A DNA stretch of 64,000 nucleotides, from contig CAISIO010000020.1 in NCBI GenBank assembly GCA_903885445.1, positions 55 through 64,054 on the forward strand, in the 5' to 3' direction. Numbering within the stretch: position 1 is the first letter of the stretch; each line of letters begins with the position of its first letter. The position numbers and the translations under genes were made by a program. The stretch is from Candidatus Staskawiczbacteria bacterium (GTDB taxonomy: Bacteria > Patescibacteriota > Minisyncoccia > Minisyncoccales > Staskawiczbacteraceae). Below, piece after piece: positions 1-64,000 of this stretch. Under the pieces are notes generated by a model that was not told where the DNA came from, ran no database searches, and saw only the letters and a list, made by a program, of their open reading frames with translations.

Positions 1-491
1 TTTGTTGAGTTGGCACATGAGCTATATGCCGTGCCAGGATTGTTGCATGTATATGTGGTGTAATTTTGGTAAACGCCATTGCCTTGGCAAAATGGACCTC
101 CTGTAATGCCGCTGGTTCCGCACTGGCTGTTTGAGTGGCAGGCTATTACTGGCGCTGGCGTTGATGCAGCCGCCGCAGCCGCCGATGATGCAGACGATGA
201 TCCTCCCGCAGCGCTTGATGACGACCCTGCAGCCGCCGCTCCGGCTGATGATGGATGAGTTGGTCTGACCGCTGCGGCAGCAGCCGAAGATGCCGCTGAA
301 GATGAGCCCGCCGATGCGGCTGCTGCAGCTGCTGCAGCTGCCGCAGATGAAGACCCTGCTGATACGGCTGCAACTGAAGATGACGAAGAAGAAGCCGTAG
401 CCGCTACAATAGCCGCTGAAGATGAGTATGCCACAACAAGTATCGCCAACATAAAAGCGACCCTGCCAACTATTTTTTTTGTCTGGTTCAT
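1..491 (-). CDS. Partial CDS (C-terminus lies beyond the window start): membrane-anchored Ala/Ser-rich protein with a Cys-rich distal domain
   Basis: Manual reverse-strand translation from the ATG at 491-489 is stop-free to position 1. It reads MNQTKKIVGRVAFMLAILVVAY (anchor helix), then ~90 aa of Ala/Ser low complexity, then CHSNSQCGTSGITGGPFCQGNGVYQNYTTYTCNNPG. It is missing from the ORF track only because it has no in-window stop. Confidence 0.5.
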   Translation of the reverse strand, partial: MNQTKKIVGRVAFMLAILVVAYSSSAAIVAATASSSSSSVAAVSAGSSSAAAAAAAAAASAGSSSAASSAAAAAVRPTHPSSAGAAAAGSSSSAAGGSSSASSAAAAAASTPAPVIACHSNSQCGTSGITGGPFCQGNGVYQNYTTYTCNNPGTAYSSCANST

Positions 492-659
492 ATTTTTGTT
501 TCCGAAATTAAAGTATGTATAATATTATACACTTAATATTAAGTTAGTATTAACCTTATAAATATATGCCGAGCTACGTTGTAATATATTACAACACGAA
601 AGGCTCTTAATTAAAAGGGGTTTATTTGTATTGCCTAGTCAACAGATTAATGTTGCTTC

Positions 660-688
660 TTGAAAAAAATAAAAATAAGATATAGAAT
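660..688 (+). promoter_or_regulatory. Sigma70-like promoter upstream of tRNA-Asn
   Basis: TTGAAA (660-665), 17 nt spacer, TAGAAT (683-688), about 22 nt upstream of the tRNA 5' end. Confidence 0.4.
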
Positions 689-710
689 AGAAACCAATAG
701 ATTATTGGGC

Positions 711-782
711 TCCGGCGTAGCTCAATGGTAGAGCAAATCCCTGTTAAGGATAAGGTTGTAGGTTCGAGTCCTACCGCCGGAG
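711..782 (+). tRNA. tRNA-Asn (anticodon GTT)
   Basis: Manual cloverleaf: acceptor TCCGGCG/CGCCGGA, D-arm GCTC-AATGGTA-GAGC, anticodon loop CTGTTAA, T-arm GTAGG-TTCGAGT-CCTAC. 72 nt, no encoded CCA. Confidence 0.9.
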
Positions 783-797
783 CTTAGTAATCTATAA

Positions 798-832
798 AAC
801 AAAATCCTGTTAAAGCGGGATTTTTGTTTTGA
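798..832 (+). terminator. Intrinsic terminator after tRNA-Asn
   Basis: Stem AAAATCC/GGATTTT (801-807/818-824) followed by a T-run. Confidence 0.55.
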
Positions 833-861
833 CTGTGGTTTTTTGTTAAGATTAGCGTATT

Positions 862-1209
862 ATGTTCACGAGAAGGAGGTTTACAGTTGAGAAGCGGGAA
901 TATGCCAGGAGGTTTGTGGAAAACAGGCTTAGTTTTTTTAATAAAATTTATAAGTTTGATATAAACCGGGTGGCCATTAAAAACACTTCAACCAGGTGGG
1001 GGAGCTGTTCTTCAAAGAAAAATTTGAATTTTAACTACAAAATTATTTATTTAAGACCTGCGCTGGCCGATTATTTAATAGTGCACGAACTTTGCCATTT
1101 GGGAGAGTTAAACCACTCAAAAAGATTTTGGCTGCTGGTAGCCAAAACAATCCCCGATTTCGTAGAAGTTAATAGGGAATTAAGGAGAACTAATGCAAAA
1201 TTAATTTGA
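862..1209 (+). CDS. YgjP/SprT-like (DUF45, M48-type) zinc metallopeptidase, short form
   Basis: RWGSCS and HELCHLGELNHSKRFW motifs are typical of the YgjP family. At 115 aa it corresponds only to the C-terminal catalytic half. Confidence 0.7.
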   Translation: MFTRRRFTVEKREYARRFVENRLSFFNKIYKFDINRVAIKNTSTRWGSCSSKKNLNFNYKIIYLRPALADYLIVHELCHLGELNHSKRFWLLVAKTIPDFVEVNRELRRTNAKLI

Positions 1210-1820
1210 TGAAAGATTTTGGCGGGTTAGCAAAAGACGAATCAATTAGTAAAACAAAAGATGCGTTAGAAAAAAACGGCATTGCGGTTTTTGTTGTAGA
1301 AAACGGCGCAGAAGCGAAAGAAAAAGTTTTACAGATGATTCCCGAAGGAGCGGAGATTATGAATATGACATCTGAAACCTTGAGGACAACCGGTATTGCC
1401 GACGAAATTAATAAGCTGGGGAAGTATAATTCTGTCAGAAACCAGTTTGAGAAAATGGATAAAAAAATACAAGGATTAGAGATGAATAAGTTGGGCGCGG
1501 CTCCCGAATGGACGATAGGAAGCGTCCATGCTGTAACAGAAAACGGCGAAGTTATAATTGCTTCGGCAACAGGAAGCCAATTGCCAGCTTATGCATATGG
1601 TTCAAGCCATGTTATCTGGGTTGTGGGTTCACAAAAAGTTGTAAAAGATATAAAAGAGGCGTTCGAAAGAATCTCTGACTATGTTTTTCCGTTGGAAAAC
1701 GAAAGAGCTATGAAGGCATACGGGATAGGTAGCGGCGTTAATAAGGAACTCGTTATCAATAAAGAAGTGACGCCGGGCAGAATCACAATGATTATTGTTA
1801 AAGAGAAATTAGGATTTTAA
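1206..1820 (+). CDS. LUD domain-containing protein (YkgG/LutC-like)
   Basis: 204 aa. Strings such as SVHAVTENGEVIIASATGSQLPAYAYG and GRITMIIVKEKLGF are recognised from LUD-domain proteins. The ATGA start overlaps the upstream stop. Confidence 0.7.
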   Translation: MMKDFGGLAKDESISKTKDALEKNGIAVFVVENGAEAKEKVLQMIPEGAEIMNMTSETLRTTGIADEINKLGKYNSVRNQFEKMDKKIQGLEMNKLGAAPEWTIGSVHAVTENGEVIIASATGSQLPAYAYGSSHVIWVVGSQKVVKDIKEAFERISDYVFPLENERAMKAYGIGSGVNKELVINKEVTPGRITMIIVKEKLGF

Positions 1821-1953
1821 TTAAACTTTAATAGAAACTATTTTAAAATACATACGTAGTATAGATATCCAGCCCCTGGGCGACGATAATGGAATGCAAT
1901 AGCTCGGGGACAACTAGTTTTCAAAGGGCACTCTACAGCCTTGCGTAGAGAAC

Positions 1954-1985
1954 AAAACACCTCTAAGATGGGGTGTTTTGCTTTG
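1954..1985 (+). terminator. Intrinsic terminator upstream of the atp promoter
   Basis: AAAACACC/GGTGTTTT stem (1954-1961/1972-1979) followed by TTTTGCTTT. Confidence 0.55.
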
Positions 1986-2002
1986 TATATTTTTAAAAAC
2001 TA

Positions 2003-2031
2003 TTGCACGTTTGTGAAAATTGATATATAAT
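2003..2031 (+). promoter_or_regulatory. Sigma70-like promoter of the ATP synthase operon
   Basis: TTGCAC (2003-2008), 17 nt spacer, TATAAT (2026-2031), 20 nt upstream of the atpB ATG. Confidence 0.5.
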
Positions 2032-2050
2032 ACAACTGATTTTTTATCAC

Positions 2051-2797
2051 ATGGAAGAGATATCATTAAAAGCGCAGCAATTATTCAGCATTGGGAACTT
2101 TAACGTAACAAACGGGCTGTTTTTGACTCTCATTGTCTCTCTGATTTTGATAACTTTTTCTATAATAATAAGAAGCAAGGTTAAGTTAATCCCGGGGAAA
2201 TTGCAGGGAGCCGCTGAAATGGGAATAGAAGCGCTTTTGGACTTGATGAAATCAACCTTGGGCTCGATGGAAGCGGCCGAAAAATATTTTCCTTTAATTG
2301 CGTCAATTTTTATTTTTATATTAACTTCAAATCTTTTGGGTATTTTTCCCGGAGTGGGATCTTTAGTATTGCATGAGGAAGGGGGCGGCGTAGTGCCGCT
2401 TTTTCGTTCTCCGGCGGCTGATTTAAACTTCACTTTGGCGTTTGCGGTTATATCTGTTATAGTTACAAATATAATAGGAATGGTTTCAGTTGGATTGTTC
2501 GCGCATTTGGGAAAGTTTTTTAATTTTAAAGGCCCGATAGAATTTTTTATAGGGATTTTAGAGCTGATTTCAGAAATTGCAAAAACTATTTCCCTGACTT
2601 TCCGATTATTCGGCAACGTATTTGCCGGAGAAGTGCTTCTAACTATAATTTCTTTCCTGGTCCCGTATTTTGTCCCCTTGCCGTTTTTATTCCTGGAAAT
2701 ATTTGTCGGGCTGATACAGGCGTTTATTTTCGCTATGATCACGCTGGTTTCGATATCCCTTCACACGGCAGTGCACGGCGAGGAGCATGAACATTAA
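2051..2797 (+). CDS. atpB: F0F1 ATP synthase subunit a
   Basis: Polytopic membrane protein carrying the subunit-a signature LTFRLFGNVFAGEVLL. It is the first gene of the atp operon. Confidence 0.9.
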   Translation: MEEISLKAQQLFSIGNFNVTNGLFLTLIVSLILITFSIIIRSKVKLIPGKLQGAAEMGIEALLDLMKSTLGSMEAAEKYFPLIASIFIFILTSNLLGIFPGVGSLVLHEEGGGVVPLFRSPAADLNFTLAFAVISVIVTNIIGMVSVGLFAHLGKFFNFKGPIEFFIGILELISEIAKTISLTFRLFGNVFAGEVLLTIISFLVPYFVPLPFLFLEIFVGLIQAFIFAMITLVSISLHTAVHGEEHEH

Positions 2798-2857
2798 AAC
2801 AAGAAGTAATAAATACAAAGGTCAAATAAAAATAATAATTAATAAAAAAACAAAAAC

Positions 2858-3088
2858 ATGGACATAGAATCAGTTCGTTTGTGGGCAACAGCCGGAGTAT
2901 TGGCAATTGGAGCTATAGCTCCAGCCGTTTCAATCGGGCACATTGGAGCGTCAGCCGTTAAAGCCATCAGCAGAAACCCGGAAGCAGCTTCAAAAATCCA
3001 GACAGCTATGATTTTGTCAATTGCTTTCGCCGAAGCCGTCGCTATTTACGCTTTGGTTATCGCTTTGATTATCAAATTCGTTGCTTAA
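2858..3088 (+). CDS. atpE: F0F1 ATP synthase subunit c
   Basis: 76-aa hairpin proteolipid with an RNPEA loop and a carboxylate-bearing helix ([12 protein letters not shown]). Confidence 0.9.
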
Positions 3089-3161
3089 TTCAAGCTTAAA
3101 GCTTGCCCCGCAGAGCCGTCAGGCAACGTGGGGTAGGATTTAGTCTTTAATTAAATAATAT

Positions 3162-3665
3162 ATGGAGAACGCATTATTATCGCAACTTGGGATAGATTGG
3201 AAATTGTTTTTAAGCCAAGCAGTCAACTTTGGCATACTTTTGCTGGTTTTGACTTTTTTCGTTTATAAACCTTTGATAAAAGTCATAAAAGAAAGGAATA
3301 AAAAACTGGAAGAAGGTTTGGAAAAAGCAAAAGAAGCAGATATTAGATTAAAAGAAGTTGATGTAATTGGAAAAGAAAAGATAAAAGAAGCTGAAGCAAC
3401 TTCGGTAAATATCATAAAAGCCACTGAAAATAAAGCAAAAGTTTTAGAGCAGGAATTGCAGAAAAAATCCGAGGAAAAACAATTGCAAATGCAGAAAGAT
3501 TTGGAGGCGAGCTACAAAAAACAAAAAGAACAATCAGAAGAGCTGGTTTTGAAAAACGCGCTTGATCTGGTCAGAAAGACAATTATAAAGACAGTTGAAT
3601 TAAAACCCGACGCCATTGACGAGGCGCTTATAAAGAAGGCCGTTGAAAGTGTAAAACATGAATAA
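3162..3665 (+). CDS. atpF: F0F1 ATP synthase subunit b
   Basis: N-terminal TM helix followed by a long Lys/Glu-rich coiled coil. Its operon position between atpE and atpH fits subunit b. Confidence 0.8.
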   Translation: MENALLSQLGIDWKLFLSQAVNFGILLLVLTFFVYKPLIKVIKERNKKLEEGLEKAKEADIRLKEVDVIGKEKIKEAEATSVNIIKATENKAKVLEQELQKKSEEKQLQMQKDLEASYKKQKEQSEELVLKNALDLVRKTIIKTVELKPDAIDEALIKKAVESVKHE

Positions 3666-4035
3666 GCAGGCGAAAATAAAATTATACGCGAAGGCGCTGG
3701 CGGAAATACTTGCTAACAAGAAATTTGATGAGAAAAAAGTCATCGCGAATTTTGTTAAACTTTTGGTTGGGCAGGGATATGAAAAGAAATCAGGGGAAAT
3801 TTTGAACTTGGCGGAAAATATGCTTTTGGCAAAACAAGGGAAAAAGAGAATAACTTTTGAGACAGCGAGGAAAACAACTGCCGGGCAAAAAAAGATTTTG
3901 GAAGGAATTGCCCAAATCGGAGATGTTATAAATGAAAAAATTAAACCCGAATTAATTGCGGGAGTAAAAATAATAATTAATGATTCAAAGCAATTTGACG
4001 CTTCAATGCAAAGCAAGTTGCAAAGGATTATCTAA
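3658..4035 (+). CDS. atpH: F0F1 ATP synthase subunit delta (short, 125 aa)
   Basis: Operon position fits, and the C-terminal [27 protein letters not shown] resembles the delta/OSCP C-terminus. It is roughly 50 aa shorter than typical bacterial delta. Confidence 0.65.
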
Positions 4036-4043
4036 AAAAAGCC

Positions 4044-5570
4044 ATGTCGCAAGAAATAATTGAAAAAATTAAGCAGGCCATTGAAGGCTACAAAGATAAT
4101 GCCGAATGGGAAGAAATTGGCAAGGTATCTGAAGTGGGCGATGGAATTGCCAAAATTTCCGGATTGACCAATGTGCAGTCGCAGGAGGTTTTGACCATAG
4201 AGGCCGGCGAAAATAAGATTAGAGCAGTTGCCTTAAACTTGGAAGAAGACTCTGTGGGAGCTTTGATTTTGGGAGACGGCGCTTTGGTAAAATCGGGCAA
4301 CACTGTAAAAAGAACAAAGCAAATTCTTTCTATTCCGGTTGGAGAGCAATTATTGGGAAGAGTTATCGACCCAATGGGAAATCCGATAGATGGAAAAGGC
4401 CCGATTTTTTCAGAGAAAGATAAACCGCAATTAAACTTTTTAGAAAACGACGCGCCAAACGTAATTGGCAGAGAAGGGGTAAATACTCCTTTGCACACCG
4501 GAATAAAAGCAATTGATGCTATGATTCCAATTGGAAGGGGCCAGAGGGAATTGATTATCGGAGACAGGCAAACAGGAAAAACAGCCATTGCTTTGGATAT
4601 TATAATCAACCAAATCCAAGATAACCCGAAAAACCCGCCGGTTTGTATTTATGTGGCAATTGGGCAAAAAGAATCTAAAGTTGCAAAAATAGTTGAAACA
4701 TTAAAAAAGCATAATGCTTTGGCTTACACGGTTGTGGTTTCTGCTGCGGCCTCAAGCCCGGCGGCATTTTGGTATTTGGCTCCGTTTGCAGGATGCGCGG
4801 TTGGAGAATATTTTCGCGATAAAGGAAAAGACGCGGTTATAGTTTATGACGACTTGTCTAAACACGCTTGGTCTTACAGGCAAATTTCTTTGCTTTTGCG
4901 CAGACCACCAGGAAGGGAGGCGTATCCTGGAGACGTGTTTTATTTGCATTCTCGTCTATTAGAGCGAGCTGCTAAATTAAGTAAAGATAAAGGAGGTGGA
5001 AGCTTAACTGCTTTGCCAATTATAGAAACACAGCTGGGCGACATTACGGCGTATATTCCCACAAACGTAATTTCAATTACAGACGGCCAGATTTATTTGG
5101 AGTCGGATTTGTTTTATCAGGGTATGAGGCCTGCTGTAAACATTGGTTTGTCAGTTTCCAGAGTTGGTTCGGCAGCGCAAACAAAAGCAATGAAAAAAGT
5201 TGCCGGCAAATTAAAACTGGAACTTGCCCAATTCAGGGAATTGCAGACATTTATACAGTTTGCCTCGGATGTTGACGAAGGCACAAAGAAAAAAATCAGC
5301 AAAGGAAAAATTGTCACCGAAGTTTTAAAGCAATCTGATTTGTCGCCAATTTCATTTGAAAAGCAAGTTGTGGTTTTGTACGCCGCGCTGAATGATTATT
5401 TTGCAAAATACAATCCCGAAGAAATCCAGGCAGTTGAGAAAAAGTTTTTGGAATATGTAGACAGCCTTCACAAAGACTTTTTGGAGAAAATAAAATCCGA
5501 AAGAGCCATATCCGACGAGACAGAAGCAGAGATGAAAAAAATCATCAGTTCATTTGTAGAAGCAAATTAA
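4044..5570 (+). CDS. atpA: F0F1 ATP synthase subunit alpha
   Basis: Walker A GDRQTGKT is present, and the alpha-type sequence is conserved throughout (e.g. [21 protein letters not shown]). Confidence 0.97.
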
Positions 5571-5606
5571 AAAAAGAAGCCCCGCGCGCATGAATGCGCT
5601 CGGGGC
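5568..5606 (-). terminator. GC-rich intrinsic terminator serving the antisense minigene
   Basis: Hairpin GCCCCGCGCGC/GCGCTCGGGGC (5579-5606). On the minus strand it is followed by TTCTTTTTT. Confidence 0.5.
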
Positions 5607-5623
5607 GGAAGTCGTCGGCTGAA

Positions 5624-5815
5624 TCACTTCGGCATCTTGACGACGCATCTTCCTCCGGGACCGTCCCATTCGACGTTATGGACAAACAATCTTTCCAGGA
5701 ATATTCGTTCGTCCACATTGTCCATCTCCACAGAGAGTTCGAATAGATCGTAGTCCTTTTCCGCCTTGAAGCCTCTTTTTTGGGCTTCTGCTAGACTAAG
5801 TGCTTTGACTTTCAT
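5624..5815 (-). CDS. Hypothetical 63-aa protein, antisense to the atp operon
   Basis: AAGGAG lies 7 nt upstream of the ATG at 5815. Sequence: MKVKALSLAEAQKRGFKAEKDYDLFELSVEMDNVDERIFLERLFVHNVEWDGPGGRCVVKMPK. It has its own terminator and a TTGACA-containing promoter-like stretch at ~5860-5890 (minus). It is visibly more G+C-rich than its flanks. No family recognised. Confidence 0.45.
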   Translation of the reverse strand: MKVKALSLAEAQKRGFKAEKDYDLFELSVEMDNVDERIFLERLFVHNVEWDGPGGRCVVKMPK

Positions 5816-5897
5816 GTAGCACTCCTTGCCCTGAGGGCAAAAGTACAAAAGTTGTCACATCAATAAATTATCATAAAAAAATAGTATTGTCAAGTAA

Positions 5898-6857
5898 ATG
5901 GATTCACCGCAAAACATAAAAAAACGCGTCAAAAGCGTCAACAACATTAACAAGATTACCAAGGCAATGGAAATGGTTGCCGCTACCAAAATGCGCAAAT
6001 CGCAGGAGATAGCTTTGGCATCCAGGCCCTATGCTTTTGCGGCATTGGATTTTTTGGCGACTGTATCGAGTCTAGACCAAAAGCTTCCGGAATTGTTTGA
6101 GGTAAGGGAAGTCAAAAAAGTTTTGTTTGTGCTGGTTTCTTCCGACAAAGGATTGGCCGGCGCGTTTAACAGTTCGGTTTTCAGGAAATTCGAGAAACAC
6201 GAAAAGGAATATCCCGCCTCCGCCAAAGGCTCCGGCGCGGCAAGGGAAGAAAAGTTTTATATTGCTGTCGGAGAAAAATCTTGCAATTATCTTGAGAAGA
6301 AAGGATTAAATATCGTGCAGAAGTTTAACGCGGTGGGAGACTACACAACGCCAGAGCAAGTCCACCCCATAACAGATTTTATTGTAAAAGGATTTATTGA
6401 AAAAAAGTGGGACAGGGTAATTGTTGTTTCAACGCATTTTAGGTCTGCATTAAAACAAGAGCCGCATGTAAGAAGAATTTTACCAATTGATTTTGACCAT
6501 ATAAAAGAAACCGTTCAGCAAATCATTCCTGAAAGAGGAAAGTTTGCCGAGTTGATAAAAGAGCACCAGATAACTTTTGTGCCAGACAGAATGCGGTTAA
6601 AACAATTTTTAATTGAGCCATCGTCGGAAAAAGTTTTACAGCAATTAGGAGAGCATTTATTTTTTATCCAGTTTTACCATTTGATTTTGGAAGCCAACGC
6701 TTCCGAACATTCAGCTCGCAGAATGGCAATGAAAACCGCTTCCGACAACGCTTCAGATTTAGGAGAAAAATTAAACCTGCAATATAACAAATCCCGTCAA
6801 AGCAAAATCACAACGGAAATTTCAGAAATCAGCGCGGGAGCCGAAGCACTTAATTAA
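5898..6857 (+). CDS. atpG: F0F1 ATP synthase subunit gamma
   Basis: N-terminal IKKRVKSVNNINKITKAMEMVAATKMRK and C-terminal ITTEISEISAGAEAL are the conserved gamma helices. Confidence 0.93.
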   Translation: MDSPQNIKKRVKSVNNINKITKAMEMVAATKMRKSQEIALASRPYAFAALDFLATVSSLDQKLPELFEVREVKKVLFVLVSSDKGLAGAFNSSVFRKFEKHEKEYPASAKGSGAAREEKFYIAVGEKSCNYLEKKGLNIVQKFNAVGDYTTPEQVHPITDFIVKGFIEKKWDRVIVVSTHFRSALKQEPHVRRILPIDFDHIKETVQQIIPERGKFAELIKEHQITFVPDRMRLKQFLIEPSSEKVLQQLGEHLFFIQFYHLILEANASEHSARRMAMKTASDNASDLGEKLNLQYNKSRQSKITTEISEISAGAEALN

Positions 6858-6858
6858 T

Positions 6859-6940
6859 AACGTTCGCCAAACGAATTTTTTCTGCGGGGAGAGCCTCTCT
6901 AGCGGGGCACCCTCTCCTCGAAAAAATTATTTGGCTCGCT
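6859..6940. repeat. Palindromic ~82-bp repeat, copy A (immediately after the atpG stop)
   Basis: AACGTTCGCCAAACGAATTTTTTCTGCGGGGAGAGCCTCTCTAGCGGGGCACCCTCTCCTCGAAAAAATTATTTGGCTCGCT. It differs from copy B at about six positions. The arms GCCAAA..AATTTTTT and AAAAAATTATTTGGC, plus GGAGAG/CTCTCC, form a long hairpin. Confidence 0.75.
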
Positions 6941-6953
6941 TAGAAAATAATAA

Positions 6954-8331
<1,378 letters not shown>

Positions 8332-8333
<2 letters not shown>

Positions 8334-8412
8334 CGCTCGCCAAATTAATTTTTTTTGCGGGGAGAGCCTCTCTAACGGGGCACCCTCTCCTCGAAAAATT
8401 ATTTGGCTCGCT
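8332..8412. repeat. Palindromic ~81-bp repeat, copy B (immediately after the atpD stop)
   Basis: AACGCTCGCCAAATTAATTTTTTTTGCGGGGAGAGCCTCTCTAACGGGGCACCCTCTCCTCGAAAAATTATTTGGCTCGCT. It starts inside or next to the TAA stop exactly as copy A does. Confidence 0.75.
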
Positions 8413-8424
8413 ACCTAGCTTTTT

Positions 8425-8667
8425 ATGGAAATATCAGTATACAGTCTTAAAAACGTTTTGTTCCAGGGCGAAGCCTCGCTTTTGAATTGCAAAACAGTGA
8501 CAGGGGAAATTACGATTTTGGATAATCATGATTCATTGATTACTGTTTTGTCTGCCGGAGTTATCAAGATTGTTGATGAAAATAAAAAGGACAATTATTT
8601 TCCTGTAAAATCGGGATTTTTAGAGGTAAAACCCGGCAACGAAGTTAGGTGCATTGTTGAACAATAA
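8425..8667 (+). CDS. atpC: F0F1 ATP synthase subunit epsilon (80 aa, beta-sandwich domain only)
   Basis: Last gene of the operon. The N-terminal domain pattern fits (LLNCKTVTGEITILDNHDSLITVLSAGVIKI). The C-terminal helical hairpin is absent. Confidence 0.75.
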   Translation: MEISVYSLKNVLFQGEASLLNCKTVTGEITILDNHDSLITVLSAGVIKIVDENKKDNYFPVKSGFLEVKPGNEVRCIVEQ

Positions 8668-8688
8668 TAAAAGAGGTAAAATAGAATA

Positions 8689-9231
8689 ATGACGTGGGAA
8701 TCTTTCTATAATTTTTTTGGGATCAAGGATTTTATTTATTTTATTTCTTCTTCACAGATACAGGATATGCTTTTTCCGGTAAAGGTGGTTTTTGTTTTTT
8801 GTACCGCGTATTTTTTGTTTTTTGTTATTTATTTCATGATAAACTCCACATGGCTTCAGTATAAATTTTTGGAAGACGTGAGCGAATTTTTTTCTTGGCA
8901 GGCATACGGGCAAAGGGAAACAAACAAACAGTGGAGCAGGATTAAAAAGCGCACCGAGTCTGGCGCAGAATCAGACTATAAATTGGCGATAATTGATGCG
9001 AACGATTTTTTGGAGGAAGTTTTAGACAGCAGAGGATATGATGGCAACGACCTTAAAGAGAGCATTGAAAAAGCCGGTAAAATGATAGCGCCGATTTTAG
9101 ACGACGTGCTGAAAGCCTACGAGATTAGGAACTCCATTGTCTATAATCCGGACTTTAAAATATCGGCCGAGCAGGCCAAGAAAATCCTGGAAACCTACGA
9201 GTCCGCGGTTAAGAGTATTGGAATGGGATAA
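8689..9231 (+). CDS. Hypothetical membrane protein
   Basis: 180-aa ORF with one strongly hydrophobic segment (VVFVFCTAYFLFFVIYFMI) and a charged soluble tail. No family recognised. Confidence 0.55.
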   Translation: MTWESFYNFFGIKDFIYFISSSQIQDMLFPVKVVFVFCTAYFLFFVIYFMINSTWLQYKFLEDVSEFFSWQAYGQRETNKQWSRIKKRTESGAESDYKLAIIDANDFLEEVLDSRGYDGNDLKESIEKAGKMIAPILDDVLKAYEIRNSIVYNPDFKISAEQAKKILETYESAVKSIGMG

Positions 9232-9242
9232 AAAATACAACA

Positions 9243-9272
9243 AAAAAACCGCTTTCAAAAGCGGTTTTTTTG
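9243..9272. terminator. Bidirectional intrinsic terminator
   Basis: AAAAACCGC-TTTCAAAA-GCGGTTTTT, with A-runs and T-runs on both sides. Confidence 0.6.
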
Positions 9273-9394
9273 TGCTAAATTTAAATTAGAGAACTGGAGC
9301 GATTAAAAGCAGAATTGTGGCCAAAGCGACCAAGCTTATTAAAACGGTCCAGATAATTTTAAATAGTTTTTTTCTTTTCATATATTTTTTATTT

Positions 9395-9811
9395 ATGGTA
9401 GCAAATTTTTTGAAAAAGGGAAATAGGGGATTTTTTAAAAACCAGCTTTTATTCAGGACGGTCGGAATTATATTTATTATAATCATCGCCATGCTGGTTA
9501 TTTTTGATTTTAGGATTTACCAGAAAAAAAAGGAATTGGCTTCGCAAATAGCCTCATATCAAAAACAGATTGAAGACATAAAAAAAAGCAGCCAGACTTT
9601 AAAGGATGAAATTGCCAACCAAAATAATAAAGATTATTTGGAAAAACTTGCCTATGAGCAATTGGGCCGGCAAAAACCGGGTGAAAAAGAAATTATTTTT
9701 ATAGCTCCGCCGGCAAAAGTTCAGGTGAACTCAGCCCAGCCGGATAATTTTTGGGATAATTTTACTAGTTGGATAGGCGGCGGCTGGCAGTGGATAAAAA
9801 GCAAATTTTAG
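9395..9811 (+). CDS. Septum formation initiator (FtsB/DivIC-like)
   Basis: Single TM helix, coiled coil and YLEKLAYEQLGRQKPGEKEIIF motif. The start was moved to the internal ATG at 9395 because the upstream track extension runs through terminator and promoter DNA. Confidence 0.65.
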   Translation: MVANFLKKGNRGFFKNQLLFRTVGIIFIIIIAMLVIFDFRIYQKKKELASQIASYQKQIEDIKKSSQTLKDEIANQNNKDYLEKLAYEQLGRQKPGEKEIIFIAPPAKVQVNSAQPDNFWDNFTSWIGGGWQWIKSKF

Positions 9812-9828
9812 GTTAAGATATTTTTATT

Positions 9829-9899
9829 GCGGGTATGGTTCAGTGGTAGAACGTGACCTTCCCAAGGTTAAGATACGGGTCCGATTCCCGTTACCCGCT
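9829..9899 (+). tRNA. tRNA-Gly (anticodon CCC)
   Basis: Acceptor GCGGGTA/TACCCGC, D-arm GTTC-AGTGGTA-GAAC, anticodon loop TTCCCAA, T-arm ACGGG-TCCGATT-CCCGT. 71 nt. Confidence 0.9.
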
Positions 9900-9909
9900 C
9901 ATATTATTT

Positions 9910-11598
9910 ATGAAAGAAGGGCCGGAAAATAATCATCCAAGCGAAGAGTCGGCGCCGGAAGCCGCGCCTTTAACGTATGTTCCCTTTGATGCAGGAGAGG
10001 AATTGAAAAATATTAAAAATTTACCGCCGGAGAGAGAAGATTCTCCCGAAATAATGAAAAGAGCCGTGAGGAGAGACCAAGTGTCGGATTTTAAAGATAA
10101 TTTGATGCGGCAGAAGGAAGGAATAGGCAAGACAATTGGAGATTTGCGCGCCATGGTTGAGTCTGTTCCTGACGCGTCACAGGAAGCTTTAATGCGAAAA
10201 GTTTTTGAGGTAGCTCCCGGGTACAGGTTTACGCAACAACAGGAAGGTATTTTTAAAAATGGGGTTGAGCAGTATTGCCAAAAACATCTGGCGGTGGAAA
10301 AATATAGGGAAATGTACCCGGATGACAATGACTTGTTTGAGGCGTGTTTTGGCAGAAAACCAAAAGGTAAGCTTGAGGTTGTAAAAGGACCCATGACCTT
10401 ATGTTTTCGCTGTTTTTCTGAAAATGATTATGCTTTTGTGAGGCATTTTTATGCGCACGGAGGCGATGAAAAAAAATTTGAAGCAGAGTTTGCAAACGAC
10501 TCCAATGATTCCGGGGGTGTGGCTCTTCCAGATGTAAAGATTGAGGAGTTGGCGGGAACGATTACCGCCGAAAACGCAATGGAAACTAGGTCCGGTCAAA
10601 TAGTGGAAGTTGTTGAGAAAACAAAAGAAATTCACGGCAAGTCGTTGGAGCTTTTTTCAAGTTCTCAAAAAGGAGATGTGGATATTGAGGTGAAAGATGT
10701 TGGCAAATGGAGGCTGGCAATTAAGCCAGGTTACGATTCGGCAAGAATAATATTCTTAGACTTAAACGAGGATGGCAAACCCCCGGTTTTTGATGTAGAA
10801 ACAGTTGAGGCTACTGATGAAATGCAAAGAAAGGGAAGATATGAGGGAACCATTAAGGATGTTGATGGCGGAAACGAAATGGGAAAAATAATGGTCTCTC
10901 TGAAGGTTGGCGAAAAGCGTTATGGTCTCGTGGAAGTAAGCGAGGGGTTCATCAGAATTACAGACGACTCTCCAGATGGCATGATTGTTAAATACCATGC
11001 GAAAAAATTAGTTCAGGTGTCAAAGGAAGAGGTGTCTAAGAGTATAAGGACTCACGAAGACCAGCACCAGTTCAACAAACTATTTCAGCCCCTCGAATTG
11101 GGGCAGGCATTACGTATAAAAGCAAGGGCCACAGTTGCGAAAGCAAAAACCATAGAGGATGCAACGTCAAAAATAACACATGATTTTGTAAGATTGGAAA
11201 GGCGGGAAATGGGTTTTGATTCCTGCGCGAGGGATGAAATCCTTGCTCATTATAAAGGAGGGAGGGAAACGGGCGAGATTTTTGATAATCTTACAAAGTT
11301 AAAAATTTATAATTATGCGGACCAATTTAGGCCAGAAATTGATAAAATTCCAGCCCGAGCAACGGACATATTAAAAATGGTAGCTGAGGTTGATCATTTT
11401 CAGATTGGCGAGTTAGATGTCCGGCCCCATGTTGATGCGGTGTTTGGGAAGGAATATAAAACCGACCTTAAAAAATGGCTCGATTCGATTTCTAAGCTTG
11501 AACAAAAAGGATATACCAGAGACGAAATTGTTAATTTACTTTACCAGGAGCCGGTTAACTCCTGGCCAAACCTTGCCAGGAGGATTGGTAAAAAGTAA
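9910..11598 (+). CDS. Hypothetical 562-aa soluble protein with an HExxH motif
   Basis: The long ORF was trimmed to ATG 9910 because the track start at 9853 lies inside tRNA-Gly. HEDQH is encoded at 11053-11067. There is no signal peptide or TM segment, and no family is recognised. Confidence 0.7.
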   Translation: MKEGPENNHPSEESAPEAAPLTYVPFDAGEELKNIKNLPPEREDSPEIMKRAVRRDQVSDFKDNLMRQKEGIGKTIGDLRAMVESVPDASQEALMRKVFEVAPGYRFTQQQEGIFKNGVEQYCQKHLAVEKYREMYPDDNDLFEACFGRKPKGKLEVVKGPMTLCFRCFSENDYAFVRHFYAHGGDEKKFEAEFANDSNDSGGVALPDVKIEELAGTITAENAMETRSGQIVEVVEKTKEIHGKSLELFSSSQKGDVDIEVKDVGKWRLAIKPGYDSARIIFLDLNEDGKPPVFDVETVEATDEMQRKGRYEGTIKDVDGGNEMGKIMVSLKVGEKRYGLVEVSEGFIRITDDSPDGMIVKYHAKKLVQVSKEEVSKSIRTHEDQHQFNKLFQPLELGQALRIKARATVAKAKTIEDATSKITHDFVRLERREMGFDSCARDEILAHYKGGRETGEIFDNLTKLKIYNYADQFRPEIDKIPARATDILKMVAEVDHFQIGELDVRPHVDAVFGKEYKTDLKKWLDSISKLEQKGYTRDEIVNLLYQEPVNSWPNLARRIGKK

Positions 11599-11634
11599 AA
11601 AAATCTGGTAGAATTATTGATTAAAAAATAAATT

Positions 11635-11706
11635 GCCGATGTAGCTCAGTGGTAGAGCAACGCTTTCGTAAAGCGTGGGTCGTCGGTTCAAATCCGACCA
11701 TCGGCT
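11635..11706 (+). tRNA. tRNA-Thr (anticodon CGT)
   Basis: Acceptor GCCGATG/CATCGGC, D-arm GCTC-AGTGGTA-GAGC, anticodon loop TTCGTAA, T-arm GTCGG-TTCAAAT-CCGAC. 72 nt. Confidence 0.9.
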
Positions 11707-11746
11707 CAAGGGGGATCATTCACAACCAACAGAGGAGGTAGGGCAA

Positions 11747-11935
11747 ATGATACCAGGGATTATACTGTTAGCTCTCGTCGGGGTTGCTTTGGCGCTTTTG
11801 GGCTTGTTCATGCTTCGCACTGCGTGGCATGAGGACAAGCACCCTTTGGCCAAGGCAATTGGTTACGCCTTCGGGTGTCTCTTTACGGTCGGGCCAGCGG
11901 TAGCGGCAGTTATGGTGGCACTGAAGTGCCTCTGA
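11747..11935 (+). CDS. Hypothetical 62-aa two-TM peptide
   Basis: GGAGG (11734-11738) lies 8 nt upstream of ATG 11747. Sequence: MIPGIILLALVGVALALLGLFMLRTAWHEDKHPLAKAIGYAFGCLFTVGPAVAAVMVALKCL. It is G+C-rich. The track start at 11675 lies inside tRNA-Thr and was rejected. Confidence 0.45.
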   Translation: MIPGIILLALVGVALALLGLFMLRTAWHEDKHPLAKAIGYAFGCLFTVGPAVAAVMVALKCL

Positions 11936-11959
11936 TTCTTCATGCTTTGCCTGAGTTGG

Positions 11960-11987
11960 AAAAAAATGGGGGACACGCACGTATCCC
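11960..11987 (-). terminator. Minus-strand intrinsic terminator-like hairpin
   Basis: The minus strand reads GGGATACGTGCGTGTCCC followed by CCATTTTTTT. On the plus strand the A-run precedes the hairpin, so the orientation is minus. Confidence 0.4.
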
Positions 11988-12006
11988 AACTTGGACAGGG
12001 CGCTTC

Positions 12007-12062
12007 AAGCGGCTCTAGACTTTTTAGACCTAAGGACAGGTTCTAGATTGTTTAGGCCGCTT
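12007..12062. other. Long composite hairpin
   Basis: Outer AAGCGGC/GCCGCTT, middle TCTAGA/TCTAGA and inner ACCT/AGGT pairings. It is followed by ATTTATTTGTTGTT and lies directly upstream of the 12075 promoter. Confidence 0.4.
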
Positions 12063-12074
12063 ATTTATTTGTTG

Positions 12075-12103
12075 TTGACATTGGTTTATTATTGTGCTAT
12101 CAT
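12075..12103 (+). promoter_or_regulatory. Near-consensus sigma70 promoter with extended -10
   Basis: TTGACA (12075-12080), 17 nt spacer, TGcTATCAT (12095-12103). Confidence 0.5.
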
Positions 12104-12109
12104 GATTAT

Positions 12110-12641
12110 ATTGTTGAAATTTTATCGGCTGTCTAGAAAATTGGTAATTATCGTTACATCTGTCTCACTAGCTAGTATGGCAAGAGAAGGAAATAATAAT
12201 TATCAGTTTTTTAGACAGCCGGCAGCTTTGGGCGGATAACCACTCAAAGTGGTTTGTCCCGCGTGGTGAGCGCCTGGCTCCTTGCTGGGAAGTTCCCGCG
12301 CAAAGGGTGCAGTGGACAACTTCCCTTGTTAGCGGACAAACTCGCCGGCTGTTTATTGTTCTTTGTGATCATTGCGCCTGCCAGCTTGGCGTGGCGCGCG
12401 GGCGACCTGAGATGCCCTGGAATCATTCGCGGAGTTCGTTATGATTTCAGGAAACACTCGGCCGCCCCGCTATTATGTGGGGCGATGCAGAGTTCGCCGC
12501 TTTGGTGAAGCATGTCGTGATAAAGTCCATGTAGCAGAAGATACTCATTGAGGGCTTGTACAAGTCCGTGAGCGAACTGCCTGGGCCGAACCACGAAACT
12601 ACTTTCACTATTGCGGGCGGACCTGTGTCGCCCTTTTTTTT
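12110..12641 (+). ncRNA. Candidate structured noncoding transcript (~530 nt), family unknown
   Basis: The region is bounded by the 12075 promoter and the 12615-12641 terminator. It is G+C-rich in an A+T-rich genome and has many short GC helices and alternative pairings. There is no convincing ORF. I could not find motifs of RNase P, tmRNA or SRP RNA. Confidence 0.3.
12615..12641 (+). terminator. Intrinsic terminator
   Basis: GGGCG (12615-12619) and CGCCC (12629-12633) form the stem, followed by T8. Confidence 0.65.
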
Positions 12642-12693
12642 GTTCCAAAAATTTGGTAAACTAACTAAAGAAAAACTAATTCCATTAAATGTA

Positions 12694-13765
12694 ATGGCAG
12701 AAAATAATCTGACAAAAGAATTGGAGGAAAGAGTCCGTCATTTAGTGGACTGTCTTTGACGTTGATGCAAAAGAGAAAAAATTAAAAGAACTAGAGAAAG
12801 AATCTTTAAAACCGGAGTTTTGGAATAACACGGAAAACGCCGCCAAGGTGCAACAGGAAATTTCGGAAATAAAAGAAGAAATTGGAAGCTTGGAAGGACT
12901 GAAAAAAGACTTGGAAGATTTGAAAGTTTTAGAAGACGCTAATCTTGCGAAAGAATTAGATGAGAAAATAAAAAAGCAGGAATTTAAAACTTTTTTGTCC
13001 GAGAAGTATGACAAGGGCAATGCGATTCTGGAAATATTTTCCGGAGCTGGCGGACAAGATTCGCAAGATTGGGCGACCATGCTTTTAAGAATGTACGAAA
13101 GATATTGCGCTTCAAAAGGATTTAAAACAGTAATTTTGCACCAGCAATTTGGCCAGGCGGGCGGACCGGAAGGCAGGATTGGTTTGAAATCTGCTACAAT
13201 GGAGATAGCCGGAAATTACGCTTACGGATTTTTGAAAAAGGAAGCCGGAGTGCATAGATTGGTCAGGATTTCTCCGTTTAACGCGCAAAAATTAAGGCAA
13301 ACTTCTTTTGCTTTGGTAAACATTTTGCCGGAAATCGGGCAAGATTCGGAAGTTGAAATAAGGCCGGAAGACTTGAGGGTTGATACTTTTAAAGCATCAG
13401 GACCGGGCGGACAATACGTGAACAAAACAGAATCGGCCATAAGAATTACACACATACCAACAGGGATTGTGGTTGCCTCGCAAACAGAAAGATTGCAGGG
13501 CAGGAACAAAGAAAATGCAATGAAAATTTTGCGCGCCAAACTTTCACAAATTCAGGCGGAAAACCGCGCTGATAAAATAAAAGAGTTGAAGGGCGAAGCG
13601 GTTTCTGCGAGTTGGGGCAACCAGATAAGGTCTTATGTTTTACATCCGTATAAAATGGTGAAAGATTTGCGCACGCTTTATGAAACTTCTGACCCCGAAG
13701 CTGTTTTAAACGGAGAATTAGATAAATTCATCGAGGCAGAACTAAAATTATCAAACAATGATTAA
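12694..13765 (+). CDS. prfB: Peptide chain release factor 2, requires a programmed +1 frameshift (12694..12756 joined to 12758..13765)
   Basis: Frame 0 reads MAENNLTKELEERVRHLVDCL and then TGA. The +1 frame continues DVDAKEKKLKELEKESLKPEFWNN into the track ORF, which carries the RF2 SPF tripeptide (RISPFNA) and the GGQ motif (SGPGGQYVNKTESAIRITHIPTG). Confidence 0.92.
12754..12760 (+). promoter_or_regulatory. prfB autoregulatory +1 frameshift site CTT TGA C
   Basis: This is the exact canonical slippery/stop heptamer CUU UGA C. Only a weak SD-like GTGGA lies just upstream. Confidence 0.85.
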
Positions 13766-14438
13766 ATTTGATAACGTAACAAAAATTTATCAGCCCGGCA
13801 CTATTGTTTTGCAGAACATTTCTTTTGAGATAAAAGACGGAGAATTTGTTTCTATTGTTGGCAAATCCGGAGCGGGAAAAACGACCTTAGTGCATTTAAT
13901 CTTAGGTTTGGAAATTCCGACTTACGGCGAGATATATTTTGACGGTTTGAATTTGAATGATGCCAGTCCTGCTAAAATCCAAGAAATAAGAAGAAGAATT
14001 GGAGGTATTTATCAGGATTATAAATTATTGCCCAAAAAAACTGTTTATGAAAATGTGGCATATATTTTGCAGGTGGAAGGAAAAAATAATGAGGAAATAA
14101 AAAGAGAAGTTCCAAAAGTTTTAGAGACGATTGGGCTGAAAGATAAAATAGATAATTTCCCAGACCAGCTTTCCGGCGGAGAACAGCAAAGACTGGCGGT
14201 TGCTAGAGCCCTTATAAATCATCCCGACACTATAATAGCCGACGAGCCAACCGGAAACCTGGACCCGTACAATAGCTACGAAGTTATTTCCCTTTTGCAG
14301 AAATTAAACCAAACCGGCAAAACGGTTATTTTATCAACGCACGACAGGGAAATAGTAAATAAACTGGGTAAAAGAGTCATTACTTTAGAGGGCGGAAAAA
14401 TATTAAGGGACGAAGCAGCGGGAAGATTTATTATTTAG
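13758..14438 (+). CDS. ftsE: Cell division ATP-binding protein FtsE
   Basis: ABC ATPase with GKSGAGKTT, LSGGEQQR and IIADEPTGNLD motifs, paired with ftsX. Confidence 0.9.
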   Translation: MIKFDNVTKIYQPGTIVLQNISFEIKDGEFVSIVGKSGAGKTTLVHLILGLEIPTYGEIYFDGLNLNDASPAKIQEIRRRIGGIYQDYKLLPKKTVYENVAYILQVEGKNNEEIKREVPKVLETIGLKDKIDNFPDQLSGGEQQRLAVARALINHPDTIIADEPTGNLDPYNSYEVISLLQKLNQTGKTVILSTHDREIVNKLGKRVITLEGGKILRDEAAGRFII

Positions 14439-14454
14439 AAGATAATTTCGAAAT

Positions 14455-15369
14455 ATGTTAACAAGCTTTAAAAGAATTCTAACTTTCGCGGTAAATGACT
14501 TTGGCAGGAATAAGGGAATATCAATTGCTTCGATTTTTGTTTTAACCGTTACAATTATGCTTGTTACCGGGCTTTTCTTCTTCCAGGGATTAACCGGCTA
14601 TTTAACTTCGCAAATACAGGATAAAATTGATGTTACCGCCTATTTTAAATCGGGAACAGCCGAACAGGATATTTTAAATGTTAAAGATGAAATTATAAAA
14701 ACAACTCCAAGTATAAAAAATGTTGAATATATCTCGCAAGACCAAGCTTTGGCAACCTTCAACGCAAACCACAAAGATAATCCTGTTTTAGCGAAAGCAT
14801 TGCAGGAAGTGGGCGATAATCCGTTTTTGCCGTCTTTAAATATCACAACCAGCGGCGACCCGTTGCAGTACGCGCAGATTGCAAACGTTTTGCAAACATC
14901 GGACTTCAGCAAATTGATTGAGAAGGTCGATTTTTCACAAAAAAAAGACACAATTGAAAAAGTTTATTCTATTACCACAAACATTAATATATTTGGGCTG
15001 ATATTCGGGGCAATTTTAATTCTTGTTGCTATTTTGGTTGTTTTTAACACTATAAAACTTGCCATTGAAAACTCTAAAGAAGAAATTAGCGCCATGAGGA
15101 TTGTTGGCGCCAGCAACTGGTTTATCCGCGGACCGTTTGTTATCCAGGGAATAATTTACGGAATTTTTGCGTTTATTATCTGTTTTCTGATTTCCGGCCT
15201 TTTCGCTTATTTTATGGCCTCAAAAATATCCGTTGTCCTCCCGGGATTTGATATGTTTGATTTTTTCTTAGCCAATTGGTGGATTTTCGTTTTAATCCAA
15301 TTAGGCTTTGGAATAGCCGTGGGCGCGGGTTCGGCCCTGATAGTTGTCAAAAAGCATTTAGAAGTGTAG
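14455..15369 (+). CDS. ftsX: Cell division permease FtsX
   Basis: N-terminal TM helix, large extracytoplasmic loop, then three C-terminal TM helices. It lies downstream of ftsE. Confidence 0.85.
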   Translation: MLTSFKRILTFAVNDFGRNKGISIASIFVLTVTIMLVTGLFFFQGLTGYLTSQIQDKIDVTAYFKSGTAEQDILNVKDEIIKTTPSIKNVEYISQDQALATFNANHKDNPVLAKALQEVGDNPFLPSLNITTSGDPLQYAQIANVLQTSDFSKLIEKVDFSQKKDTIEKVYSITTNINIFGLIFGAILILVAILVVFNTIKLAIENSKEEISAMRIVGASNWFIRGPFVIQGIIYGIFAFIICFLISGLFAYFMASKISVVLPGFDMFDFFLANWWIFVLIQLGFGIAVGAGSALIVVKKHLEV

Positions 15370-15387
15370 AATATAGACTATATATTT

Positions 15388-15461
15388 TGCGGGATCGTCT
15401 AATGGTAGGACATCGCCCTCTGGAGGCGAGTATCTTGGTTCGAGTCCAAGTCCCGCAGCCA
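15388..15461 (+). tRNA. tRNA-Gln (anticodon CTG), CCA encoded
   Basis: Acceptor TGCGGGA/TCCCGCA (U1:A72), D-arm GTCT-AATGGTA-GGAC, anticodon loop CTCTGGA, T-arm CTTGG-TTCGAGT-CCAAG, discriminator G then CCA. Confidence 0.85.
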
Positions 15462-15546
15462 TCACATGCTAAGTCAGGTGACTGAGACGCATGGTAAAAA
15501 AACGCATGGTTGCGACCCGCAGCTTTGCCCAAAAATTTAAGGTAAA

Positions 15547-15580
15547 ACAATCCCCTAAAGAGGGGATTTTGTGTTATAAT
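15547..15580 (+). terminator. Intrinsic terminator immediately followed by an extended -10 box
   Basis: AATCCCCT/AGGGGATT stem (15549-15568) with a T-run, then TGtTATAAT at 15572-15580, which probably drives the 539-aa gene. Confidence 0.5.
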
Positions 15581-15606
15581 TTAGAATATTTATCTACTAA
15601 AAGTAA

Positions 15607-17226
15607 ATGAAACTCTTAAGTAACGGAACCTACATAATGGAAGTTGATAGTAGGCTTTTAGAGCTGACTAGGAAAGAAAAGGAACTGAAAGTCTATGAGG
15701 AAGAATTTAGGACAGCATTAAAGGGTTATAAGCTCGATGAATTTTTGATTATCCTGGCAGAGATATCTGGTAAATTGTATGACCAAGACTTTGTAAGCAA
15801 TGATATTTGGAAAAAAGAAAAAATTGGTTGCATTATTCATATACCAAGCAAACAATTTATAACTGATTTTGCCATTGAATACATAGCTAATATTCTATTG
15901 ATTTCTGGTTCAAATAACTTTAAAAGTGAAAGTATAAGAAACAAAGATAACTTAGTAAGTACATTTAGTATTTATCACAATTCCATAGTTCATCCGCTCG
16001 CTAAAGTAAACAGCGCATCATCATTATTAGTACCAATGTTTTATCAACAGATAACGAGTCAACAAGATATTAAGCACACCTTCGTAAGACAGTGGTTAAT
16101 ATTTCAAAAATCGAATGAATTAGTTGATGAAAAAAAGATAGATTTAGATTCAATTTTACTCGAAAAGACCGGCATGACAGTTATCGAATATGTGAAATTA
16201 TGTTTCTTAATATTGGCAGCAATATTGACCAAAACCAGATTTAATTTCGGTACTTTTGAAAGGTCAACCATTAAAGGAATGGACGATGTGCTGAATACCA
16301 AAAAGATTTCGGCAATAATGAAACAATTAGCGATAACGAAAAAGGATTTTATTGAATTAGATAAAAAATATAATTCAAAATTAAAACCTGAATATACGAA
16401 AAGTAGATATAATCCGTTATGGGAAAAGCCGGTAATAATATTAGGAGAAAATGATTATATTGTACCGAGTACTAGTGCCTATGTTAAGGGGGCACTTAGG
16501 GGACTTTACTGGATATTTGAAAATTTAATAGGCCAAATATTTCGGACATACTTTGGAACTTTATTCGAGAATTACTGCGGGATGGTAATCAAGGATATCT
16601 TCGGCGAGGAGAACGTAAGACCAGCTATAAAATTTGGCAAAGATAATAAAGAATTTTTTGATTGGATAGTAAATGACAAAAATGAAATACTTTTGTTTGA
16701 GACTAAGGGATATCAATTTCCATTAAAAACACTACAAACGGGCGACGCCGAACTTATAAGAAAGGAAGTATTTAGTAAATTAGTAGAAACAATTAAGCAA
16801 ACTTATAATCGTTGCCAAGATATACAAAACTATGAAGAATTAAAGGAGTTCAGAGACAAAAAAATAACTGTTGTAGCTGTATTTTATGACATACCTTTGG
16901 TGTCTACGAATTTATATGATCTAGATATTAAAGCTGCATTGATCGGTCTTGATGCTGTATATCCAGGTATTAAAAATTTTAAATATGTTTTTTTATCCAT
17001 CGAAGAATTAGAAAATTATTATTATGTAAAGGATTGCATTTCTATCGAAGGTTTGGTCAACAGGGTGAGAAACACGCCCGGATCTGGTGTCTTAGACCAA
17101 ACAAGCCAGGTTTTTAAAGAAAATAATTTATCAAATGAGCAGCGTGTATGTTTACTAGATAGAAAATTTAAAGATTTTTATGAAATTGAGTTGGGCATTC
17201 CATACTCAGAGAATGATAAGCCATAG
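15607..17226 (+). CDS. Hypothetical 539-aa protein with a C-terminal PD-(D/E)xK-like nuclease motif
   Basis: Long clean ORF in A+T-rich DNA. The segment FENYCGMVIKD...FFDWIVNDKNEILLFETKGYQF gives E ... D-x12-E-x-K on predicted strand-like stretches. There is no P-loop, TM segment or signal peptide. Confidence 0.75.
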   Translation: MKLLSNGTYIMEVDSRLLELTRKEKELKVYEEEFRTALKGYKLDEFLIILAEISGKLYDQDFVSNDIWKKEKIGCIIHIPSKQFITDFAIEYIANILLISGSNNFKSESIRNKDNLVSTFSIYHNSIVHPLAKVNSASSLLVPMFYQQITSQQDIKHTFVRQWLIFQKSNELVDEKKIDLDSILLEKTGMTVIEYVKLCFLILAAILTKTRFNFGTFERSTIKGMDDVLNTKKISAIMKQLAITKKDFIELDKKYNSKLKPEYTKSRYNPLWEKPVIILGENDYIVPSTSAYVKGALRGLYWIFENLIGQIFRTYFGTLFENYCGMVIKDIFGEENVRPAIKFGKDNKEFFDWIVNDKNEILLFETKGYQFPLKTLQTGDAELIRKEVFSKLVETIKQTYNRCQDIQNYEELKEFRDKKITVVAVFYDIPLVSTNLYDLDIKAALIGLDAVYPGIKNFKYVFLSIEELENYYYVKDCISIEGLVNRVRNTPGSGVLDQTSQVFKENNLSNEQRVCLLDRKFKDFYEIELGIPYSENDKP

Positions 17227-17358
17227 ATTTGTTATTAGTTTTAGAAACTATAAGCTACTCAAGAATAACTTTTTTGTCAACAGTGTCAAAAGTGGAAATA
17301 CTAAGATATAATTATTTTATAAAGTCATAAAAATTAATTATTCGAATGAAAGAAAAAC

Positions 17359-18198
17359 ATGAAAAGATATAGAATTTTTAACTTTGATTTTAATGCCCGA
17401 GCAAATATTCTAAATACAAAAATTGAAGATCATTGGGATGAAAAAGTTAAAGAACTGTGGGCAGAGAATAAAAAGTCTACGGAGGCTGATTTAGCAACAG
17501 AGTTTGGTTTGTATAATAAAGAAATAAAACTTAAAAATTTTAAAGATTTGGGATCAGCGCCACTTTCTATAATAGCATTTCATAACAAGTTTTTTAGACA
17601 AATAAGAAAAAGTTTTGTTATCGGGTCTTATTATCCTGCACTTACTGGATCTTGTGCCTTGGGTGAACGAATTTTAAACTATTTAATTTTAACTTTAAAA
17701 AATGATTTTAAGAAAACCCCAGAATATAAAAAAATATATGATAAAAAATCCTTTGATAATTGGGACGAAGCCATAAATATATTGGAATCGTGGAAAGTGT
17801 TATTGCCAGGTGTTGTATCTAAATTTAAGGACTTAAAGAATATAAGGAATAGAGAAGCAATTCATTTTAATATTGAAACAGAGGATAAAGACAGAGAAAC
17901 AGCATTAAGAGCTATTAATTTATTAGCGGAAATCATTGGCGGTCAGTTTGCTTTTTTAGGATTGCAACCATGGTTTATCGAGAATACTAAGGGAGAATTT
18001 TATATAAAGAAGGACTGGGAAGCTAATCCATTCATTAAAGCTGTTTATGTCCCTAATTGTGTTCTAGCCGGTCCATTTCACAAGGTTGAAACGGTTAGCG
18101 GTGGATTAGAAGTGGTTGATGATTTTAAGTATGAAAATGAAGAAATCAGCGATTCCGAATTTGTGAAGCTCAGGGAGAAATTTACTGGAAAAGGGTAG
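17359..18198 (+). CDS. Hypothetical 279-aa protein with a HEPN-like Rx4-6H motif
   Basis: Helical segment GSYYPALTGSCALGERILNYLI followed by LKNIRNREAIHF (R-x5-H with Asn after the Arg). A TATAAT box lies at 17307-17312. Confidence 0.75.
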   Translation: MKRYRIFNFDFNARANILNTKIEDHWDEKVKELWAENKKSTEADLATEFGLYNKEIKLKNFKDLGSAPLSIIAFHNKFFRQIRKSFVIGSYYPALTGSCALGERILNYLILTLKNDFKKTPEYKKIYDKKSFDNWDEAINILESWKVLLPGVVSKFKDLKNIRNREAIHFNIETEDKDRETALRAINLLAEIIGGQFAFLGLQPWFIENTKGEFYIKKDWEANPFIKAVYVPNCVLAGPFHKVETVSGGLEVVDDFKYENEEISDSEFVKLREKFTGKG

Positions 18199-18365
18199 GG
18201 GTTTGTGATAATATAAAATAGTTTGATAGACAGTTTTGGATTCCTTTTTATGGTGTCTATTGTGTCTATTGAGGCCCGACTAGGATGCGTCATTTAAAAA
18301 TCCCAAAAGAGCAAAATTTGCCCTCTAAGGATTTTGTTCGCAACTGAGTCAGTCAGCTGTAATTA

Positions 18366-18392
18366 AAAGCCGCCCTTTTGGGTGGTTTTTTG
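18366..18392 (+). terminator. Intrinsic terminator closing the two-gene islet
   Basis: CCGCCC/GGGTGG stem (18370-18385, one G-U pair) followed by TTTTTTGTT. Confidence 0.55.
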
Positions 18393-18452
18393 TTGGAATA
18401 ATTTGTGCGCCCTGAGTATTGCTAAAAGTGAAATTTTGTGTTAGAGTGGCTT

Positions 18453-20018
18453 ATGAAAAAAATACTCATAGTTTGCTTGTTTGCGTTTATTTTATCGGCT
18501 GGTTCGGCTTTCGCGATTGCAATGCCTGCTTTGATTTTGCCTAAAATTTCCTCGCCCAAGCTCGGAAAAGTCCAAAACATGAACCCCTTAACCTTGACTA
18601 GAAGCGTGGTTGGAGTTCCTGTGACTTCGGGAAATTATATAGTTTGGGAAGACATGAGAGATAATGGTACTACGGGTCGTGATATTTACAGAATGGATAA
18701 AAACACCGGAGTCGAGCTTGCGTTATGTACTGAAACGGGTAATCAAACTGCTCCCTATATTGATGGAAATATCGCTACTTGGACTGATACAAGGTTGGGT
18801 CATTCGGAAATTTATTACTACTATATGGACATTAAAAGAGAAATCCGTGTAAGTAGCTTGGTTAGCAGATATGTTAAGGGAATAAGCGGAAATAATATTT
18901 TAGCGATGGAATCCCAGGGGGCAGCCGGTTATTATGAATTGATTGCTTATAACTATCCGTCCAACCAGTTGAAAATAATTGCTTCGTCTCTTACTTTATC
19001 ATCAAGCGCAGCTATTGATGGAAATATTGTTGTTTGGACAGATTCCAGCTCCCATGTTCATGCTTATGATTTATCTTTAAATAAGGAGATTGTAGCTTCT
19101 ACAAGTACCGCAATGCAGTCAGAGCCGACAGTAAGCGAGGATATGATTGTCTGGAAAGATTACAGAAGTAATTCTCTCGGCGATATTTGGGGGTACGACA
19201 TTTCAGCCAAAAAAGAATTTTTAATTTATTTTCCTTCGACCACAGGCTTGAAATCTGTGCATGTCGGAAAAAGATACGTTGTTTTTGAACAGAACCATAA
19301 GATTTATGCCTATCACATTGATACAAAAATTTTAAGTACTCTTGCCAATGGCACCCCTGACTATGCTAATCCATCGATAAAAAATAACGTGGTAGTTTGG
19401 ACAAATGATGAGACAAGCTACGGCGGAAACATTTTTACAGCAACTTTGCCGGATGTGCCGGCGGTTAAATCTTTTGTGGTTGGGGATGGATCGTCGCAAA
19501 GATTTTATGTTAACAAAGTAAAATGGGTTTTTAATACTGACACTAACATCCCACAATTAATAGCAGATGGGAGCATCGTAAATGCGGTGAAAATTATAAA
19601 CCTTGGAACTCGCGCTAAAACCAGCCCGATTAGCCAGAATTTAGTATTGAATGTTTCAGATTTCAGTTATGACTCAGCAACAAGAACTTTAACTTGGAAT
19701 TATCATACAACTGCGGTTGATAAAAGCGTCCCTGCCGGATTATACAACACAACGATATTCTTTTCGTATATTACAAGCGGGGATAACACTCATCCTGTCG
19801 CAAATGTGGTTAACTATTTTTACAGGCTTAAAGGCGACACAAATGGTGATGCAAAAGTAGATGCTTCAGATCTAAATGTTTTGGAAAACGCTTTTGGAGC
19901 TAAGCCTGGTGATGCAAAATGGAATTCAAATGCGGATTTTGACAAAAATTCGAATATTGATTTTATGGATTACCTTGAGATGAAGGCAGATTTCGGAAGT
20001 TATATTGAAACATTATAA
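18453..20018 (+). CDS. Secreted beta-propeller-like repeat protein with a C-terminal dockerin-like module
   Basis: Signal peptide MKKILIVCLFAFILSAGSAFA. Recurrent GN(I/Y)(I/V)VW(T/E)D motifs occur at least 5 times. The C-terminus GDTNGDAKVDASDL ... DFDKNSNIDFMDY is a two-segment EF-hand-type dockerin pattern. Confidence 0.7.
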   Translation: MKKILIVCLFAFILSAGSAFAIAMPALILPKISSPKLGKVQNMNPLTLTRSVVGVPVTSGNYIVWEDMRDNGTTGRDIYRMDKNTGVELALCTETGNQTAPYIDGNIATWTDTRLGHSEIYYYYMDIKREIRVSSLVSRYVKGISGNNILAMESQGAAGYYELIAYNYPSNQLKIIASSLTLSSSAAIDGNIVVWTDSSSHVHAYDLSLNKEIVASTSTAMQSEPTVSEDMIVWKDYRSNSLGDIWGYDISAKKEFLIYFPSTTGLKSVHVGKRYVVFEQNHKIYAYHIDTKILSTLANGTPDYANPSIKNNVVVWTNDETSYGGNIFTATLPDVPAVKSFVVGDGSSQRFYVNKVKWVFNTDTNIPQLIADGSIVNAVKIINLGTRAKTSPISQNLVLNVSDFSYDSATRTLTWNYHTTAVDKSVPAGLYNTTIFFSYITSGDNTHPVANVVNYFYRLKGDTNGDAKVDASDLNVLENAFGAKPGDAKWNSNADFDKNSNIDFMDYLEMKADFGSYIETL

Positions 20019-20068
20019 TCGGTTAGAACACAGAAAATCGCCAAAAGGGCGGTTTTTTGTTAGAATAA

Positions 20069-20776
20069 TTGAATATGGAATACGAAGAAATTATTGGCAG
20101 ATTAAAGGCGATGGAAAATCCCGAAAATGTTGAAGGGATGGCCCGGTTTGGCATACGCCCGAAAACAAGGGTTTTGGGAATTCCAATTCCGGAAACAAGA
20201 AAGTTGGCAAAAGCAATTGGAAAAAACCACAAATTGGCTTTGAAACTTTGGGATTCAAAAATACACGAAGCGCGGATTTTGGCCGGGCTGGTCGCCGATT
20301 ATGAAGAATTAACAGAAAAACAAATTACAAAATGGGCAAAAGATTTTGATTCGTGGGATGTTGTTGACCAGGTTTGTATGAATTTGTTTGATAAATCAAA
20401 AATTGCCAAAAAGTTAATTCTACAATTTAGCAAAAGCAAAAAGGAATTTGTAAAAAGAACGGCATTTTCTTTAATGGCTGCTTTGGCTTCGCACGATAAA
20501 AAAATGTCAGACAAAGATTTTATTAAATTTTTCTTGATAATTAAAAAAGCATCAACAGACGAAAGAAATTTTGTCAGAAAATCGGTTAATTGGGCGTTGC
20601 GGGGGATTGGGAAAAGGAATATGATTTTAAACAGAAAAGCGGTAGAATTAGCTAGGGTAATCCAAAAGATAGAATCTAAAAGCGCTAGGTGGATAGCGCT
20701 CGACGCAATAAGGGAATTAACCTCTGAAAATGTCCAAAAAAGACTTTCAATGTTATTATTAAGAAAAAATAGATGA
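20069..20776 (+). CDS. DNA alkylation repair protein (AlkD-like HEAT-repeat glycosylase family)
   Basis: Family-typical strings are present: FGIRPKTRVLGIPIPETRKLAK, HEARILAG, WDVVDQVC, RNFVRKSVNWALR. Confidence 0.7.
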   Translation: MNMEYEEIIGRLKAMENPENVEGMARFGIRPKTRVLGIPIPETRKLAKAIGKNHKLALKLWDSKIHEARILAGLVADYEELTEKQITKWAKDFDSWDVVDQVCMNLFDKSKIAKKLILQFSKSKKEFVKRTAFSLMAALASHDKKMSDKDFIKFFLIIKKASTDERNFVRKSVNWALRGIGKRNMILNRKAVELARVIQKIESKSARWIALDAIRELTSENVQKRLSMLLLRKNR

Positions 20777-21234
20777 GCTTAATTATCAGAAATTTAAATA
20801 AAAAGGATATTCCCGCGTGTTTGAAAATAGTTTTAGAGACTGAAGCCAGTTCTAATGGGAAAGAGGCTAGAAAAGTGATGGAACTTTCTTTGGCTCCGGG
20901 AATCAAACCGTTAAATCCTAATTATTATGTTTTGGAATTAGACGGAAAAATTATCGGAATTTCCGGATTATATTATGATTACGAAGACCCAAAAGATATT
21001 ATGTGGATGGATTATTTTGCCGTGTCGCCGGAATTCCAGAGAAGCGGGTATGGTACAAAGATGCTAGAGAATCTGGAAAATATTTGTAAAAAGAAAAAAG
21101 TGAGGTTGCTTTGCGTTTTTACTGACAAAACCGTAGCCTTCGAGTTTTATGAAAGAAACGGTTTTGAAACTTGCGGGAAAATAGAAAATTATTATGGCGA
21201 CAAACCACGAATATGGATGCGCAAATTATTGTAA
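20773..21234 (+). CDS. GNAT family N-acetyltransferase
   Basis: The acetyl-CoA binding pattern FAVSPEFQRSGYGTKMLENLE sits in a 153-aa protein. Confidence 0.75.
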   Translation: MSLIIRNLNKKDIPACLKIVLETEASSNGKEARKVMELSLAPGIKPLNPNYYVLELDGKIIGISGLYYDYEDPKDIMWMDYFAVSPEFQRSGYGTKMLENLENICKKKKVRLLCVFTDKTVAFEFYERNGFETCGKIENYYGDKPRIWMRKLL

Positions 21235-21713
21235 GGAAAATATTCAATAAGAAAACAATAGACAAGGTTTTTGACATAGGGATTTTAATAAAGTTCTTTT
21301 TTGGTTTTTTTGAGGTTTTAGCGGGAATTCTTTTCGCAATTTCCGGACGGCTTACGGTGAGTAATTTAATCATAGCATTGACCCAACAGGAAATTTCTGA
21401 AGACCCGAATGACTTTATAGCGCATTATTTGACGAATGCCGCAAATAATTTTTCTGAAGGAAGCCAAATTTTTGCGGTCGCTTATTTAATATTCCACGGA
21501 GCAGTCAATGTGTTTTTGACAGTTTCTTTGTTTAAAGAAAAAAGGCAATTTTATCCCTATGCAATAGCCGGTTTCGGAGTTTTTATATTTTATCAAATTT
21601 ACAGATATTTTCACACGCATTCTCTGCTGCTTCTGTTTTTAACATTATTTGATGTCTTTATCGTGCTGATAATATTTTTAGAATATAAAAGGAAAACAGC
21701 TAAATCAAGATGA
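21213..21713 (+). CDS. DUF2127-like membrane protein
   Basis: Four hydrophobic helices. The N-terminus KVFDIGILIKFFFGFFEVLAGILF is typical of this family. The start was trimmed to ATG 21213 to remove the overlap with the GNAT gene. Confidence 0.55.
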   Translation: MDAQIIVRKIFNKKTIDKVFDIGILIKFFFGFFEVLAGILFAISGRLTVSNLIIALTQQEISEDPNDFIAHYLTNAANNFSEGSQIFAVAYLIFHGAVNVFLTVSLFKEKRQFYPYAIAGFGVFIFYQIYRYFHTHSLLLLFLTLFDVFIVLIIFLEYKRKTAKSR

Positions 21714-22183
21714 AAATGTTTTGGGAAATATTTTTAATAATGGCAGTCGTAATTTTAGCTGGAGCGTTTTTTTATCGCACAGAAATTTTAAATGCGCCGG
21801 CGGTTCCACAAGGTTCGGCGGGATTAGTATGCTTTAAAGAGAAATGCTTTTCTGTAGAAATATCAAAGACGGAAATAAGCCGGGAGAAAGGATTAATGAA
21901 CCGGACTTCGTTGGATAATAACAAGGGAATGCTTTTTGTTTTTGATAAAGAGGGCATTTATCCATTTTGGATGAAAAACACTTTAATTCCGCTGGATATG
22001 ATTTGGGCTGACAGTAATGGCAAAGTTGTTTTCATCGGCCAGAATGTCCAGCCCTGCAAAAGTTTGATTTGCCCATCGGTTATGCCAAATGCTAAAGCAA
22101 GGTATGTTTTGGAAATAAATAGTGGCGCGGTTGGCGAAATTGGTTTGAGGCTTGGAGACGAGTTAAAAATAAATATAAACTAG
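21710..22183 (+). CDS. DUF192 domain protein
   Basis: GMLFVF, FWMKNTLIPLDMIW and ARYVLEINSG are characteristic of DUF192 (COG1430). Confidence 0.7.
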   Translation: MKMFWEIFLIMAVVILAGAFFYRTEILNAPAVPQGSAGLVCFKEKCFSVEISKTEISREKGLMNRTSLDNNKGMLFVFDKEGIYPFWMKNTLIPLDMIWADSNGKVVFIGQNVQPCKSLICPSVMPNAKARYVLEINSGAVGEIGLRLGDELKININ

Positions 22184-22184
22184 T

Positions 22185-23519
22185 TTAATATAAATAACCC
22201 CAGGTTTGTAGCTTGTCTGAATCCTCTGACCAGCCAAGTCCAATATCAGTCCTGTAGAACATATTTTGGAGTAGAATATTTTCAACCCTGCCATAAGTTT
22301 GCTTCCTTGCGTCTTCAACGGTTACTCCTGATCCCGTAACCACCAACACGTATCCGCTTTCTCCTGCAATTCTCCAGTTGCCATCTATCATTTTAAGATC
22401 GCCAAATCTAATTCCTTCCATTGAGGGTTTTTTAAAAATTATTGATAGATCTCTATAGATATCCATTTCTTCTTTGTCATAGTATGGAAATGGAGGAACC
22501 GCGCAGCATATGCCGATTTGAAATCCTTTTTTTGTTTTTAATTCAAAATTTTCTCCATCGGCAATCCGGCAAAGAAAATCTCCCCATTGGTTTGTGACTC
22601 CCTCCATTTGTACAGAAATTGTGGGGTATCCGAATCTGCAGGTAAATTCCAAAGGATAAATTCCTCTGGCATTGGCAATACAATTTATGTCAATGTATCC
22701 GACATATCCTGATTTTTTTACGTCATCTTTCATCTTTTCTAGGGTTGTTTTAAAAATTGTATTTGATCCCGACCAATACATCAATGTTCCCATCTCTCCC
22801 GTGTACGGCCCGATGTCCCCGGGGAATAATTTTTTATGCTCAAAGTTTATATTTATCGGATAGACAAAATCATTTCCGTTAAAAAACGCGCCGACCGCAA
22901 CTTCTACGCCCTGCGCAAATTTTTGAAGCTGGAATTGTTTAACTTTTTGCTCAAGGACTTTTTTGTTTGACTTTATTATGTCGTAAATATCTTTGCCATC
23001 TTCATCCTTGCCCAAAAATAGCAGTCCTTTTGAAGAAGACCCGATAAATTCCGATGGTTTGAAAACGTAGCGGCCCGGATTTTCCTGGATAAATTTTAAA
23101 GCAAGATCGTAGTCTGAAAAGTCCCAGTGGGGAAGCGTCAACATTCCAACTCTTTTCATCTCCGACTGGCCGAATTCACGGTCTTTTTCAAGCCTGTCCG
23201 TGTACTCACTTCCTCCGACAACTAGTTTGCCTTTTTTTCTCAATTCGTCGGCTTCTTCTCCAAATCCGACGTCATCAAAAACAACCACGTCCGCCCAATC
23301 GACAAATTTTTTGTAGTCTGGGACTTTTTCTAAAAATCCGTCATAAACATCTTTATCGTAGTCTGCTTGAACATATATTTTTACTTCGTGTCCTTCTTTT
23401 TTAATTTGCCAAGCTAAATCTCCCGACAGGGCTTCCCAGCTAACAAACAAAAATTTTTTGGGCGCAGCCGTTGAGTGATTATTATTAGAATGATTATTAT
23501 TTCCGTTTTGGTCGTCCAT
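22185..23519 (-). CDS. PurD-like ATP-grasp protein (phosphoribosylamine-glycine ligase family)
   Basis: FEHKKLFPGDIGPYTGEMG aligns by eye with PurD DHKR..D.GPNTGGMG. EFTCRFGYPT aligns with EFNCRFGDPE. The C-terminal GYVLVVTGSG.TVEDARKQTY...RTDIG matches the PurD tail. The N-terminus is Asn/His-rich. Confidence 0.7.
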   Translation of the reverse strand: MDDQNGNNNHSNNNHSTAAPKKFLFVSWEALSGDLAWQIKKEGHEVKIYVQADYDKDVYDGFLEKVPDYKKFVDWADVVVFDDVGFGEEADELRKKGKLVVGGSEYTDRLEKDREFGQSEMKRVGMLTLPHWDFSDYDLALKFIQENPGRYVFKPSEFIGSSSKGLLFLGKDEDGKDIYDIIKSNKKVLEQKVKQFQLQKFAQGVEVAVGAFFNGNDFVYPININFEHKKLFPGDIGPYTGEMGTLMYWSGSNTIFKTTLEKMKDDVKKSGYVGYIDINCIANARGIYPLEFTCRFGYPTISVQMEGVTNQWGDFLCRIADGENFELKTKKGFQIGICCAVPPFPYYDKEEMDIYRDLSIIFKKPSMEGIRFGDLKMIDGNWRIAGESGYVLVVTGSGVTVEDARKQTYGRVENILLQNMFYRTDIGLGWSEDSDKLQTWGYLY

Positions 23520-23546
23520 TTTTTTGCCTTTCGGTTCTTTAATTTA

Positions 23547-24011
23547 TTAAATATATTTTTCGTCGTATGTCGCGTAAGCAACAGTTAATTCTTCGCCCTT
23601 TTTTATTTTTCTTAGAGTAACAAAATTTTCTCCATCGTCAATTGTTTTGATATTTGGTTTTTTTGAATCATTCAAAAAATAAGAAACATCCATTCCATTA
23701 AGGCAAGAATCGGAAATATAAACCGCCCCATTTTTATGAATTACAAAAAAGCTGTCAATTAAAGAAAGCGTTTCTTTCCCCAAACTTTTTAACTCTGAAA
23801 TTTGGAACTTGTGCCACTTTTGTTTTTTTAAACCAAAAAAAGGATTTTTCCCTCTTGGAATTTCTCTAATTGCAAAAACCCCCACCCCCTCTATTTTTGA
23901 AGCCCTTAATCTGCAATAAGTATTTACCAGATTATTTAAAATTTTTTGTTTGGTTGCGTTCACGAAGGAGAATTTATTTTTTAAGTATACATTATTAGAA
24001 CAATAACTCAA
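23547..24011 (-). CDS. SET domain-containing protein
   Basis: IEGVGVFAIREIPRG, FLNDSKKPN (NHS-type motif) and GEELTVAY fit a small bacterial SET methyltransferase fold. Confidence 0.6.
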   Translation of the reverse strand: MSYCSNNVYLKNKFSFVNATKQKILNNLVNTYCRLRASKIEGVGVFAIREIPRGKNPFFGLKKQKWHKFQISELKSLGKETLSLIDSFFVIHKNGAVYISDSCLNGMDVSYFLNDSKKPNIKTIDDGENFVTLRKIKKGEELTVAYATYDEKYI

Positions 24012-24021
24012 AATTTTTACA

Positions 24022-24056
24022 AAACAAAAAACCGCGGTTAAGCGGTTTTTTGTTTA
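24022..24056 (-). terminator. Intrinsic terminator after the zinc-ribbon gene
   Basis: AACCGC/GCGGTT stem flanked by A-runs and T-runs. Confidence 0.55.
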
Positions 24057-24069
24057 GAATCAGAGATAA

Positions 24070-24246
24070 TTATCTGCTGAATCTCGGAGGTCTCTTTTTT
24101 GACCAGCATTCTCTGCAATAGATTGGTCTGTCTGGAGCTGGTTCAAAAGGAAGTTCTGTAATTTCTACTCCGCATTCGGAGCATTTCCAGTTTCCTTTGA
24201 TCATCGCTCTTGGAGCGAAACCACTGTCATTGTTTTTGTCGAACAT
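24070..24246 (-). CDS. Small CxxC-x18-CxxC zinc-ribbon protein (58 aa, below the ORF-track cutoff)
   Basis: Manual translation: MFDKNNDSGFAPRAMIKGNWKCSECGVEITELPFEPAPDRPIYCRECWSKKRPPRFSR. It resembles the CxxC-x17-CxxC small-protein family. Confidence 0.65.
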   Translation of the reverse strand: MFDKNNDSGFAPRAMIKGNWKCSECGVEITELPFEPAPDRPIYCRECWSKKRPPRFSR

Positions 24247-24383
24247 CTTGTTTTTTGTTTATCGAATATAACGACCTTTCTAATAGGTCGTTAAGCCGAC
24301 TTATTAGCTACTTTTACTATACTCCTTTTGTCTAATCGTGTCAAGGGCTTTATGTTTTTTGGTAAAAATGTATTATTAGAGCT

Positions 24384-25199
24384 ATGAACAAACAAATTTG
24401 GATTTTAATATTTTTAGCCATAATAATCGTTGTTTTGCTAGGATTTTTTGTATTTATGCCAAAGCCGGTAGAAAGGCCGCCGACGCCAGCGCCCATTGAA
24501 GTTTTTAATCCGCAACCGAACGAAGAGGTTTCTTCTCCTCTTAAAATTTCCGGTACTGTCGGTGGCGACGGATGGTCGGGATTTGAAGGCCAAGTCGGTA
24601 CAGTCAAATTAATGGATTATAAAGGAAATGAGTTGGGTTCGGCGGTTCTGACAGCAACAACAGAATGGACCAAGTTTCCGACCAGTTTTGAAACAACGTT
24701 GAATTTTACCGCGGCAAATGATGGCTCGGCGACTTTGATTTTTCATAACGAAAATCCAAGCGGTGACCCGGCAAGAGATAAAGCTATTACAATGCCAATA
24801 AGGATTAAAGCAAACGGAGACACAATGACAGTAAAGGTTTATTGGGATAGCTCTACTGATGGCGCATGTGGAGAAGCGGTTTATGCGTCCAATAGAGTGA
24901 TTCCTAAAACCGAGGCGCTTGCGAAGGTGGCGCTTGAAGAATTATTAAGGGGCCCAACGCCCGCAGAAAAATCCCAAGGATATGCTACAATTATTCCTGT
25001 TGGCAGTAAATTAAACAGTGTTTCAATTGTTAATGGCGAGGCGCGAGCGGATTTTAATGAAACAACAGAGTCGGGCGGGGGATCATGCAGCATGACTGCC
25101 AGGGTTGCCCAGATAACGCAAACACTAAAACAATTTTCAACAATAACATCGGTCAGGTTATCAATTGATGGGCGGACAGGAGATATTTTCCAGCCATAA
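24384..25199 (+). CDS. Membrane-anchored Gmad2 Ig-like plus GerMN domain protein
   Basis: TM anchor. SPLKISGTVGGDGWSGFEGQVGTVKLMD is Gmad2-like. ALEELLRGPTPAEKSQGYATIIPVGSKLNSVSIVNGEARADF...GGGSC is GerMN-like. Confidence 0.7.
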   Translation: MNKQIWILIFLAIIIVVLLGFFVFMPKPVERPPTPAPIEVFNPQPNEEVSSPLKISGTVGGDGWSGFEGQVGTVKLMDYKGNELGSAVLTATTEWTKFPTSFETTLNFTAANDGSATLIFHNENPSGDPARDKAITMPIRIKANGDTMTVKVYWDSSTDGACGEAVYASNRVIPKTEALAKVALEELLRGPTPAEKSQGYATIIPVGSKLNSVSIVNGEARADFNETTESGGGSCSMTARVAQITQTLKQFSTITSVRLSIDGRTGDIFQP

Positions 25200-25202
25200 C
25201 TA

Positions 25203-26345
25203 ATGAATTTTAAAATACTAAAAAAATCTAAAAATAGCAGGGCGAGATTAGGATTTTTGGAAACAAGCCACGGAGTTGTTGAAACCCCGTGTTTAGTTCC
25301 CGTTGCAACCCAGGCGGTTATAAAAACCCTAGACAGTAAAGAAGTCGAAGAAACAAAATCGCAGATTCTAATTTCCAATACTTTCCATTTGCATCTAAAA
25401 CCTGGCGAGAAAATTGTAGAGAGGGCGGGCCAACTTCATAATTTTATGAATTGGAAAAGGCCGTTGATGACTGATTCGGGCGGGTACCAGGTTTTTTCTT
25501 TGGGATTCGGTACGGATTTTGGGCTGGGAAGCAAAATTTTAAAAAAAGAACAAGAAGAAGGAAGAACAATCAGAGAGAACGCGCAGCCGCAAAAAATTAA
25601 AATAAACCATGACGGGGTGACTTTCCGTTCGCCCATTAACGGAGACGAACTGTTTATCGGGCCGAAAGAGTCAATCGGAATACAAGAAAAACTGGGAGCG
25701 GACATTATCTTTGCTTTTGATGAATGCACAGCTCCTTTAGCCGAATACGATTATGTAAAAAAATCTCTTGAAAAAACGCACAGGTGGGCAAAAATTTGTT
25801 TAAAAGAAAGGAAATCTGATCAGGCTCTATATGGTATTGTGCAGGGGTCAAAGTTTAAGGACCTGCGCTTGGAAAGCGCAAAATTTATCGGAGGGTTGGA
25901 TTTTGACGGATTTGGAATTGGCGGGGAGTTTGGAAATGACAAGAAGACAATGGGGAAAATGGTTGAGTGGGTTGTTGACGAGTTGCCCGAGAAAAAACCA
26001 AGGCACCTTTTGGGGGTTGGCTATTTAGAAGACATGGAATTAATAATAAAATCGGGCGTGGATACTTTTGATTGCACGGTTCCAACCCATTATGCAAGGC
26101 GAGGGATTGCTTTTACCAGCGAAGGAAAATTAGATTTGAAGCAGACAAAATATTTAAAGAAAAACGAGAAGCTTGATAAAAATTGCATTTGTAATGTTTG
26201 TTTGAATTATAAAAAAGACTATATCTCCCATTTGCTTAAGGCAGGGGAGATAACAGGGATGAAACTTTTGACTTTCCACAATCTTTATTATTTTAATTCA
26301 TTCGTTGAGGAAATTCGTAATCGGATTAAAAAGGGCGAGATTTAA
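25203..26345 (+). CDS. tgt: tRNA-guanine transglycosylase (queuine tRNA-ribosyltransferase)
   Basis: 380 aa with TPCLVPVAT, TDSGGYQVFSL and the zinc site CxCxxC...H (CICNVCLNY...H). Confidence 0.9.
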   Translation: MNFKILKKSKNSRARLGFLETSHGVVETPCLVPVATQAVIKTLDSKEVEETKSQILISNTFHLHLKPGEKIVERAGQLHNFMNWKRPLMTDSGGYQVFSLGFGTDFGLGSKILKKEQEEGRTIRENAQPQKIKINHDGVTFRSPINGDELFIGPKESIGIQEKLGADIIFAFDECTAPLAEYDYVKKSLEKTHRWAKICLKERKSDQALYGIVQGSKFKDLRLESAKFIGGLDFDGFGIGGEFGNDKKTMGKMVEWVVDELPEKKPRHLLGVGYLEDMELIIKSGVDTFDCTVPTHYARRGIAFTSEGKLDLKQTKYLKKNEKLDKNCICNVCLNYKKDYISHLLKAGEITGMKLLTFHNLYYFNSFVEEIRNRIKKGEI

Positions 26346-26381
26346 TATAAAGTTAACAAAGGATAGGGTATATTCTAATAT

Positions 26382-26984
26382 ATGGAAAAATATAATTTGC
26401 CGAACTTAGCATACGGATATAAAGATTTGGAGCCGTATATTTCCGAGGAACAATTGATGCTGCACCACGACAAACACCACGCTGCTTATGTCAACGCTGC
26501 GAATGCTTTGTTGGATAAAATTAATGAGGCCAGGCGAAAGGGCACGGAAATGGATTATAAGTCGGTTTTAAAATCTTTGTCTTTTAACGTCGGCGGACAT
26601 GTCTTGCACGAAAAGTTTTGGGAAAATATGGCGCCCCACTCTGCTGAAGCTTCGCGGGGCAAGCCCGCAGGCAAGTTAGCCGAGGCAATAAATAAAGAGT
26701 TTGGAAGTTTTGAAAGATTCAAGACAGAGTTTTCGGAAACAGCCAAAACTGTTGAGGGTTCTGGCTGGGCAATTTTGGTATGCGATCAAGAAGGCAAGAA
26801 TATATCTTTAATGCAGATTGAAAAACATAATGTAAATTATTTTCCTGAAGTGAAAATTTTGTTATGCTTGGACGTATGGGAGCATGCATATTATTTAGAC
26901 TACAAAAACGACCGGGCAAAGTTTATAGAAAACTGGTGGAATATAGCGAATTGGGAGGAGGCGGAAAAGCGTTTTAAGGTCTAA
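26382..26984 (+). CDS. sodA: Fe/Mn superoxide dismutase
   Basis: LHHDKHHAAYV and DVWEHAYYLDYKN metal-ligand motifs. Confidence 0.92.
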   Translation: MEKYNLPNLAYGYKDLEPYISEEQLMLHHDKHHAAYVNAANALLDKINEARRKGTEMDYKSVLKSLSFNVGGHVLHEKFWENMAPHSAEASRGKPAGKLAEAINKEFGSFERFKTEFSETAKTVEGSGWAILVCDQEGKNISLMQIEKHNVNYFPEVKILLCLDVWEHAYYLDYKNDRAKFIENWWNIANWEEAEKRFKV

Positions 26985-27080
26985 TTGTTTAGACAAAAAA
27001 GAGCCCGGTATACAGGCTTTTTTTGTTGCTTTTTAGAACATTAAAAGATAGAATAATTAAATAACATAATCAAAAAAATC

Positions 27081-27743
27081 ATGATTACTTTAAATGACGT
27101 CAAAAATAATCCGCAGGTTATAAATTTTGTAAAGCAGACAGAAGAGGCAATGGCTGTATTAAGCTATACAAACCACGGATTTAGGCATACAAATTTGGTT
27201 GCCGAAAGGGCAGGGCAAATAGCAAAAAGTATCGGCTTGTCTGGCAGAGACGTAGAATTGTCGATGATTGCCGGATTTTGCCACGATATGGGAAATTTCA
27301 TGACGCGGACCTTTCACCATTATTATGCGGCGTTGCTTTTTCACCAAATTTTTCAGCACGAGTTCGCTCCTGAAGAAATTTCGGTGGTAATGCAGGCAAT
27401 CGCAAATCACGACAAAGAAGAAATGAATTTTTCACATACGATATCGGCGGTGCTTGTTTTGGCTGATAAGTCTGATGTGGACAGGTCAAGGGTCACCGAA
27501 AAAGATATTAATAAAATAAGAACAGATATTCACGACAAAGTTAATTATGCTACAACAGAAAGCGGCCTGAAAGCAGACAAAACAAAAAAGAGGATAACTT
27601 TAACCTTAAGAATTGATACTAACTTTTGCCCGATAATGGAATACTTTGAAATATTCACCGAGAGGATGGTTTTTTGCAGAACTGCTGCGCAATTTTTAGG
27701 ATACGATTTTGGTTTGGTTATAAATAAATTCCGTTTATTATAA
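27081..27743 (+). CDS. HD domain phosphohydrolase
   Basis: H...HD pattern (GFRHTNLV, FCHDMGN) and a downstream NHD. Confidence 0.7.
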   Translation: MITLNDVKNNPQVINFVKQTEEAMAVLSYTNHGFRHTNLVAERAGQIAKSIGLSGRDVELSMIAGFCHDMGNFMTRTFHHYYAALLFHQIFQHEFAPEEISVVMQAIANHDKEEMNFSHTISAVLVLADKSDVDRSRVTEKDINKIRTDIHDKVNYATTESGLKADKTKKRITLTLRIDTNFCPIMEYFEIFTERMVFCRTAAQFLGYDFGLVINKFRLL

Positions 27744-27758
27744 TTTAAAGAGACCATT

Positions 27759-30700
27759 ATGATTAAAAATAAAAAATATTTTTCGTTATTTTTGGTAGGA
27801 GGTTTTTTTGTGCTGGCGAGTTTTCTATTTGGAGCAGGGGAAGTCCGCGCAACTGGCACTCTGACCCAGATTACCGCAACGCCTTCAACTGTAAAGGCTG
27901 GAGTTAATAGCAACTATACAATCAGTTTTGTGACTGAGACCAATATCGCAGCCGGAGGAAAAATCCTAATTCAGTTTCCAGCCGGATTCGATGTGAATGG
28001 GTCTGACAATTTGTTAAATTATACGGATATCGATCTATCCGACGATTCGACGGATTATGCGCTAGGATCATCGGCATCTGGGTCTACCTGGGGGGCATCT
28101 GTATCCGGCCAAGTGGTTACAATTACTTCTGGCACAGGGACGATTGACGGCGGATCGGTTGTGGTGGTAGAAATTGGACTGAATGCCACCTCCGGTGTTG
28201 CAGGAGATAAGCAAATAGTTAACACAAACACAGTTGCAAATAACTACCAGCTGACAATAACAACTAAAAATTCTTCAAATGTTATTTTAGACGGACCAAC
28301 GGGAACAATATATTTTCAAATTTTTGCTTCTAATTCTGAAACTAATATCGACGGAGTGTATTATCTTAGAGACGACGCTTATACTCATTATCAAAATAAT
28401 GGCGACACTGGCGCCGCCGGACTAGTTATCGGGACCTTATCAAGATCAGCCCCCGCATCCAGTGAAATTATAAGCGGATACTCTGGCAACTATACAGATT
28501 TTTACTTTAATGAAAACGGCACTTATACCCAGACAAACCAGCTGACCAATATTTATTATCATGTTTGGTGGGAGGCTAATAATAACCAAGGAACATTGGG
28601 TTACGATAAGACTGGCTATCATAGTTTTGGTAACGTTACCACAGAAAATTTCGCGACGGATGTTACTAATTCTCCAAATAAAGTTGGAGAATATTATCTT
28701 TATGCCGGCAAGCAAAACCTTGCCTCCCCTCAATCTATTTTTGGGAATGCTATTTATAATTTGGGGATAAAGTTCACGAGTTGGAGCCAATATCCAAATG
28801 TCATCTCTTATGCAAATCAGGCTTCTTTCATTATAGTCAATCTTCCCGATGACGCTACTCTTCGAGCTCTTGATTCGGATGGCGATGGATTGTCTGACTA
28901 CGATGAATTATTCACTTATTATACCAATCCATACGGCGCGGATACCGATAGTGATGGATTCAGTGATAAATATGAAGTTGATAATAGCTTGGATCCAGTT
29001 GATCCAGAGGTCGTGCCAGTTTTCGGTAAACCGTTACTGAAACAATATAGCGGTGAAGCGGGGTCAAGCGATTTGTTTAATGAATTTGGTACTTCTGTCT
29101 CAACAATTTCCGACATAGACGGAGACGGGAAGGAAGATGTTTTGGTTGGTAGCGGAGGGGATGGATATGAGCACCCCGGCTATGCATATATTTATTCCTC
29201 TGGCACAGGAAACGTAATTAAGAAATACGAAGGAAGTAAGGACTATTATTTGTATGACGGCGATGAGAATTATGACGGTTTTGGTTATTCTATATCATCG
29301 ATAGGAGATGTGGATGGAGATGGCAAGGATGATGTTTTGGTGGGGGCGCCTTATGCTGGCGTTGTGACACCTAATGATGGGGACGGCATCGTTTATATTT
29401 ATTCCTCTGGCACAGGAGATCTAATCAGACAATATGATGGCACAGCAGACGGGGGTTATTTTGGTTCTTCTGTCGCATCGATATCCGACATGGACGGAGA
29501 CGGGAAGGATGATGTTGTGATTGGGGCCTATGCTGCTAATTCAGGGGATGGCGCAGTCTATATTTACTCTTCCGGCACGGGGAGTCTTATAAAACAATTT
29601 AATCCGGAAGAAGCAAGCGCCGGTTGGTTTGGTTCTTCTATTGCGTCGATACTAGATATTGACGGAGACGGGAAGGAAGATGTTGTAATAGGCGCAAAAA
29701 GAGCAAGTCCTGGCGGGAAATATGACGCTGGTTCTGTTTATATTTATTCTTCCGGCACGGGTAATTTAATTAAACAGTATAACGGAGGAGTCGCCGGTGA
29801 CTATTTTGGTACTTCTGTCTCAACAATTTCCGACATAGACGGAGACGGGAAGGAAGATGTTTTAGTGGGAGACCCTGGCGACACCTATCCCGTGGTGGGT
29901 TCTGTTTATATTTACTCTTCCGGCACGGGTAATTTAATTAAACAGTATAATGGCGCAGTAGTATGGGATTATTTTGGTCATTCTGTCTCTTCTATTTCAG
30001 ATGTAGATGGAGATGGCAAAGATGACGTTGTGGTGGGGGCGTTTGGGGCCGATTTAGGTATTCATCAAAATGCTGGCGCAGTCTATATTTACTCTTCCGG
30101 CACGGGGAGTCTTATAAAACAATATAATGGCACACTAAATGACAATGGCTATTCTAGCCGTTTTGGCGTTTCGGTGTCTTCAATAGGAGATGTGGATGGA
30201 GATGGCAAAGATGACGTTGTGATTGGAGCTCCTTATTACCAAATAAGCGGCGTCGATCGTGGCTCGGTTTATATATATTCATCTGTTGGTAATATACCCC
30301 CTCAATCTTGGTCCAAAGGCTCCACTAAAGCCAACGTATTTGATCTAGACGACTATTTCATAGACTCCAACAACTCCACTATTCCAGCCAGAAACCAGAC
30401 GGTAATATATACGGCATCCGCGTCAGACAACGAAATTGATGTATCCATCGGCGTAGACAACAAGGTCTCTTTTTCTGTCAGCCCCGGTTGGTCAGGCGGA
30501 ACGGAGTCGGTAACATTCACCGCCACAGATTCCACTGGCCTGTCTTCTGCTTCCAATCCCGTCCAGCTCACTGTGATTCCTTCCCCCTCTAGCGGAGGAG
30601 GAAGCAGTTATACTCCATCCCCTTCATCGGCCCTGGCTCCAACTCCAACTTCCGAACCATCTTTAATCGTAATTTCTGTCCCTGTCACCGTCGTAGTTTC

Positions 30701-30806
30701 CGCTCCGGCTCCTCAAACCGTCGCGCAAATCAAATCCCAGCTCATCAGCTTGATTACCCAGGTCATACAAATACTCACACAGAGGATTGGAGAGATGGGG
30801 AAATAA
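27759..30806 (+). CDS. Large secreted FG-GAP (integrin-alpha-like) repeat protein
   Basis: Signal/anchor sequence. Thrombospondin-type Ca-binding DxDxDGxxDxxE stretch (DSDGDGLSDYDE, DTDSDGFSDKYE). About 8 repeats of FG.S(V/I)..I.D(I/V)DGDGK(E/D)DV(L/V)(V/I)G alternate with VYIYSSGTG.LIKQYNG. The tail is Ser/Pro-rich. Confidence 0.85.
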   Translation: MIKNKKYFSLFLVGGFFVLASFLFGAGEVRATGTLTQITATPSTVKAGVNSNYTISFVTETNIAAGGKILIQFPAGFDVNGSDNLLNYTDIDLSDDSTDYALGSSASGSTWGASVSGQVVTITSGTGTIDGGSVVVVEIGLNATSGVAGDKQIVNTNTVANNYQLTITTKNSSNVILDGPTGTIYFQIFASNSETNIDGVYYLRDDAYTHYQNNGDTGAAGLVIGTLSRSAPASSEIISGYSGNYTDFYFNENGTYTQTNQLTNIYYHVWWEANNNQGTLGYDKTGYHSFGNVTTENFATDVTNSPNKVGEYYLYAGKQNLASPQSIFGNAIYNLGIKFTSWSQYPNVISYANQASFIIVNLPDDATLRALDSDGDGLSDYDELFTYYTNPYGADTDSDGFSDKYEVDNSLDPVDPEVVPVFGKPLLKQYSGEAGSSDLFNEFGTSVSTISDIDGDGKEDVLVGSGGDGYEHPGYAYIYSSGTGNVIKKYEGSKDYYLYDGDENYDGFGYSISSIGDVDGDGKDDVLVGAPYAGVVTPNDGDGIVYIYSSGTGDLIRQYDGTADGGYFGSSVASISDMDGDGKDDVVIGAYAANSGDGAVYIYSSGTGSLIKQFNPEEASAGWFGSSIASILDIDGDGKEDVVIGAKRASPGGKYDAGSVYIYSSGTGNLIKQYNGGVAGDYFGTSVSTISDIDGDGKEDVLVGDPGDTYPVVGSVYIYSSGTGNLIKQYNGAVVWDYFGHSVSSISDVDGDGKDDVVVGAFGADLGIHQNAGAVYIYSSGTGSLIKQYNGTLNDNGYSSRFGVSVSSIGDVDGDGKDDVVIGAPYYQISGVDRGSVYIYSSVGNIPPQSWSKGSTKANVFDLDDYFIDSNNSTIPARNQTVIYTASASDNEIDVSIGVDNKVSFSVSPGWSGGTESVTFTATDSTGLSSASNPVQLTVIPSPSSGGGSSYTPSPSSALAPTPTSEPSLIVISVPVTVVVSAPAPQTVAQIKSQLISLITQVIQILTQRIGEMGK

Positions 30807-30812
30807 TTTAAT

Positions 30813-31277
30813 ATGGTGAAAGAATTTTACGTGATTTGTGACAATATACGGAGTTTGGAAAACATCGGGTCTATATTTAGGACATCAGACGCGCTCGGAG
30901 TTGCAAAAATTTATCTTTGCGGAATTTCGGGAAAACCGCCGCATCATAAGATTTCAAAAACCGCGCTGGGAGCCGAAGAAACGGTTTCGTTTGAATACTG
31001 TAAACAAATAGGCAGATTGATTGATAAATTAAAAAGGGATAAAATAGAAATAGTTGCGCTAGAGCAAGCAGAAAACGCAATATCGTATAAGAAGTTTAAT
31101 TCGGAATTTCCACTGGCGCTGATATTGGGGAATGAAGTAAAAGGAATTTCTAAAAAAATATTACAGAAATCAGATAAGATAATATTTTTGCCCATGCGTG
31201 GCAAGAAGGAATCATTAAACGTTTCAGTAGCATTCGGGGTCGCAGGCTATTATATAGTAAATAATAAAAATAATTAA
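30813..31277 (+). CDS. TrmH/SpoU family RNA 2'-O-methyltransferase
   Basis: NIGSIFRTSDALGV, ALILGNEVKGIS and SLNVSVAFGV motifs. Confidence 0.8.
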   Translation: MVKEFYVICDNIRSLENIGSIFRTSDALGVAKIYLCGISGKPPHHKISKTALGAEETVSFEYCKQIGRLIDKLKRDKIEIVALEQAENAISYKKFNSEFPLALILGNEVKGISKKILQKSDKIIFLPMRGKKESLNVSVAFGVAGYYIVNNKNN

Positions 31278-31289
31278 TAAATAAAAAAC

Positions 31290-31511
31290 ATGCAAGATTT
31301 TAACCAGTATATAAATATATTAGGCGCGACAAATTTTTCTTTAGTTTTCGTCGTTATATTAATTTGGTCTGCTATATGGAAGGGGATTGCTCTTTGGAAA
31401 GCCGCAAGAAACGGAAGCAAGCCATGGTTTGTTGTTCTTTTGGTGCTTAACACATTGGGAATTTTGGAGATAATTTATATTTTTGTTGTTAGCAAGAAAA
31501 AAAACCAATAA
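31290..31511 (+). CDS. Small two-TM membrane protein (DUF5652-like)
   Basis: 73 aa. IWKGIALWKAARNGSKPWFVVLLVLNTLGILEIIY is typical of a small-protein family common in CPR genomes. Confidence 0.55.
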   Translation: MQDFNQYINILGATNFSLVFVVILIWSAIWKGIALWKAARNGSKPWFVVLLVLNTLGILEIIYIFVVSKKKNQ

Positions 31512-31529
31512 AATATCTAGAACGCAAGC

Positions 31530-32459
31530 ATGGATATAATACAAATTTTAATTGTAATATTCGGGCTTTGTCTTTTTGAAATTATTTCCAGCGTTGATAA
31601 CGCAATCATAAATGCTCACGTCTTAAAGACCTTACCCGAAAAGTTTAGGAAGTTTTTTCTGTTTTGGGGCTTGCTTATAGCAGTTTTCGCGGTGAGGGGA
31701 GTTTTACCGTTCTTGATTGTTTGGCTGGCAAATCCTGCTTTTTCTTTTTCGCAGGTAATAGGTTTTGTTTTTCATCCGACGCCGGAGATAGAAGGTTACG
31801 TGGAAAAATCCCAGGCGCTTTTGCTCTTAGCCGGCGGAGTATATTTATTCTTTGTATTTTTGGGCTGGCTATTTTTGGAAGAAAAGAAATACGCATTTTT
31901 GGTTGAGGAGTTTGTTCATAAACAGTCGGTTTGGTTTTACGCGACAGCATCCTTATTTATCACAGCAGTTGTTTATTATTCCATAAAAGTAAATCCCATT
32001 TTAGCTTTATCTGCGGTAATCGGGTCAACCGCGTTTTTTATTACAGACGGCTTTAAAAAGAACGCGGAGGAAAAAGAAAAACAGCTATTAACCGGCAACA
32101 TGTCTTCGTGGAGCAAGATTTTATACTTAGAAGTTTTAGACGCCACCTTTTCAATTGACGGCGTTATTGGAGCATTCGCTTTTACAATTTCAATTCCTTT
32201 GATATTTTTGGGAAACGGTTTGGGCGCCTTGGTGGTGAGGGAGATGACCGTGAGGGGAGTGGATATTATTTCAAAATTTGCTTACTTAAAAAACGGAGCG
32301 ATGTATTCCATTGGAGTTTTAGGCGGGATAATGGTATTGGAAGCCTTTGGGAAAGATTTTCCTTTTTGGCTGGCTCCGCTAAACACGGTTTTGCTTTTGG
32401 CGATATTTATGGGACTTTCTATCAGAGAATTGAAGCTGGCAGCAAAGAAAAATAAGTAA
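31530..32459 (+). CDS. DUF475/TerC-like integral membrane protein
   Basis: The N-terminal EIISSVDNAIINAHVL motif is repeated later as EVLDATFSIDGVIGAFA. Confidence 0.65.
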   Translation: MDIIQILIVIFGLCLFEIISSVDNAIINAHVLKTLPEKFRKFFLFWGLLIAVFAVRGVLPFLIVWLANPAFSFSQVIGFVFHPTPEIEGYVEKSQALLLLAGGVYLFFVFLGWLFLEEKKYAFLVEEFVHKQSVWFYATASLFITAVVYYSIKVNPILALSAVIGSTAFFITDGFKKNAEEKEKQLLTGNMSSWSKILYLEVLDATFSIDGVIGAFAFTISIPLIFLGNGLGALVVREMTVRGVDIISKFAYLKNGAMYSIGVLGGIMVLEAFGKDFPFWLAPLNTVLLLAIFMGLSIRELKLAAKKNK

Positions 32460-32582
32460 ATATTTCGTGAAAAATAGCTTTTAAACCCGGCGAGAGCCGG
32501 TTTTTGGTGTTTTTTTTGCAATCGCCATAGGGCAAAGAGGGATCCATAAATCCCTATTTTTGTTTGTTTTGCCTCCGGCATA

Positions 32583-32636
32583 TTGACATATCCTTTCGTG
32601 TGTAATAAGATGAATCAATACGGACTAATTTAGTCC
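32583..32636 (+). promoter_or_regulatory. Promoter plus 15-bp palindromic operator upstream of the Rrf2 regulator
   Basis: TTGACA at 32583-32588. A perfect 7-1-7 palindrome GGACTAATTTAGTCC lies at 32622-32636, 41 nt upstream of the regulator ATG. Confidence 0.5.
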
Positions 32637-32677
32637 TCATTGTAATAAAAAGCGTGGCTTATATGATTTTATAGAAA

Positions 32678-33061
32678 ATGAAAATATCTAAAAGGGCGGA
32701 GTATGGGCTGACAGCAATGGTCCACTTGACCCGCAGCAAAAAAAATAAAGCGGTTTCCATAAGGCAGATCTCTAATATAGAAGGAGTGCCTTTTGCTTTT
32801 CTCAGTAAGATTTTTATGGATTTGGAAAAAGGGAAATTGGTTTCTGCAAGCTATGGCGCAAATGGAGGATATATTTTGGCCAGAAAGCCCGAAAAAATTT
32901 CTGTAATGGATATCGTAAAATTGCTTGAAAATATGAATACTGTTAACTGCGGTGCTTGCGTAAAATCAAAAAAGTGTCTTACTAAAAATGTTTGGGGAAG
33001 AGTTGATCAAGCGGTTAACAAAACTTTATGTTCAATAACATTGGCAGATTTAATTAAATAA
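32678..33061 (+). CDS. Rrf2 family transcriptional regulator (IscR-like)
   Basis: MKISKRAEYGLTAMVHL N-terminus with a winged helix. A C-terminal Cys trio (CGACVKSKKC) resembles Fe-S ligands. Confidence 0.8.
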   Translation: MKISKRAEYGLTAMVHLTRSKKNKAVSIRQISNIEGVPFAFLSKIFMDLEKGKLVSASYGANGGYILARKPEKISVMDIVKLLENMNTVNCGACVKSKKCLTKNVWGRVDQAVNKTLCSITLADLIK

Positions 33062-33062
33062 A

Positions 33063-34238
33063 ATGAAAAGAATTTATTTAGATTACGCGGCCACAACTCC
33101 TGTTGATCCGCGAGTTGTAAAAGTGATGCAGGAGTTTTTGTACCCCTCTGGGCACAGGCCTGAAAACTTTGGCAACACAATGTCTTTGCACTCTTTTGGA
33201 CAGGAGGCAAAATTTGCTTTGGACCAATCAAGGCAGGTTTTGGCTAGTTTAATTAATGCCGACCCGAACGAAATAATTTTTACAGGTTCTGCAACCGAAA
33301 GCAATAATTTGGCGCTTAAGGGAATTGCTTTTGCCAATAAATCAAAAGGGAATCACGTAATTATTTCTTCTATAGAACATCCGTGTATTATGGAATCGGC
33401 TAAGTGGCTGGCAAAAAATGGTTTTGAAATAACAAAATTGCCGGTTAATAAATTTGGTTTGGTAAATCCCGAAGATGTAAAAAAATCCATAACTCCAAAA
33501 ACAATTTTAGTCTCTATAATGCACGCTTCAAATGAAATTGGCACAATTGAGCCTGTTTCTGAAATTGGCAAGATCTGCCGCGAAAAAGGAGTTTATTTCC
33601 ATACAGATGCCGTACAATCTTTTGGTAAAATTCCAATTGACGTGAAAAAAATGAATATTGATTTATTGACTGCCAGTTCACACAAGATGTACGGGCCCAA
33701 GGGCGTGGCTCTCTTCTATATAAGAGGCGGGGTCAAAATTGAGCCTATTTTACACGGAGGCGGACAGGAAAATGGGCTGAGGAGTTCAACTGTAAATGTT
33801 CCGGCAATTGTTGGTTTTGCAAAAGCAGCTGAAATTTGCAGGAAAGAAATGAAGCAAGAATCAGCGCGAATCTCAAAGCTAAGAGACAAATTAATAAAAG
33901 CAGTTTTGAAAATAAAAGGTTCTCACTTAAACGGCCATCCAAAAAAACGTTTGCCTAATAATGCGAATTTCCGTTTTGATTTTATAGAGGGTGAGTCGCT
34001 ACTTATGAGATTGGATTTGGAAGGAATTGCATGCTCTACGGGGTCTGCGTGTTCGTCTATTAAGCTGGAGCCAAGCTATGTTTTGCTGGCGATTGGGTTA
34101 AAGCACGAGCAAGCTCACGGCTCTTTGCGCGTTTCGTTGGGAAGATGGACCACGGAAAAAGAAATAAATAAATTAATAAAAGTTCTGCCTGAAATTGTAA
34201 AACAAATAAGGCAAATTTCACCATATGGCAAAAAATAA
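33063..34238 (+). CDS. Cysteine desulfurase (NifS/IscS type)
   Basis: PLP lysine motif SSHKMYGPKG and catalytic loop STGSACSS. Confidence 0.9.
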   Translation: MKRIYLDYAATTPVDPRVVKVMQEFLYPSGHRPENFGNTMSLHSFGQEAKFALDQSRQVLASLINADPNEIIFTGSATESNNLALKGIAFANKSKGNHVIISSIEHPCIMESAKWLAKNGFEITKLPVNKFGLVNPEDVKKSITPKTILVSIMHASNEIGTIEPVSEIGKICREKGVYFHTDAVQSFGKIPIDVKKMNIDLLTASSHKMYGPKGVALFYIRGGVKIEPILHGGGQENGLRSSTVNVPAIVGFAKAAEICRKEMKQESARISKLRDKLIKAVLKIKGSHLNGHPKKRLPNNANFRFDFIEGESLLMRLDLEGIACSTGSACSSIKLEPSYVLLAIGLKHEQAHGSLRVSLGRWTTEKEINKLIKVLPEIVKQIRQISPYGKK

Positions 34239-34635
34239 TAAGATTTGTGGCGGTCTTTATACTGAAAAAGTTATGGAGACATTTAAAAATCCTCATAACT
34301 ACGGCAGGATTAAAAACGCCGACGGAATTGGAAAGGTCGGCAATCCGGTTTGCGGAGATGTGATGTGGCTTTATATTAAAGTGGCCCAAAATAAAAAGAA
34401 AGAAGATTTTATAAAGGATATAAAGTTCGAGACTTTCGGTTGCGTGGCGGCAATTTCCACCAGTTCCATTATTACAGACTTAGTAAAAGGAAAAACAATT
34501 AAAGATGCGTTGAAAGTCACAAAGGATAACATAGTGGAATCTCTTGGGGGATTGCCTAAAATAAAATATCATTGTTCTGTCTTGGCGGTTGACGCGCTAA
34601 AAGAAGCAATTAAAGATTACAATGCCAAAAAGTAA
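34225..34635 (+). CDS. Fe-S cluster assembly scaffold (IscU/NifU N-terminal type)
   Basis: Three conserved Cys contexts: GNPVCGD, FGCVAAI and YHCS. Confidence 0.88.
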   Translation: MAKNNKICGGLYTEKVMETFKNPHNYGRIKNADGIGKVGNPVCGDVMWLYIKVAQNKKKEDFIKDIKFETFGCVAAISTSSIITDLVKGKTIKDALKVTKDNIVESLGGLPKIKYHCSVLAVDALKEAIKDYNAKK

Positions 34636-35731
34636 GCCGAAAATTGTTGTAGGGATGTCGGGAGGAGTGGATTCGAGCGTGGCTGCGGTACTGTTAAAGC
34701 AGGCCGGTTTTGATGTGATTGGAATATTTATGAAGTTTTGGAAAGACGGAAAAAGCTCGGATAACAGATGTTGCTCTGTAGAATCGGAAAAGTTAGCTAG
34801 ATTGGTTGCCAAAGAAATTGGCATTCCATTTTATGTGTTAAACGTGGAAAAAGAATTTAAGAAAAAAGTTGTTGATTATTTCTTGGCGGAATACAAAAAG
34901 GGTAACACTCCAAACCCTTGCGTGGTTTGCAATAAAGAGATTAAGTTCGGATTTTTAATTACAAAAGCGCTTTCGTTGGGAGCGGATTTTGTGGCAACCG
35001 GCCACTACGCGCGCACTTCGCTCGGCAACGAAATTTTTTCTCGTCTCAACCCGTCTGCGGACGGTGCCCATTCACCTCGAAAAAATTTGTTGCCTCGCTT
35101 ACTAAAAGGGGCTGATAAAGAAAAAGATCAGTCGTATTTTTTATGGCAATTAAGCCAGAATCAGCTAAAACATGTTTTGTTTCCGGTTGGAGAATATACA
35201 AAGCCGGAGGTCAGAAAATTGGCAAAGAAGTTTAAATTACCTACGGCAGAAACTCCCGAGTCACAGGAAGTTTGTTTTGTGCAAGACACAACAAATAATT
35301 TTCTAAATAAATATTTAAAAACAAAATCAGGAAATATTAACGATGTAAACGGAAAAGCTTTGGGCAAGCATAATGGTTTGTGGTTTTATACAATTGGTCA
35401 GAGAAGGGGAATCGAGCTCCAACAGGGGCCTTGGTATGTAGTTGATAAAGATTTCAAAAAGAATGCTTTGGTTGTTTCTAAAAATAAAAAAGATTTGGGC
35501 AAAAAAGAATTATTAGCCGGTGAAGTTAGCTGGACTGTCCCACAAAAATTACCGATAAACGCGGAGGTTAAAATAAGATATAAAAGCGAATCAGCAAAAG
35601 CCAAAATTACCAAACTAGCTGGCAATAAAGTAAAAATTATTTTCTCAAAAAGTCAGCGCGCCATAACTCCCGGCCAGTCAGCAGTATTTTACAAAGGAAA
35701 GGAACTACTGGGCGGAGGCATTATTAAATAG
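34622..35731 (+). CDS. mnmA: tRNA 2-thiouridine(34) synthase MnmA
   Basis: PP-loop GMSGGVDSS, NPCVVCN, ATGHYAR and KDQSYFL motifs. A ~17-19 residue surplus lies between GHYAR and LLKG, coincident with repeat copy C. Confidence 0.9.
   Translation: MPKSKPKIVVGMSGGVDSSVAAVLLKQAGFDVIGIFMKFWKDGKSSDNRCCSVESEKLARLVAKEIGIPFYVLNVEKEFKKKVVDYFLAEYKKGNTPNPCVVCNKEIKFGFLITKALSLGADFVATGHYARTSLGNEIFSRLNPSADGAHSPRKNLLPRLLKGADKEKDQSYFLWQLSQNQLKHVLFPVGEYTKPEVRKLAKKFKLPTAETPESQEVCFVQDTTNNFLNKYLKTKSGNINDVNGKALGKHNGLWFYTIGQRRGIELQQGPWYVVDKDFKKNALVVSKNKKDLGKKELLAGEVSWTVPQKLPINAEVKIRYKSESAKAKITKLAGNKVKIIFSKSQRAITPGQSAVFYKGKELLGGGIIK
35018..35099. repeat. Diverged copy C of the palindromic repeat, in-frame inside mnmA
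   Basis: CGCTCGGCAACGAAATTTTTTCTCG....CCTCGAAAAAATTTGTTGCCTCGCT shares both arms with copies A and B (CGCTCGCCAAA..AATTTTTT / CCTCGAAAAA(A)TTATTTGGCTCGCT). Its core differs and contains its own hairpin, CCGTC-TGCG-GACGG. Confidence 0.55.
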
Positions 35732-35738
35732 AGAGGTA

Positions 35739-35784
35739 TTGACACGCCTTTTTATTTTGGTATGATGTACCTGGGGGGTAGGTA
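35739..35784 (+). promoter_or_regulatory. Promoter plus CsoR-type operator
   Basis: TTGACA (35739-35744), 16 nt spacer, TGgTATGAT (35758-35766). It is followed immediately by TACCTGGGGGGTAGGTA (35768-35784), a G-tract-centred inverted repeat like known CsoR boxes. Confidence 0.6.
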
Positions 35785-35809
35785 TATAAAAAAATAAAAT
35801 AAAAAATAT

Positions 35810-36082
35810 ATGATAAAGAATAGAGAGAAGGTATTGATAGGTTTTAAAAAAGCGCAAAGTTTAATTTCTAAAATAGTGGAGATGGTTGACGGCGGGGAAT
35901 ATTGTATTGATATTATGCAACAAAATTTGGCCGTTATCGGGCTTTTACGCTCGGCGCACGAAATGCTGATGGAAAACCATTTGAATTCTTGTTTTAAGAA
36001 CGCAATGGCATCTAAGAACGAAAAGAAGAAACAAGAGATGACAGACGAAATTTTAAAAGTAACTAAATTATTCAACAAATAA
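35810..36082 (+). CDS. csoR: Metal-sensing transcriptional repressor, CsoR/RcnR family
   Basis: 90 aa. Family pattern RL.RI.GQ-like KKAQSLISKIVEMV, with Cys (YCIDI) and His/Cys ligand positions (H..L...H...C). Confidence 0.75.
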   Translation: MIKNREKVLIGFKKAQSLISKIVEMVDGGEYCIDIMQQNLAVIGLLRSAHEMLMENHLNSCFKNAMASKNEKKKQEMTDEILKVTKLFNK

Positions 36083-36086
36083 AATA

Positions 36087-37469
36087 ATGGCTAAAGAACA
36101 TATTTATAAAGTTGAGGGAATGCATTGCGCTTCGTGCGAGATTTTGATTGAGAAAAAACTTTTGGATATTTCCAATATAAAATCGGTTGACGCATCAACC
36201 GGCAAAGGAGAAGTTGTTGTAGAATATGAGGGCGACAGGCCAAATCCAGAAAGACTGAACAAAATTTTCGAGTCCGAAAATTACAAATTTTCGGAACTCG
36301 CCTCGCCGAAGTCTCGCCCGAGTGAGACAAAGGCGGGTTCTCCGCAAAACAAAGCCAATCCGACCCTAGTTGCTTTTGTTATTGCGATTTTTATAATTAT
36401 TGGTTTTCTGTTGTTAGACAGGGCGGGAATTTCAGGATTTTTGAATGTTGGGTCGGAATCTCCGGTGATCGCATTTTTGGGATTTGGGTTTTTGGCTGGA
36501 TTATCCAGTTGCGCTGCCTTGGTCGGCGGAATAGTATTGTCTATGTCAAAGCAGTGGCAGAGTCTTTATTCAAATGAGCAATCCACTTTCAAAAAACTTC
36601 AGCCTCATGTTATGTTTAACGCCGGAAGGGTCATTTCTTTCGCGGTTTTGGGGGCGATTTTAGGATTAATCGGGAGCCGGTTGCAAATTTCATTGCAGTT
36701 TACGTCATTTTTAATTATATTGATTTCTCTTTTAATGATTGCTCTGGGGCTCCAAATGCTGGGAGCGAAGGCGTTTAGGAAGTTTAAAATTGGGCTTCCA
36801 AAATTCGCGACAAGATATATTACCGACGAAAATAATTTCCAGGGGAAATATATGCCGTTTATAATGGGCGGGCTTACTTTCTTCCTGCCCTGCGGATTTA
36901 CAATGACGGCACAAAGCTTGGCTTTATTGTCCGGAAACGCGTTAAGCGGAACGCTGATAATGGGAGCGTTTGCTTTAGGGACAGTCCCGATGCTTTTGTT
37001 TATCGGGCTTTCAAGTGTTAAATTTTCTTCGAAACCTCACTTGGCCGAAAGATTTTCTAAGGTTGCCGGATTTTTGGTTTTGTTCTTTGCTCTATTCAAC
37101 ATTTCGGGCCAGTTAAATGTTTTGGGATTTACGGGTTTTGACTTTTCGCAAGGCATGCCGGCGGCCAGCCAAAGCGGGTTGTCTCCGGTTGTTAATGGAG
37201 AGCAGGTTATTAAGATGATAGCTCATGCGTCAAGCGACGAGCCTAATTATTTTAAAGTAAAAGTCGGAGTTCCTGTAAAATGGGAAATAACCGCTGACGA
37301 GGCGCGCGGTTGTAACAGCGCCATTATTTCAATAGGATTGTTCAACGGACAAATTGCTTTGGCGGCCGGGCAAACTTCGGTAAAGGAATTCACTCCGCAA
37401 AATCTGGGCAAGTACAGGTTTTCCTGCACAATGGGAATGGTAGCAGGAATAATAGAAGTAGTAAATTAA
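36087..37469 (+). CDS. HMA domain, TauE/SafE(DsbD_2)-like membrane domain and cupredoxin-like domain fusion protein
   Basis: N-terminal GMHCASC heavy-metal-associated fold, about 6 TM helices, and a C-terminal beta-domain ending KYRFSCTMGMVAGIIEV. Confidence 0.65.
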   Translation: MAKEHIYKVEGMHCASCEILIEKKLLDISNIKSVDASTGKGEVVVEYEGDRPNPERLNKIFESENYKFSELASPKSRPSETKAGSPQNKANPTLVAFVIAIFIIIGFLLLDRAGISGFLNVGSESPVIAFLGFGFLAGLSSCAALVGGIVLSMSKQWQSLYSNEQSTFKKLQPHVMFNAGRVISFAVLGAILGLIGSRLQISLQFTSFLIILISLLMIALGLQMLGAKAFRKFKIGLPKFATRYITDENNFQGKYMPFIMGGLTFFLPCGFTMTAQSLALLSGNALSGTLIMGAFALGTVPMLLFIGLSSVKFSSKPHLAERFSKVAGFLVLFFALFNISGQLNVLGFTGFDFSQGMPAASQSGLSPVVNGEQVIKMIAHASSDEPNYFKVKVGVPVKWEITADEARGCNSAIISIGLFNGQIALAAGQTSVKEFTPQNLGKYRFSCTMGMVAGIIEVVN

Positions 37470-37474
37470 AAAAC

Positions 37475-37681
37475 ATGGCAACAAAAATAACATCAAAAAC
37501 AACTTTAAAAAAGATAATAGAGAAAAAAGGCGCAGACGAGATTTTGGCAAAACACGGAGTGCCGTGTTTGTCTTGCCCTATGGCTGCTATGGAAATTGAT
37601 AGACTGGAAATTGGGAAAGTCTGCAAAATGTATGGGTTAAATTTAAAAAAAATATTAGCAGATTTAAACAAAAAAATATGA
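37475..37681 (+). CDS. DUF1858 domain protein (redox disulfide-associated)
   Basis: 68 aa with the GVPCLSCPMA motif typical of DUF1858. Confidence 0.6.
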   Translation: MATKITSKTTLKKIIEKKGADEILAKHGVPCLSCPMAAMEIDRLEIGKVCKMYGLNLKKILADLNKKI

Positions 37682-37917
37682 TAATTAAAATTTTAGGTAC
37701 TGGCTGCCCAAGTTGTAAAAAGCTTGAAGCAAATACCAGGGAAGCGCTAAAGCAACTTGACCAAGACGATGAAGTGGTCAAGATAACAGATATTTCGGAG
37801 ATAATGAGTTATGGAGTTATGAGCCTGCCCGCGCTGGTCGCCGATGAAAAAGTTTTATCATATGGAGCCGTGCCCGCAGTTGAAGCCATTAAAGATATGA
37901 TAAACAAAAATGCTTAA
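37678..37917 (+). CDS. Thioredoxin-fold protein (redox-active disulfide protein 2 type)
   Basis: MIIKILGTGCPSCKKLE and YGVMSLPALV are typical of the MTH895-like family. Confidence 0.75.
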   Translation: MIIKILGTGCPSCKKLEANTREALKQLDQDDEVVKITDISEIMSYGVMSLPALVADEKVLSYGAVPAVEAIKDMINKNA

Positions 37918-38860
37918 TTTATTTGCTGACTGGGTTACATATGGTTTGCTTTCTCTGGCTCCAAAAACACTTTTGGCCGGAGCGGTTGATTTTTTCATTT
38001 ACGACACGATAAAGATTTTTCTTTTACTGGTTGCGATTATTTTTATTGTTTCCGTTGTTCGTTCTTTTTTGCCTCCAGAAAAAATAAAGAATATACTTTC
38101 TCATAAAAATAAATTTGTCGGCAATATCCTGGCTTCTTTGCTTGGGATAGTTACGCCATTCTGCACCTGTTCAGCAATACCGTTATTTCTAGGATTTGTG
38201 GAGGCGGGCGTCCCGCTTGGTGTTACATTCTCTTTTCTTGTCGCCTCGCCGATGATAAACGAAGTCGCGGTTGTTATGCTTTTAGGGTTGTTCGGCTGGA
38301 AAGTCGCAGTAATTTACATATTTAGCGGATTAATTATTGCCATTATTTCGGGAGTTGTCATAGGAAAATTAAAAGTTGAAAATCTTGTTTACGATTTTTC
38401 AAAAAATAAAAATATTAACCAGCTCGGATTGCCGTCTTTATCTTGGAAACAAAGATTTGTCTATGCTGGAAATTACACTCTCGATATCGTGAAAAAAGTT
38501 TGGTTGTTTGTTTTAATCGGCGTTGGCGTCGGGGCGTGGATACATGGATATGTGCCAGCTGATTTAATTGCTCAATATGCGGGAGGGAATCACTGGTATT
38601 CTGTTCCGTTGGCAGTTTTAATTGGCATTCCATTATATTCAAACGCGGCAGGGGTAATACCTCTTGTAAGCGTTTTAACTGAAAAAGGCGTATCAATGGG
38701 AACCACGCTCGCTTTCATGATGGCTGTCACGGGATTGTCTTTGCCGGAGTTTTTGATTCTAAGGAAAGTAATGAAAACAAAACTAATTATTATTTTTGCC
38801 TCCATAGTTGGCGTTGGTATTATTTTCACAGGATATTTATTTAATCTAATTTTAAAATAG
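37910..38860 (+). CDS. Permease (ArsP_1/COG0701 type)
   Basis: Polytopic membrane protein with the VTPFCTCSAIPLF motif. Pairing with the small thioredoxin-fold gene is the usual arrangement. Confidence 0.65.
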   Translation: MLNLFADWVTYGLLSLAPKTLLAGAVDFFIYDTIKIFLLLVAIIFIVSVVRSFLPPEKIKNILSHKNKFVGNILASLLGIVTPFCTCSAIPLFLGFVEAGVPLGVTFSFLVASPMINEVAVVMLLGLFGWKVAVIYIFSGLIIAIISGVVIGKLKVENLVYDFSKNKNINQLGLPSLSWKQRFVYAGNYTLDIVKKVWLFVLIGVGVGAWIHGYVPADLIAQYAGGNHWYSVPLAVLIGIPLYSNAAGVIPLVSVLTEKGVSMGTTLAFMMAVTGLSLPEFLILRKVMKTKLIIIFASIVGVGIIFTGYLFNLILK

Positions 38861-38864
38861 GTTT

Positions 38865-41015
38865 ATGGATAAAAAAGTTTTAAAAATTGAGGGAATGACT
38901 TGCGCTTCTTGTGCGGCGGTCATAGAGCATGATTTGAAAAAGGCAAAAGGAGTTGTTTCTGCTTCCGTTAATTTAGCAACGGAAAAACTTTACGTTGAGT
39001 TTAATTCCGCAGAAACAAATATTGATAAAATTAAAAAAACAGTTGAAGGTTCGGGGTATAAAGCAATTGACGAATATTTGCACGTCCATGGGGAAAATGG
39101 ACACGGAAAAAATCTTAGAAATCGGTTTGTTCTGTCGTTGGTTTTTGGTTTGCCGGTAATTATAGCAATGCTTTTTGGCAAGATGGATTTGATTCCCGGA
39201 TATGCGCAGGGAATTTTAGCGACAATTGTGATTTTGATTTGTTCTAATATATGGATTTCCGGTTTTAAAAAGATTCTAAAGCTTGGTCCGAATATGGACA
39301 CGCTGGTTTTAATTGGAACGTCCTCGGCGTATTTTTACAGCTGGTTTGTTGTGCTGTTTGGTAAGGGAGAAGCATATTTCGAAAGCGCCATTTTTATTTT
39401 AATTTTTATTTCGTTGGGGAAATATTTAGAAGCAATAACAAAAGGAAAAACATCCTCGGCTATAAAAAGCTTGATAGGACTTCAGCCAAAAACTGCGACA
39501 ATAATTAAAGACGGCAAAGAAATGGAGATGGCAATTTCAGAAGTCGTTGTCGGAGATATTATTTTGGTAAAACCCGGCCAGAAAATTCCGGTTGACGGCG
39601 TTGTAGCTGACGGATATTCTGGCGTGGACGAAAAAGCAATTACCGGCGAATCAATTCCGGTTGAAAAGAAAAAAGGAGACCAGGTTATCGGCTCGACCAT
39701 GAATAAGACCGGAGTTTTAAAATTTAAAGCCACGCGTGTTGGTTCCGAGACCATGTTGTCTCAAATAATTAAGATAGTAGAAGATGCTATGGGTTCTAAA
39801 GCCCCAATACAACTTTTGGCCGACAAAGTTTCGTTTTACTTTGTGCCGGTTGTAATTTCTATTGCGATAATCGCCGGAGTTATTTGGTTTTTGATGTTGC
39901 ATCAAATTGCAATTGCGCTGACAATTTTTGTGGCGGTTTTAATTATTGCTTGTCCATGCGCTTTGGGTTTGGCGACTCCAACTGCTGTGATGATGGGGAC
40001 AGGGCTAGCGGCAAAAAACGGAATTTTAATTAAATCCAGCAAAGCATTGGAAATTGCAAAAGACGTTGATATGGTTGTGTTTGATAAAACGGGTACGCTT
40101 ACAAAGGGCGAACCGGTTGTGACAGAAATAATCTCTTTGGCCGGAGAAGAAAAAGAAATTTTAAAAATTGCTGCGTCTATTGAAAAAAATTCGGAACATC
40201 CTTTGGCGCAGGCGATAGTTAATAAAGCGAAAGAGCAAAGCACGAAAACGGCTGAAGTTAAAAATTTCCAAGCAATTCCGGGAAAAGGAGTTGAGGCAAC
40301 GTTGGACAAGAAGAAGATTCTACTTGGCACGAGAATGCTGATGAAAGACAATAAAATTTCTGTTAATTTGATTGAAGATAAAATGGCGTTGCTTGAAAAC
40401 CAGGGAAAGACAGCGATGATTTTGGCTGTTGGTAAAAAAGTTATTGGTATCATCGCGGTGGCAGATGTTTTGAAGGAAAACTCTAAAGAGGCTGTTGATA
40501 CTTTGCACAAAATGAAAAAGCAGGTTGCGATAATTACCGGCGATAATAGAAGAGTTGGTGAGGCAATTGCAAAGCAATTGGGAATTGATCGCGTGTTAGC
40601 TGAGGTTTTACCGCAAGGAAAATCTAATGAGATTAAAAAGTTGCAGGCAGAAGGAAAAATTGTGGCAATGGTGGGTGATGGTATTAACGATGCGCCGGCT
40701 TTGGCTCAGGCGAATTTGGGGATTGCCTTGGGGTCAGGAACCGATGTGGCAATGGAAACCGGAGAGATTGTTTTAATAAAAGACGATTTGAGAGATGTTG
40801 TGAAAGCAATGGACTTAAGCAGGTATACTTTGAATAAAATAAAACAAAATCTTTTTTGGGCGTTTTTTTACAACATAATTGGAATTCCAATTGCCGCCGG
40901 AGTTTTATTTCCACTCACAGGTTGGCTTTTAAGTCCGTCGATTGCAGCAGGAGCGATGGCATTTTCTTCTGTAAGCGTGGTTTTAAACGCTTTGTCTATG
41001 AAATGGCATAAATAA
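38865..41015 (+). CDS. copA: Copper-translocating P1B-type ATPase
   Basis: N-terminal GMTCASC, TGES, membrane CPC (IACPCALGLATP), DKTGTLT and GDGINDAP motifs. Confidence 0.93.
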   Translation: MDKKVLKIEGMTCASCAAVIEHDLKKAKGVVSASVNLATEKLYVEFNSAETNIDKIKKTVEGSGYKAIDEYLHVHGENGHGKNLRNRFVLSLVFGLPVIIAMLFGKMDLIPGYAQGILATIVILICSNIWISGFKKILKLGPNMDTLVLIGTSSAYFYSWFVVLFGKGEAYFESAIFILIFISLGKYLEAITKGKTSSAIKSLIGLQPKTATIIKDGKEMEMAISEVVVGDIILVKPGQKIPVDGVVADGYSGVDEKAITGESIPVEKKKGDQVIGSTMNKTGVLKFKATRVGSETMLSQIIKIVEDAMGSKAPIQLLADKVSFYFVPVVISIAIIAGVIWFLMLHQIAIALTIFVAVLIIACPCALGLATPTAVMMGTGLAAKNGILIKSSKALEIAKDVDMVVFDKTGTLTKGEPVVTEIISLAGEEKEILKIAASIEKNSEHPLAQAIVNKAKEQSTKTAEVKNFQAIPGKGVEATLDKKKILLGTRMLMKDNKISVNLIEDKMALLENQGKTAMILAVGKKVIGIIAVADVLKENSKEAVDTLHKMKKQVAIITGDNRRVGEAIAKQLGIDRVLAEVLPQGKSNEIKKLQAEGKIVAMVGDGINDAPALAQANLGIALGSGTDVAMETGEIVLIKDDLRDVVKAMDLSRYTLNKIKQNLFWAFFYNIIGIPIAAGVLFPLTGWLLSPSIAAGAMAFSSVSVVLNALSMKWHK

Positions 41016-41064
41016 CGGTTGATTTAGGGCACTTTTTGTGATTTAATTAAAGTAATATATAAAA

Positions 41065-41481
41065 ATGGATAAAACGGCAATAATAATAATTGGAATAATA
41101 CTGGTCGTAGCGGGAGCGTTTATTTGGGCGGTGCAATCTGCGCCAAAGGTTCCAGCGGGAACAACGCCGGCTGTTTTACCGGCCGGGATAGTTTTATTTT
41201 ATGGCGATGGCTGCCCGCACTGTAAAAACGTTGATGATTTTCTTGCGGCTAATAATGTCAGCCAAAAAGTTAAATATACGCAATTGGAAGTTCCTTTTGG
41301 CTTGAAGACGAGCTCGGAGTTACAGGCAAATGCGGCCGCTGCGATTCTAAAAGCGCAAAATTGTGGGATAGACACGAGTAACGGCATTAGTATTCCATTT
41401 TTGTGGGACGGAACAAGTAAATGTTTTACAGGAGATACGGATGTAATAAGCTTTTTTAAAGAACAAGCAGGAATTAAATAA
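41065..41481 (+). CDS. Membrane-anchored thioredoxin/glutaredoxin-fold protein
   Basis: TM anchor followed by YGDGCPHCKNV (a CxxC active site). Confidence 0.6.
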   Translation: MDKTAIIIIGIILVVAGAFIWAVQSAPKVPAGTTPAVLPAGIVLFYGDGCPHCKNVDDFLAANNVSQKVKYTQLEVPFGLKTSSELQANAAAAILKAQNCGIDTSNGISIPFLWDGTSKCFTGDTDVISFFKEQAGIK

Positions 41482-41489
41482 AATTCAAA

Positions 41490-41999
41490 ATGTCTAAAAA
41501 AGTAATTGTTTTATTGGGAGCGATATTATCAGGATTTTTCGGAGCAAACCTGGCAATGGCGCAAGTGTGCCCGGTCTGCGTTGTGGCAATCGGCGCAGGG
41601 CTTGGGCTTTCAAGGTGGTTTGGAATTGATGATATTGTTTCTTCAATTTGGATTGGCGCTTTTATGATAGCGATTATCTCGTGGACCTTATCGTATATGA
41701 AAAAGAAAGGCTGGAGTTTTACAGATGATGGAGTCGTAATTACTTTAGCGTATATATTACTTACTTATATCCCGCTGTATTATGCCGGAATTGTGGGCCA
41801 TCCTTTAAATAAAATTTGGGGATTAGATAAAATAATTTTCGGTTCGATGATTGGAGGAACAGTTTTGTTCTTTGGCAGCTGGTTGAATTTATATCTAAAA
41901 AAAATAAATAAAAATAAAGTATTTTTTAACTATCAAAGAGTTGTCGTGCCCGTAGCGGCGCTATTATTAACTAGCATAATTTTATGGAGGATAATATAA
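41490..41999 (+). CDS. Hypothetical membrane protein with an N-terminal CPVC motif
   Basis: 169 aa with four hydrophobic helices and AQVCPVCVVAIGAG. Confidence 0.5.
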   Translation: MSKKVIVLLGAILSGFFGANLAMAQVCPVCVVAIGAGLGLSRWFGIDDIVSSIWIGAFMIAIISWTLSYMKKKGWSFTDDGVVITLAYILLTYIPLYYAGIVGHPLNKIWGLDKIIFGSMIGGTVLFFGSWLNLYLKKINKNKVFFNYQRVVVPVAALLLTSIILWRII

Positions 42000-42511
42000 A
42001 AATAGACGAGTTTATAAAAAAAGTTCAGGCCGGCAAGAAAGGCGAGCTGGATTTGTCTTCTGATGAAGATTTATCAATTGCCATAATGAATTTGATTTCC
42101 ATTGAAGAGCATTTCTTTTTTACCGGAGCGAAAACCGGAAAACCAGAATATTTTGATTTGTTGAGCATTGCCCGCGAGATGAGAAAGGATTTACTGAAAC
42201 GAATTATAAAAGATTACGAAGGCGAAGTTTGGTGCATTTCAAAACATTTATTGTCTGCTTCAATGAGGTTGATGGAAGTTGGCACAAAAGCGCTGACAAA
42301 GGGAAACAAGCAAGATGCCGAAGATATGTTTAAAAAAGCCTACGAACTTTATTCGTTATTTTGGGGACTGAATTTGAAAATGATTGATATGGGCAACGTC
42401 AAAAAGATTGAAGAGAACCAGATAGATAAAAAAGACGAAGATAAAAAAACCGGAATTATGTCAAAACTCGGCAGTATGGTCAAATACGCAATCGACTGTT
42501 GCAAAGAATAA
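41984..42511 (+). CDS. Hypothetical soluble protein
   Basis: 175-aa ORF translationally overlapping the previous gene, with a C-terminal CC pair (IDCCKE). No family recognised. Confidence 0.5.
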   Translation: MEDNIKIDEFIKKVQAGKKGELDLSSDEDLSIAIMNLISIEEHFFFTGAKTGKPEYFDLLSIAREMRKDLLKRIIKDYEGEVWCISKHLLSASMRLMEVGTKALTKGNKQDAEDMFKKAYELYSLFWGLNLKMIDMGNVKKIEENQIDKKDEDKKTGIMSKLGSMVKYAIDCCKE

Positions 42512-42517
42512 TAAAAT

Positions 42518-42546
42518 CAAAAGCCGGTCGAACCGGCTTTTTTGTT
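42518..42546 (+). terminator. Intrinsic terminator ending the copper cluster
   Basis: AAGCCGGT-CGAA-ACCGGCTT followed by TTTTTG. Confidence 0.65.
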
Positions 42547-42609
42547 TGACTAAAAATTAGACGTGGTGTAAACATAAAACAGCTCATCGGCAATTAAGAA
42601 AGGGACAAA

Positions 42610-43266
42610 ATGAAAACAGTAATACTCTCTGCGTTCAAGGCGTTCGGCGATTATCCTGTGAATTCGACAGAGGTAATCGCAAAGCAACTCAATGGGGAGG
42701 TCTTTTCCGGCTTCAAAGTTCGGTCCGCGATATTCTCCGCGTCAATTCCTCAAAACGACCGTGGAGTAATCCTTAGGGGACTCGTCGGCCGTTTTGGCGC
42801 CATTGCTATTGTTTCTATGGGAATGGCGTCGGAGAAGAAGGGATTGTGCGTTGAGAGCGTGGCGACAAACAGAATATATAACGAGAAATATTGCCCGCGC
42901 TTAAACGGCACGCCAGTGGACGGGCATATGCGCTATGGCGAGTTGCGCGAGGTTGACCTTTTGCAATGGAATATTAGCGCGTTTCAGAGAGCTTGCCGTT
43001 CTGAAGGTATTCCGGTTACTGAGGTCTCGAACGACGCCGGCGGTTTCTGCTGCAACCACCTTATGTATCAGGTTCTTGTCGCACCGATTGTCTGGCGTGG
43101 TTTTCGCAACGTGCCATTCGTCTTCCTGCATACTCCGTGTTCACCCGAGGCTGTGCCGGATCGCGATTCGTTCGTCAGGGCTGGCAAGATTACCATGACA
43201 ACCGCCCAGATTACTCGTGGTCTTGAATTGCTGTTGAAGCATTCGTCGCTTGATTCGGCAGGATAG
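42610..43266 (+). CDS. pcp: Pyroglutamyl peptidase I (peptidase C15)
   Basis: Catalytic contexts CVESVATN (Glu), DAGGFCCNHLMY (Cys) and FVFLHTP (His). Markedly G+C-rich. Confidence 0.8.
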   Translation: MKTVILSAFKAFGDYPVNSTEVIAKQLNGEVFSGFKVRSAIFSASIPQNDRGVILRGLVGRFGAIAIVSMGMASEKKGLCVESVATNRIYNEKYCPRLNGTPVDGHMRYGELREVDLLQWNISAFQRACRSEGIPVTEVSNDAGGFCCNHLMYQVLVAPIVWRGFRNVPFVFLHTPCSPEAVPDRDSFVRAGKITMTTAQITRGLELLLKHSSLDSAG

Positions 43267-43271
43267 TCTGG

Positions 43272-43303
43272 TCCTCGCACGCGCTGTGTCGAGGGCTTTT
43301 TTG
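43272..43303 (+). terminator. Intrinsic terminator after pcp
   Basis: CCTCG/CGAGG stem followed by GCTTTTTTG. Confidence 0.55.
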
Positions 43304-43338
43304 TTTCAAAAATGAAAATGAGGTAGAATAAGTAAATT

Positions 43339-43941
43339 ATGTTGGAGTATTTGGTTCTACTTACAATTCCATTGGCGATTTATGGCGGCGGGAGTTATTT
43401 AAGGGACACCATAACTGGCAGAGTTAAGCCCAATAAAGTCAGTTGGCTAATGTGGGCTGTTGCTCCCTTAATCGCGGTGGTTGCCGAAATATCCAAGGGC
43501 GTAACCTGGGCGGTTTTGCCGGTTTTTATGTCGGGTTTCGTGCCGCTTTGCATATTTATAGCATCTTTATTTAGTAAGAAATCATATTGGAAATTAACCG
43601 TGTTCGATTATTTATGCGGATTATTTTCCGCCTTAGCGCTAATATTGTGGCTAATTACAAAAGAAGCGAACGTTGCAATAATTTTTGCCATACTTAGTGA
43701 TGGATTTGCAGCAATTCCCACATTAAAAAAAGCATGGAACAATCCGGAAACAGAATCATGGATGCCCTATTTTACCGGTTTACTGGGAGCTACGACAAGT
43801 TTTGCCGCCATGCAACACTGGACATTTTCCAATTATGCATTCCCGATTTATTTAGTTTCAGTGGATTTGAGCCTTATTTTTTCTGTTCTCGGCCGTAGAA
43901 TTTTAGCAAAGATTTTTTTATCTTTTAAAAAAGAGGTATAA
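43339..43941 (+). CDS. Hypothetical polytopic membrane protein
   Basis: 200 aa with about 6 hydrophobic helices. No family recognised. Confidence 0.5.
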   Translation: MLEYLVLLTIPLAIYGGGSYLRDTITGRVKPNKVSWLMWAVAPLIAVVAEISKGVTWAVLPVFMSGFVPLCIFIASLFSKKSYWKLTVFDYLCGLFSALALILWLITKEANVAIIFAILSDGFAAIPTLKKAWNNPETESWMPYFTGLLGATTSFAAMQHWTFSNYAFPIYLVSVDLSLIFSVLGRRILAKIFLSFKKEV

Positions 43942-43975
43942 TATATCTATAATTATTAATTTTTAAAATTTATTT

Positions 43976-44776
43976 ATGTTTGGATTTAATCGGACAACGT
44001 TAAAGTTTTGCGATTTAAAAGGAAAAGTTGCGATTGTAACGGGAGCTGCCAAAGGAATGGGGAAGGCTCATGCGCTGAAACTTTCGGGAGCGGGAGCGAA
44101 GGTTGTTGTTTCTGACATTGATGTTGCCGGAATCGGGGTGGTTGTGGAAGAAATTAAAAAGGCGCGCGGAGAAGCGATTAGCGTAAAATGCGACACAAGC
44201 AAAAAATCGGAAATTGATAATTTGGTGGCGGAAACTTTAAAAAAATTCGGCAAGATAGATATTTTGGTAAACAACGCCGGAATTTATCCTTTTAAGCCGT
44301 TTTTGGAAATGGCTGAAGCTGATTTTGCAAAAGTAATTGATATTAACTTAAAAGGATATTTTTTAATGGCTCAAGCTTGCGCTAAAGCAATGCAGAAAAA
44401 CCAGCTAGACGAAAAAGGCCAGAGAGGTTCTATTATAAATATTGCTTCAGTTGCGGCAATTATTGGATTTGCGGGTCTGACACACTATTGCGCTTCAAAA
44501 GGCGGAGTAGTGGCAATGTCAAAAGCAATTGCTCTGGAACTGGCTCCATTGGGAATTAGGATAAATACAATTGATCCTGGTGCGATTGACACTCCGGGCG
44601 CTTCAAACTCAAGCATGACAGACGAGCAAAGAAAAGCGATGCTGGCTCCAATTCCAATGAAACGGCAAGGAACGGCCGAAGAAATTGCCAACGCGGTATT
44701 ATTTTTAGCATCTGGAGAGTCTTCTTATATGACCGGCAGTTCTGTTGTTGTAGACGGAGGATGGGTTGTTGGATAG
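43976..44776 (+). CDS. SDR family oxidoreductase
   Basis: TGAAKGMG cofactor motif, NNAG, and the catalytic Y..ASK sequence (HYCASKGG). Confidence 0.85.
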   Translation: MFGFNRTTLKFCDLKGKVAIVTGAAKGMGKAHALKLSGAGAKVVVSDIDVAGIGVVVEEIKKARGEAISVKCDTSKKSEIDNLVAETLKKFGKIDILVNNAGIYPFKPFLEMAEADFAKVIDINLKGYFLMAQACAKAMQKNQLDEKGQRGSIINIASVAAIIGFAGLTHYCASKGGVVAMSKAIALELAPLGIRINTIDPGAIDTPGASNSSMTDEQRKAMLAPIPMKRQGTAEEIANAVLFLASGESSYMTGSSVVVDGGWVVG

Positions 44777-44871
44777 TTGTCAAGATTGACTTGTATATGC
44801 GCGTTTAGGTAAAATGGTCTTAGAATATAAACAAGGTCGAATAATAAATTCTAAAAATAAAAAAATAAATT

Positions 44872-45045
44872 ATGGCAGAAGAAGCAGTACAAGGATATTG
44901 CGTAAAGTGCAAAGAAAAAAGGGAAATGAAAGACGTCCAAGAAGTTGAAATGAATGGCAAGGGCGGTAAGAAGAGATTGGCGCTAAAAGGCACTTGCACA
45001 GTTTGCGGAACAGGGATGTACAAGATTCTAGGATTAAAGAAATAA
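44872..45045 (+). CDS. Small zinc-ribbon protein (57 aa, DUF5679-like; below the ORF-track cutoff)
   Basis: Manual translation: MAEEAVQGYCVKCKEKREMKDVQEVEMNGKGGKKRLALKGTCTVCGTGMYKILGLKK. It has two CxxC pairs and is followed by a terminator at ~45058-45088. Confidence 0.6.
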   Translation: MAEEAVQGYCVKCKEKREMKDVQEVEMNGKGGKKRLALKGTCTVCGTGMYKILGLKK

Positions 45046-45224
45046 AGTTGTAAAATATAAAAAGCCTGGTTTATCGCTGGGCTTTTTAGTTAAATTTAGC
45101 TGTGGATAAGTTATCTTAGTCTTGCCATTGAAACAGTTTCAGGGGGAGGTATAATTAAGTAAATTAAAAACTGCAAAATATAAAAGAGTAAAAATAATAT
45201 TAATTTTTATTTTGCAGAAAATAT

Positions 45225-46580
45225 ATGAAAAGCAAAGTTCTATTAGCAGTAGCCATCTTATCAGCGGCATTTTTAGCAGTCGGCGGAGTTGCCTTCGCAG
45301 CAGGAAATCTCCCGCCGGTAATTAGCGGTGTTTCCGGGCCAGTGGTTTTGTCTGTTGGACAAGCGGGGACTTGGACGATTAGCGCAAGTGATCCGGAAAA
45401 TGGAGTATTAAATTATTCAGTTTTATGGGGAGAGCCTGCCACAAAAAGCGCAGCCCCTGTGGTTTATATACAGACTACAACATTTACCCACTCCTACACA
45501 AAACAAGGAAATTATACGGTAAATTTTTCCGTTAAAGACAACGTTGGAAGCATAGCAAAAAGTTCAATAACGGTTAATGTCGCCGGTCCAACCCAGCCTG
45601 CCCCAACTCCCGTTCCAATTTCTTCTATGAAAGTAACTTCGCCGAATGGGGGAGAAACATTGCAGACTGGAAGCACGCAAAGTATTATATGGGCCAAGGG
45701 TAATGTTTCGGTAGCTAGTGTTAAAATAGAACTTTTAAAAGGAGGAGTTCTTGTAAAAACCATTGTGACATCAACCCTGAATAATGGAATTTATAAATGG
45801 GCTGTTCCAACAAGCCTAGCGGTAGGTAATGATTATTACTTGAAAATCAGCGACGTTAAAAACGTTAATACGTTTGATAAGAGCGACAATCTTTTTAGTA
45901 TTGCTAAACCGGTAGTCGCGCCGGCCATAACTAATATTTCTCCTGCGGCCGGTGTTTTGGGCGCCAAGGTGACAATTACCGGTTCCGGTTTTACATCTAC
46001 GGGTAATCAGACTATGTTTTCCTGCCCCGCAGGCGGTGGAGGAGACACAAATGCTCTTTCTGCTAACGGTAAGACAATTTCGACAGCTGTTATTTCGGGT
46101 TTCCCAATTCCAGTGGGTTCGCAGCTAAGCTATCCGCAAAAATGCACGGTAAATGTATCAAACGCAAACGGAACAAGTAAAAGCGTTTCATTCACGATTA
46201 CGGCTCCGCCTGCGGCCAAAGCCTCAATTGCTGTTATTTCACCGAATGGGGGAGAGATATGGCAAATAGGTAGTACACAGAATATTGCCTGGTCTTCGGC
46301 CGGACCAGCCCTTTCAAATGTAAATATATATCTTTATAAGGCAGGGAAAATAGCCAAGACGATTATAGCTAAGGCAAGCAATGCAAAAGGCACATGGTCT
46401 TGGAAGGTTCCGATTAATATAGCGGCTGGCAATGATTATAAGATTAGGGTGGCAAACTATGCGAAAACCACGCTTTATGACGAGAGCGATAACACTTTCA
46501 GTATCGTCAAACCGGCCGCCGGTTTCTTGGGCGGAGTAACGGATTGGTTCTCTTCTTTGCTCAACGCATTCGGCAAATAA
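45225..46580 (+). CDS. Secreted multi-domain surface protein (PKD-like, two Kre9/KNH-like Ser-Thr-rich modules, IPT/TIG-like)
   Basis: Signal peptide. FTHSYTKQGNYTVNFSVKDNVG is PKD-like. SPNGGE(T/I)(L/W)Q.GSTQ.I.W occurs twice. ITNISPAAGVLGAKVTITGSGF is IPT-like. Confidence 0.65.
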   Translation: MKSKVLLAVAILSAAFLAVGGVAFAAGNLPPVISGVSGPVVLSVGQAGTWTISASDPENGVLNYSVLWGEPATKSAAPVVYIQTTTFTHSYTKQGNYTVNFSVKDNVGSIAKSSITVNVAGPTQPAPTPVPISSMKVTSPNGGETLQTGSTQSIIWAKGNVSVASVKIELLKGGVLVKTIVTSTLNNGIYKWAVPTSLAVGNDYYLKISDVKNVNTFDKSDNLFSIAKPVVAPAITNISPAAGVLGAKVTITGSGFTSTGNQTMFSCPAGGGGDTNALSANGKTISTAVISGFPIPVGSQLSYPQKCTVNVSNANGTSKSVSFTITAPPAAKASIAVISPNGGEIWQIGSTQNIAWSSAGPALSNVNIYLYKAGKIAKTIIAKASNAKGTWSWKVPINIAAGNDYKIRVANYAKTTLYDESDNTFSIVKPAAGFLGGVTDWFSSLLNAFGK

Positions 46581-46631
46581 GCAAACAAAAAACTAGGTAT
46601 TTGCCTAGTTTTTTTGTTGTATAATTATTAA

Positions 46632-47537
46632 ATGTCAAAGAAGATAATTTTATTTTTGGCGGGAATGCTGGTTTGTTTGAATGTTTTGTGTTGGAAGGAA
46701 GTTTTTGTCTTGGCAAAACCCGGTTATCTATTGGTTGATTTTTTGAATGTTGGGCAGGGGGATTCTGCTTTTATAAGAACTCCAGAAGATTATAAAATTC
46801 TGATTGACGGCGGGCCGGACTCAGCTGTTTTGGAAAAATTAAACAAACTTTTGCCTTTTTGGGATAAATCTTTGGACATTGTTATTTTAAGCCATCCTGA
46901 AAAGGACCACATGTCGGGACTTTTGGATGTTTTGGAAAAATATAAAGTAAAATATTTTTTATGGTCCGGCGTTGTGAAAGACGACCCGGAAAACAAAAAA
47001 CTGGCGGAAATTTTAAATAATATAAAAAAGCCCGGCAGAAATTTTCTGATGGCTTCTTTGGGAGTTAGGGAGGGGACAAAAGTTTTGGAGGCTAGCGCGG
47101 GAGAGGAAATTAAAGCCGGGAGCGTCTTAATCGATGTTCTATTCCCATTGGAAAATGTAGCAGGCAAAGAGCTAAAAAACTCAAGCAATGACGCCTGCGT
47201 AGTGAATAAAATTATTTATGGGAAAAATTCTTTTTTGTTTACAGGTGATATAAGTTCTGTGGCTGAAAAGGAGCTTATAAATAACAATTCAGATTTACAA
47301 TCAGATGTTTTAAAAGTGGCTCATCACGGCTCAAAATATTCAACTTCTGATATTTTTTTATCGGCGGTTAAGCCAAAAAGCGCTGTTATTTCTGTGGGGG
47401 CCAAAAATACATATGGACATCCTACGCCCGAGGTTTTGCAAAGATTGGAAAAATCTGGTATAAAGGTGTTAAGAACAGACCAGCGGGGAGATGTCAAAAT
47501 TCTTTCTGATGGTAATAAAATTAATTTATATAAATAA
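46632..47537 (+). CDS. ComEC/Rec2-related MBL-fold hydrolase domain protein
   Basis: TM anchor, FLNVGQGDSAFI, SHPEKDH and LKVAHHGSKYS motifs. Confidence 0.8.
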   Translation: MSKKIILFLAGMLVCLNVLCWKEVFVLAKPGYLLVDFLNVGQGDSAFIRTPEDYKILIDGGPDSAVLEKLNKLLPFWDKSLDIVILSHPEKDHMSGLLDVLEKYKVKYFLWSGVVKDDPENKKLAEILNNIKKPGRNFLMASLGVREGTKVLEASAGEEIKAGSVLIDVLFPLENVAGKELKNSSNDACVVNKIIYGKNSFLFTGDISSVAEKELINNNSDLQSDVLKVAHHGSKYSTSDIFLSAVKPKSAVISVGAKNTYGHPTPEVLQRLEKSGIKVLRTDQRGDVKILSDGNKINLYK

Positions 47538-47540
47538 AAC

Positions 47541-48629
47541 ATGAAGGATTTAGATTTTCCGCTTTTTAAAACAAAAAGCGACGTATACAAAAAATTCGAT
47601 TTAACCGACGCAAAACAGCGCCAGGAATATTTTGAATACAAAGCCGGCCCCGAAATAAAAAAGCTAAGAGAATATTTACAGAACAATTCTTTCATTGCCT
47701 ATTTTATGGGTAAAAAATCTTCGGGGAAAGGGACCTATTCTAAAATGTTCGCCGAGATTGTAGATAAAGATAAAATTGCTCATTTTTCAATTGGGGATAT
47801 GATACGTTCTTTTGATGAAACGGTAAGAGATGAAAACAAGAAAAAAGAGCTTGTTGAATTTTTAAAGAAAAATTACAGAGGATTCTTGCCTTTGGAAAAA
47901 ATAATGGCCGCTCTGGAAACAAGGTCAACAAAAGTTTTGCTTCCGACTGAATTAATTTTGGCCTTGGCAAAAAGGGAAATTGCAAAACTCGGCAAAAAAA
48001 CAATTTTCCTTGACGGCTTTCCCAGAGATTTAGACCAGATTTCGTATTCCTTGTTTTTCCGTGATCTTATCGGATACAGAGACGATGCCGACGTTTTTAT
48101 TTTAAATGATGTCCCAAATTCTGTAATTGATGAAAGAATTAAATACAGGATGATTTGTCCGGTTTGCCAGACATCAAGAAACCTGAAGCTTCTGGCGACG
48201 AAAACAGTCGAGTATGATAAAGAAACCGGGAAATTTCATTTATTGTGCGATAATGCGGCTTGCCCTTCGCTGGAAAAAGGAAAGCCCTCGAGAATGGTTA
48301 CAAAAGAAGGAGATGAGCAGGGAATTGGCCCTATAAAAGAACGCCTGGAAAAAGACGGAATGCTCGTAAAAGAGGCTTATAATTTGCAGGGAATCCCTAA
48401 AGTGCTTTTGAGAAATTCTATACCCGTGGATAGGGTTAAAGACATTACCGATGATTACGAAATTACTCCGGAATATGTTTATAAATACGATGATAAATCC
48501 GGCAAAGTTGAAATTTCAGAAAAGCCATGGGAAGTAAAAGACGACGAAGGAAATCTTTCAAACAGCTTAATGCCGCCCCCAGTCGTTGTTTCTTTAATTA
48601 AGCAGTTAGTAAAAGCCCTTGACCTGTAA
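47541..48629 (+). CDS. Adenylate kinase-family protein with extensions (362 aa)
   Basis: P-loop GKKSSGKGT, DGFPRDLDQ, and a Zn-lid-like RMICPVCQTSRN ... CDNAAC. It is longer than canonical Adk. Confidence 0.55.
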   Translation: MKDLDFPLFKTKSDVYKKFDLTDAKQRQEYFEYKAGPEIKKLREYLQNNSFIAYFMGKKSSGKGTYSKMFAEIVDKDKIAHFSIGDMIRSFDETVRDENKKKELVEFLKKNYRGFLPLEKIMAALETRSTKVLLPTELILALAKREIAKLGKKTIFLDGFPRDLDQISYSLFFRDLIGYRDDADVFILNDVPNSVIDERIKYRMICPVCQTSRNLKLLATKTVEYDKETGKFHLLCDNAACPSLEKGKPSRMVTKEGDEQGIGPIKERLEKDGMLVKEAYNLQGIPKVLLRNSIPVDRVKDITDDYEITPEYVYKYDDKSGKVEISEKPWEVKDDEGNLSNSLMPPPVVVSLIKQLVKALDL

Positions 48630-48785
48630 TCTTAAAGAGTTAAGATAAAGGTAGCTCTGATGTTTCGAATTTTCTAAACAAACTTTTTTTACGGGAGTTC
48701 AATATCCGTCGCAACCTTGGTTGCGATATGAGAACACCCACTTAGATTTTTTAGAAATCTATAGAAACACAGGGCGACTAAAGAC

Positions 48786-48806
48786 CACCCATCCAGGGTG
48801 TTTTTT
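48786..48806 (+). terminator. Leader terminator/attenuator upstream of the 598-aa membrane protein gene
   Basis: CACCC-ATCCA-GGGTG followed by T6, ~50 nt upstream of ATG 48855. An upstream second CACCC (48736-48740) could compete for the same GGGTG. Confidence 0.4.
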
Positions 48807-48854
48807 AGTGCCCGATTTTGATTTAACCCTAACGTTGTTATAGAATAAATAATT

Positions 48855-50651
48855 ATGATAAAGCTTTTAATCGGTTTAATTTTACTGGCAATTCCCTTTT
48901 TGTTAGTTGGATTGTTTAGAAACAAGAAAAAGGGATTTGTTTACGTCCTTTTCTTCTGGCTTTTATTCCATGCTTGTTTAGCTGTTTTATCACAAGTTTT
49001 TGGAATTTTTTATTACGGAGTTTTATTGGCTGGAAATTTGCTGGCAACGGCAGTCGCGCTTGTTTTTTATTTTAAGCGTAAAAACTTTAAAAAAACAGTT
49101 TTTAATTTTTTGAAATTAGACTGGCTTTTGCTGGTTGTAATAGTTGTCTCTTTTTTGAGTTTAATCCAGGTTCATTATAATTACACCGGAAAATTGAGCA
49201 TGGTTCAAGACGGAGCCTATGTTTACCACGATGTTAAAAATGTAAAATATGTTTATCCATATTTTGCCGATGAATGGTATGCTGTTTCTTTGATAAATGG
49301 CGCCATAAGTAATCATTCTTTGCCGTTTACAAATATTTTTGACAATAGTTTTTTTGTAAACCTAGAAATGTTTTTCCATTCTCTTTTGGCGGAATTTATG
49401 CTGTTTTTAGGCCTAAATCCCTTAATGGATTATGTTTTTGTGTCGCTATTTGCAAACATCCTTATTGTCGCGCTGGTTTATCTATTTTTGCGTATAAATA
49501 ATATGTCCGGAGCGAACTCTGCTATTTGTTCTTTGGCGATGCTTTATTTAACGTGTTGCAGTAATTTACCGGGATTGTGGTATTTAATTCCCGTGAACCT
49601 CGGAATTATATTTTGTCTGATTGGATTTTGCTTCACATCTTTTGGCGACACAAAAATGATGTTACTGTCGCTTTTGGCAGTTTTTCTTTTTTACCCGCCC
49701 TTATTTATTTTTTACGGCTTGGCGCTGATAGTGTTTTTTTCCGGCAAGCTTAAAAAGGCAATAGAAGCAAGGCCCGCGCTGATTAGTTACCTGATTGTTG
49801 CCCCGGCTTTGGCGGTTGTGGTTTTATATGTTTTATCTTTAATCCCTTCGGTTGGAATATCCCTGGGCTATCTTTTTTCCAAGCTTTATTATCCTTCTTT
49901 CACGGGAAACCTTACCCCACAATTTAATTTTTATTACATAATTCCCTGGGCGATAATTTTACTGGCTGTTTTCGGTCTGCGCCAGGTTTATACAAACAAA
50001 AAATGGATTTTTGCGCAGCTTTTGCTTGGCTCGGCGCTTTGGTTTTTTTATTCTTTTTATAATTACAGGTTTGTCATAGAGTACGAAAGAGTTGTATTTT
50101 TTACATCCATGCTTGTTGTGTTAATTTCAGGATTTGGTTTGGAAGCGGTAGAAAAATATATAGGCCAAAAATTCAAGAATATAGGTCCTTTAGTTTTAAA
50201 ATACGCAAAACCTGCCGTAATTGGTTTGTTTTTGGTTTTTTTGCCTTTCTATACACAAGGAGATAATTGGGAAAGTTTTGCGCTGAAAGATTCTTCCGGG
50301 GAAATTGGAGCTGCTCCCCGGGCGCCCGCGAATAATTATTTGACGCCCGATGACCTGAGAATCTTTAGCAGCATCAAAGCAAGAAAGTTTTTAAGCGTTG
50401 CATGGAAGGGGACCGTGATTGGAGTAAGTACCGGAAATTATCCGGTTGTTACAAAAGAAGGCACGATAACAATGGGCTCGAGCAGTATGCCCGACAAATT
50501 TTTGAATACTGGCTGTGAAAGCAAAAAAAATATAGCCAAAGAATTTGGCTTGGATTATATCTATTTGGCAAGCGATTTTTCCTGTCCTGGTTTTGAGAAA
50601 GTAGACAAAAGTCCGGAGGGATTTATTTTGTATAAATTCACCGGCAACTAA
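48855..50651 (+). CDS. Large polytopic membrane protein (possible glycan or lipid-linked-sugar transferase)
   Basis: 598 aa with more than 12 hydrophobic helices and a soluble C-terminal domain. It is adjacent to the glycosyltransferase cluster. No specific family recognised. Confidence 0.5.
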   Translation: MIKLLIGLILLAIPFLLVGLFRNKKKGFVYVLFFWLLFHACLAVLSQVFGIFYYGVLLAGNLLATAVALVFYFKRKNFKKTVFNFLKLDWLLLVVIVVSFLSLIQVHYNYTGKLSMVQDGAYVYHDVKNVKYVYPYFADEWYAVSLINGAISNHSLPFTNIFDNSFFVNLEMFFHSLLAEFMLFLGLNPLMDYVFVSLFANILIVALVYLFLRINNMSGANSAICSLAMLYLTCCSNLPGLWYLIPVNLGIIFCLIGFCFTSFGDTKMMLLSLLAVFLFYPPLFIFYGLALIVFFSGKLKKAIEARPALISYLIVAPALAVVVLYVLSLIPSVGISLGYLFSKLYYPSFTGNLTPQFNFYYIIPWAIILLAVFGLRQVYTNKKWIFAQLLLGSALWFFYSFYNYRFVIEYERVVFFTSMLVVLISGFGLEAVEKYIGQKFKNIGPLVLKYAKPAVIGLFLVFLPFYTQGDNWESFALKDSSGEIGAAPRAPANNYLTPDDLRIFSSIKARKFLSVAWKGTVIGVSTGNYPVVTKEGTITMGSSSMPDKFLNTGCESKKNIAKEFGLDYIYLASDFSCPGFEKVDKSPEGFILYKFTGN

Positions 50652-51751
50652 TTTTTACTAATCTCCTTTTTTATTTTTTCGATGAATATTTTTGTGTCAA
50701 AATTCTTGGCTTGGTTTTGGCAGGTGTTTTTGAATAATAGGGGATTCTCATCTATTTGTTTGCCAAGCTTTTCTATTGCTTCTGCCAACTTGTTTTCGTC
50801 TATATCGTCAATCAGTATTCCAGTTTTTCCGTTTATAATTGTTTCTTTGTATCCGCCCTCGTTTGGAGCGACAACCGCCTTTCCCGAAGCCATTGCTTCA
50901 ACCACGTTCATGCCAAAATCTTCGTCTTTTGAGGTGGTTATAAATCCTTTGCAGTTAGCGTAGAGATTTACTAATTCGTCCTGCGAAACCCAACTTTTTA
51001 TTTCAACATTTTTGGGCTTTATTTTTTTGCAATAATTAGCGTAATCTAAAAAATGCTTGGACTGCTCATAGCTTCCTACGATAATGAGTTTTTCCTCGGG
51101 TAGGTTGGAAAAAGCATTGAGTTGCATGTCGATTCTTTTATTAGAAAATAATCGGTTTACTGAAAGCCAGTAATCCCCGGATTTTTTAAAAAAATAACTT
51201 TGATTTTCCACCGGAGGATTTATTACAACTGATTCGCGGTTTAAAAATTTCTTTAATCTGTTTTGGGTATTTACTGAATTACACGCGCAAATTCCCGCGC
51301 TTTTAATATATTTTTTGTTTAAATAGCGGTTGTAAAAAACCCATAAATCAAAAATGGGGCGCAGATGCCAGGGCACAGTTTGGTTTCTTGTGTGTTCGCA
51401 CATATCCCAAATTTCGCGGATGGGCGAGTGGACATACCATAAATTTGGTTTGTTATTTACTGCGCCCGACATTGCCCAATCTCCGCAGACTATGTAGAAA
51501 TCGTAATTGTTGCCAAGATTCAGATTCCTGAATTTCCATAATGAAAACTGTTGCTTAAAGGGCGCGTTTATGGGTACGGAACCTATAGAATGGATTCTCG
51601 GCAGAACGTCTTTAAATCCCATTTTATCAATTTTTTCAGCATCTATGTTTGTTGTGTAAATATCGGCGTTAAGATTTTTAGCTAAAATCAAAGTCACTCT
51701 TTCCGCCCCGCCGATATTGTCCATGAAATTGTGGAAAATTGCGATTTTCAT
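50648..51751 (-). CDS. Glycosyltransferase family 4 (GT-B, group 1)
   Basis: MKIAIFHNFMDNIGGAERV N-terminus and C-terminal EDFGMNVVEAMASGKAVVA (E-x7-E region). Confidence 0.8.
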   Translation of the reverse strand: MKIAIFHNFMDNIGGAERVTLILAKNLNADIYTTNIDAEKIDKMGFKDVLPRIHSIGSVPINAPFKQQFSLWKFRNLNLGNNYDFYIVCGDWAMSGAVNNKPNLWYVHSPIREIWDMCEHTRNQTVPWHLRPIFDLWVFYNRYLNKKYIKSAGICACNSVNTQNRLKKFLNRESVVINPPVENQSYFFKKSGDYWLSVNRLFSNKRIDMQLNAFSNLPEEKLIIVGSYEQSKHFLDYANYCKKIKPKNVEIKSWVSQDELVNLYANCKGFITTSKDEDFGMNVVEAMASGKAVVAPNEGGYKETIINGKTGILIDDIDENKLAEAIEKLGKQIDENPLLFKNTCQNQAKNFDTKIFIEKIKKEISKN

Positions 51752-51752
51752 T

Positions 51753-52892
51753 TTAAATTATTATGCCAGATTGAATTGTCCATAATGCCATCAAAAATCC
51801 CTGAAGCAACAGAAGGAAAAGCATCAGGCCGTTGTCGACTTCCTCTTTCTCGGATATTTTGGCAAAAATAATATATATAGGAAATACAGCCGTGCAATAA
51901 CGTAGCATGCTTACCATTGATGCATGATATGAAATGCCAAAGAGAACCAGTAAAATTCCTGTCAAAAACCATGAAAATCCGATTTTTTTATAAAAAATTA
52001 CCAGCAAAAAAATAATAATTATGGAGGCGACGGCTCCCCAGACGCTTCCGGGATCGCGAGAAAGCAGATTTTCATAAAGTCCTCGGATTGGGTTTTCCAA
52101 ATAATTATGCCAGCCGATTTGTTTTATATGCGGGTACGCGAAAATGTCTCCCGTCAGAAGCCACGTGTAAGCTGTAAAAAGCGCCAGGCCCAATGGTATG
52201 AGCGCCACGGAAAATCCGTCCTTTAATATTTTTAGAATATTAATTTCTCCTTTTGCTTTTTCCGCCAGGAAATTTTTTACATATTCATAAATCACCGGCA
52301 GTAAAATAATTATCCCAAAAGGTTTTGTCAACGTCAGCAGCATTCCGGAAACTCCAGATAGCAGCCATTTTTTCTTTTTTGCGTAATACATGCAGGCTAG
52401 AAGAAGAAATAAAAATAGCGATTCTGAAAGCGCGGCCGACAAAATAAAAGCAGAAGGAAAAACAAATAAATATTTTATCGCTCGCAAAGAAGTTTTTTCA
52501 TCGCAGTCCAATCTTGCAAGTTTGTATAAAAATACCGCCGCCAAAATCAAAAACAGGTTGGAGACTAATAGCGCCGCTATAAAGTAATTCTGCGTAATGA
52601 AACTGAAAATTTTTATAAGAATCGGGTAAAGAGGGAAAAAACCATAGTTCGCCCAGCCGTTAAGGTTTTTAGCGGCGGAGTATCCGGTGCTGGCTATTTC
52701 TATATACCATCCGGTGTCCCACAGCCCCCAAGTGTTTAAAATTTTACTTGGCGAGTAGTTTTGCCGTGAAAAATATTCAAGAGAAGTGGCTCCAATGGCG
52801 GTCAATGCTACGCGGGTTATAAAGAAAACCGCCAAAGTATAGTATATTTCTTTCGGGATTTTTTTTAAGAATTCTTGTGTTTCTTTTTTCAT
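51753..52892 (-). CDS. PIG-V/mannosyltransferase-like polytopic membrane glycosyltransferase
   Basis: The WDTGWYIEIASTGY motif sits after the first TM helix, and there are many TM helices. The start was trimmed to ATG 52892, 7 nt after the upstream gene stop. Confidence 0.55.
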   Translation of the reverse strand: MKKETQEFLKKIPKEIYYTLAVFFITRVALTAIGATSLEYFSRQNYSPSKILNTWGLWDTGWYIEIASTGYSAAKNLNGWANYGFFPLYPILIKIFSFITQNYFIAALLVSNLFLILAAVFLYKLARLDCDEKTSLRAIKYLFVFPSAFILSAALSESLFLFLLLACMYYAKKKKWLLSGVSGMLLTLTKPFGIIILLPVIYEYVKNFLAEKAKGEINILKILKDGFSVALIPLGLALFTAYTWLLTGDIFAYPHIKQIGWHNYLENPIRGLYENLLSRDPGSVWGAVASIIIIFLLVIFYKKIGFSWFLTGILLVLFGISYHASMVSMLRYCTAVFPIYIIFAKISEKEEVDNGLMLFLLLLQGFLMALWTIQSGIII

Positions 52893-52899
52893 AAAAATT

Positions 52900-53658
52900 T
52901 CATTTTTTAATTCCCAAATATTCATAGCAAACAAGCGGACCGTCGAAGTATTCACTTACTTTTATTATTTTTATTCCCGCCTCGGCCAAATTTTTTATTA
53001 CTTTCTTTTTGTTTACGTAATGCATTTCCATTATCGGGCCCTGGGCAGGATTTTTTAATTTTAAGAAATTAAATATTTTTTGCTTGGCAAAATGCGCTAC
53101 GGTCCTGGCTGGCTGGGGATACAAAAATTCTATTAGGCCGTCTTTAAATGATTTAGATTTGCTTGGCAAATTAAAAATAATTGTTCCTTCGGGTTTTAAA
53201 ACCCTTGCGAGCTCTTTTATATATCCTTGCGAGTACTTTTGTTTCATATGCTGTAAAGTTATCAAGGAGAAAACAAAGTCAAAACTGTTATCATAAAATA
53301 ATTTCAAATCAGGATCTTTGTTCACTAAAAATTTGCAATTGGCATTGGTTTTGTATTTTTTTGCCAGTTCAATCATTGATGGAGCTATGTCTGCGCCGAT
53401 TGCTTCTTGAAAATAATTTCCCAGATGATTTGTTATCCTGCCCGCGCCGCAGCCAAAATCCAGCGCCTTTCCGTATTTTGCTGAAGGATTGGAAAATTTT
53501 ATTTCCTTAATTAAATGTTCTGCTTTTTCTGCGCCCGTGCCAAAAAAATCTTTCAAATCCCATTTATTGTTTTTCTTTTCTTTTACCGTCATTATTGACC
53601 AAAGAGGGTCTGTTTTTCCAAAATCATCCCAATTTTTTTGCAGTTCTTTTATGTCCAT
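52900..53658 (-). CDS. Class I SAM-dependent methyltransferase
   Basis: ALDFGCGAGR (motif I) and PEGTIIF (post-II). The start was trimmed to ATG 53658, just after the stop of the upstream GT2 gene. Confidence 0.75.
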   Translation of the reverse strand: MDIKELQKNWDDFGKTDPLWSIMTVKEKKNNKWDLKDFFGTGAEKAEHLIKEIKFSNPSAKYGKALDFGCGAGRITNHLGNYFQEAIGADIAPSMIELAKKYKTNANCKFLVNKDPDLKLFYDNSFDFVFSLITLQHMKQKYSQGYIKELARVLKPEGTIIFNLPSKSKSFKDGLIEFLYPQPARTVAHFAKQKIFNFLKLKNPAQGPIMEMHYVNKKKVIKNLAEAGIKIIKVSEYFDGPLVCYEYLGIKK

Positions 53659-53662
53659 ATCT

Positions 53663-54799
53663 TTACCTTTCTTTGATTCCCAAAATACTAAGCATAAACG
53701 AAGAAAAAAATGTTTGTATTCCGACGATAAGCAAAGTTGAAGCAATAATGGAATTTTTTATTTCGTTTAACGCCGGGAACCCTAACTTTATCCAATTTGC
53801 GATAATAAAAATAAAAATTAAAATTCCAGCCAAAGCGGTCACGAGCCCCAAAACCCCGGCTCTTTCAATGGTAATGTATTTAAAAAGTTTCTCAAAATTT
53901 TTACTGCGGTCTTTCAAATGAGTTATGGCGTAGGTTTTAGCGAATGCCGAAAAAATTATTAACTGGTAGCCGGCGATTATCAGCAGCGAGGAAAAAAACA
54001 TAGGATGGTAGAATAAAGCGACGCCAAAAATTTTTGGAACTCCGAAATAGAGCCACGCAGTGGAAACAGTTCCGACTAAAAGTAAGATAACTCCGGGAAT
54101 AAAAAACAAGAAGAGGGGAGAGTACAAAAGCATAAATCTTATATGCCTCCAGGCGTCTGCCATTGACCTTATTTTTGTTTCTCCTTTACGTGGGTAATAA
54201 TCAATTGCCAGTTCTTTTATTTTCAAATTGTTTTTCAACGCTTTTACCAGCATTTCCGACGCAAATTCCATTCCTGTTGTCTGCAAATTTAGTTTTTCCA
54301 GGCAGTCTTTTTTTATGGCGCGAAGGCCGCATTGAGAATCCCTGATTTTTGTTTTAAAAAACAAACGCAAAAGAAAAGAAAGCACAGGGTTGCCGATGTA
54401 TTTATGGGAAAAAGTCATTGCCTGGCCGTGCATTTTACCGGCAAACCTGTTGCCGATTGCCATATCGAATCCGTTTTTAAGCTGGTTTACAAAATTTAGG
54501 ATTTCAGAAAAATCATAGCTGGCATCGGCGTCAGCCATAAATATATATTTCCCCCTGGCAACTTTGAAAGCCTCTAAATAAGCAACGCCATAACCTTCTT
54601 TGTCGTGCTTTACAAGAATAACATTTTCTTTTTTGGCGATTTCCGGACTTTTGTCGGTTGAAGAATCAGAAACAATTATTTCAGCTGAAAGATTATTTTC
54701 TTTGATGGTTTTTTTAATTTGCGCCAGGCAAACAGGCAAGCCCTGTTCTTCATTTCTGCACGGTAAAATTACGCTTATTTCCGGATTTTTGTTTTCCAT
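53663..54799 (-). CDS. Glycosyltransferase family 2 with C-terminal TM helices (polyprenol-phosphate sugar synthase-like)
   Basis: ISVILPCRNEE, the DAD motif (FMADADASYD), and four C-terminal hydrophobic helices. Confidence 0.8.
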   Translation of the reverse strand: MENKNPEISVILPCRNEEQGLPVCLAQIKKTIKENNLSAEIIVSDSSTDKSPEIAKKENVILVKHDKEGYGVAYLEAFKVARGKYIFMADADASYDFSEILNFVNQLKNGFDMAIGNRFAGKMHGQAMTFSHKYIGNPVLSFLLRLFFKTKIRDSQCGLRAIKKDCLEKLNLQTTGMEFASEMLVKALKNNLKIKELAIDYYPRKGETKIRSMADAWRHIRFMLLYSPLFLFFIPGVILLLVGTVSTAWLYFGVPKIFGVALFYHPMFFSSLLIIAGYQLIIFSAFAKTYAITHLKDRSKNFEKLFKYITIERAGVLGLVTALAGILIFIFIIANWIKLGFPALNEIKNSIIASTLLIVGIQTFFSSFMLSILGIKER

Positions 54800-54849
54800 T
54801 ATTATAATTTAACCACATAAATCAGCTTATATCAATTCATATTTTTTAC

Positions 54850-54878
54850 ACAAAAAAAACCGAGACGCGGGTCTCGGG
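54850..54878 (-). terminator. Intrinsic terminator after the PEP-CTERM gene
   Basis: The minus strand reads CCGAGAC-CCGC-GTCTCGG followed by T8. A second hairpin, GGCTAGG-GCAT-CCTAGCC, lies just upstream of it. Confidence 0.6.
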
Positions 54879-54924
54879 GTTTCACAACTCTCGCTGTGAT
54901 ATTGCTGGCTAGGATGCCCTAGCC

Positions 54925-55917
54925 CTATTGTTGTCTTCGTCGGCGTAGCAGCGCCAGGCCGCCCATCGCGAGCAGCGCCATACTCGCCGGCTCGGGAATG
55001 GGCGATGCTCCATTGGCGCGGCTGGCGCCGAAATTATCTCCCAAGATCGCCAGGTCGGCTCGGTCTACGACATTGTCGCCGTTGAAGTCGCCGTCCGACC
55101 ATGTGGCGCTAGTCATGCCGAAGTGCTCCTTCAGGGTAAGATAGTCAAGCACGCCGACGACACCGTCGAGATTGGCGTCGCCTGGAATCGGCTCCGGTGC
55201 GACGTCGAACATCAGCATGTCTACTCCCGGATAGCGGGCATTCGAAGTGCCGGTCCAGTAGTTGATTGCGATACTCTTGATGTACGAACCGTCGCTGGTC
55301 TTAAAGCCTACGAAGCTGCTTTTCCAGTCGGCCACGTAGGGAGCGGGGATGAGTATGCTCCCCAAGTATTGGTCGGCAATCCCATAGGCGTCCACCTGCA
55401 GTTTGTCATTCCCGGGACTGGTACCGTACAGTATCCAGTACCCGCCGACTTTGGTGGCGCCGTCTCCGGGAAGAGTCAACACGAATGGCGAGAATGGAGT
55501 TAAGGATGAGCCCCATTCTAGAAGGTAGTGGTCGCCGTCAGGTAGTTGACTGGCCTTGTTGACTGATCCATAGCTGCTAAATCCGTGACCCTCCTCGGCT
55601 CGGACGATGGTGATGCCTTGATGCGGCTGGTTGCCAGTTCCTCTTGTGTTGGGGATTGGTGCCGTCAATTGAACTCCGCTCTGCATGAAGGTATACGCAG
55701 AGTTTTTGCCCGGAATCACTAGACCGTTGGGGTAGGTCTGGTTGTCAGTGTCCTCGCTGGCGTTGGTGTAGTCCGGGGCTTCCTCGAAGCTTTCCCGAAC
55801 AGTGTTGGGGCCGAAGTCGGCCAGACCGACTTGAACCAGGTCTGCCGTGGCAGCGCCCGGCACAAAAGCCAGAACCATGGCGGCCGTTAACGCACAGTAG
55901 AGTGTTGCGGTCTTCAC
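54925..55917 (-). CDS. PEP-CTERM sorting-signal protein with dockerin-like Ca-binding repeats
   Basis: GTG start with GAGGAG 8 nt upstream. Signal peptide MKTATLYCALTAAMVLAFVPGAATA. GDANLDGVVGVLDY and GDFNGDNVVDRADL repeats. The C-terminus is IPEPASMALLAMGGLALLRRRRQQ (PEP motif, TM helix, Arg cluster). Strongly G+C-rich. Confidence 0.85.
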   Translation of the reverse strand: MKTATLYCALTAAMVLAFVPGAATADLVQVGLADFGPNTVRESFEEAPDYTNASEDTDNQTYPNGLVIPGKNSAYTFMQSGVQLTAPIPNTRGTGNQPHQGITIVRAEEGHGFSSYGSVNKASQLPDGDHYLLEWGSSLTPFSPFVLTLPGDGATKVGGYWILYGTSPGNDKLQVDAYGIADQYLGSILIPAPYVADWKSSFVGFKTSDGSYIKSIAINYWTGTSNARYPGVDMLMFDVAPEPIPGDANLDGVVGVLDYLTLKEHFGMTSATWSDGDFNGDNVVDRADLAILGDNFGASRANGASPIPEPASMALLAMGGLALLRRRRQQ

Positions 55918-56096
55918 GGTGTAGACTCCTCGTCAAAAAAAGAGCAGCGGTCTCTTTGCAGACATTCTGCAACTTAACTTATATGTTAATTACTATTAAT
56001 AATTTGTCAATGGAATGCTTAAGTTATCCACAGGTGTTGACATTGCCTTTTGTGGTATAATAAAAAAATCTAAAAATATAAATTGAAAAAATAATT

Positions 56097-59084
56097 ATGG
56101 AGAAGTTGAGTGTTCCAGCGCTTTCAATTTTGGCAGGAATTATTTTTGCCGGTATTTTTTGCGCCGGCGTTTATGTCCTTGCTTCAACAGCCGGAGTTGA
56201 TGCATATTTTACTCCTGGAGCTACTTTGAACCCGACTTGTACGCCGGGTTCAACTTATTGCACGGTCACTCCGCCGGTTAGCACGTCTTTTTCTTCTGAC
56301 GTTTTAGGTTCCGGTAATTTTTCTACAACAGGAACATTTCACGCAAAAGTAAACGGCACAGGGTATTATGCCGGTGACGCTGATCAGGCTAGTATTTATT
56401 ATGATGGATCTGTTGGCAATCTGGTTATTAATCCCGGGAATGGCGCCAATATATTGACATTAGGAAAAGGAGACCAGGGGACCCTTAAACTAAAGTTTAG
56501 CACAGACAGCACGACGGGAATAATTACATACGTGGATGATGCTGGGCCGTATTTTACTTTTAACAACGATATTAATTTGCTTTCGCATAATTTAACCACA
56601 ACCGGTAAGGGGACGTTTAATACCTTGAAAGTTGGGAGCTCATCGGGAATTATGTATGTTGCGAGCGGAGATGTCGGCATGGAGACAGTATCTTTGCCCC
56701 TTTCTGAAACTGGAGGAACTCTTTCCATGAACCAGGCATCATCAGGAAGCGCGGGGTATCTTTCTTCTTCTGATTGGATTAATTTTAATAACAAAATATC
56801 ATCATCAAATTATGCCGGCATGTCTTCGGCTGGCATACTTTCCTCCAGCGATTGGACGACGTTCAATAATAAATTATCATCGTCAAATGTGGCTAGCTCT
56901 TATTCGGCTGGCATACTTTCTTCCAGTGACTGGACGACGTTTAATAACAAATTATCGGCAGGGTCTACGGCCAGTCAATATAATGCTGGTGTTCTTTCTT
57001 CCAGCGATTGGCTAATTTTTAATAATAAATCGTCCGGTTATTCAATTCTGGCCCCGCTTATTTCCGGCGCCGGCCCCTCAATTTCTATTGGGCAAGCCAA
57101 TTCCTACAATGACGGTTATCTCTCTTCTGTGGACTGGAGTACGTTCAACAGCAAGCTATCTGGTTTGAGTCCCACCAGCCCGCTTTATTCAACGGGTAGC
57201 GGTGACATTAGAATTTATCAAGCCAATGGAACTGGCACAAATGGCTATCTTTCTTCAACAGACTGGAGCACGTTTAATAACAAATTATCGGCAGGGTCTA
57301 CGGCCAGTCAATATAATGCTGGCATACTTTCTTCCAGTGACTGGACGACGTTCAATAATAAATTATCATCGTCAAATGTGGCTAGCTCTTATTCGGCTGG
57401 CATACTTTCCTCCAGCGATTGGACGACGTTTAATAACAAATTATCGGCAGGGTCTACGGCCAGTCAATATAATGCTGGTGTTCTTTCCTCCAGCGATTGG
57501 ACGACGTTTAATGGCAAGGCATCCGGGTCAATTATGGCTAGTTCGTCTAATGCTGGCGTTCTTTCTTCCAGCGATTGGAGCACGTTTAATGGGAAAGTGT
57601 CCTCTTCAACCCTTGCGAACTCGGTTACAGCGGGCCTCCTCACGTCCTCTGACTGGACGACGTTTAATGGTAAGGTGTCTCTGTCAACCCTAGCCAGCTC
57701 GTCTAATGCTGGTGTTCTTTCCTCCAGCGACTGGACGACGTTTAATGGGAAAGCAGCATATTCATTTGGAGCGAATTCTTTTTCCGGCTCTGGAGATTTC
57801 ACGACAACCGGAAAAGTTACAGCGGGTACGATTATAACAGGAGTAAGAGCCGGTCTTTCTGATTTTGCCTCGCTTTCACCGGCTGATGGAGCCATGATGG
57901 TTGATTCAGGAGACGGCGGAAGAGTTTACTTCAGGTATGGAAGCGCGTGGCATTATATAGCTCAAACAGCAGGTTTCCAAATACCTGACTTTGAAACAGT
58001 AGATCCGATTTCGGGAGGCAAAATGCAGGAAGGAGATATTGTTATGGGGCAAGTTGACAATACGTTGGGAGATGGAGCTTTGCACGGAGTTTGGGTAAAG
58101 TGGGACAGCGTTAAAGCGCAGTTATTGGCAGAGCTTAAAGGTGAAAATTTAAATAACGGAGCGTGGGGACAGGGGACTGTTGAGGGAGTTGACACAGTTT
58201 CTCTTTTAGACAAAGTAACAAACGCGCTTTTCTCGTTGGGAATAAGCATTAAAGATGGAATTACAAGTATTAAAGACCTTGCTGTGGAAAAATTTAGCGC
58301 CAAGGTGGCAAGGATTGATAAGCTGGAAATGGTTGATAAGGCAACTGGAGACATTTATTGTACTTGGGTTGAAAATGGCGATTGGCAAAAAGTGAAAGGC
58401 GGTTGCGGCTCATTGGCGGCTGCTGAAACCCAGCCGGTTGAACAGGCGGTTGGGCAGACTCAACTTCAAACAAATGTGCAGACCCAGCAAATAGTTGACG
58501 CGACAACTCAGCTTTTGCAGCAGGGCCAGCAGATATTACAGGATGCGCAAAAAACTTCCGAACAAAGTCGCCAGTTGATAGAAGCTGGCCAGCAGGTTTT
58601 GCAGAATGTAAAGAATGTGGCTGACGACGCAGCGCAAAAAGCAGTCCAGCAGGCAACAAGCCAGATTGAACAGCGGGTACAACAACAGGTCCAACAACAG
58701 CAGCCATCAGACGTAAACTCTGTGGCGGAAATAGCTGACATCAACGTCGCTTATGGCATCGTATTATCAGATATCAATCTTCCTGACAAGGTTATGGTCG
58801 CTTTGTCCGACAATACCGCGCAGGAGGTTGCCGTGGCTTGGGACACCGGAACGCCCGTTTATGATTCGCAAACCCCAGGAACATATGTTTTCTCTGGAAG
58901 CATTGCCCCTCCTTCGAATGCAACTAACCTTAACAACATAAAAGCAAGCGTGAGTGTGGTAGTTGCTGAAAACTTGGCAGAGGAAGAAGACGCTCCATCT
59001 GCGATTAATATCATTCAAAACGCGACGGCTTCTTTGATTAGCAATATGTCTGGTTTTATTAAATCGATAATGCTGGGCCGATAA
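56097..59084 (+). CDS. Membrane-anchored 995-aa repeat protein (tail-fibre-like GxLSSSDWxxFNxK repeats, Gln-rich coiled coil, Big_4-like Ig domain)
   Basis: TM anchor. There are 12 copies of G(Y/I/V/L)L(S/T)S(S/T/V)DW..FN(N/G/S)K. The Q-rich segment reads QQGQQILQDAQKTSEQSRQLIEAGQQVLQ. C-terminal EVAVAWDTGTPVYDSQTPGTYVFSGSI is Ig-like. Confidence 0.8.
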   Translation: MEKLSVPALSILAGIIFAGIFCAGVYVLASTAGVDAYFTPGATLNPTCTPGSTYCTVTPPVSTSFSSDVLGSGNFSTTGTFHAKVNGTGYYAGDADQASIYYDGSVGNLVINPGNGANILTLGKGDQGTLKLKFSTDSTTGIITYVDDAGPYFTFNNDINLLSHNLTTTGKGTFNTLKVGSSSGIMYVASGDVGMETVSLPLSETGGTLSMNQASSGSAGYLSSSDWINFNNKISSSNYAGMSSAGILSSSDWTTFNNKLSSSNVASSYSAGILSSSDWTTFNNKLSAGSTASQYNAGVLSSSDWLIFNNKSSGYSILAPLISGAGPSISIGQANSYNDGYLSSVDWSTFNSKLSGLSPTSPLYSTGSGDIRIYQANGTGTNGYLSSTDWSTFNNKLSAGSTASQYNAGILSSSDWTTFNNKLSSSNVASSYSAGILSSSDWTTFNNKLSAGSTASQYNAGVLSSSDWTTFNGKASGSIMASSSNAGVLSSSDWSTFNGKVSSSTLANSVTAGLLTSSDWTTFNGKVSLSTLASSSNAGVLSSSDWTTFNGKAAYSFGANSFSGSGDFTTTGKVTAGTIITGVRAGLSDFASLSPADGAMMVDSGDGGRVYFRYGSAWHYIAQTAGFQIPDFETVDPISGGKMQEGDIVMGQVDNTLGDGALHGVWVKWDSVKAQLLAELKGENLNNGAWGQGTVEGVDTVSLLDKVTNALFSLGISIKDGITSIKDLAVEKFSAKVARIDKLEMVDKATGDIYCTWVENGDWQKVKGGCGSLAAAETQPVEQAVGQTQLQTNVQTQQIVDATTQLLQQGQQILQDAQKTSEQSRQLIEAGQQVLQNVKNVADDAAQKAVQQATSQIEQRVQQQVQQQQPSDVNSVAEIADINVAYGIVLSDINLPDKVMVALSDNTAQEVAVAWDTGTPVYDSQTPGTYVFSGSIAPPSNATNLNNIKASVSVVVAENLAEEEDAPSAINIIQNATASLISNMSGFIKSIMLGR
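56750..57755 (+). repeat. Coding tandem/segmental repeats inside the 995-aa gene
   Basis: Units of ~75-80 bp encode the DW..FN motif. Blocks ~56830-57000 and ~57310-57480 are nearly identical at DNA level. Confidence 0.8.
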
Positions 59085-59117
59085 AATATCCTAATTATCT
59101 AAATCAGAAAACTTATA

Positions 59118-61265
59118 ATGCCCAAAGAATCGTCTTTTGTTTTAAAATTTTGCAGCCAGGTTATAAGATACTGCGTTTACGCGCTAATTTTTTTATTGCC
59201 TCTTTTTTTCTTGCCGTGGACTTCAGATGTTTTAGATTTTAACAAACAGGCGCTTTTACTTTTGCTCGGGTTTACGGCGTTGTTTTTTTGGATGGTTAAG
59301 GTTTTAGTCTCGGGAAAGCTTGAAATCAGATTAAGCAGGATGCATACGATTGTCGGGGCTTTATTTTTAGTATATGTTTTGTCCACCATTCTTTCCGCGT
59401 ACAGGTACGGAAGCTTTTGGGGTTGGCCGCAAATAACCTCGGAGTCTCTGGCCTCCCTGCTGGGCCTTGTGGTGTTTTATTTTTTGGTTAGCAATGTTTT
59501 CTCCAGAAGCGATATTTTTAAGTTTTTAATTATTCTTTCTGTTTCGTCTTTGATAGCCGAACTTGCGGCCGCGTTCCAATTATTCGGGTTATTTATTTTG
59601 CCTTTCAGCTTTGCTAAATCAGTCGCCTTCAATACAGTCGGGTCAATCGGCAGTTTGGGCATTTTATCGGCATCTTTGCTTCCCTTGTTTATTACTTTGC
59701 TCGTCGTGTCGAAAAAATGGTGGAGAGTCCTTTTTGCCTTCCAATTATTGGTTTCAGGGCTTTTGTTATTTTTTATAAATTATTCCATGGTTTGGTGGGT
59801 GGCAGCCGCAGGATGTTTTTTTGTTGTAATTGTAGGCATAATAAAAAGAAATGTTTTTGACGGCAGGTGGATGGCTCTGCCGATGTTTTTCCTGGTGATT
59901 TCATTGTTTTTTGCTATCTTTGGGTTGCAAACCGGTTGGCTAGCGCAAAGCACCAACGAAATTTTTCTTTCCTCAAAAACTAGCGCAGAGGTTTCTTTGC
60001 AAACAATAAAAGAAGCTCCGCTTTTAGGTTCTGGTCCGGGAACTTTCTCTTTTGATTTTTTAAAGTTTAAGAATGCCGATTTTAGCAAAACTTCCCTTTG
60101 GAATATTGTATTTGACAGAGCCGGATCAGAGGTTTTGACAGCCTTGGCGGCAATAGGCGTGCTCGGGTTTCTAGCTTTGCTCGCGCTAATTATACTTCCT
60201 ATTTTATATGGAACTAGGTTCCTTTTTTCAAGCGCGCAGGAAGAAATAAATCCGGAGAAAAACAATGACGTGTTGCGATGGATTTTGGCTCTTGGTTCGA
60301 CGGGCGTTTTATTTAGCTTGGGGGTCGCTTATTTCCTGTATAATTCAAATATTGTGTTAAGCTTCGTTTCTTTTTTAGTCATTGCCTGCCTTGTGTGCTT
60401 GGTTTCGGACAAGAAAAAAGAATATAAGTTAAAATATTCTTCTTTGACGACAATTATTATAACTTTTGGCATTACTTTTGTATTTATTTTTGGGCTTGGA
60501 GTTTTAATTATGGCGGGGCAAAGATATTCCGCAGAAGTCAGCTATTACGAGGGTCTGTCTAAATTAAAGCTTAACCAAATTGACGCCGGTATAAAAAAAT
60601 TAACGGAAGCTGCCAGCGCAAATCCTTCTTCTGATTTGTACTTCAGGCAATTATCGCAAGCATATCTTATAAAACTGCAGCAGGAAATGCAGAATGTAAA
60701 ATCTGGCATTAGCGTTGACGAAAAGAATAAAATCCAGGCTCTGGAGGCAAACGCTATAAACACCGCGAAAATAGCAACGGATTTAAATCCAAGGAGCGCT
60801 ACAGATTGGTCTGCGCGGGGATATGTTTACCAGAGTTTATTTGGGCTGACGGGCGATGCGGGCATTTGGGCGCTTAATTCTTATAGCACAGCGTTGAAAC
60901 TTAATCCAAACGACCCTTATTTATTTGCGCAGTTAGGAAACGTGAATTTGTCTTTAGCGTTACAGCTTCCGCAAAGCTCCGCGGCTCAAAAAGCCCCCTT
61001 GCTGGCGCAAGCAAAGGAAAAATTAGAAAAATCTTTGAGTTTAAATCCTAATTATTCAGACGCCATGTTTTATCTCGGCTTGGTTTACGATTCGTTGGGA
61101 GACAAAGATAAGGCAAAAGAACAATTTAATAAAGTCGCCCAGCTGAATCCGGGTAATAAAGACATTTTACAAATTTTGGACAATTTAAATAACGGCAAGC
61201 CGGCTTTGCAGCCCGCAACTTTGCCGCCAGCGAATCCGACGTCTTCAAAATTACCGGCTAAATAA
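59118..61265 (+). CDS. O-antigen ligase (Wzy_C)-like membrane protein with C-terminal TPR repeats
   Basis: At least 10 TM helices, the LLGSGPGTFSFDF motif after the large loop, and a C-terminal TPR pattern (ALKLNPNDPYLFAQLGNV, SLSLNPNYSDAMFYLGLVY). Confidence 0.6.
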   Translation: MPKESSFVLKFCSQVIRYCVYALIFLLPLFFLPWTSDVLDFNKQALLLLLGFTALFFWMVKVLVSGKLEIRLSRMHTIVGALFLVYVLSTILSAYRYGSFWGWPQITSESLASLLGLVVFYFLVSNVFSRSDIFKFLIILSVSSLIAELAAAFQLFGLFILPFSFAKSVAFNTVGSIGSLGILSASLLPLFITLLVVSKKWWRVLFAFQLLVSGLLLFFINYSMVWWVAAAGCFFVVIVGIIKRNVFDGRWMALPMFFLVISLFFAIFGLQTGWLAQSTNEIFLSSKTSAEVSLQTIKEAPLLGSGPGTFSFDFLKFKNADFSKTSLWNIVFDRAGSEVLTALAAIGVLGFLALLALIILPILYGTRFLFSSAQEEINPEKNNDVLRWILALGSTGVLFSLGVAYFLYNSNIVLSFVSFLVIACLVCLVSDKKKEYKLKYSSLTTIIITFGITFVFIFGLGVLIMAGQRYSAEVSYYEGLSKLKLNQIDAGIKKLTEAASANPSSDLYFRQLSQAYLIKLQQEMQNVKSGISVDEKNKIQALEANAINTAKIATDLNPRSATDWSARGYVYQSLFGLTGDAGIWALNSYSTALKLNPNDPYLFAQLGNVNLSLALQLPQSSAAQKAPLLAQAKEKLEKSLSLNPNYSDAMFYLGLVYDSLGDKDKAKEQFNKVAQLNPGNKDILQILDNLNNGKPALQPATLPPANPTSSKLPAK

Positions 61266-61287
61266 ACTAATTGCCGGATATTATAAT

Positions 61288-62214
61288 ATGAAAAAGTTGT
61301 TTTTAGCCTCATTTTTATTGTTAGGGATGTTTGGCTTTGCCAACTTTGTTTTTGGTATTACCGGTACAACTGGCTCCGTCGATAAATATGCCTGGTCAAA
61401 CAAGATAGGGTGGATAAATTTTGGATGTAGCGGATGTAATGTACAAATTACCAATAGCACTATTACCGGATATGCCTGGAATGAAAATTATGGCTGGATA
61501 AATTTAAGTCCGTCGCGCGGAGGAGTTGTTCATACAAGTTCGGGATTGCTTTCCGGGTATGCCTGGGGCGAAAATACTGGATGGATAAATTTCAGCGGAG
61601 CATCAATAAATACTTTGGGGCAGTTTACCGGTACGGCCGTTGGAGATATTGTCGCGACAATAAATTTTGCCTGTGGAAGTTCAGATTGCCCGGTTACAAC
61701 CGATTGGCGGCCAGAAAACATAACTGCTGTATCAAGCGGAGGATCCAACTCCAGCTATTCGCAATCCACGATGCCTACTATCCCCGCGCCCATACCAGTT
61801 GAAAACACGTCGATTGATAGTGCAAAATTAATCGTTCAGCTTCAGGAGCAAATTCAAGCCTTAATACAACAGGTAGCCCAGCTAAAGGCGCAATTGCAAA
61901 AACCTGCGACGGTTGGTTTGCGGACGGGCTCGTGCGAGGGAATAGCTTTCACTCGTAATTTAAAAATTGGCTCAACCGGAGCAGATGTAAAATGTCTGCA
62001 GTCAATTTTAAACAGGGATACGTCAACTCAGGTTGCCGCGACAGGGCCAGGTTCGCCCGGAAATGAAATTACGGTTTTTGGTTCAAAAACTTTGGCCGCG
62101 GTAAAAATTTATCAGGCGGCTAATGGCCTGACTCCTACAATCCAGGTGGGTCCGTTAACGAGAATTTTGCTTGAAATGGATTTATCAAGCGCCGGAGACC
62201 AAACAGATGAATAG
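61288..62214 (+). CDS. Secreted repeat protein with a C-terminal peptidoglycan-binding (PG_binding_1-like) domain
   Basis: Signal peptide. Three GYAW..N.GWINF repeats, a coiled coil, then GSTGADVKCLQSILN...FGSKTLAAVKIYQAANGL. Confidence 0.65.
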   Translation: MKKLFLASFLLLGMFGFANFVFGITGTTGSVDKYAWSNKIGWINFGCSGCNVQITNSTITGYAWNENYGWINLSPSRGGVVHTSSGLLSGYAWGENTGWINFSGASINTLGQFTGTAVGDIVATINFACGSSDCPVTTDWRPENITAVSSGGSNSSYSQSTMPTIPAPIPVENTSIDSAKLIVQLQEQIQALIQQVAQLKAQLQKPATVGLRTGSCEGIAFTRNLKIGSTGADVKCLQSILNRDTSTQVAATGPGSPGNEITVFGSKTLAAVKIYQAANGLTPTIQVGPLTRILLEMDLSSAGDQTDE

Positions 62215-62257
62215 CCTAAAACAAAAAATCCGCCGTTAAGCGGGTTTTTGTTTTGTG

Positions 62258-62328
62258 TCGGGGTATAGGGATTTGAACCCTAACTAAATCCACCCCATGG
62301 ACTCGTGCTACCGTTACACTATACCCCG
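62258..62328 (-). tRNA. tRNA-Pro (anticodon GGG)
   Basis: The reverse strand reads CGGGGTA-TA-GTGT-AACGGTA-GCAC-G-AGTCC-ATGGGGT-GGATT-TAGT-TAGGG-TTCAAAT-CCCTA-TACCCCG-A. 71 nt, 4 nt downstream of rpmB. Confidence 0.85.
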
Positions 62329-62332
62329 AAGA

Positions 62333-62521
62333 TTAAATTTTCGAGGTTCTTTTTATGCACTTAGCGCAAGCCAAAACTCTTTTACCTGAAAGCAACCTTA
62401 CCCATTGAAGATTAGGACGCTTCCTGACCTTAGTGGTCGGGTTGTATTTTCCCCTCAATTTAACAAGAACCGTATTCATTGAGGAATGTTTTTTACAAAT
62501 TGTGCAAATTTTTTCTGCCAT
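62333..62521 (-). CDS. rpmB: 50S ribosomal protein L28
   Basis: 62 aa, basic, with CxxC...C..C and the RPNLQWV motif typical of L28. Confidence 0.8.
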   Translation of the reverse strand: MAEKICTICKKHSSMNTVLVKLRGKYNPTTKVRKRPNLQWVRLLSGKRVLACAKCIKRTSKI

Positions 62522-62606
62522 GTGAATTAATTAGGTTAACAATAAAATCATAATACCATTATCTTTTCTTTTTTGCAATACGTGATATGATTAAGTAATA
62601 TATTAC

Positions 62607-63242
62607 ATGACAATAATTGGAATCACATTTTTTTCTCTGATTGTTTTGCTTTTTTCGGTGATAATTCATGAATTATCACACGGTTACGTTGCTTATTCGC
62701 AGGGAGATCCGACCGCAAAATACGAGGGGAGATTGACTTTAAATCCCTTAAAACATTTAGATCCTTTCGGTTCTATTATTTTACCCCTGCTTTTATTCGT
62801 TGCAGGAAGCCCGTTTTTATTTGGCTGGGCAAAGCCTGTTCCGGTAAATCCTTATAATTTTCGCGATAAAAAATTTGGAGATATGAAAGTCGCAATTGCC
62901 GGCCCGGCTTCAAATTTATTATTGGCAATTTTTTTCGGATTAATTTTAAGATTTATTCCCGACGCGATGCTTATGAGCAACCAAGGAGTAGCTCTGGCGC
63001 TAAGTTATATAGTGTCTATAAATATATGGCTGGCGATTTTTAATCTTATTCCGATTCCTCCACTTGATGGGTCTTGGATTTTATTTAGTTTTTTGCCGTC
63101 TAAAATGGAATACGTAAAAAACTTTTTAAGGCAGTACGGGATTGTCATATTGGTCTTATTAATTTTATTCGCGGGGTCCCTGTGGTTTACCATAACCGGC
63201 GCTTTATTCCAATTAATTACCGGACGCTTATTAACTTTATAA
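62607..63242 (+). CDS. Site-2 protease family (M50) zinc metalloprotease
   Basis: HELSHG is in the first TM region, followed by NLIPIPPLDGS. Confidence 0.85.
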   Translation: MTIIGITFFSLIVLLFSVIIHELSHGYVAYSQGDPTAKYEGRLTLNPLKHLDPFGSIILPLLLFVAGSPFLFGWAKPVPVNPYNFRDKKFGDMKVAIAGPASNLLLAIFFGLILRFIPDAMLMSNQGVALALSYIVSINIWLAIFNLIPIPPLDGSWILFSFLPSKMEYVKNFLRQYGIVILVLLILFAGSLWFTITGALFQLITGRLLTL

Positions 63243-63243
63243 A

Positions 63244-64000
63244 ATGAAGCGTATTCCAAAAATTATTATCATAGTCGGAGCAGTAGTTTTGATAGCAGTA
63301 TTTTATAGCATTTTTAAGTCTTTTGTGGTCGTTGAGCGCAGTAACTCTTATTTGCTAGACAGGATATTTGCCGGCGGTATTGTTTGGCGTTCTTCTCTAG
63401 ATCGGCCCGATAACAGGGTTTTCAAAGACAACGCCGATGGCACGGTTACTGACGAGTCTACTCACCTTATGTGGGCGAAAGACGGCAATGGTGCGGGGTG
63501 CAATAATGGGAAACTCCTTAACTGGTATGAAGCCACTAGTTTTTGCGACAACCTGACTTTCGCAAGCCATTCTGACTGGCGTTTGCCGACAAAAAAAGAA
63601 CTGGAATCGATTCTGGATTATACCGTCAGTGCCAAGGGCGCTGTTATAAATAAAGTACTCAGCATAGTTATAACTACCAAAAAGTATGAGAGTGTCGACT
63701 ATACTGGTGCCGGAACAGGAAAGTTTTACGATTCTAATTCTAGCTATTACTGGACGTCCGCTGTAAGCGCAAAAAACCATGAAAATGTTTGGAGTATAAA
63801 TTTTTGGGGTAATGTTATTCAAAATTATAACGAATGGAATCCTATTCCAAAAACCAGTAATTTTAATGTCCGATGCGTCCGTTCGGGGCTCGCAGATGCG
63901 CCTATTTATCCTGATAATCAGGTTTTCAAAGATAACGCTGACGGCACCGTATCGGATGAATCCACGCATCTTATGTGGGCAAAAGACGGTAACGGCGCGG
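63244..64000 (+). CDS. Partial CDS (runs off the window end): membrane-anchored protein with tandem DUF1566 (Lcl C-terminal/C-type-lectin-like) domains
   Basis: Manual translation from ATG 63244 is stop-free to 64000. It reads MKRIPKIIIIVGAVVLIAVFY...FKDNADGTVTDESTHLMWAKDG...SDWRLPTKKELESI...YYWTSA...NVRCVRSG. A second domain then starts with FKDNADGTVSDESTHLMWAKDG. It is missing from the track because it has no in-window stop. Confidence 0.75.
   Translation, partial: MKRIPKIIIIVGAVVLIAVFYSIFKSFVVVERSNSYLLDRIFAGGIVWRSSLDRPDNRVFKDNADGTVTDESTHLMWAKDGNGAGCNNGKLLNWYEATSFCDNLTFASHSDWRLPTKKELESILDYTVSAKGAVINKVLSIVITTKKYESVDYTGAGTGKFYDSNSSYYWTSAVSAKNHENVWSINFWGNVIQNYNEWNPIPKTSNFNVRCVRSGLADAPIYPDNQVFKDNADGTVSDESTHLMWAKDGNGA

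Follow-up and report, generated by a model that had tools for sequence, protein, structure and literature searches.

A predicted promoter-to-terminator structured RNA gene in the tRNA-Thr/prfB slot of a Patescibacteria genome

The kilobase between tRNA-Thr and prfB in the 64-kb window (the whole stretch of DNA that was analysed) probably consists of two lineage-specific insertions, a small membrane-protein gene and a separately transcribed structured RNA. The RNA unit, at 12075–12641, is likely to be a stand-alone promoter-to-terminator gene with a predicted transcript. The putative RNA family is unclassified and so far restricted to four related lineages. Its predicted core, of which ~150–200 nt are conserved, is made up of the promoter, a 26-bp 5' hairpin, a helix named P2, an exposed pyrimidine-rich strand, and the terminator. 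All of the window features described below lie on the + strand.

Results

The slot is bordered on the left by tRNA-Thr(CGT) (11635–11707; ARAGORN, with an Rfam tRNA score of 74.3 bits) and on the right by prfB, encoding RF2 (12694–13765; Pfam domains PCRF and RF-1 on its homologues), which carries its +1 frameshift site CTT TGA C at 12754–12760. The conserved array around it, DivIC, tRNA-Gly, tRNA-Thr, prfB, ftsE, ftsX, and tRNA-Gln, was the same in relatives. Composition analysis agreed with the earlier note, made from the sequence alone, which had described 11707–12693 as G+C-rich: the stretch has a G+C content of 48.4%, versus 39.6% in the window as a whole and 36.8% in its other spacers. 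The G+C-rich blocks inside it reach 55–58%, and the parts covering the promoter and the prfB leader have 22%. Elsewhere, the window contains further G+C-rich genes that are clearly foreign. The description of the region as ORF-poor was only partly correct, since nowhere else in the window are ORFs of at least 90 aa lacking over a distance as long as 11708–12847, but 11747–11935 is a real 62-codon gene. Treating the kilobase as a single unit proved wrong, as its first quarter is a separate small membrane-protein gene with its own terminator-like hairpin.

Comparison with relatives revealed that the spacer between tRNA-Thr and prfB is A+T-rich and 8–293 nt long in more than 13 distant relatives, and that in L081 and L091 the tRNA leads directly to prfB. 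Long-range synteny was analysed at 80 PrfB loci of GTDB species and at 10 loci from metagenomes, the latter reached via the upstream 581-aa protein; none of these 80 + 10 loci had a homologue of the element, which therefore appears to be clade-restricted and an insertion. In L099, a 579-aa protein and a 63-aa ORF lie beside prfB, both unrelated to the 581-aa protein and the small ORF of the window.

The small ORF (11747–11935) encodes 62 aa with two predicted transmembrane helices, and a Shine-Dalgarno motif, GAGGAGG, can be read at 11732–11738, 8 nt before its ATG. Its codon-position G+C values (0.60/0.43/0.62) and period-3 signal (2.9) are similar to those of neighbouring genes. Besides the source's own gene call, an exhaustive HMMER search of 1.84 billion representative proteins found two homologues, one 64% identical (E = 2e-11) and the other 48% identical (E = 1e-5). 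Across their alignment 22 columns are invariant and the two-helix pattern is conserved, and no Pfam, PHROG, or NCBIfam family scored above threshold. By its codon signal and homologues, 11747–11935 is a real gene and a putative member of a rare orphan family. Folding of 11708–12074 revealed a long hairpin (12009–12060), its stem formed by two TCTAGA sites, followed by a U-rich tail (together 12009–12074). As read from the sequence, this structure is probably the terminator of the tRNA-Thr/small-ORF transcript, and its ends look like those of hairpin A, described below, in collapsed form. The small gene would probably be co-transcribed with tRNA-Thr, with the long hairpin and U-rich tail closing the transcript.

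The RNA unit begins with a sigma-70 promoter with an extended -10 element, TTGACA-17-TGcTATCAT (12075–12103), which has 11 of 12 consensus matches plus the TG and is the best among 8 promoter-like sites in 11000–13500. Its TTGACA, 17-nt spacer, TG, and TAnnAT are invariant in the window, L121, L102, L094, and L098. Transcription is predicted to start at ~12110 and to yield an sRNA of ~532 nt (12110–12641, 50.6% G+C), its predicted ends bounded by the promoter and by an intrinsic terminator at 12615–12641 (GGGCGGACCTGTGTCGCCC then T8; in RNA, GGGCG(G)A...UCGCCC followed by U8). The GGCGA/UCGCC terminator stem and the U-run are common to the window, L094, L100, L121, and L098. The earlier note had reported both signals, a TTGACA-17-TATCAT promoter preceded by TG and a terminator before prfB, and both are present. 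The fold z-score for 12110–12645 was -6.9 on the + strand, and z-scores ranged from -6.1 to -8.5 across all four homologues. Two of the marks of an sRNA gene were found here: its own promoter and Rho-independent terminator surround a non-coding stretch, and sequence and structure are conserved in relatives with compensatory changes (in 3–4 independent sequences).

The nhmmer search of related genomes that had been proposed as a check recovered homologues in the same slot of four lineages, L094/L095, L098/L096, L102/L103, and L097 (E = 3e-11 to 3e-15), so that only four independent RNA homologues underlie the comparisons. L094, L098, and L102 come from JGI samples (3300028156, 3300028162, 3300029286). 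Lineages carrying the RNA have PrfB proteins that are only ~80% identical, and in every one of them the RNA keeps the same orientation directly upstream of prfB. The 64-kb window contained no second copy of the element or of its G+C-rich blocks. A 66-aa antisense ORF over the element in L102, used as a query, matched itself only.

The best-conserved module of the family is hairpin A (12126–12221), whose 26-bp stem has a branched tip. Its 26-nt arms (12126–12151 and 12196–12221) are 88% Watson-Crick paired, and as + strand RNA they pair at 26 of 26 positions when three G.U pairs are counted; these three pairs would be A.C on the other strand. In the alignment, 95.2% of cells were paired, 8 of the 26 pairs had changed on both sides, and a U.G wobble was invariant; the paired percentage and the covariation score were each reached by 0 of 500 shuffles. 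The covariance model for this hairpin, R1, scored 107–117 bits on the + strand versus 40–53 bits on the - strand. In hairpin D of the relatives, more than 10 pairs are G.U, and one-sided changes preserve pairing. L102 carries an 18-nt G+C-rich mini-hairpin inserted at the hairpin A tip. The hairpin that had been placed at 12127–12140/12207–12220 is present as part of this larger stem with 26-nt arms.

Helix P2 pairs a 5' strand at 12213–12223, which overlaps the last 7–9 nt of the hairpin A 3' arm, with a 3' strand at 12342–12352. Its 11 pairs are 93.9% paired, and 6 of the 11 changed on both sides (window, L098, and L097). Because the P2 5' strand overlaps the hairpin A 3' arm, the two pairings compete, and enforcing P2 costs only 2.2 kcal/mol relative to the minimum-free-energy fold. 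The alternative pairing of 12215–12223 with 12344–12352 put forward in the earlier note was thus recovered, with compensatory changes in relatives. The covariation analysis it had called for found such changes in two helices, hairpin A and P2, the counts resting on 3–4 independent sequences with no formal significance value attached. Three further short helices, AACCAC/GTGGTT (12238–12243/12249–12254), GGGAAGTT/AACTTCCC (12287–12294/12318–12325), and CGCCCC/GGGGCG (12463–12468/12479–12484), are all present as described and all form in the fold constrained to P2, whereas in the unconstrained minimum-energy fold the first two form and CGCCCC/GGGGCG does not.

P2 is followed by the pyrimidine-rich strand UUUAUUGUUCUUUGUG (12353–12368; consensus UYAUUGUUCUUUUG), which is predicted to be single-stranded and is a candidate functional site. 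It is conserved in the window, L094, L098, and L097, and L102 has a repeated GUUCUUUC version. In three of the four homologues it is predicted to fall within the top 1–3% most unpaired windows; L098 is the exception, in which the strand is predicted not to be exposed.

The competing helices and the constant position directly upstream of prfB, in the same orientation, could suggest a cis-acting prfB leader or attenuator, in which the 12075 promoter drives prfB-ftsE-ftsX and a hairpin A/P2 switch controls the 12615–12641 terminator. Hairpin A and P2 compete for ACAGCC in folds 2.2 kcal/mol apart, both pairings are conserved, and in L098 a GGGCGAC segment can pair either with an upstream CGCCCC or with the 3' strand of the terminator. 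We nevertheless regard this arrangement as quite unlikely. Past the terminator, ~32 nt before its start codon, prfB has its own putative extended -10 promoter, TGgTAAACT (12654–12662), and a TGaTAaayTA element between the terminator and the prfB ATG is conserved in 9 lineages, including the sister lineage L091, which manages without the RNA. In L098, L096, and L097, two successive terminators precede this element. From the competing helices down to the terminator the distance is 270–400 nt, with no overlap in the window or L094, so that the terminator-antiterminator competition of an attenuator was not found; the sensor would have to be a hypervariable, strain-swapped region; and Rfam gave no match to a riboswitch, T-box, or leader family. 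In a stand-alone RNA gene, the terminator at 12615–12641 would instead insulate prfB, which would be driven by its own conserved extended -10 promoter downstream.

Domain B (12224–12341, 58% G+C), enclosed by P2, is lineage-specific: it is absent in L102 and unrelated between the near-identical strains L096 and L097, which are 98.6% identical downstream. The G+C-rich 3' body (12369–12612, 54% G+C) is structured and includes the CGCCCC/GGGGCG hairpin at 12463–12484. For 12222–12612, comprising domain B, the P2/pyrimidine segment, and the 3' body, the fold z-score was -3.3 on each strand, and 12200–12640 showed no period-3 signal (1.5 versus 3–11 for genes). Domain B and about 12369–12612, together ~60% of the RNA, had no detectable homologue in relatives; given this and the equal folding on both strands, this ~60% could be passenger DNA, lying within or next to a functional RNA that is shorter. 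By nhmmer, the CGCC/GGGCG hairpin was aligned to L094 together with the bases that follow. Homology of the window's G+C-rich body to hairpins D/E of the relatives was not demonstrated, as R2, a covariance model made from those two hairpins, gave only 12.8 bits (E = 2), at 12343–12419.

The conserved part is small, the G+C-rich bulk that had drawn attention in the earlier note is without a detectable homologue, and part of it is strain-swapped; there is therefore no large conserved fold like that of RNase P RNA or OLE. The proposal of an unclassified RNA of ~0.5 kb held for the promoter-to-terminator unit at 12075–12641, with its slot homologues and compensatory changes, but only ~150–200 nt of it are conserved. 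By comparison of the relatives, the G+C-rich domains are lineage-specific structural expansions, with domain B apparently exchanged as a module between strains.

Another possible reading is a type I toxin-antitoxin pair, with the 62-residue protein as toxin and the RNA as base-pairing antitoxin: the protein is small and hydrophobic, has two helices, and adjoins a structured RNA with a predicted strong promoter, and 11839–11848 in the ORF is perfectly complementary over 10 nt to 12301–12310 in domain B. By our own estimate, however, ~0.5 perfect 10-nt inverted repeats per 1 kb are expected by chance, and the energy of the duplex between the ORF mRNA and the RNA was matched by 9 of 100 shuffles. 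The Shine-Dalgarno motif of the small ORF is strong and apparently unmasked, and the ORF is missing from all four relatives that have the RNA, L094, L098, and L102 among them. Such a pair is very unlikely.

The Rfam scan that had been suggested for the region matched no known RNA family: with Rfam 15, the whole window at gathering score and 11600–12800 at E ≤ 10 yielded tRNA only. The same release at E ≤ 5 identified no housekeeping, riboswitch, T-box, or leader family in L094 and L098, and Rfam matches in L094, L098, L097, L100, L101, L102, and L091 were tRNAs and chance microRNA-like matches on the long hairpin. RNase P, tmRNA, and SRP RNA, which had not been recognisable by eye, were equally missing from the Rfam matches at E ≤ 10, and ARAGORN predicted no tmRNA. 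Models of GOLLD, ROOL, OLE, HEARO, raiA, and other large ncRNAs gave no match at gathering score or at E ≤ 10. An unrelated LOOT RNA was identified by Rfam elsewhere in L102. A group I/II intron was rejected: tRNA-Thr is uninterrupted and stops short of the element, the presence of a promoter and terminator of its own speaks against the element being an intron, and no intron model matched in the window. In L098, an intron model hit a trivial 26-nt D5-like hairpin (E = 0.1).

A very divergent version of a housekeeping or large RNA (RNase P RNA, tmRNA, 6S, SRP RNA, an intron, or GOLLD/ROOL/OLE/HEARO), or a frameshifted pseudogene, is accordingly extremely unlikely. The size and G+C contrast do recall the rnpB/ssrA genes of A+T-rich genomes, and some short strings are reminiscent of conserved RNase P regions (AAAGUCC at 12533 and AAAGGGUGC at 12302), but these strings occur in the wrong order and lack conservation in homologues, and were rejected. 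Pairing of the 5' and 3' ends does not produce a 6S-like rod, and the body is not conserved between relatives, unlike that of any housekeeping RNA. As for a pseudogene, a six-frame concatenated query against 5.8 billion proteins gave no match among the best 8000 candidates, and Pfam analysis of all ORFs of the region had no match for 12200–12640. A degraded protein gene was rejected on the lack of a six-frame protein match among the candidates listed, of a Pfam match, and of codon periodicity. This translated search had been proposed as a check for a frameshifted pseudogene, and its result leaves the reading of the stretch as an RNA unrefuted.

Mobile-element signatures were sought by several routes. 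blastn against phage and plasmid collections gave no match, matches in IMG/VR pattern scans never extended past the seed, and no repeat of the tRNA-Thr 3' end was found in 11500–12900, nor any integrase-like ORF or transposase. A tRNA-integrated element is therefore not supported, there being no att-type direct repeat of the tRNA 3' end and no integrase. A MITE or other multi-copy repeat would have terminal inverted repeats and several copies per genome; a 17-nt inverted pair, 11960–11976/12625–12641, overlaps two terminator-like hairpins, and the 64-kb window contains no second copy of the element. As the earlier note's alternative, a foreign remnant at the tRNA, would have it, the stretch is inserted when compared with most relatives; the att repeats, integrase, phage or plasmid match, and pseudogene signal that would go with a remnant are lacking.

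In L101/L120, L121, and L100, this slot is occupied by unrelated G+C-rich bodies that also run from promoter to terminator. L094 has a decayed second tRNA-Thr copy, so past events at the slot are possible, and L091 retains a 3' remnant of that copy. Unrelated bodies in one slot would also fit a recombination hot spot that collects unrelated DNA. The stretch could then be a non-functional remnant, foreign G+C-rich fragments having accumulated after tRNA-Thr and the promoter, hairpins, and terminator being leftovers of mobile elements. The swap of domain B between strains 98.6% identical downstream, the other foreign G+C-rich genes in the window, and the inverted 17-nt ends are further points in its favour. 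Against it, the promoter is invariant and hairpin A pairing has been kept through 8 double changes at ~80% PrfB identity, a distance at which neutral spacers would be unalignable, and the G.U pairs suggest that selection has acted on the RNA of the + strand. The absence of a duplicated tRNA 3' end, of an integrase or transposase, of a second copy in 64 kb, and of phage, plasmid, or viral-contig homologues also speaks against a remnant, as does the maintenance of 55–58% G+C where spacers of the genome have 37%. We consider a non-functional remnant improbable.

Discussion

Patescibacteria have tiny genomes and short spacers, and one would therefore hardly expect a 0.5-kb non-coding unit that is maintained with a consensus promoter to be idle. 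Its anatomy, homology, strand, and helices A and P2, and the absence of a known family or coding signal, are shown by the analysis; as to function, our best guess, by analogy, is a trans-acting RNA working through a single-stranded pyrimidine-rich motif. The exposed strand might pair with purine-rich mRNA segments or bind a protein, and the 5' hairpin might serve as a stability or protein-binding module. To our knowledge, almost nothing is known of RNA-based regulation in the large uncultured Patescibacteria radiation. A clade-specific sRNA family would offer a handle on it, with a covariance model, a candidate functional strand, and a defined locus for metatranscriptomes.

The conserved scaffold bears an exchangeable, helix-closed domain B, which could point to a cassette-bearing or specificity-carrying RNA and to the tRNA-Thr/prfB slot as a landing pad for structured RNA cassettes, a reading we hold to be unlikely. 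If the first part were true, the RNA might act, for instance, as a decoy or as a recognition RNA driven by conflict, the bacterium being an episymbiont; if the second were true, different structured RNA cassettes would be swapped between fixed promoter and terminator flanks. As far as we know, bacterial sRNAs do not usually have a structured domain replaced as a module from one near-identical strain to another, and unrelated G+C-rich promoter-to-terminator bodies in one slot of sister lineages are likewise unusual. Domain swap and slot turnover, if real, would mean rapid, possibly conflict-driven turnover of RNA genes.

Known systems resemble the trans-acting sRNA proposed here to different extents. 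With riboswitch or attenuator leaders, such as the T-box, it shares the order of promoter, structured RNA, and intrinsic terminator immediately ahead of a gene of the same orientation, and also two helices that exclude each other, P2 and the base of hairpin A. It differs from such leaders in that the downstream prfB has its own conserved predicted promoter, the competing helices spare the terminator, no family matches, and the would-be sensor is the least conserved part.

GOLLD and ROOL are large ncRNAs with Rfam families that are associated with tRNA genes. Like them, the RNA is several hundred nucleotides long, highly structured, located beside tRNA genes, and found mainly in uncultured or poorly studied bacteria. 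Unlike them, it has no Rfam match at E ≤ 10 and no prophage context, and whereas GOLLD and ROOL have large conserved multi-helix cores, only ~150–200 nt are conserved here and the rest is lineage-specific.

Helix-closed G+C-rich blocks are familiar from the intervening sequences and expansion segments of rRNA and from the mobile G+C clusters of A+T-rich yeast mitochondrial genomes. Domain B, closed by P2, is such a block in an A+T-rich context, and like expansion segments and G+C clusters it is present, absent, or replaced in close relatives while its flanks are conserved; the 18-nt mini-hairpin at the hairpin A tip of L102 is a further likeness to yeast clusters and rRNA expansions. Unlike the case of rRNA intervening sequences, the host molecule is an sRNA and there is no evidence of excision, and unlike mobile G+C clusters, no block has a second copy in the 64 kb.

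RsaE/RoxS of Firmicutes are stand-alone trans-acting sRNAs of ~100 nt with an exposed C/U-rich pairing strand. The RNAs described here are two to five times longer (270–600 nt versus ~100 nt), carry large lineage-specific G+C-rich domains, have no sequence or Rfam relationship to RsaE/RoxS, and display a U-rich motif, UUGUUCUUU, instead of the CCC type that pairs with the Shine-Dalgarno sequence. They nevertheless resemble RsaE/RoxS in having their own promoter and intrinsic terminator, in the hairpins predicted to flank a conserved single-stranded pyrimidine-rich segment, in their restriction to a narrow clade, and in their fast evolution outside the functional strand.

Composition and gene order of the tRNA-Thr/prfB slot

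The stretch at 11707-12693 lies in an array conserved across the phylum (DivIC, tRNA-Gly(CCC), tRNA-Thr(CGT), prfB with the frameshift site CTT TGA C, ftsE, ftsX, and tRNA-Gln) in an uncultured Patescibacteria (CPR) genome, with a window G+C content of 39.6%. The RF2 protein of the window showed at most 66% identity to any GTDB species representative and 77-82% identity to proteins of metagenome contigs, part of which carry the label Candidatus Staskawiczbacteria. The tRNA-Thr/prfB spacer measured 8-293 nt and was A+T-rich in 13 more distant relatives, the longer spacers of distant relatives contained ordinary ORFs of genome-typical composition, and in contigs L081 and L091 the tRNA led almost directly into prfB. 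The window stretch is thus an insertion, and a composite one, with a small gene on the left and a predicted RNA gene on the right.

The earlier note had described a G+C-rich, ORF-poor kilobase. Its composition was borne out: no part of the window runs longer than 11708-12847 without an ORF of at least 90 aa, and the blocks 11747-11935, 12222-12343, and 12367-12612 have a G+C content of 55-58% vs 36.8% in other spacers. The scarcity of ORFs held only in part, since 11747-11935 is a real gene of 62 residues.

Inward of the edge block 1-500, the other G+C-rich islands checked were protein-coding, unlike this one; that at 42610-43266 (+, approximately 55% G+C) is a gene for a 218-aa pyroglutamyl peptidase (Peptidase_C15). 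The ORF at 54925-55917 (-), 330 aa long and 63% G+C, encodes a dockerin type I domain together with a PEP-CTERM sorting motif. It appears foreign to a genome of 39.6% G+C, which may point to horizontal transfer, to mis-binning, or to a chimeric segment. G+C is elevated (46%) in the spacers at 1-710 and 5571-5897, neither of which contains an ORF of at least 90 aa; in the first 500 nt of the window it rises to 62%, and the reading frames there, at the edge, are of low complexity. Within the array, a 581-codon ORF without a Pfam family occupies 9853-11598 (+), between tRNA-Gly and tRNA-Thr. Because these two tRNAs are adjacent in close relatives (6-40 nt apart), it counts as the second insertion in this array; homologues with 27-50% identity occur at varying positions on other Patescibacteria contigs.

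Small membrane-protein gene

The ORF at 11747-11935 (+) is preceded, 8 nt upstream, by the Shine-Dalgarno sequence GAGGAGG, and its codon-position G+C (0.60/0.43/0.62) and period-3 signal (2.9) are as in neighbouring genes. Its 62-residue product has two hydrophobic helices and matched no Pfam, PHROG, or NCBIfam family above threshold. When 1.84 billion representative proteins were searched exhaustively with HMMER, the hits were the gene call from the source itself and two homologues (66 aa, 64% identity, E=2e-11; 59 aa, 48% identity, E=1e-5), and the alignment of the three proteins revealed 22 invariant columns and a common two-helix layout. We infer that its transcript probably stops at a long hairpin, 12009-12060, that carries a U-rich tail. 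The segment 12009-12030 (CGGCTCTAGAC-TTTTTAGAC) resembles hairpin A (12126-12221) collapsed to a copy of its two ends, and three of the nine TCTAGA sites of the 64-kb window cluster within 124 bp (12014-12137) around the sRNA promoter.

The small ORF was absent from every relative carrying the RNA. A toxin-antitoxin link between the two neighbours was not supported, and a type I toxin-antitoxin system is very unlikely.

Conserved core of the predicted RNA

The predicted RNA (12110-12645) showed a fold z-score of -6.9 against shuffled controls. Contigs of relatives were fetched through PrfB homologues with 77-82% identity and then searched by nhmmer, which located homologues of the element, at this slot and in this orientation, in L094/L095 (E=3e-11), L098/L096, L102/L103 (E=3e-15), and L097, the last recovered through L094 and L098. 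Fold z-scores ranged from -6.1 to -8.5 across all four full-length homologues. The TTGACA-17-TGcTATCAT promoter was present at 12075-12103, and its elements (TTGACA, 17-nt spacer, TG, and TAnnAT) were invariant in five lineages.

The long hairpin that the earlier note had reported was also found, as hairpin A, with a 26-bp stem in which 95.2% of cells were paired and both partners had changed in 8 of the pairs. It contains one invariant U.G wobble and further G.U pairs; the window's stem is 88% Watson-Crick, yet fully paired as plus-strand RNA, and R1, the covariance model built on hairpin A, scored 107-117 bits on the plus strand vs 40-53 bits on the minus strand. The L102 hairpin carries, relative to the window, an inserted 18-nt G+C-rich mini-hairpin at its tip (L102 888-905, CGGGGCATATTGCCCAAT), around which it is otherwise A+T-rich and conserved. 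The proposed alternative pairing of 12215-12223 with 12344-12352 corresponds to helix P2, in which 6 of the 11 pairs changed on both sides (window, L098, and L097). P2 encloses the variable domain B (12224-12341), and the base of hairpin A is in competition with it; only 2.2 kcal/mol separates the two folds.

Immediately 3' of P2 is a pyrimidine-rich strand (consensus UYAUUGUUCUUUUG), replaced in L102 by three GUUCUUUC repeats; in three of the four homologues it is predicted to rank in the top 1-3% of segments for being unpaired. The 3' end is shared as well, with a CGCC/GGGCG hairpin and after it a GGCGA/UCGCC terminator stem and its U-run; this terminator (12615-12641) and the three short G+C helices lay where they had been placed.

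Rfam 15 (4227 families), searched at the gathering score and at E<=10, returned only tRNA in the window and the relatives' slots, and ARAGORN found no tmRNA, in agreement with the reported lack of RNase P, tmRNA, and SRP motifs; RNase P-like strings in the RNA were rejected as out of order and not conserved. A LOOT RNA (RF03000, 75.7 bits, above the gathering score), unrelated to the element, lies upstream of tRNA-Thr in L102 (332-446, -); Rfam therefore does cover RNA motifs from these organisms. The RNA region had no coding periodicity, no Pfam match, and no six-frame protein match among the matches listed, which spoke against a frameshifted pseudogene. A divergent known RNA or a pseudogene is thus extremely improbable.

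Variable parts and turnover of the slot

The idea of an unclassified large RNA stood as regards homologues with two-sided pair changes and no Rfam match, but the G+C-rich bulk is lineage-specific: changeable G+C-rich structure is built onto a conserved RNA core. Domain B was wholly missing in L102. L096 and L097 encode an identical PrfB protein and share 98.6% identity over the 1724 nt that follow the 3' strand of P2, whereas upstream of it (L096 1-200, L097 1-179) their domains B are unrelated, each enclosed by its own perfectly matching helix; this reflects either modular strain-to-strain replacement or sequence joined in assembly at a site that varies between strains. The relatives' hairpin D stays paired across many G.U pairs and changes confined to one side. 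R2, the model built on their hairpins D and E, gave the window no more than 12.8 bits (E=2), though at the expected position, and the window core 12222-12612 folded equally on both strands (z=-3.3 each).

Unrelated G+C-rich promoter-to-terminator bodies, each behind a similar promoter, occupy the same slot in the sister lineages L101/L120 (L101 1900-2290, L120 1-150), L121 (518-910), and L100 (1-180). These had only the terminator and the prfB promoter in common with the window, except that L121 also has a near-identical TTGACA-17-TGcTATCAT promoter, starting 2 nt past the tRNA. A decayed second tRNA-Thr(CGT) lies directly 3' of the functional gene in L094 (1528-1580; Rfam tRNA, 19.8 bits, E=0.33), and L091 2800-2820 holds a 3' remnant of a second copy, TTGCAAGCGGCTCAA; these hint at past duplication or integration events at tRNA-Thr. 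Because of the domain B swap, the unrelated sister bodies, the decayed tRNA copies, and the unconserved G+C-rich bulk, the slot appears to turn over quickly.

Such turnover is what a non-functional hot-spot remnant might show, but with a core retaining two-sided pair changes we consider this unlikely. For integration of foreign DNA at the tRNA, the alternative proposed earlier, the evidence was mixed: the stretch is an insertion relative to most relatives, but no att-type repeat or integrase was present at the element, phage, plasmid, and viral-contig searches returned no homologue, and no second copy was found within the 64 kb.

Relation to prfB and interpretation

In nine lineages, TGaTAaayTA lies between the terminator and the prfB start, approximately 30-35 nt before the ATG, and is read as a predicted extended -10 promoter of prfB. 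At 12689-12696, a start-stop mini-ORF overlaps the prfB start (ATGTAATG: ATG-TAA, then an ATG sharing its A); relatives have a single ATG, placed as the first of this pair. The proximity of the RNA to prfB raises the alternative of a prfB leader or attenuator. However, TGaTAaayTA is also present in L091, which has no RNA cassette, and two successive terminators precede it in L098, L096, and L097, making a leader quite unlikely. As the competing helices (hairpin A base and P2) are also distant from the terminator, we treated the RNA gene as standing on its own, with a terminator that would insulate prfB from a very strong promoter; some regulated read-through may nonetheless occur.

Taken together, the stretch probably comprises a real small membrane-protein gene next to a structured sRNA that is transcribed independently and belongs to a new, clade-restricted family. 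Much more tentatively, by anatomy and analogy, the RNA might act in trans through its conserved exposed pyrimidine-rich strand, pairing with purine-rich mRNA segments or binding a protein; hairpin A could then be a stability or protein-recognition module, its competition with P2 a folding or switching feature, and the G+C-rich domains structural expansions. The family is known from only four homologues, and conservation is lacking over most of the "large" RNA, yet it offers a concrete, testable RNA family in a phylum with essentially uncharted riboregulation, and module swapping at strain level is unusual. The RNA family is new, whereas its kind, a bacterial sRNA gene, is known and not a new category.

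Follow-up and report, generated by a model that had tools for sequence, protein, structure and literature searches.

The palindromic element within mnmA

The stretch of DNA analysed here (64 kb in total, hereafter the window) holds a gene for the tRNA 2-thiouridine(34) synthase MnmA that carries in-frame a palindromic repeat, designated element C, and two further elements of the same kind, A and B, which are located between genes of the atp operon (Table 1). The MnmA protein of the window exhibits the three-domain architecture PF03054, PF20259 and PF20258, and matches MnmA proteins in the PDB with E-values from 1e-82 to 3e-96. Its SGGVDS motif occupies residues 13-18, while C100, C103 and C218 are invariant in the alignment of MnmA sequences (alignment A3).

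Table 1. Coordinates of the repeat elements, their parts and the host gene in the window
Feature	Positions	Strand	Description
Element A	6860-6940	+	Sense; GTTCG terminus 5 nt past the atpG stop codon; element end 24 nt ahead of the atpD start codon
Element B	8333-8412	+	Sense; GCTCG terminus 2 nt past the atpD stop codon; element end 13 nt ahead of the atpC start codon
mnmA	34622-35731	+	tRNA 2-thiouridine(34) synthase, 369 aa; CxxC type; directly downstream of iscS-iscU
Inserted codons	35015-35098	+	28 codons (T132-R159) replacing a turn of 5 codons (I-Q/K-N-G-K) in orthologues without an insert; aligned by codon with L001 and with six orthologues that carry one
Element C	35018-35099	+	Full-length ~80-nt palindromic repeat of core subtype C, in-frame within mnmA
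Left arm of element C, GCTCGGCAACGAAATTTTTTC	35020-35040	+	Family-conserved terminus; inverted repeat I1/I2; conserved columns of alignment A2
Core hairpin CCGTC-TGCG-GACGG	35051-35064	+	Specific to subtype C; centroid fold
Right arm of element C, GAAAAAATTTGTTGCCTCGCT	35079-35099	+	Family-conserved terminus; inverted repeat and alignment A2

Element C starts with the bases TCGCTCGG. These letters had been quoted correctly in an earlier sequence-only reading of this DNA, whose quoted string begins at 35019, an inconsequential shift of one position. The arms, GGCAACGAAATTTTT and AAAAAATTTGTTGCC, are inverted repeats of each other, and the core between them differs from that of the atp copies and forms a CCGTC/GACGG hairpin of its own, as that reading had described. 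The fold of the element has a z-score of -4.5, and none of 200 shuffled sequences folds equally well. A covariance model scores it with 72 bits (E 1.7e-16) in the sense orientation and with 28 bits in the antisense one. The element is a GC-rich island with negative GC skew (local GC of 0.55) inside a gene whose remaining sequence has a GC content of about 0.37 and a positive skew.

The mnmA reading frame is open throughout the element, as had been stated, and the protein reads ...ATGHYAR-TSLGNEIFSRLNPSADGAHSPRKNLLPR-LLKGADKEKDQSYFL around it. Compared with relatives, 84 nt are found in the place of 15 nt, which represents a net gain of 69 nt, or 23 codons. Tryptic peptides predicted from the inserted segment include TSLGNEIFSR and LNPSADGAHSPR.

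The AlphaFold2 model of the protein (pLDDT 85.8) is similar to the MnmA structures 2hma, 2det, 2der and 2deu, with Foldseek TM scores of 0.83-0.87. In this model, a strand at residues 130-132 is followed by a helix (133-141), a coil (142-159) and a second strand (160-162), and the pLDDT of the insert in blocks of 10 residues is 82, 56 and 73. The structure prediction that had been suggested as a check on the sequence-only reading thus returns a short helix and a low-confidence coil, and in the model the MnmA fold is kept, with the insert as a low-confidence excursion between the two strands of a beta-hairpin. That reading had regarded the segment as an insertion tolerated in an essential enzyme. 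The tolerated loop is supported by the predicted fold, but the essentiality is not, MnmA being dispensable in E. coli (PMC11784392).

A family of palindromic repeats with variable cores

Short searches with the arms of element C were uninformative: a 20-mer search allowing up to three mismatches found only the element itself, and a looser 15-mer search gave matches at chance level. The relationship could be traced only with profiles and with alignments of the full element. To avoid circularity, a profile HMM was constructed with 32 copies from other genomes, leaving out all the copies of the window and the C-type copy. This model detects element A (E 7e-21), element B (E 4e-19) and, over its full length, element C (E 2.2e-12); besides these three, it yields no match below E 0.3 in the 64 kb, except for weaker reverse-strand matches to A and B themselves. 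The covariance model scores elements A and B with 87.7 and 82.4 bits, respectively. Both can be aligned with element C over the entire element, in the arms and beyond, and the global alignment of A and C shows 59 identical columns out of 85, with a score of 27 versus -14.4 +/- 4.6 (maximum 3) in 2000 shuffles.

The kinship between element C and the atp-operon elements, proposed earlier from the letters alone, has therefore passed a test of significance. However, element C is not a copy of A or B that diverged in situ, as had also been proposed, but belongs to a core subtype of its own, whose core is also present in the loci L043 and L064 and in the tgt gene of L066. A weak covariance-model match at 46566-46610 was rejected as a member of the family, because it is an ordinary terminator-like hairpin.

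The resemblance could be thought to originate from a chance or low-complexity match, or from an assembly chimera, with the extra residues being an ordinary lineage-variable loop, since the length of this loop is variable among bacteria and the arms are rich in A/T runs. This explanation is refuted by the HMM and shuffle results, by the occurrence of the same core at other loci, including the Tgt of L066, and by independent assemblies that carry the same insert, namely the 100% identical ENA assembly P0001 and P0005, the closest allele with this insert, which was compared as protein only. The probability left to this explanation is negligible. A look-up of the exact MnmA protein of the window gave no recorded entry.

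The family was recovered from genome contigs using the right-arm pattern of element C as the query. This search covered 185,579 species genomes and led to 60 loci, about 29 of which belong to MAGs of Staskawiczbacteria or related Patescibacteria, while the remainder are single chance matches. Several of these MAGs hold multiple copies (nine in CAINMG01 and five in CAIWKF01), and about 50 copies are present in 236 kb of Staskawiczbacteria loci, in addition to the three in the window, all of which fold as long hairpins. The repeat family occurs in multiple copies and is limited to Staskawiczbacteria and their relatives among the Patescibacteria.

An alignment was built from about 40 full copies. 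The repeat unit measures 70-98 nt, typically around 80 nt, has no coding capacity of its own, and is delimited by the termini TTCGCTCG/CTCGCTT. The conserved arms (TTCGCTCGSCAA..TTTTTC and GAAAAA..TTGSCTCGCTT) have a length of 15-20 nt, are more than 85% complementary, and exhibit G/C covariation (GGCAA/TTGCC versus GCCAA/TTGGC). They flank variable cores of at least six subtypes, every one of them a hairpin in itself. The core of subtype C is also found in intergenic copies in L043 (5354-5432, with 1 nt difference) and in L064/L065. An exact 23-mer of this core retrieved one additional locus, in two contigs, from a metagenome scan; either subtype C is rare or the 23-mer pattern is too strict.

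Recurrent in-frame insertion in MnmA and other enzymes

The sequence-only reading had located a surplus of residues in MnmA exactly where the repeat lies, and this surplus is real: the window protein has 28 residues in a place where solved MnmA structures have about 10 and the nearest uninserted relatives only 5. The two closest relatives (P0002 and P0003, 86% identical over the aligned positions) are devoid of the insert and hold the turn IQDGK or IQNGK. At the DNA level, the uninserted mnmA of L001, with about 85% nucleotide identity to the window gene over the rest of its length, reads GCA AGA ATT CAA AAT GGA AAA against the 28 window codons. The alignment of orthologues, another check that had been suggested, shows that the insert is not broadly conserved, as it is absent in 53 of the 119 closest MnmA clusters and in all the solved structures. 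The insert is a lineage-specific gain.

The other 66 of these 119 clusters have an insertion at the same loop. These inserts comprise several subtypes of the repeat as well as unrelated elements, some of them nested or decayed, and in eight genomes they have been verified at the DNA level, with differing cores. Nested copies or remnant arms are found in L002, L020, L054 and L043 (3793-3899), and decayed or partly deleted inserts in P0036, P0092, P0100 and P0113. Among the unrelated inserts, that of L066 is a palindrome of the GGGAATGAC type and that of L067 consists of AAATCCC repeats. Between lineages, the inserted peptides are unrelated in both sequence and length, with a surplus of 4-46 aa, and MnmA ranges here from 335 to 430 aa. 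The MnmA loop is a recurrent insertion hotspot across the clade, a phenomenon far wider than the one gene copy first noted.

How many independent events underlie this hotspot cannot be counted from the neighbour-joining tree of MnmA, which is star-like. The junctions (T/I/V-SLGN ... LLPR) are identical across distant lineages, so one old insertion, propagated or renewed through recombination or gene conversion, could account for them instead of many independent hits. Sliding-window analyses of protein and DNA identity around the insert found no donor-like recombination tract, the flanks being too conserved to inform.

MnmA is not the only host. All of the 11 intragenic copies verified at the DNA level are in sense orientation and leave the host frame open, and those checked share one element frame. 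Subtype C is found in-frame in the Tgt of L066, where it encodes LALGNEIFSRLDPSADGAHSSRKNLLPRA, and the Tgt of L002, 80% identical to it, has a 20-residue gap at the insert site. Other in-frame hosts are RNase HII (L058) and an IscS-like desulfurase (L020). In the case of MnmA and Tgt, DNA of an uninserted orthologue is available (L001 and L002, respectively), while the inserts in RNase HII and the desulfurase are deduced from a Pfam match that is split in two in both proteins.

These in-frame copies raise the question of whether the insert might be an adaptive protein module, that is, a new surface loop for a lineage-specific interaction, for instance with the sulfur donors IscS/IscU or with tRNA. 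The position of mnmA directly downstream of iscS-iscU, the use of one element frame in all the checked intragenic copies, and the near identity of the C-type peptide in MnmA (window and P0005) and in the Tgt of L066 would agree with such a role. Nevertheless, peptide similarity tracks the DNA subtype and not the host protein, MnmA inserts are unrelated across lineages, the nearest relatives do without one, and the AlphaFold2 confidence in the coil is low, all of which makes an adaptive module very unlikely.

Orientation, placement and stop codons

About 50 of 51 copies are oriented in sense relative to the surrounding genes, the exception being one antisense intergenic copy in L064. Intergenic copies are usually situated 2-10 nt past a stop codon and 9-30 nt ahead of the next start codon, within operons such as atp. 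The sense strand is also peculiar in its coding properties. Across the copies, 22 stop codons are found on the sense strand versus 90 on the antisense strand and 103 +/- 8 in shuffled sequences, which represents an approximately five-fold depletion in all three sense frames, and the three sense frames are simultaneously open in 18 of 36 copies, when 1.1 would be expected.

The orientation bias, together with the stereotyped position between a stop and the next start, invites the interpretation that the hairpin in the mnmA mRNA is a selected cis-acting RNA element, such as a site of RNase processing, a stability determinant or a translational pause, and one more of a set of functional intercistronic hairpins, its translation being incidental. 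Compensatory changes maintain the pairing of arms and cores, and every mnmA copy for which DNA is available still folds strongly, which also fits this interpretation. However, half of the closest relatives have no insert, and in many lineages it is decayed or partly deleted. Folding energy is no better in sense than in antisense (14 versus 20 copies), which is expected of a palindrome at the DNA level and provides no G-U support for a structure acting as RNA, and the antisense copy of L064 does not conform to the rule. An Rfam scan of the window detected only tRNAs, with no match at the elements, and a terminator scan did not call copies A and B as intrinsic terminators. Finally, the unrelated and even non-palindromic inserts at the same loop point to permissiveness at the protein level. 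A selected RNA element is for these reasons improbable as the explanation of the insert, even though some role at the RNA level would still be compatible with the hairpin preserved in every mnmA copy and with the strong sense bias.

Proposed origin of the insert and its implications

The data are best explained by regarding element C as one copy of a non-coding palindromic repeat of about 80 nt, a selfish, non-autonomous element of the MITE/REP/RPE kind (RPE, Rickettsia palindromic element) that spreads in Staskawiczbacteria genomes, and this is very probably the case. A copy landed in the DNA for the beta-hairpin turn that follows the GHY motif of MnmA. As the sense strand is nearly stop-free in three frames and the net gain is a whole number of codons (69 nt, 23 codons), mnmA stays open. 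The element would then be translated as a 28-residue excursion, consisting of a short helix and a disordered coil, which is predicted to project from the catalytic domain and to leave both the fold and the catalytic residues C100, C103 and C218 unaffected. The insert is probably not selected but tolerated as neutral or nearly neutral, given that lineages differ entirely in the peptide and that many of them show its decay or deletion.

The repeated targeting of this loop in related species may be due to its structural permissiveness and to the entry of new copies into or next to older ones, as nested arms show. The event is not a clean 82-nt insertion, since 84 nt stand for 15 nt; this implies either a later loss of the K-N-G host codons or the acquisition of the allele through recombination.

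Mobility itself is deduced from the distribution of the copies, because neither a variable target-site duplication nor a transposase linked to the family was found. When 40 copies were inspected for target-site duplications at any offset, only the constant CTCG-type terminal repeat recurred, and no duplication of variable flanks was found. The lack of a variable duplication, the constant termini, the hairpin shape and the strand bias of about 50:1 fit a strand-specific mechanism acting on single-stranded DNA, for which a Y1/RAYT-like transposase provided in trans is a candidate.

It is an even call whether, beyond this locus, Staskawiczbacteria host a previously undescribed RPE-like system, defined by fixed arms, exchangeable cores, a stop-purged sense strand, strand-specific insertion, and repeated colonisation of permissive loops in core enzymes (MnmA foremost, and also Tgt, IscS and RNase HII). 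If so, such a system would be a continuing source of protein-loop variation in the ultra-reduced genomes of CPR bacteria, and the turn of the MnmA hairpin would act as a natural landing pad common to several unrelated repeat families. CPR bacteria are phylogenetically remote from Rickettsia but have equally small genomes. In-frame selfish palindromes in CPR bacteria, whether free-living or episymbiotic, would suggest a general outcome of genome reduction with scant intergenic space.

The combination of a stop-free sense strand with one loop hit many times also constitutes a natural experiment on which protein sites can bear about 25 extra residues. The length variation of CPR orthologues, as in the case of MnmA, can be repeat-derived, and length of this origin can inflate apparent protein novelty, split domain matches, and lead alignments and phylogenies astray. 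The bias in orientation, in turn, offers a testable handle on the transposition mechanism.

Comparison with known systems

Literature searches on such elements in CPR/Patescibacteria found nothing relevant. REP, BIME and REPIN sequences, associated with RAYT (Y1) transposases, resemble the Staskawiczbacteria element in being hairpin repeats that have a constant motif at the terminus and lack a target-site duplication, in lying between co-transcribed genes just past stop codons, and in their strand bias. REPs are imperfect palindromes 20-40 nt long with a conserved 5' tetranucleotide, strictly extragenic, and often arranged as inverted doublets. In contrast, the Staskawiczbacteria element is a single hairpin unit of about 80 nt (70-98 nt, with the termini TTCGCTCG/CTCGCTT) with 11 intragenic copies verified at the DNA level. 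A Y1_Tnp gene is present in a contig of related Patescibacteria (L067, 8618-9364), but it is flanked by a classical REP, TGGGGTGTCGGACACCCCA, of a different sequence family, and among the few loci for which gene tables exist, none has such a gene beside the Staskawiczbacteria element.

Bacterial MITEs such as ERIC, Correia/NEMIS and BOX occasionally have in-frame intragenic copies (reviewed in PMC10969869). The Staskawiczbacteria element shares with MITEs its small size, terminal inverted repeats, lack of coding capacity and non-autonomous nature, its transcription within operons, and its occasional in-frame fusion to host ORFs. It differs from them in the absence of a variable target-site duplication, in the absence of an identified parent insertion sequence with matching ends, and in an orientation that is far more biased than that of typical MITEs.

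In-frame selfish palindromes in housekeeping genes are known almost only from Rickettsia, and the RPE is the closest known analogue of the Staskawiczbacteria element, as an analogue and not as a family to which it belongs. Both are short palindromic repeats, multi-copy within one lineage of small genomes, which are found in intergenic positions and also in-frame in unrelated housekeeping genes (here those for MnmA, Tgt, RNase HII and the IscS-like desulfurase). In both, the element holds an open frame, the orthologues of relatives lack the insert, and the insert is apparently compatible with the fold. RPEs, according to the summary of Ogata et al. (2000, Science 290:347) given in PMC10969869, measure about 150 bp, compared with about 80 nt for the Staskawiczbacteria element, whose host belongs to the Patescibacteria, so that common descent is not expected. 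The Staskawiczbacteria element is further distinguished from RPEs by its conserved arms with swappable hairpin cores, by the depletion of stop codons in three sense frames together with a near-absolute sense orientation, and by the recurrent use of a single MnmA loop by several of its subtypes and even by unrelated elements.

The insert in MnmA and its host protein

The palindromic insert in mnmA is real. The sequence-only reading, which described a palindromic mini-element carried in-frame by MnmA, is essentially right: the DNA and the peptide that it quoted are correct, the reading frame is intact across the element, and the element has a core hairpin of its own, CCGTC/GACGG. The extra segment of the protein corresponds to residues T132-R159 (35015-35098). 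Element C, as this copy is called here, has the arms GGCAACGAAATTTTT and AAAAAATTTGTTGCC and folds with a z-score of -4.5. It stands out as a compositional island: its GC is 0.55 and its GC skew negative, whereas the gene has about 0.37 GC and a positive skew.

Features of the window
Feature	Position	Strand	Remarks
GC-rich low-complexity repeat	165-372		GCAGCCGCC / GATGATG units at the window start; very unlike the AT-rich bulk
Element A	6860-6940		After the atpG stop codon
Element B	8333-8412		After the atpD stop codon
Diverged direct repeats	29085-30236		Six to seven, 165-207 nt spacing, each with GATGGAGATGGCAAGGATGATGTT; look like a repeated protein domain of FG-GAP/calcium-binding type
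iscS, iscU, mnmA	33063-35731		Adjacent and overlapping (Aminotran_5, NifU_N, MnmA)
mnmA ORF	34622..35731	+	369 aa, open; contains element C
Element C	35018-35099	+	Imperfect palindrome inside the mnmA ORF
Hairpin CAAAAAACTAGGTATTTGCCTAGTTTTTTTG	46566-46624		Marginal covariance-model match (E 0.075), rejected: terminator-like, outside the element family
Tandem array	56751-57760		78-nt period, at least 8 copies, 63-91% identity; presumably a repeat-containing coding region

The identity of the host gene is given by matches to all three MnmA Pfam domains and to solved MnmA structures (E 1e-82 to 3e-96). The protein has the PP-loop, and C100, C103 and C218, the equivalents of E. coli D99, C102 and C199, are invariant among 73 aligned homologues. 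C100 and C103 form a CxxC where E. coli has DxxC; CxxC is the variant discussed as [4Fe-4S]-binding. MnmA had been called essential, a label that is too strong and should be softened, as E. coli is viable without it (PMC11784392).

An AlphaFold2 model built on an alignment of 73 sequences (pLDDT 85.8, pTM 0.84) superimposes in Foldseek on MnmA crystal structures, including tRNA complexes, with TM values of 0.83-0.87. Around the insert, the model places a strand at 130-132, a helix at 133-141, coil at 142-159, and a strand at 160-162, with block pLDDT values of 82, 56 and 73 over the insert itself. When the protein is aligned by sequence to 9hln, the insert lies within gaps of the hairpin VARDEDGTVHM.

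Kinship of the three window copies

The likeness of element C to the two atp-operon elements has been confirmed, since both A and B align with it over the full length, core included. The global alignment of A and C has 59 identical positions in 85 columns and scores 27, against -14.4 +/- 4.6 (maximum 3) for 2000 shuffles. A profile HMM trained on 32 copies from other genomes, with the window copies and those of the C type left out, matches A, B and C at E 7e-21, 4e-19 and 2e-12, and finds nothing further across the window except weaker reverse-strand matches to A and B. With filters off, a covariance model returns the same three matches (72-88 bits in sense, 26-28 bits in antisense). No Rfam family corresponds to the element.

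The description of C as a diverged copy has to be given up: it is a separate core subtype, not a decayed copy of A or B, as the same core is found at other loci. It is intergenic in L043 (1 nt different) and in L064/L065, all of them loci from other genomes, and in L066 it appears, about 90% identical, in-frame inside the gene for a tRNA-guanine transglycosylase (Tgt), where it encodes LALGNEIFSRLDPSADGAHSSRKNLLPRA. The Tgt of L002, 80% identical to that of L066, shows a 20-residue gap where the latter holds the element. Mobility is most clearly indicated by this pair of cases, in which two genomes read the same DNA in one frame within different enzymes.

A modular repeat family of Patescibacteria

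A scan of 185,579 species, each represented by one genome, for the right-arm pattern yielded 60 loci. Around 29 belong to metagenome-assembled genomes of Staskawiczbacteria or neighbouring Patescibacteria, in which several copies are often present; each of the others is an isolated hit in an unrelated taxon, attributable to chance. Alignment A2 was made from about 40 full-length copies, and some 10 more were obtained with the covariance model. The family shows the architecture 5'-TTCGCTCG-S-CAA-n(1-4)-AAAnTTTTTC-[core]-GAAAAAnTTnnTTG-S-CTCGCTT-3', in which the arms covary (GGCAA pairs with TTGCC, GCCAA with TTGGC) and the core, of 25-55 nt, exists in at least six unrelated versions, every one a hairpin. 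No target-site duplication of variable type flanks the copies, and only the constant CTCG-type terminal repeat recurs. Full elements directly follow, or lie between, orphan arms of older ones in L043 (3793-3899, a clean nested case), L007 (5270-5352), L033 (6615-6716), L036 (1126-1225) and L055 (319-423), an arrangement suggesting that new insertions go into existing copies, in the core or at the ends.

Two further genes each contain a copy, that for RNase HII in L058 and that for an IscS-like cysteine desulfurase in L020, and in both the Pfam match falls into two stretches, so that the in-frame hosts are four unrelated housekeeping genes, together with those of MnmA and Tgt. The 11 intragenic copies verified at the DNA level are all in sense orientation and open, and the 10 checked for frame (all but the L068 copy) share one element frame, xCG CTC GSC AAx.

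Recurrent occupation of the MnmA loop

The comparison of orthologues proposed to decide on lineage specificity covered the nearest 119 MnmA clusters, which BLASTP puts at 66-81% identity. An insert of 4-46 extra residues is found in 66 and the short turn A(R/Q)I(K/Q)NGK-LLKG, without insert, in 53. Among the latter are P0002 and P0003, the closest relatives of all, with 86% identity over the aligned positions; the segment is therefore lineage-specific. At the DNA level, L001 reads GCA AGA ATT CAA AAT GGA AAA opposite 28 window codons, in a gene with ~85% nucleotide identity outside the insert.

Seven further inserted orthologues (L002, L007, L020, L030, L043, L054 and L068) carry family elements with different cores at the same junction; in some, such as L002, L020 and L054, the complete element has leftover arms of earlier copies next to it or surrounding it. 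Decay and deletion of inserts are documented by protein-level remnants: P0036 retains only the arms, P0092 ISLA and P0113 NKNLLPR, and P0100 is also reduced. Unrelated sequences also occupy the loop: AAATCCC simple repeats in L067 and, in L066, from another Staskawiczbacteria genome, a palindrome of GGGAATGAC type (-39 kcal/mol). The L066 repeat (GTCATTCCC...GGGAATGAC; 10448-10555 and about 13380) is in-frame in the MnmA loop, where it encodes ..LDSRFRGNDK.., and recurs at least once more in the locus.

We conclude that the structure of the loop is permissive and that elements have occupied it repeatedly. Each occupation may be a fresh insertion, or else an older one renewed through recombination or conversion: the neighbour-joining tree of MnmA is star-like, and the flanks of the insert, in which no recombination tracts were revealed, are too conserved to show them.

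Orientation and stop codons

In the first set, all 40 copies are sense to their genes (32 between co-directional genes, 8 intragenic), and the later covariance-model matches are likewise sense. The sole antisense locus, with a C-type core, is L064 3672-3756 (the same in L065), giving a ratio of about 50 to 1; this copy is flanked by efp and efp's upstream gene, which are both encoded on the other strand. Intergenic copies usually start 2-10 nt past a stop codon and finish 9-30 nt ahead of the next start, being in effect the intergenic spacer.

Over three frames, 36 copies contain 22 stop codons in sense and 90 in antisense, compared to 103 +/- 8 after shuffling, and 18 of them are open in all three sense frames (1.1 expected from shuffling). 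The asymmetry is located at the mismatched positions of the palindrome: the left arm is AATCAAAT, while the perfect complement of the right arm would read AATAAAT, with a TAA. Both strands fold equally well as RNA, so that an RNA function would be a less simple account of the sense bias than an insertion mechanism specific to one strand, or than selection against antisense copies that bring stop codons into a genome with hardly any non-coding DNA.

In the window, both atp-operon copies start within a few nucleotides of the upstream stop codon (6855-6940 and 8331-8412, stops included). AtpD ends 2 residues past the last position aligned to solved beta subunits, which extend 7-11 residues further at the C-terminus; the native tail of AtpD may thus have been displaced by element B.

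Comparison with known systems

No paper describing such elements was found in the literature on bacteria of the candidate phyla radiation. Three features merit a dedicated census: the recurrent hotspot in MnmA, a sense strand free of stops, and the strand bias. The family shares with REP/RAYT systems the hairpin, the constant termini, the position after stop codons and the lack of target-site duplication, but differs from them in size and in not being restricted to extragenic sites; the lack of such duplications also separates it from classical MITEs. Related contigs showed a single Y1 transposase gene (Y1_Tnp, RAYT-like, 248 aa), in the Patescibacteria contig L067. It is flanked by perfect 24-nt palindromes CATTGGGGTGTCGGACACCCCAATG (L067 8579-9390, 6549-6580 and 10613-10636), as in a classical REPtron, and this repeat belongs to a different family from the window element.

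The closest behaviour is that of the Rickettsia palindromic elements (RPEs), described in the summary of Ogata 2000 given in PMC10969869 as palindromic repeats that sit in-frame within many genes unrelated to one another, carry an open frame and appear structurally compatible. Compared to RPEs, the family is shorter, modular in its core and far more orientation-biased; its host is unrelated to theirs, and so, as far as can be told, is its sequence. It is a palindromic in-frame element that resembles RPEs and occurs in a phylum new for such elements.

Follow-up and report, generated by a model that had tools for sequence, protein, structure and literature searches.

How does a G+C-rich gene for a PEP-CTERM protein come to reside in the A+T-rich chromosome of a CPR bacterium? 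The usual view is that CPR bacteria have no outer membrane. PEP-CTERM signals count as a hallmark of EPS-producing bacteria that possess an outer membrane and an exosortase; the original survey found an EpsH homologue as well as an outer membrane in every bacterium bearing them, and the median number of PEP-CTERM proteins in a genome was eight (Haft et al. 2006, PMC1569441). In the literature searched, we found no paper connecting CPR bacteria with PEP-CTERM or an exosortase. The gene studied here lies in a 64-kb window, the whole stretch of DNA that we analysed, alongside chromosomal genes for F-type ATP synthase, RF, FtsEX and similar functions. The window's AtpD is 85-95% identical to many proteins, all named ones of which belong to Candidatus Staskawiczbacteria, in agreement with an earlier sequence-only reading that had called the host CPR-like. 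The PEP-CTERM protein gene is real, and judging this locus by composition alone would lead one, wrongly, to a chimera or a new insertion.

Composition and expression signals of the gene

The gene has a GC content of 58.1%, compared with 39.3% for the remaining window, and in 100-nt windows the GC content climbs from 26-35% to 53-67% within ~100 nt at both edges (~54858 and ~55965), which bears out the sharp boundaries that had been noticed by eye. Codon usage, which the sequence-only reading had proposed to compare, is strongly atypical: GC3 is 0.68 where 0.42 is expected for the same amino acids under host codon usage, and the average of 0.379 +/- 0.052 across 49 host genes places the gene at z ~5.6-5.8. 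The C fraction of NNY codons is 0.77, versus 0.20-0.47 in host genes, and purine-ending codons (K/E/Q) are shifted as well (0.53 versus 0.12-0.46). The 5' UTR and terminator are likewise G+C-rich. Rfam returned nothing for the G+C-rich stretch beside tRNA-Thr.

The reading frame opens with a GTG start codon behind a GAGGAG ribosome-binding site, and the promoter candidate sits within the A+T-rich divergent intergenic region upstream (Table 1), its -35 TTGACA aligned across six lineages. A conserved motif, GTTATCCACAGG, lies between the gene and the divergent Big_4 gene, and the block CTGTGGATAAC...TTGACA is alignable in six lineages. The 3' hairpins have a folding energy of -33 kcal/mol (z = -4.0 against shuffles); the last of them (54860-54877) is followed by T8 at 54852-54859 and looks like an intrinsic terminator, which precedes the GT2 promoter. 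The gene's own start and terminator, both proposed earlier, were thus recovered.

Table 1. Features of the PEP-CTERM gene and its surroundings (window positions)
Feature	Position	Strand	Basis or remark
PEP-CTERM protein CDS, 330 aa	54925..55917	(-)	signal peptide, beta-sandwich N-domain, relic PEP, dockerin, PEP-CTERM tail
Sec-type signal peptide, residues 1-25	55843..55917	(-)	read from sequence; MKTATLYCALTAAMVLAFVPGAATA, AXA cleavage motif, then DLVQ
N-terminal domain, residues 26-239, predicted beta-sandwich / jelly-roll	55201..55842	(-)	AF2, Foldseek
Relic internal PEP, residues 241-243, within MLMFDVAPEP	55189..55197	(-)	alignment with sister proteins
Type I dockerin-like module, residues 245-292	55042..55185	(-)	Pfam PF00404
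PEP-CTERM sorting signal, residues 306-330	54928..55002	(-)	PF07589, TIGR02595
Ribosome-binding site GAGGAG	55926..55931	(-)	8-nt spacer to GTG start
Sigma-70-like promoter candidate, TTGACA / 16-nt spacer / TAACAT	55983..56010	(-)	10/12 matches
Conserved intergenic motif GTTATCCACAGG, including DnaA-box-like TTATCCACA	56023..56034	(+)	kept in six lineages
3' UTR with three consecutive G+C-rich hairpins after the stop codon	54852..54924	(-)	folding
Divergent 995-aa repeat-rich surface protein, Big_4 domain	56097..59084	(+)	upstream partner of the PEP-CTERM gene
Downstream glycosylation cluster, native GC	50648..54799	(-)	four genes
AglJ-like GT2	53663-54799	(-)	glycosylation cluster
Methyltransferase	52900-53745	(-)	glycosylation cluster
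PMT_2-like polytopic membrane protein	51753-52955	(-)	glycosylation cluster
GT4	50648-51751	(-)	glycosylation cluster

Integrity of the assembly

A chimera, in which a G+C-rich fragment was wrongly joined into a CPR contig or mis-binned with it, had been one of the origins proposed. What speaks for such a join is the compositional jump itself and nothing else, save that the gene is found elsewhere on contigs of just 1.6-1.8 kb, whose ends lie near 56160-56178. Those short contigs nevertheless hold both junctions: in other ENA assemblies, L001 matches window positions 54385-56178 at 99.94% and L002 matches 54540-56160 at 100%, with 240-540 bp of A+T-rich flank per side, and the sole mismatch, in L001 at 54423, falls outside the gene. 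The gene is also transcriptionally embedded: the conserved motif and a promoter of host type lie ahead of it, and its terminator comes before the GT2 promoter. Related CPR genomes carry GC-enriched versions at the same locus. The gene is therefore not a product of misassembly and not an isolated insertion, and we regard a chimera as exceedingly improbable.

Domain architecture of the protein

The signal peptide was recognised by inspection (K2, a hydrophobic core and an ATA cleavage site followed by D), and an N-terminal signal peptide is kept in all family members and homologues. The AF2 model (mean pLDDT 78.6, mostly 80-93 within the N-domain) places a helix at residues 4-16 and then a disordered stretch, so that the helix is detached from the N-domain. 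The N-domain carries the family motifs ESFEE, PIPN, PDG.H.L, INYW and MLMF, and a search of the window protein and ten further members of the family turned up no Pfam or NCBIfam match to it. Its top Foldseek PDB matches were DUF4465 4jqr (E 3.7e-5), CBM4-2 (1k42, 2y6k), HpiC1 and CBM6, all of them weak, with TM-scores of only 0.38-0.51 and sequence identities of 9-18%. The N-domain shares a predicted beta-sandwich fold with CBM-like jelly-rolls (CBM4, CBM6, DUF4465/BtuJ, gingipain adhesin domain).

The dockerin-like Ca-binding repeats noticed earlier score 29.3 bits against Pfam Dockerin_1 (PF00404; cut-off 22.9) over residues 245-292; two Ca-binding loops, DANLDGVVGVLD and DFNGDNVVDRAD, are each followed by a helix, modelled at 256-264 and 286-294 with pLDDT 83-91. 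No Cohesin match was found among the window ORFs scanned. The tail, PIPEPASMALLAMGGLALLRRRRQQ, comprises PEP at 308-310, a TM helix at 311-324 and RRRR at 325-328. It is a bona fide PEP-CTERM signal, as had been claimed, scoring 23.5 bits for Pfam PEP-CTERM over residues 306-328 (PF07589; cut-off 20.7) and 24.4 bits for TIGR02595 (cut-off 16).

A second, internal PEP ends the N-domain and aligns exactly with the start of the PEP-CTERM tails of sister CPR proteins (MLMFDVVPEPS...), which marks it as the junction of a module fusion. Beyond it, the dockerin and tail are 80% identical in amino acids, and ~84% in nucleotides, to the tail of P0006 on L003, a protein with an unrelated N-domain that comes from the same sample series as the window and has an A+T-rich, CPR-like flank. 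As the alignments read, the gene is a mosaic of an N-domain ending in an old PEP, fused to a P0006-type dockerin and PEP-CTERM module.

The named relatives of the tail are Planctomycetota/Phycisphaerae, including Mucisphaera, which match its final ~80 residues at 44-57% identity. Planctomycetota (Phycisphaerae) surface proteins with dockerin plus PEP-CTERM, or PATR plus PEP-CTERM, have the same C-terminal architecture as the window protein, and the G+C-rich codon usage of such genomes resembles that of the gene. In contrast to those proteins, the window protein's N-domain is closest to CPR proteins, its gene is chromosomal and syntenic in CPR, and its nearest tail, that of P0006, itself lies beside A+T-rich CPR-like DNA.

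Exosortase and the genetic neighbourhood

The window protein shares with substrates of the PEP-CTERM/exosortase system (EpsH, XrtA) a signal peptide and a PEP, TM and basic-cluster tail that scores above the cut-offs. Like theirs, its gene forms a unit by itself, flanked by its own promoter and terminator, with a sizeable intergenic region ahead, and it sits beside glycosyltransferase/EPS-type genes. It differs in its CPR host, in the partly degenerate or lost tails of its sister CPR proteins, and in its surroundings. In keeping with the earlier remark that the window lacks an exosortase, none was found by Pfam (50 ORFs) or by NCBIfam (ORFs without Pfam matches); the scans took in nearly all ORFs of at least 150 aa, with the 138-aa ORF at 41065-41481 and others below 150 aa lying outside them. 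There was also no exosortase among the called genes of the related loci (~60 kb), and no second PEP-CTERM-like tail in the 64-kb window or in those ~60 kb. The adjacent TPR protein was considered as PrsT and rejected (28 bits versus a cut-off of 312), and no Xrt-associated glycosyltransferase family reached its cut-off among the window proteins scanned. A search of genome contigs with the GT2 gave no close relative from the host lineage; the best matches were DPANN archaea (57-63%).

Homologues at the same locus in other CPR lineages

Homologues with 35-62% amino acid identity occur in the same syntenic region of at least seven related CPR lineages (L004-L009, L091, L092/L097, L093, L094, L098, L099); a metagenome scan for the family with a 10-sequence alignment gave four loci. 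In L004-L009 the order is large protein, P0002, Y1_Tnp and GT2, the last being 71-75% identical to the window GT2. L093 reads S7, S12, M50, Big_4, P0122, TPR ... ADK, MBL, MnmA; L094 reads EF-G, S7, S12, M50 ... Big_4, 437 aa, then P0123; and in L097, L098 and L099 the neighbours are ADK/MBL or TPR/large-protein genes, with 42-67% identity to their window counterparts. The divergent partner is a large surface-protein gene in every related lineage whose upstream flank is in the data. Across the CPR homologues, N-domain identity to the window protein is 45-55%, and the neighbours range from 45% (MBL) to 76% (ADK); by these identities, the PEP-CTERM homologues diverge in the same range as the neighbouring housekeeping genes. 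A recent private acquisition, as proposed earlier, does not agree with syntenic homologues in at least seven CPR lineages, neighbour-like divergence and a conserved promoter block.

The compositional anomaly persists across these lineages. The GC content of the gene versus its flanks is 58 versus 39 for the window allele and, for the homologues, 48 versus 34-40, 49.5 versus 33-37, 44-45 versus 29-35, 50 versus 35-39, 49 versus 38, 51 versus 37 and 40 versus 32-39, an excess of +8 to +19 points that forms a gradient, with the most divergent copy (L099) nearly host-like. Family GC3 is 0.33-0.68 compared with 0.23-0.38 for the hosts. The excess lies mainly in C-ending codons, and at four-fold sites C makes up 0.29-0.47 in the family versus 0.04-0.16 in ribosomal and EF-G genes.

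C-terminal modules vary at the locus: PEP-CTERM only in P0002/3/5/122, dockerin plus PEP-CTERM in the window allele, dockerin only in P0123/4, and a PATR beta-helix plus PEP-CTERM in P0248 (L098). Two of the CPR tails score below the TIGR02595 cut-off and two proteins have no tail. All five CPR tails compared keep PEP unchanged, a hint of continued processing as opposed to simple anchoring.

The wider N-domain family, for which there is no model, comprises 74 clusters among 1.84 billion representatives; 51 of these carry PEP-CTERM-like tails, and others IPTL-CTERM or T9SS. The tree has two subfamilies, and in each a paralogue from one 59%-GC organism is sister to a CPR clade (bootstrap 100 and 86). 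Searches with two peptide patterns found no N-domain relative in 185,579 GTDB species-representative genomes. None was found among viral contigs either, so that carriage of the gene by phage is not supported. The suggested search for a donor lineage accordingly named none; the nearest N-domain relatives are all CPR copies. The earlier suggestion of foreign, diderm ancestry is plausible nonetheless: the wider family almost always has PEP-CTERM, IPTL-CTERM or T9SS tails, and the tail's named relatives are Planctomycetota/Phycisphaerae.

Around the window gene there is no integrase, transposase, other mobility gene, direct repeat or target-site duplication. The lone flanking repeat, a 20-nt, 85% complementary, A+T-rich inverted repeat, was judged to be chance. 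Y1_Tnp was considered as a transposon vehicle and rejected: it lies beside the homologue in L004-L009 and L091 and has no homologue in the window, and with 55% divergence between lineages it has the look of a resident gene and not of a newly arrived IS.

Origin of the G+C-rich allele

We favour, as somewhat more likely than not, a surface protein of diderm ancestry that has long resided at a swappable CPR locus, where its alleles have been repeatedly replaced by G+C-richer homologues. A small diderm-type PEP-CTERM family would have occupied one surface-protein/glycosylation region since before the sampled CPR lineages diverged, and its composition and domain architecture suggest recurrent replacement of, or recombination between, alleles and G+C-richer homologues, the window allele being the least ameliorated. 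The locus joins a foreign, C-ending-codon-rich composition to varying diderm-style modules, and we infer that repeated allele replacement best explains the two together. Against it stand the lack of a donor lineage, the closest N-domain relatives all being CPR copies, and of mobility genes or a target-site duplication around the window gene. Recent horizontal transfer from a G+C-rich diderm neighbour or host, private to this one genome, would also explain the extreme deviation (z ~5.6), the sharp edges and the G+C-rich 5' UTR and terminator, with the same-place relatives marking an insertion hotspot. No other family member is as GC-rich as the window allele, which also has the best PEP-CTERM score (TIGR02595, 24.4 versus 12.6-20.1 on other CPR tails); the named relatives of its tail are Planctomycetota, and horizontal transfer into Patescibacteria is common, with as much as 13% of genome length attributed to it by Gios et al. 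(2025, PMC12455944). The gene resembles the islands described there in being compositionally deviant within a streamlined CPR genome, but it stands alone with no mobility genes beside it, keeps to one locus from lineage to lineage and has not ameliorated in any. Moreover, its homologues sit in the same region of at least seven lineages and, where the upstream flank is in the data, share the promoter block; the closest N-domain relatives are CPR copies (54-62%) ahead of the G+C-rich organism's copy (46-52%), the searches turned up no donor and, in the window, no integrase, transposase or direct repeats, and the gene is identical in other assemblies. We consider a recent private transfer improbable.

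A stronger competitor to recurrent replacement is one ancient acquisition, or a native origin, followed by strictly vertical descent, with C-rich codons held by GC-biased gene conversion at a surface-antigen locus prone to recombination, or by selection on how efficiently an abundant surface protein is translated or on the properties of its mRNA, and with modules shuffled inside the CPR clade. If the gene was acquired once, long ago, and selection or biased gene conversion has acted on it since, the synteny would be explained too, along with the conserved promoter block and the neighbour-like divergence, and the gradient of GC offsets, with L099 nearly host-like, is what plain amelioration would give if its pace differed between lineages. 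Translational selection would be expected to push codons the way they are shifted here, mainly towards C endings, and the NNY C fraction is also raised in EF-G and S12 of L094 (0.43-0.50 versus 0.12-0.31). Dockerins are native to the host genome, another being encoded in the window at 18438-20018 (38.5% GC), and the paralogues of the 59%-GC organism are GC-poorer than their own flanks, as though the family favoured a composition peculiar to itself. Yet the four-fold C excess is confined to the family relative to ribosomal and EF-G genes, S7 and S12 of L093 are hardly shifted, the purine-ending codons of the window allele are shifted too, the offsets differ three-fold between lineages, and the PATR/dockerin plus PEP-CTERM architectures are typical of Planctomycetota/Verrucomicrobiota matches and not of CPR. 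That translational selection alone produced the codon bias was rejected, as the four-fold sites lend it no support. Strictly vertical descent is therefore possible but, in our judgement, rather unlikely.

Predicted function and significance

The product is best read as a predicted surface adhesin or glycan binder whose tail is at least a membrane anchor, although the TM-scores to CBMs are low (0.38-0.5). The Sec signal peptide would export the protein; its exposed part would comprise a CBM-like beta-sandwich of ~215 residues, of predicted fold and putative ligand-binding function, and the Ca-binding dockerin; and the C-terminal PEP, TM helix and RRRR would anchor it to the cytoplasmic membrane. 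An exosortase-like enzyme, if the genome encodes one, would cut the tail at PEP, and the protein would be passed to a surface polymer; otherwise, the protein would stay a tail-anchored ectoprotein. The gene is consequently a candidate for a surface adhesin in symbiont-host contact. A one-locus PEP-CTERM family in a CPR clade, with a codon anomaly that persists across lineages, would mean either exosortase-type sorting in ultra-small, presumably monoderm-like cells, or reuse of the signal as an anchor.

More speculatively, Staskawiczbacteria-type CPR may keep a 'hot-swappable' surface locus that repeatedly imports PEP-CTERM/dockerin/PATR adhesins from G+C-rich diderms, possibly their hosts, with the signal serving as a plain anchor or feeding an undescribed exosortase-like pathway. 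We hold this extension to be unlikely; if true, it would let CPR episymbionts display host-type matrix-binding proteins. The locus adjoins the giant Big_4 surface protein on one side and the protein-glycosylation cluster on the other.

Composition and sequence signals of the PEP-CTERM gene

The window, lying on a 67,201-bp NCBI/ENA contig, comes from a bacterial chromosome. It has genes for F-type ATP synthase, a release factor, FtsEX, TGT, SOD and MnmA as well as for many large surface proteins. Its AtpD is 85–95% identical to many metagenomic proteins, of which all named ones are Candidatus Staskawiczbacteria. The sequence-only reading of a sharply bounded G+C-rich gene in A+T-rich surroundings is confirmed: the PEP-CTERM gene has 58.1% G+C versus 39.3% in the remainder of the window, and at its edges (~54858 and ~55965) G+C rises from 26–35% to 53–67% within ~100 nt (100-nt windows). 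Codon usage, which that reading had proposed to compare, agrees: GC3 is 0.68, the same amino acids at host codon frequencies would give 0.42, and the host mean is 0.379 ± 0.052 (n = 49 host genes; z ~5.6–5.8). The excess consists mainly of C-ending codons, with a C fraction at NNY codons of 0.77 (0.20–0.47 in host genes) and at four-fold sites of 0.47 (0.11–0.31). The gene indeed carries its own ribosome binding site and GTG start, and 3′ of its stop codon lie three G+C-rich, terminator-like hairpins, the last followed by T8 (folding energy −33 kcal/mol, z = −4.0). The proposed dockerin and PEP-CTERM signal both score above curated cut-offs.

Coordinates and scores of features in the window and in related loci
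Feature	Location	Details
PEP-CTERM gene ORF	54925..55917 (minus)	330 aa, GTG start
RBS GAGGAG	55926-55931	8 nt upstream of the GTG start
Dockerin_1 (Pfam)	residues 245-292	29.3 bits; curated cut-off 22.9
PEP-CTERM (Pfam)	residues 306-328	23.5 bits; curated cut-off 20.7
TIGR02595	window protein	24.4 bits; curated cut-off 16
TTATCCACAG copy	56023-56034	between PEP-CTERM and Big_4 genes
TTATCCACAG copy	45099-45110	~115 nt upstream of PKD/Kre9 protein gene 45225-46580
AglJ-like GT2 gene	53663-54799	
Native-G+C dockerin protein	18438-20018	526 aa
tRNA-Thr(CGU)	11635-11707	
G+C-rich stretch	11708-12640	directly 3′ of tRNA-Thr
Small membrane-like ORF	11748-11935	inside G+C-rich stretch; own GGAGG
A+T-rich insert with long hairpin	12126-12223	inside G+C-rich stretch
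G+C-rich segment	12240-12640	terminator-like hairpin and T-run at its end
tRNA-Gln	15388-15461	
Low-G+C islet	15607-18198	adjoins tRNA-Gln
Peptidase_C15 gene	42610-43266	
Short-contig ends	56160-56178	
88%-identical segments	L010 264-575 / 1195-1507; L095 443-756 / 1400-1714	promoter and signal peptide; dockerin and PEP-CTERM tail
Y1 transposase gene	L004-L009 (e.g. L005 3440-4162); L091 1481-1726; L097 3420-4130	
Deviant 240-aa ORF	L093 17169-17891	

The window gene shares several traits of the PEP-CTERM proteins in Haft et al. 2006 (PMC1569441): a signal peptide, a novel passenger domain, an arrangement as a lone gene preceded by a sizeable intergenic region, and an EPS/glycosylation neighbourhood. 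Its assignment follows the sequence definition, not system-level criteria (exosortase co-occurrence, multiple paralogues, outer membrane). No exosortase or archaeosortase family matched among the window ORFs scanned, bearing out the earlier reading, nor did the window show a cohesin. In full-text searches, PEP-CTERM or exosortase was not linked with CPR/Patescibacteria in any paper, the sole match being a reference-list citation. The gene encodes a PEP-CTERM/dockerin surface protein, a known type in an unexpected lineage, which raises the question of whether the clade has any exosortase.

An assembly-supported locus shared across lineages

An assembly chimera had been one proposed origin. The window protein is also recorded as P0001 (317 aa, internal ATG start) on one short contig in each of three other ENA assemblies; two of the three contigs were compared as DNA. 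One (L001) equals window positions 54385-56178 except for a single base, 54423, which lies within the GT2 gene, and the other (L002) matches 54540-56160 exactly; therefore both contain both G+C/A+T junctions, and on this contig evidence the chimera is rejected. All three short contigs stop within ~20 bp of one another, a little way into the repeat-rich Big_4 gene from its 5′ end, which suggests strain-level variation or repeats breaking assemblies there.

Downstream of the window gene, on the same strand and at native G+C, are four genes (AglJ-like GT2, methyltransferase, PMT_2-like polytopic protein, GT4); divergent and upstream are a 995-aa Big_4 surface protein and then a TPR protein, for which assignment as PrsT was rejected (28 bits, cut-off 312). 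Full-length relatives of the N-terminal domain (N-domain, a predicted beta-sandwich) numbered only four by word-indexed search, and profile search added four. A homologue is present in this region in all compared lineages, directly divergent from a large surface-protein gene wherever the upstream flank is available. The housekeeping and surface-protein neighbours, which also surround the window gene, are 42–76% identical to the window's (M50 60%, TPR 51%, MBL 45%, MnmA 59%, ADK 76%; GT2 of L004-L009, 71–75%), and N-domain identity (45–55%) falls in the neighbours' range. The A+T-rich divergent intergenic region contains a block, made up of CTGTGGATAAC, a variable spacer and a −35 TTGACA, that can be aligned across six lineages. 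From the common neighbours, the like divergence and the intergenic block, we infer that the ancestor of these lineages already had the locus. Homologues in the same region of related lineages argue against a private, recent insertion, so the recent acquisition proposed earlier lacks support in that form; a foreign ancestry of diderm type is nonetheless plausible, and horizontal transfer into Patescibacteria is well documented (PMC12455944).

Neighbours and G+C content (%) of the homologue at each locus
Locus	Homologue	Neighbours	Gene	Flank/host
Window			58	39
L004-L009	P0002 (55%)	large surface protein (divergent), P0002, Y1_Tnp, GT2	48	34-40
L091	P0005	flanks A+T-rich; Y1_Tnp downstream	49.5	33-37
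L092/L097	P0003	adjoins ADK, MBL, Y1_Tnp, SDR	44-45	29-35
L093	P0122	S7, S12, M50, Big_4, then P0122, then TPR ... ADK, MBL, MnmA	50	35-39
L094	P0123	EF-G, S7, S12, M50 ... Big_4, 437 aa, then P0123, then PG-binding	49	38
L098	P0248	TPR, large surface protein, then P0248	51	37
L099	P0254	adjoins ADK, MBL	40	32-39

In three related lineages the homologue has a Y1 transposase gene (IS200/IS605-type or RAYT-like) next to it or close by, which the window lacks; this transposase gene is 55–62% identical between lineages and so an old resident.

The homologue is G+C-enriched in every A+T-rich lineage compared, with GC3 of 0.53 versus a host 0.26 ± 0.03 in L093, 0.50 versus 0.29 in L094 and 0.52 versus 0.30 in L005. 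Translational selection alone is an insufficient cause because EF-G and S12 of L094 have a raised NNY C fraction without a C excess at four-fold sites, and the codon usage of S7 and S12 of L093 hardly shifts. Why the family's codons stay G+C- and C-rich in every lineage is the question that this raises. L093 also holds a compositionally deviant ORF without a Pfam match (51% G+C in 31–39% CPR surroundings), and the second most deviant window gene, a pyroglutamyl-peptidase (51.6% G+C, GC3 0.57 versus 0.41 expected), is a candidate for horizontal origin.

Mosaic architecture and relationships

Sister CPR proteins have a C-terminal '...PGVDMLMFDVVPEPS', then a TM helix and basic residues; at the corresponding place the window protein has '...PGVDMLMFDVAPEP', then 'IPGDANLDG...', the dockerin and a second complete PEP-CTERM. 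This dockerin and tail match the tail of P0006 at 80% amino acid and ~84% nucleotide identity. P0006 has 271 aa and an unrelated N-domain; its gene (L003, same BUCK21-1 sample series) likewise has 58% G+C and borders A+T-rich DNA that carries a CPR-style promoter. Judged from these alignments, the window allele is a mosaic. Across CPR lineages the single locus has four architectures, in which the N-domain is joined to PEP-CTERM, to dockerin and PEP-CTERM, to dockerin only, or to a PATR beta-helix and PEP-CTERM. TIGR02595 scores of the tails (cut-off 16) grade from 24.4 (window) through 20.1 (P0003), 20.0 (P0002) and 14.0 (P0005) to 12.6 (P0122), P0123 and P0124 being without a tail; the PEP tripeptide is invariant in every CPR tail retained.

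A single organism with 59% G+C (L010 and L095, both from one JGI sample) has two paralogues, P0004 and P0125, whose genes are 51–52% G+C, lower than their own flanks. The paralogues' DNA is 88% identical at the 5′ and 3′ ends and their N-domains are divergent, a cassette-like arrangement that suggests recombination between PEP-CTERM genes. A neighbour-joining tree of nine close proteins resolves two subfamilies, (P0125,(P0123,P0124)) with bootstrap 100 and (P0004,(window,P0003,(P0122,P0002,P0005))) with bootstrap 86, and in each the paralogue from the 59%-G+C organism is sister to the CPR clade.

A predicted surface protein with a probable binding role

When 1.84 billion representatives were searched exhaustively by HMM, the N-domain turned up in 74 clusters, 26 of them at E <= 1e-30. 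A PEP-CTERM-like tail is recognizable in 51 of the 74, and some of the rest have cyano-PEP, IPTL-CTERM or T9SS tails. No Pfam or NCBIfam model covers the N-domain, whose behaviour is that of an unmodelled surface domain joined to one anchor or another. The AlphaFold2 model (13-sequence alignment, mean pLDDT 78.6) has a beta-sandwich, then a dockerin of two helices and finally a C-terminal helix, and Foldseek against the PDB gave weak, fold-level matches only (TM-scores 0.38–0.51): DUF4465 4jqr (E 3.7e-5), CBM4-2, HpiC1, CBM6 and a gingipain adhesin domain. Based on the family's tails, the predicted fold and these weak CBM-type matches, we therefore read the protein as a putative ectoprotein, exported by Sec and anchored at its C-terminus, whose Ca-dependent dockerin and CBM-like domain for binding probably help it to bind glycans or a partner on the cell surface.

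A second window protein, with TIGR04275 beta-propeller repeats and a C-terminal Dockerin_1, is encoded at native G+C (38.5%), and dockerins therefore belong to the genome's own surface repertoire. The best score of the GT2 is to AglJ of archaea (146 bits, under the cut-off), which N-glycosylates the S-layer glycoprotein; the closest relatives of the GT2 among GTDB species representatives are DPANN archaea (Nanoarchaeota, Pacearchaeota, Woesearchaeota; 57–63%), with CPR genomes ranking behind, and it looks like a glycosylation gene common to CPR and DPANN.

Possible islets and a repeated site in the window

The ~0.9 kb stretch beside tRNA-Thr has ~55–58% G+C and no Rfam match, and could represent either a second islet of foreign origin beside a tRNA or an unrecognized RNA gene. 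The islet beside tRNA-Gln (29–31% G+C) encodes a 539-aa protein with weak similarity to GapS1, an antiphage family (71.5 bits, cut-off 320), and has a 279-aa ORF without matches; it may be a defence islet. The exact 10-mer TTATCCACAG, containing a perfect DnaA-box TTATCCACA, has two copies in the window, both in promoter regions of surface-protein genes. The copy beside the PEP-CTERM gene is kept with 0–2 changes in five related lineages (L005, L091, L093, L094, L098), and the 10-mer could be a common regulatory site.
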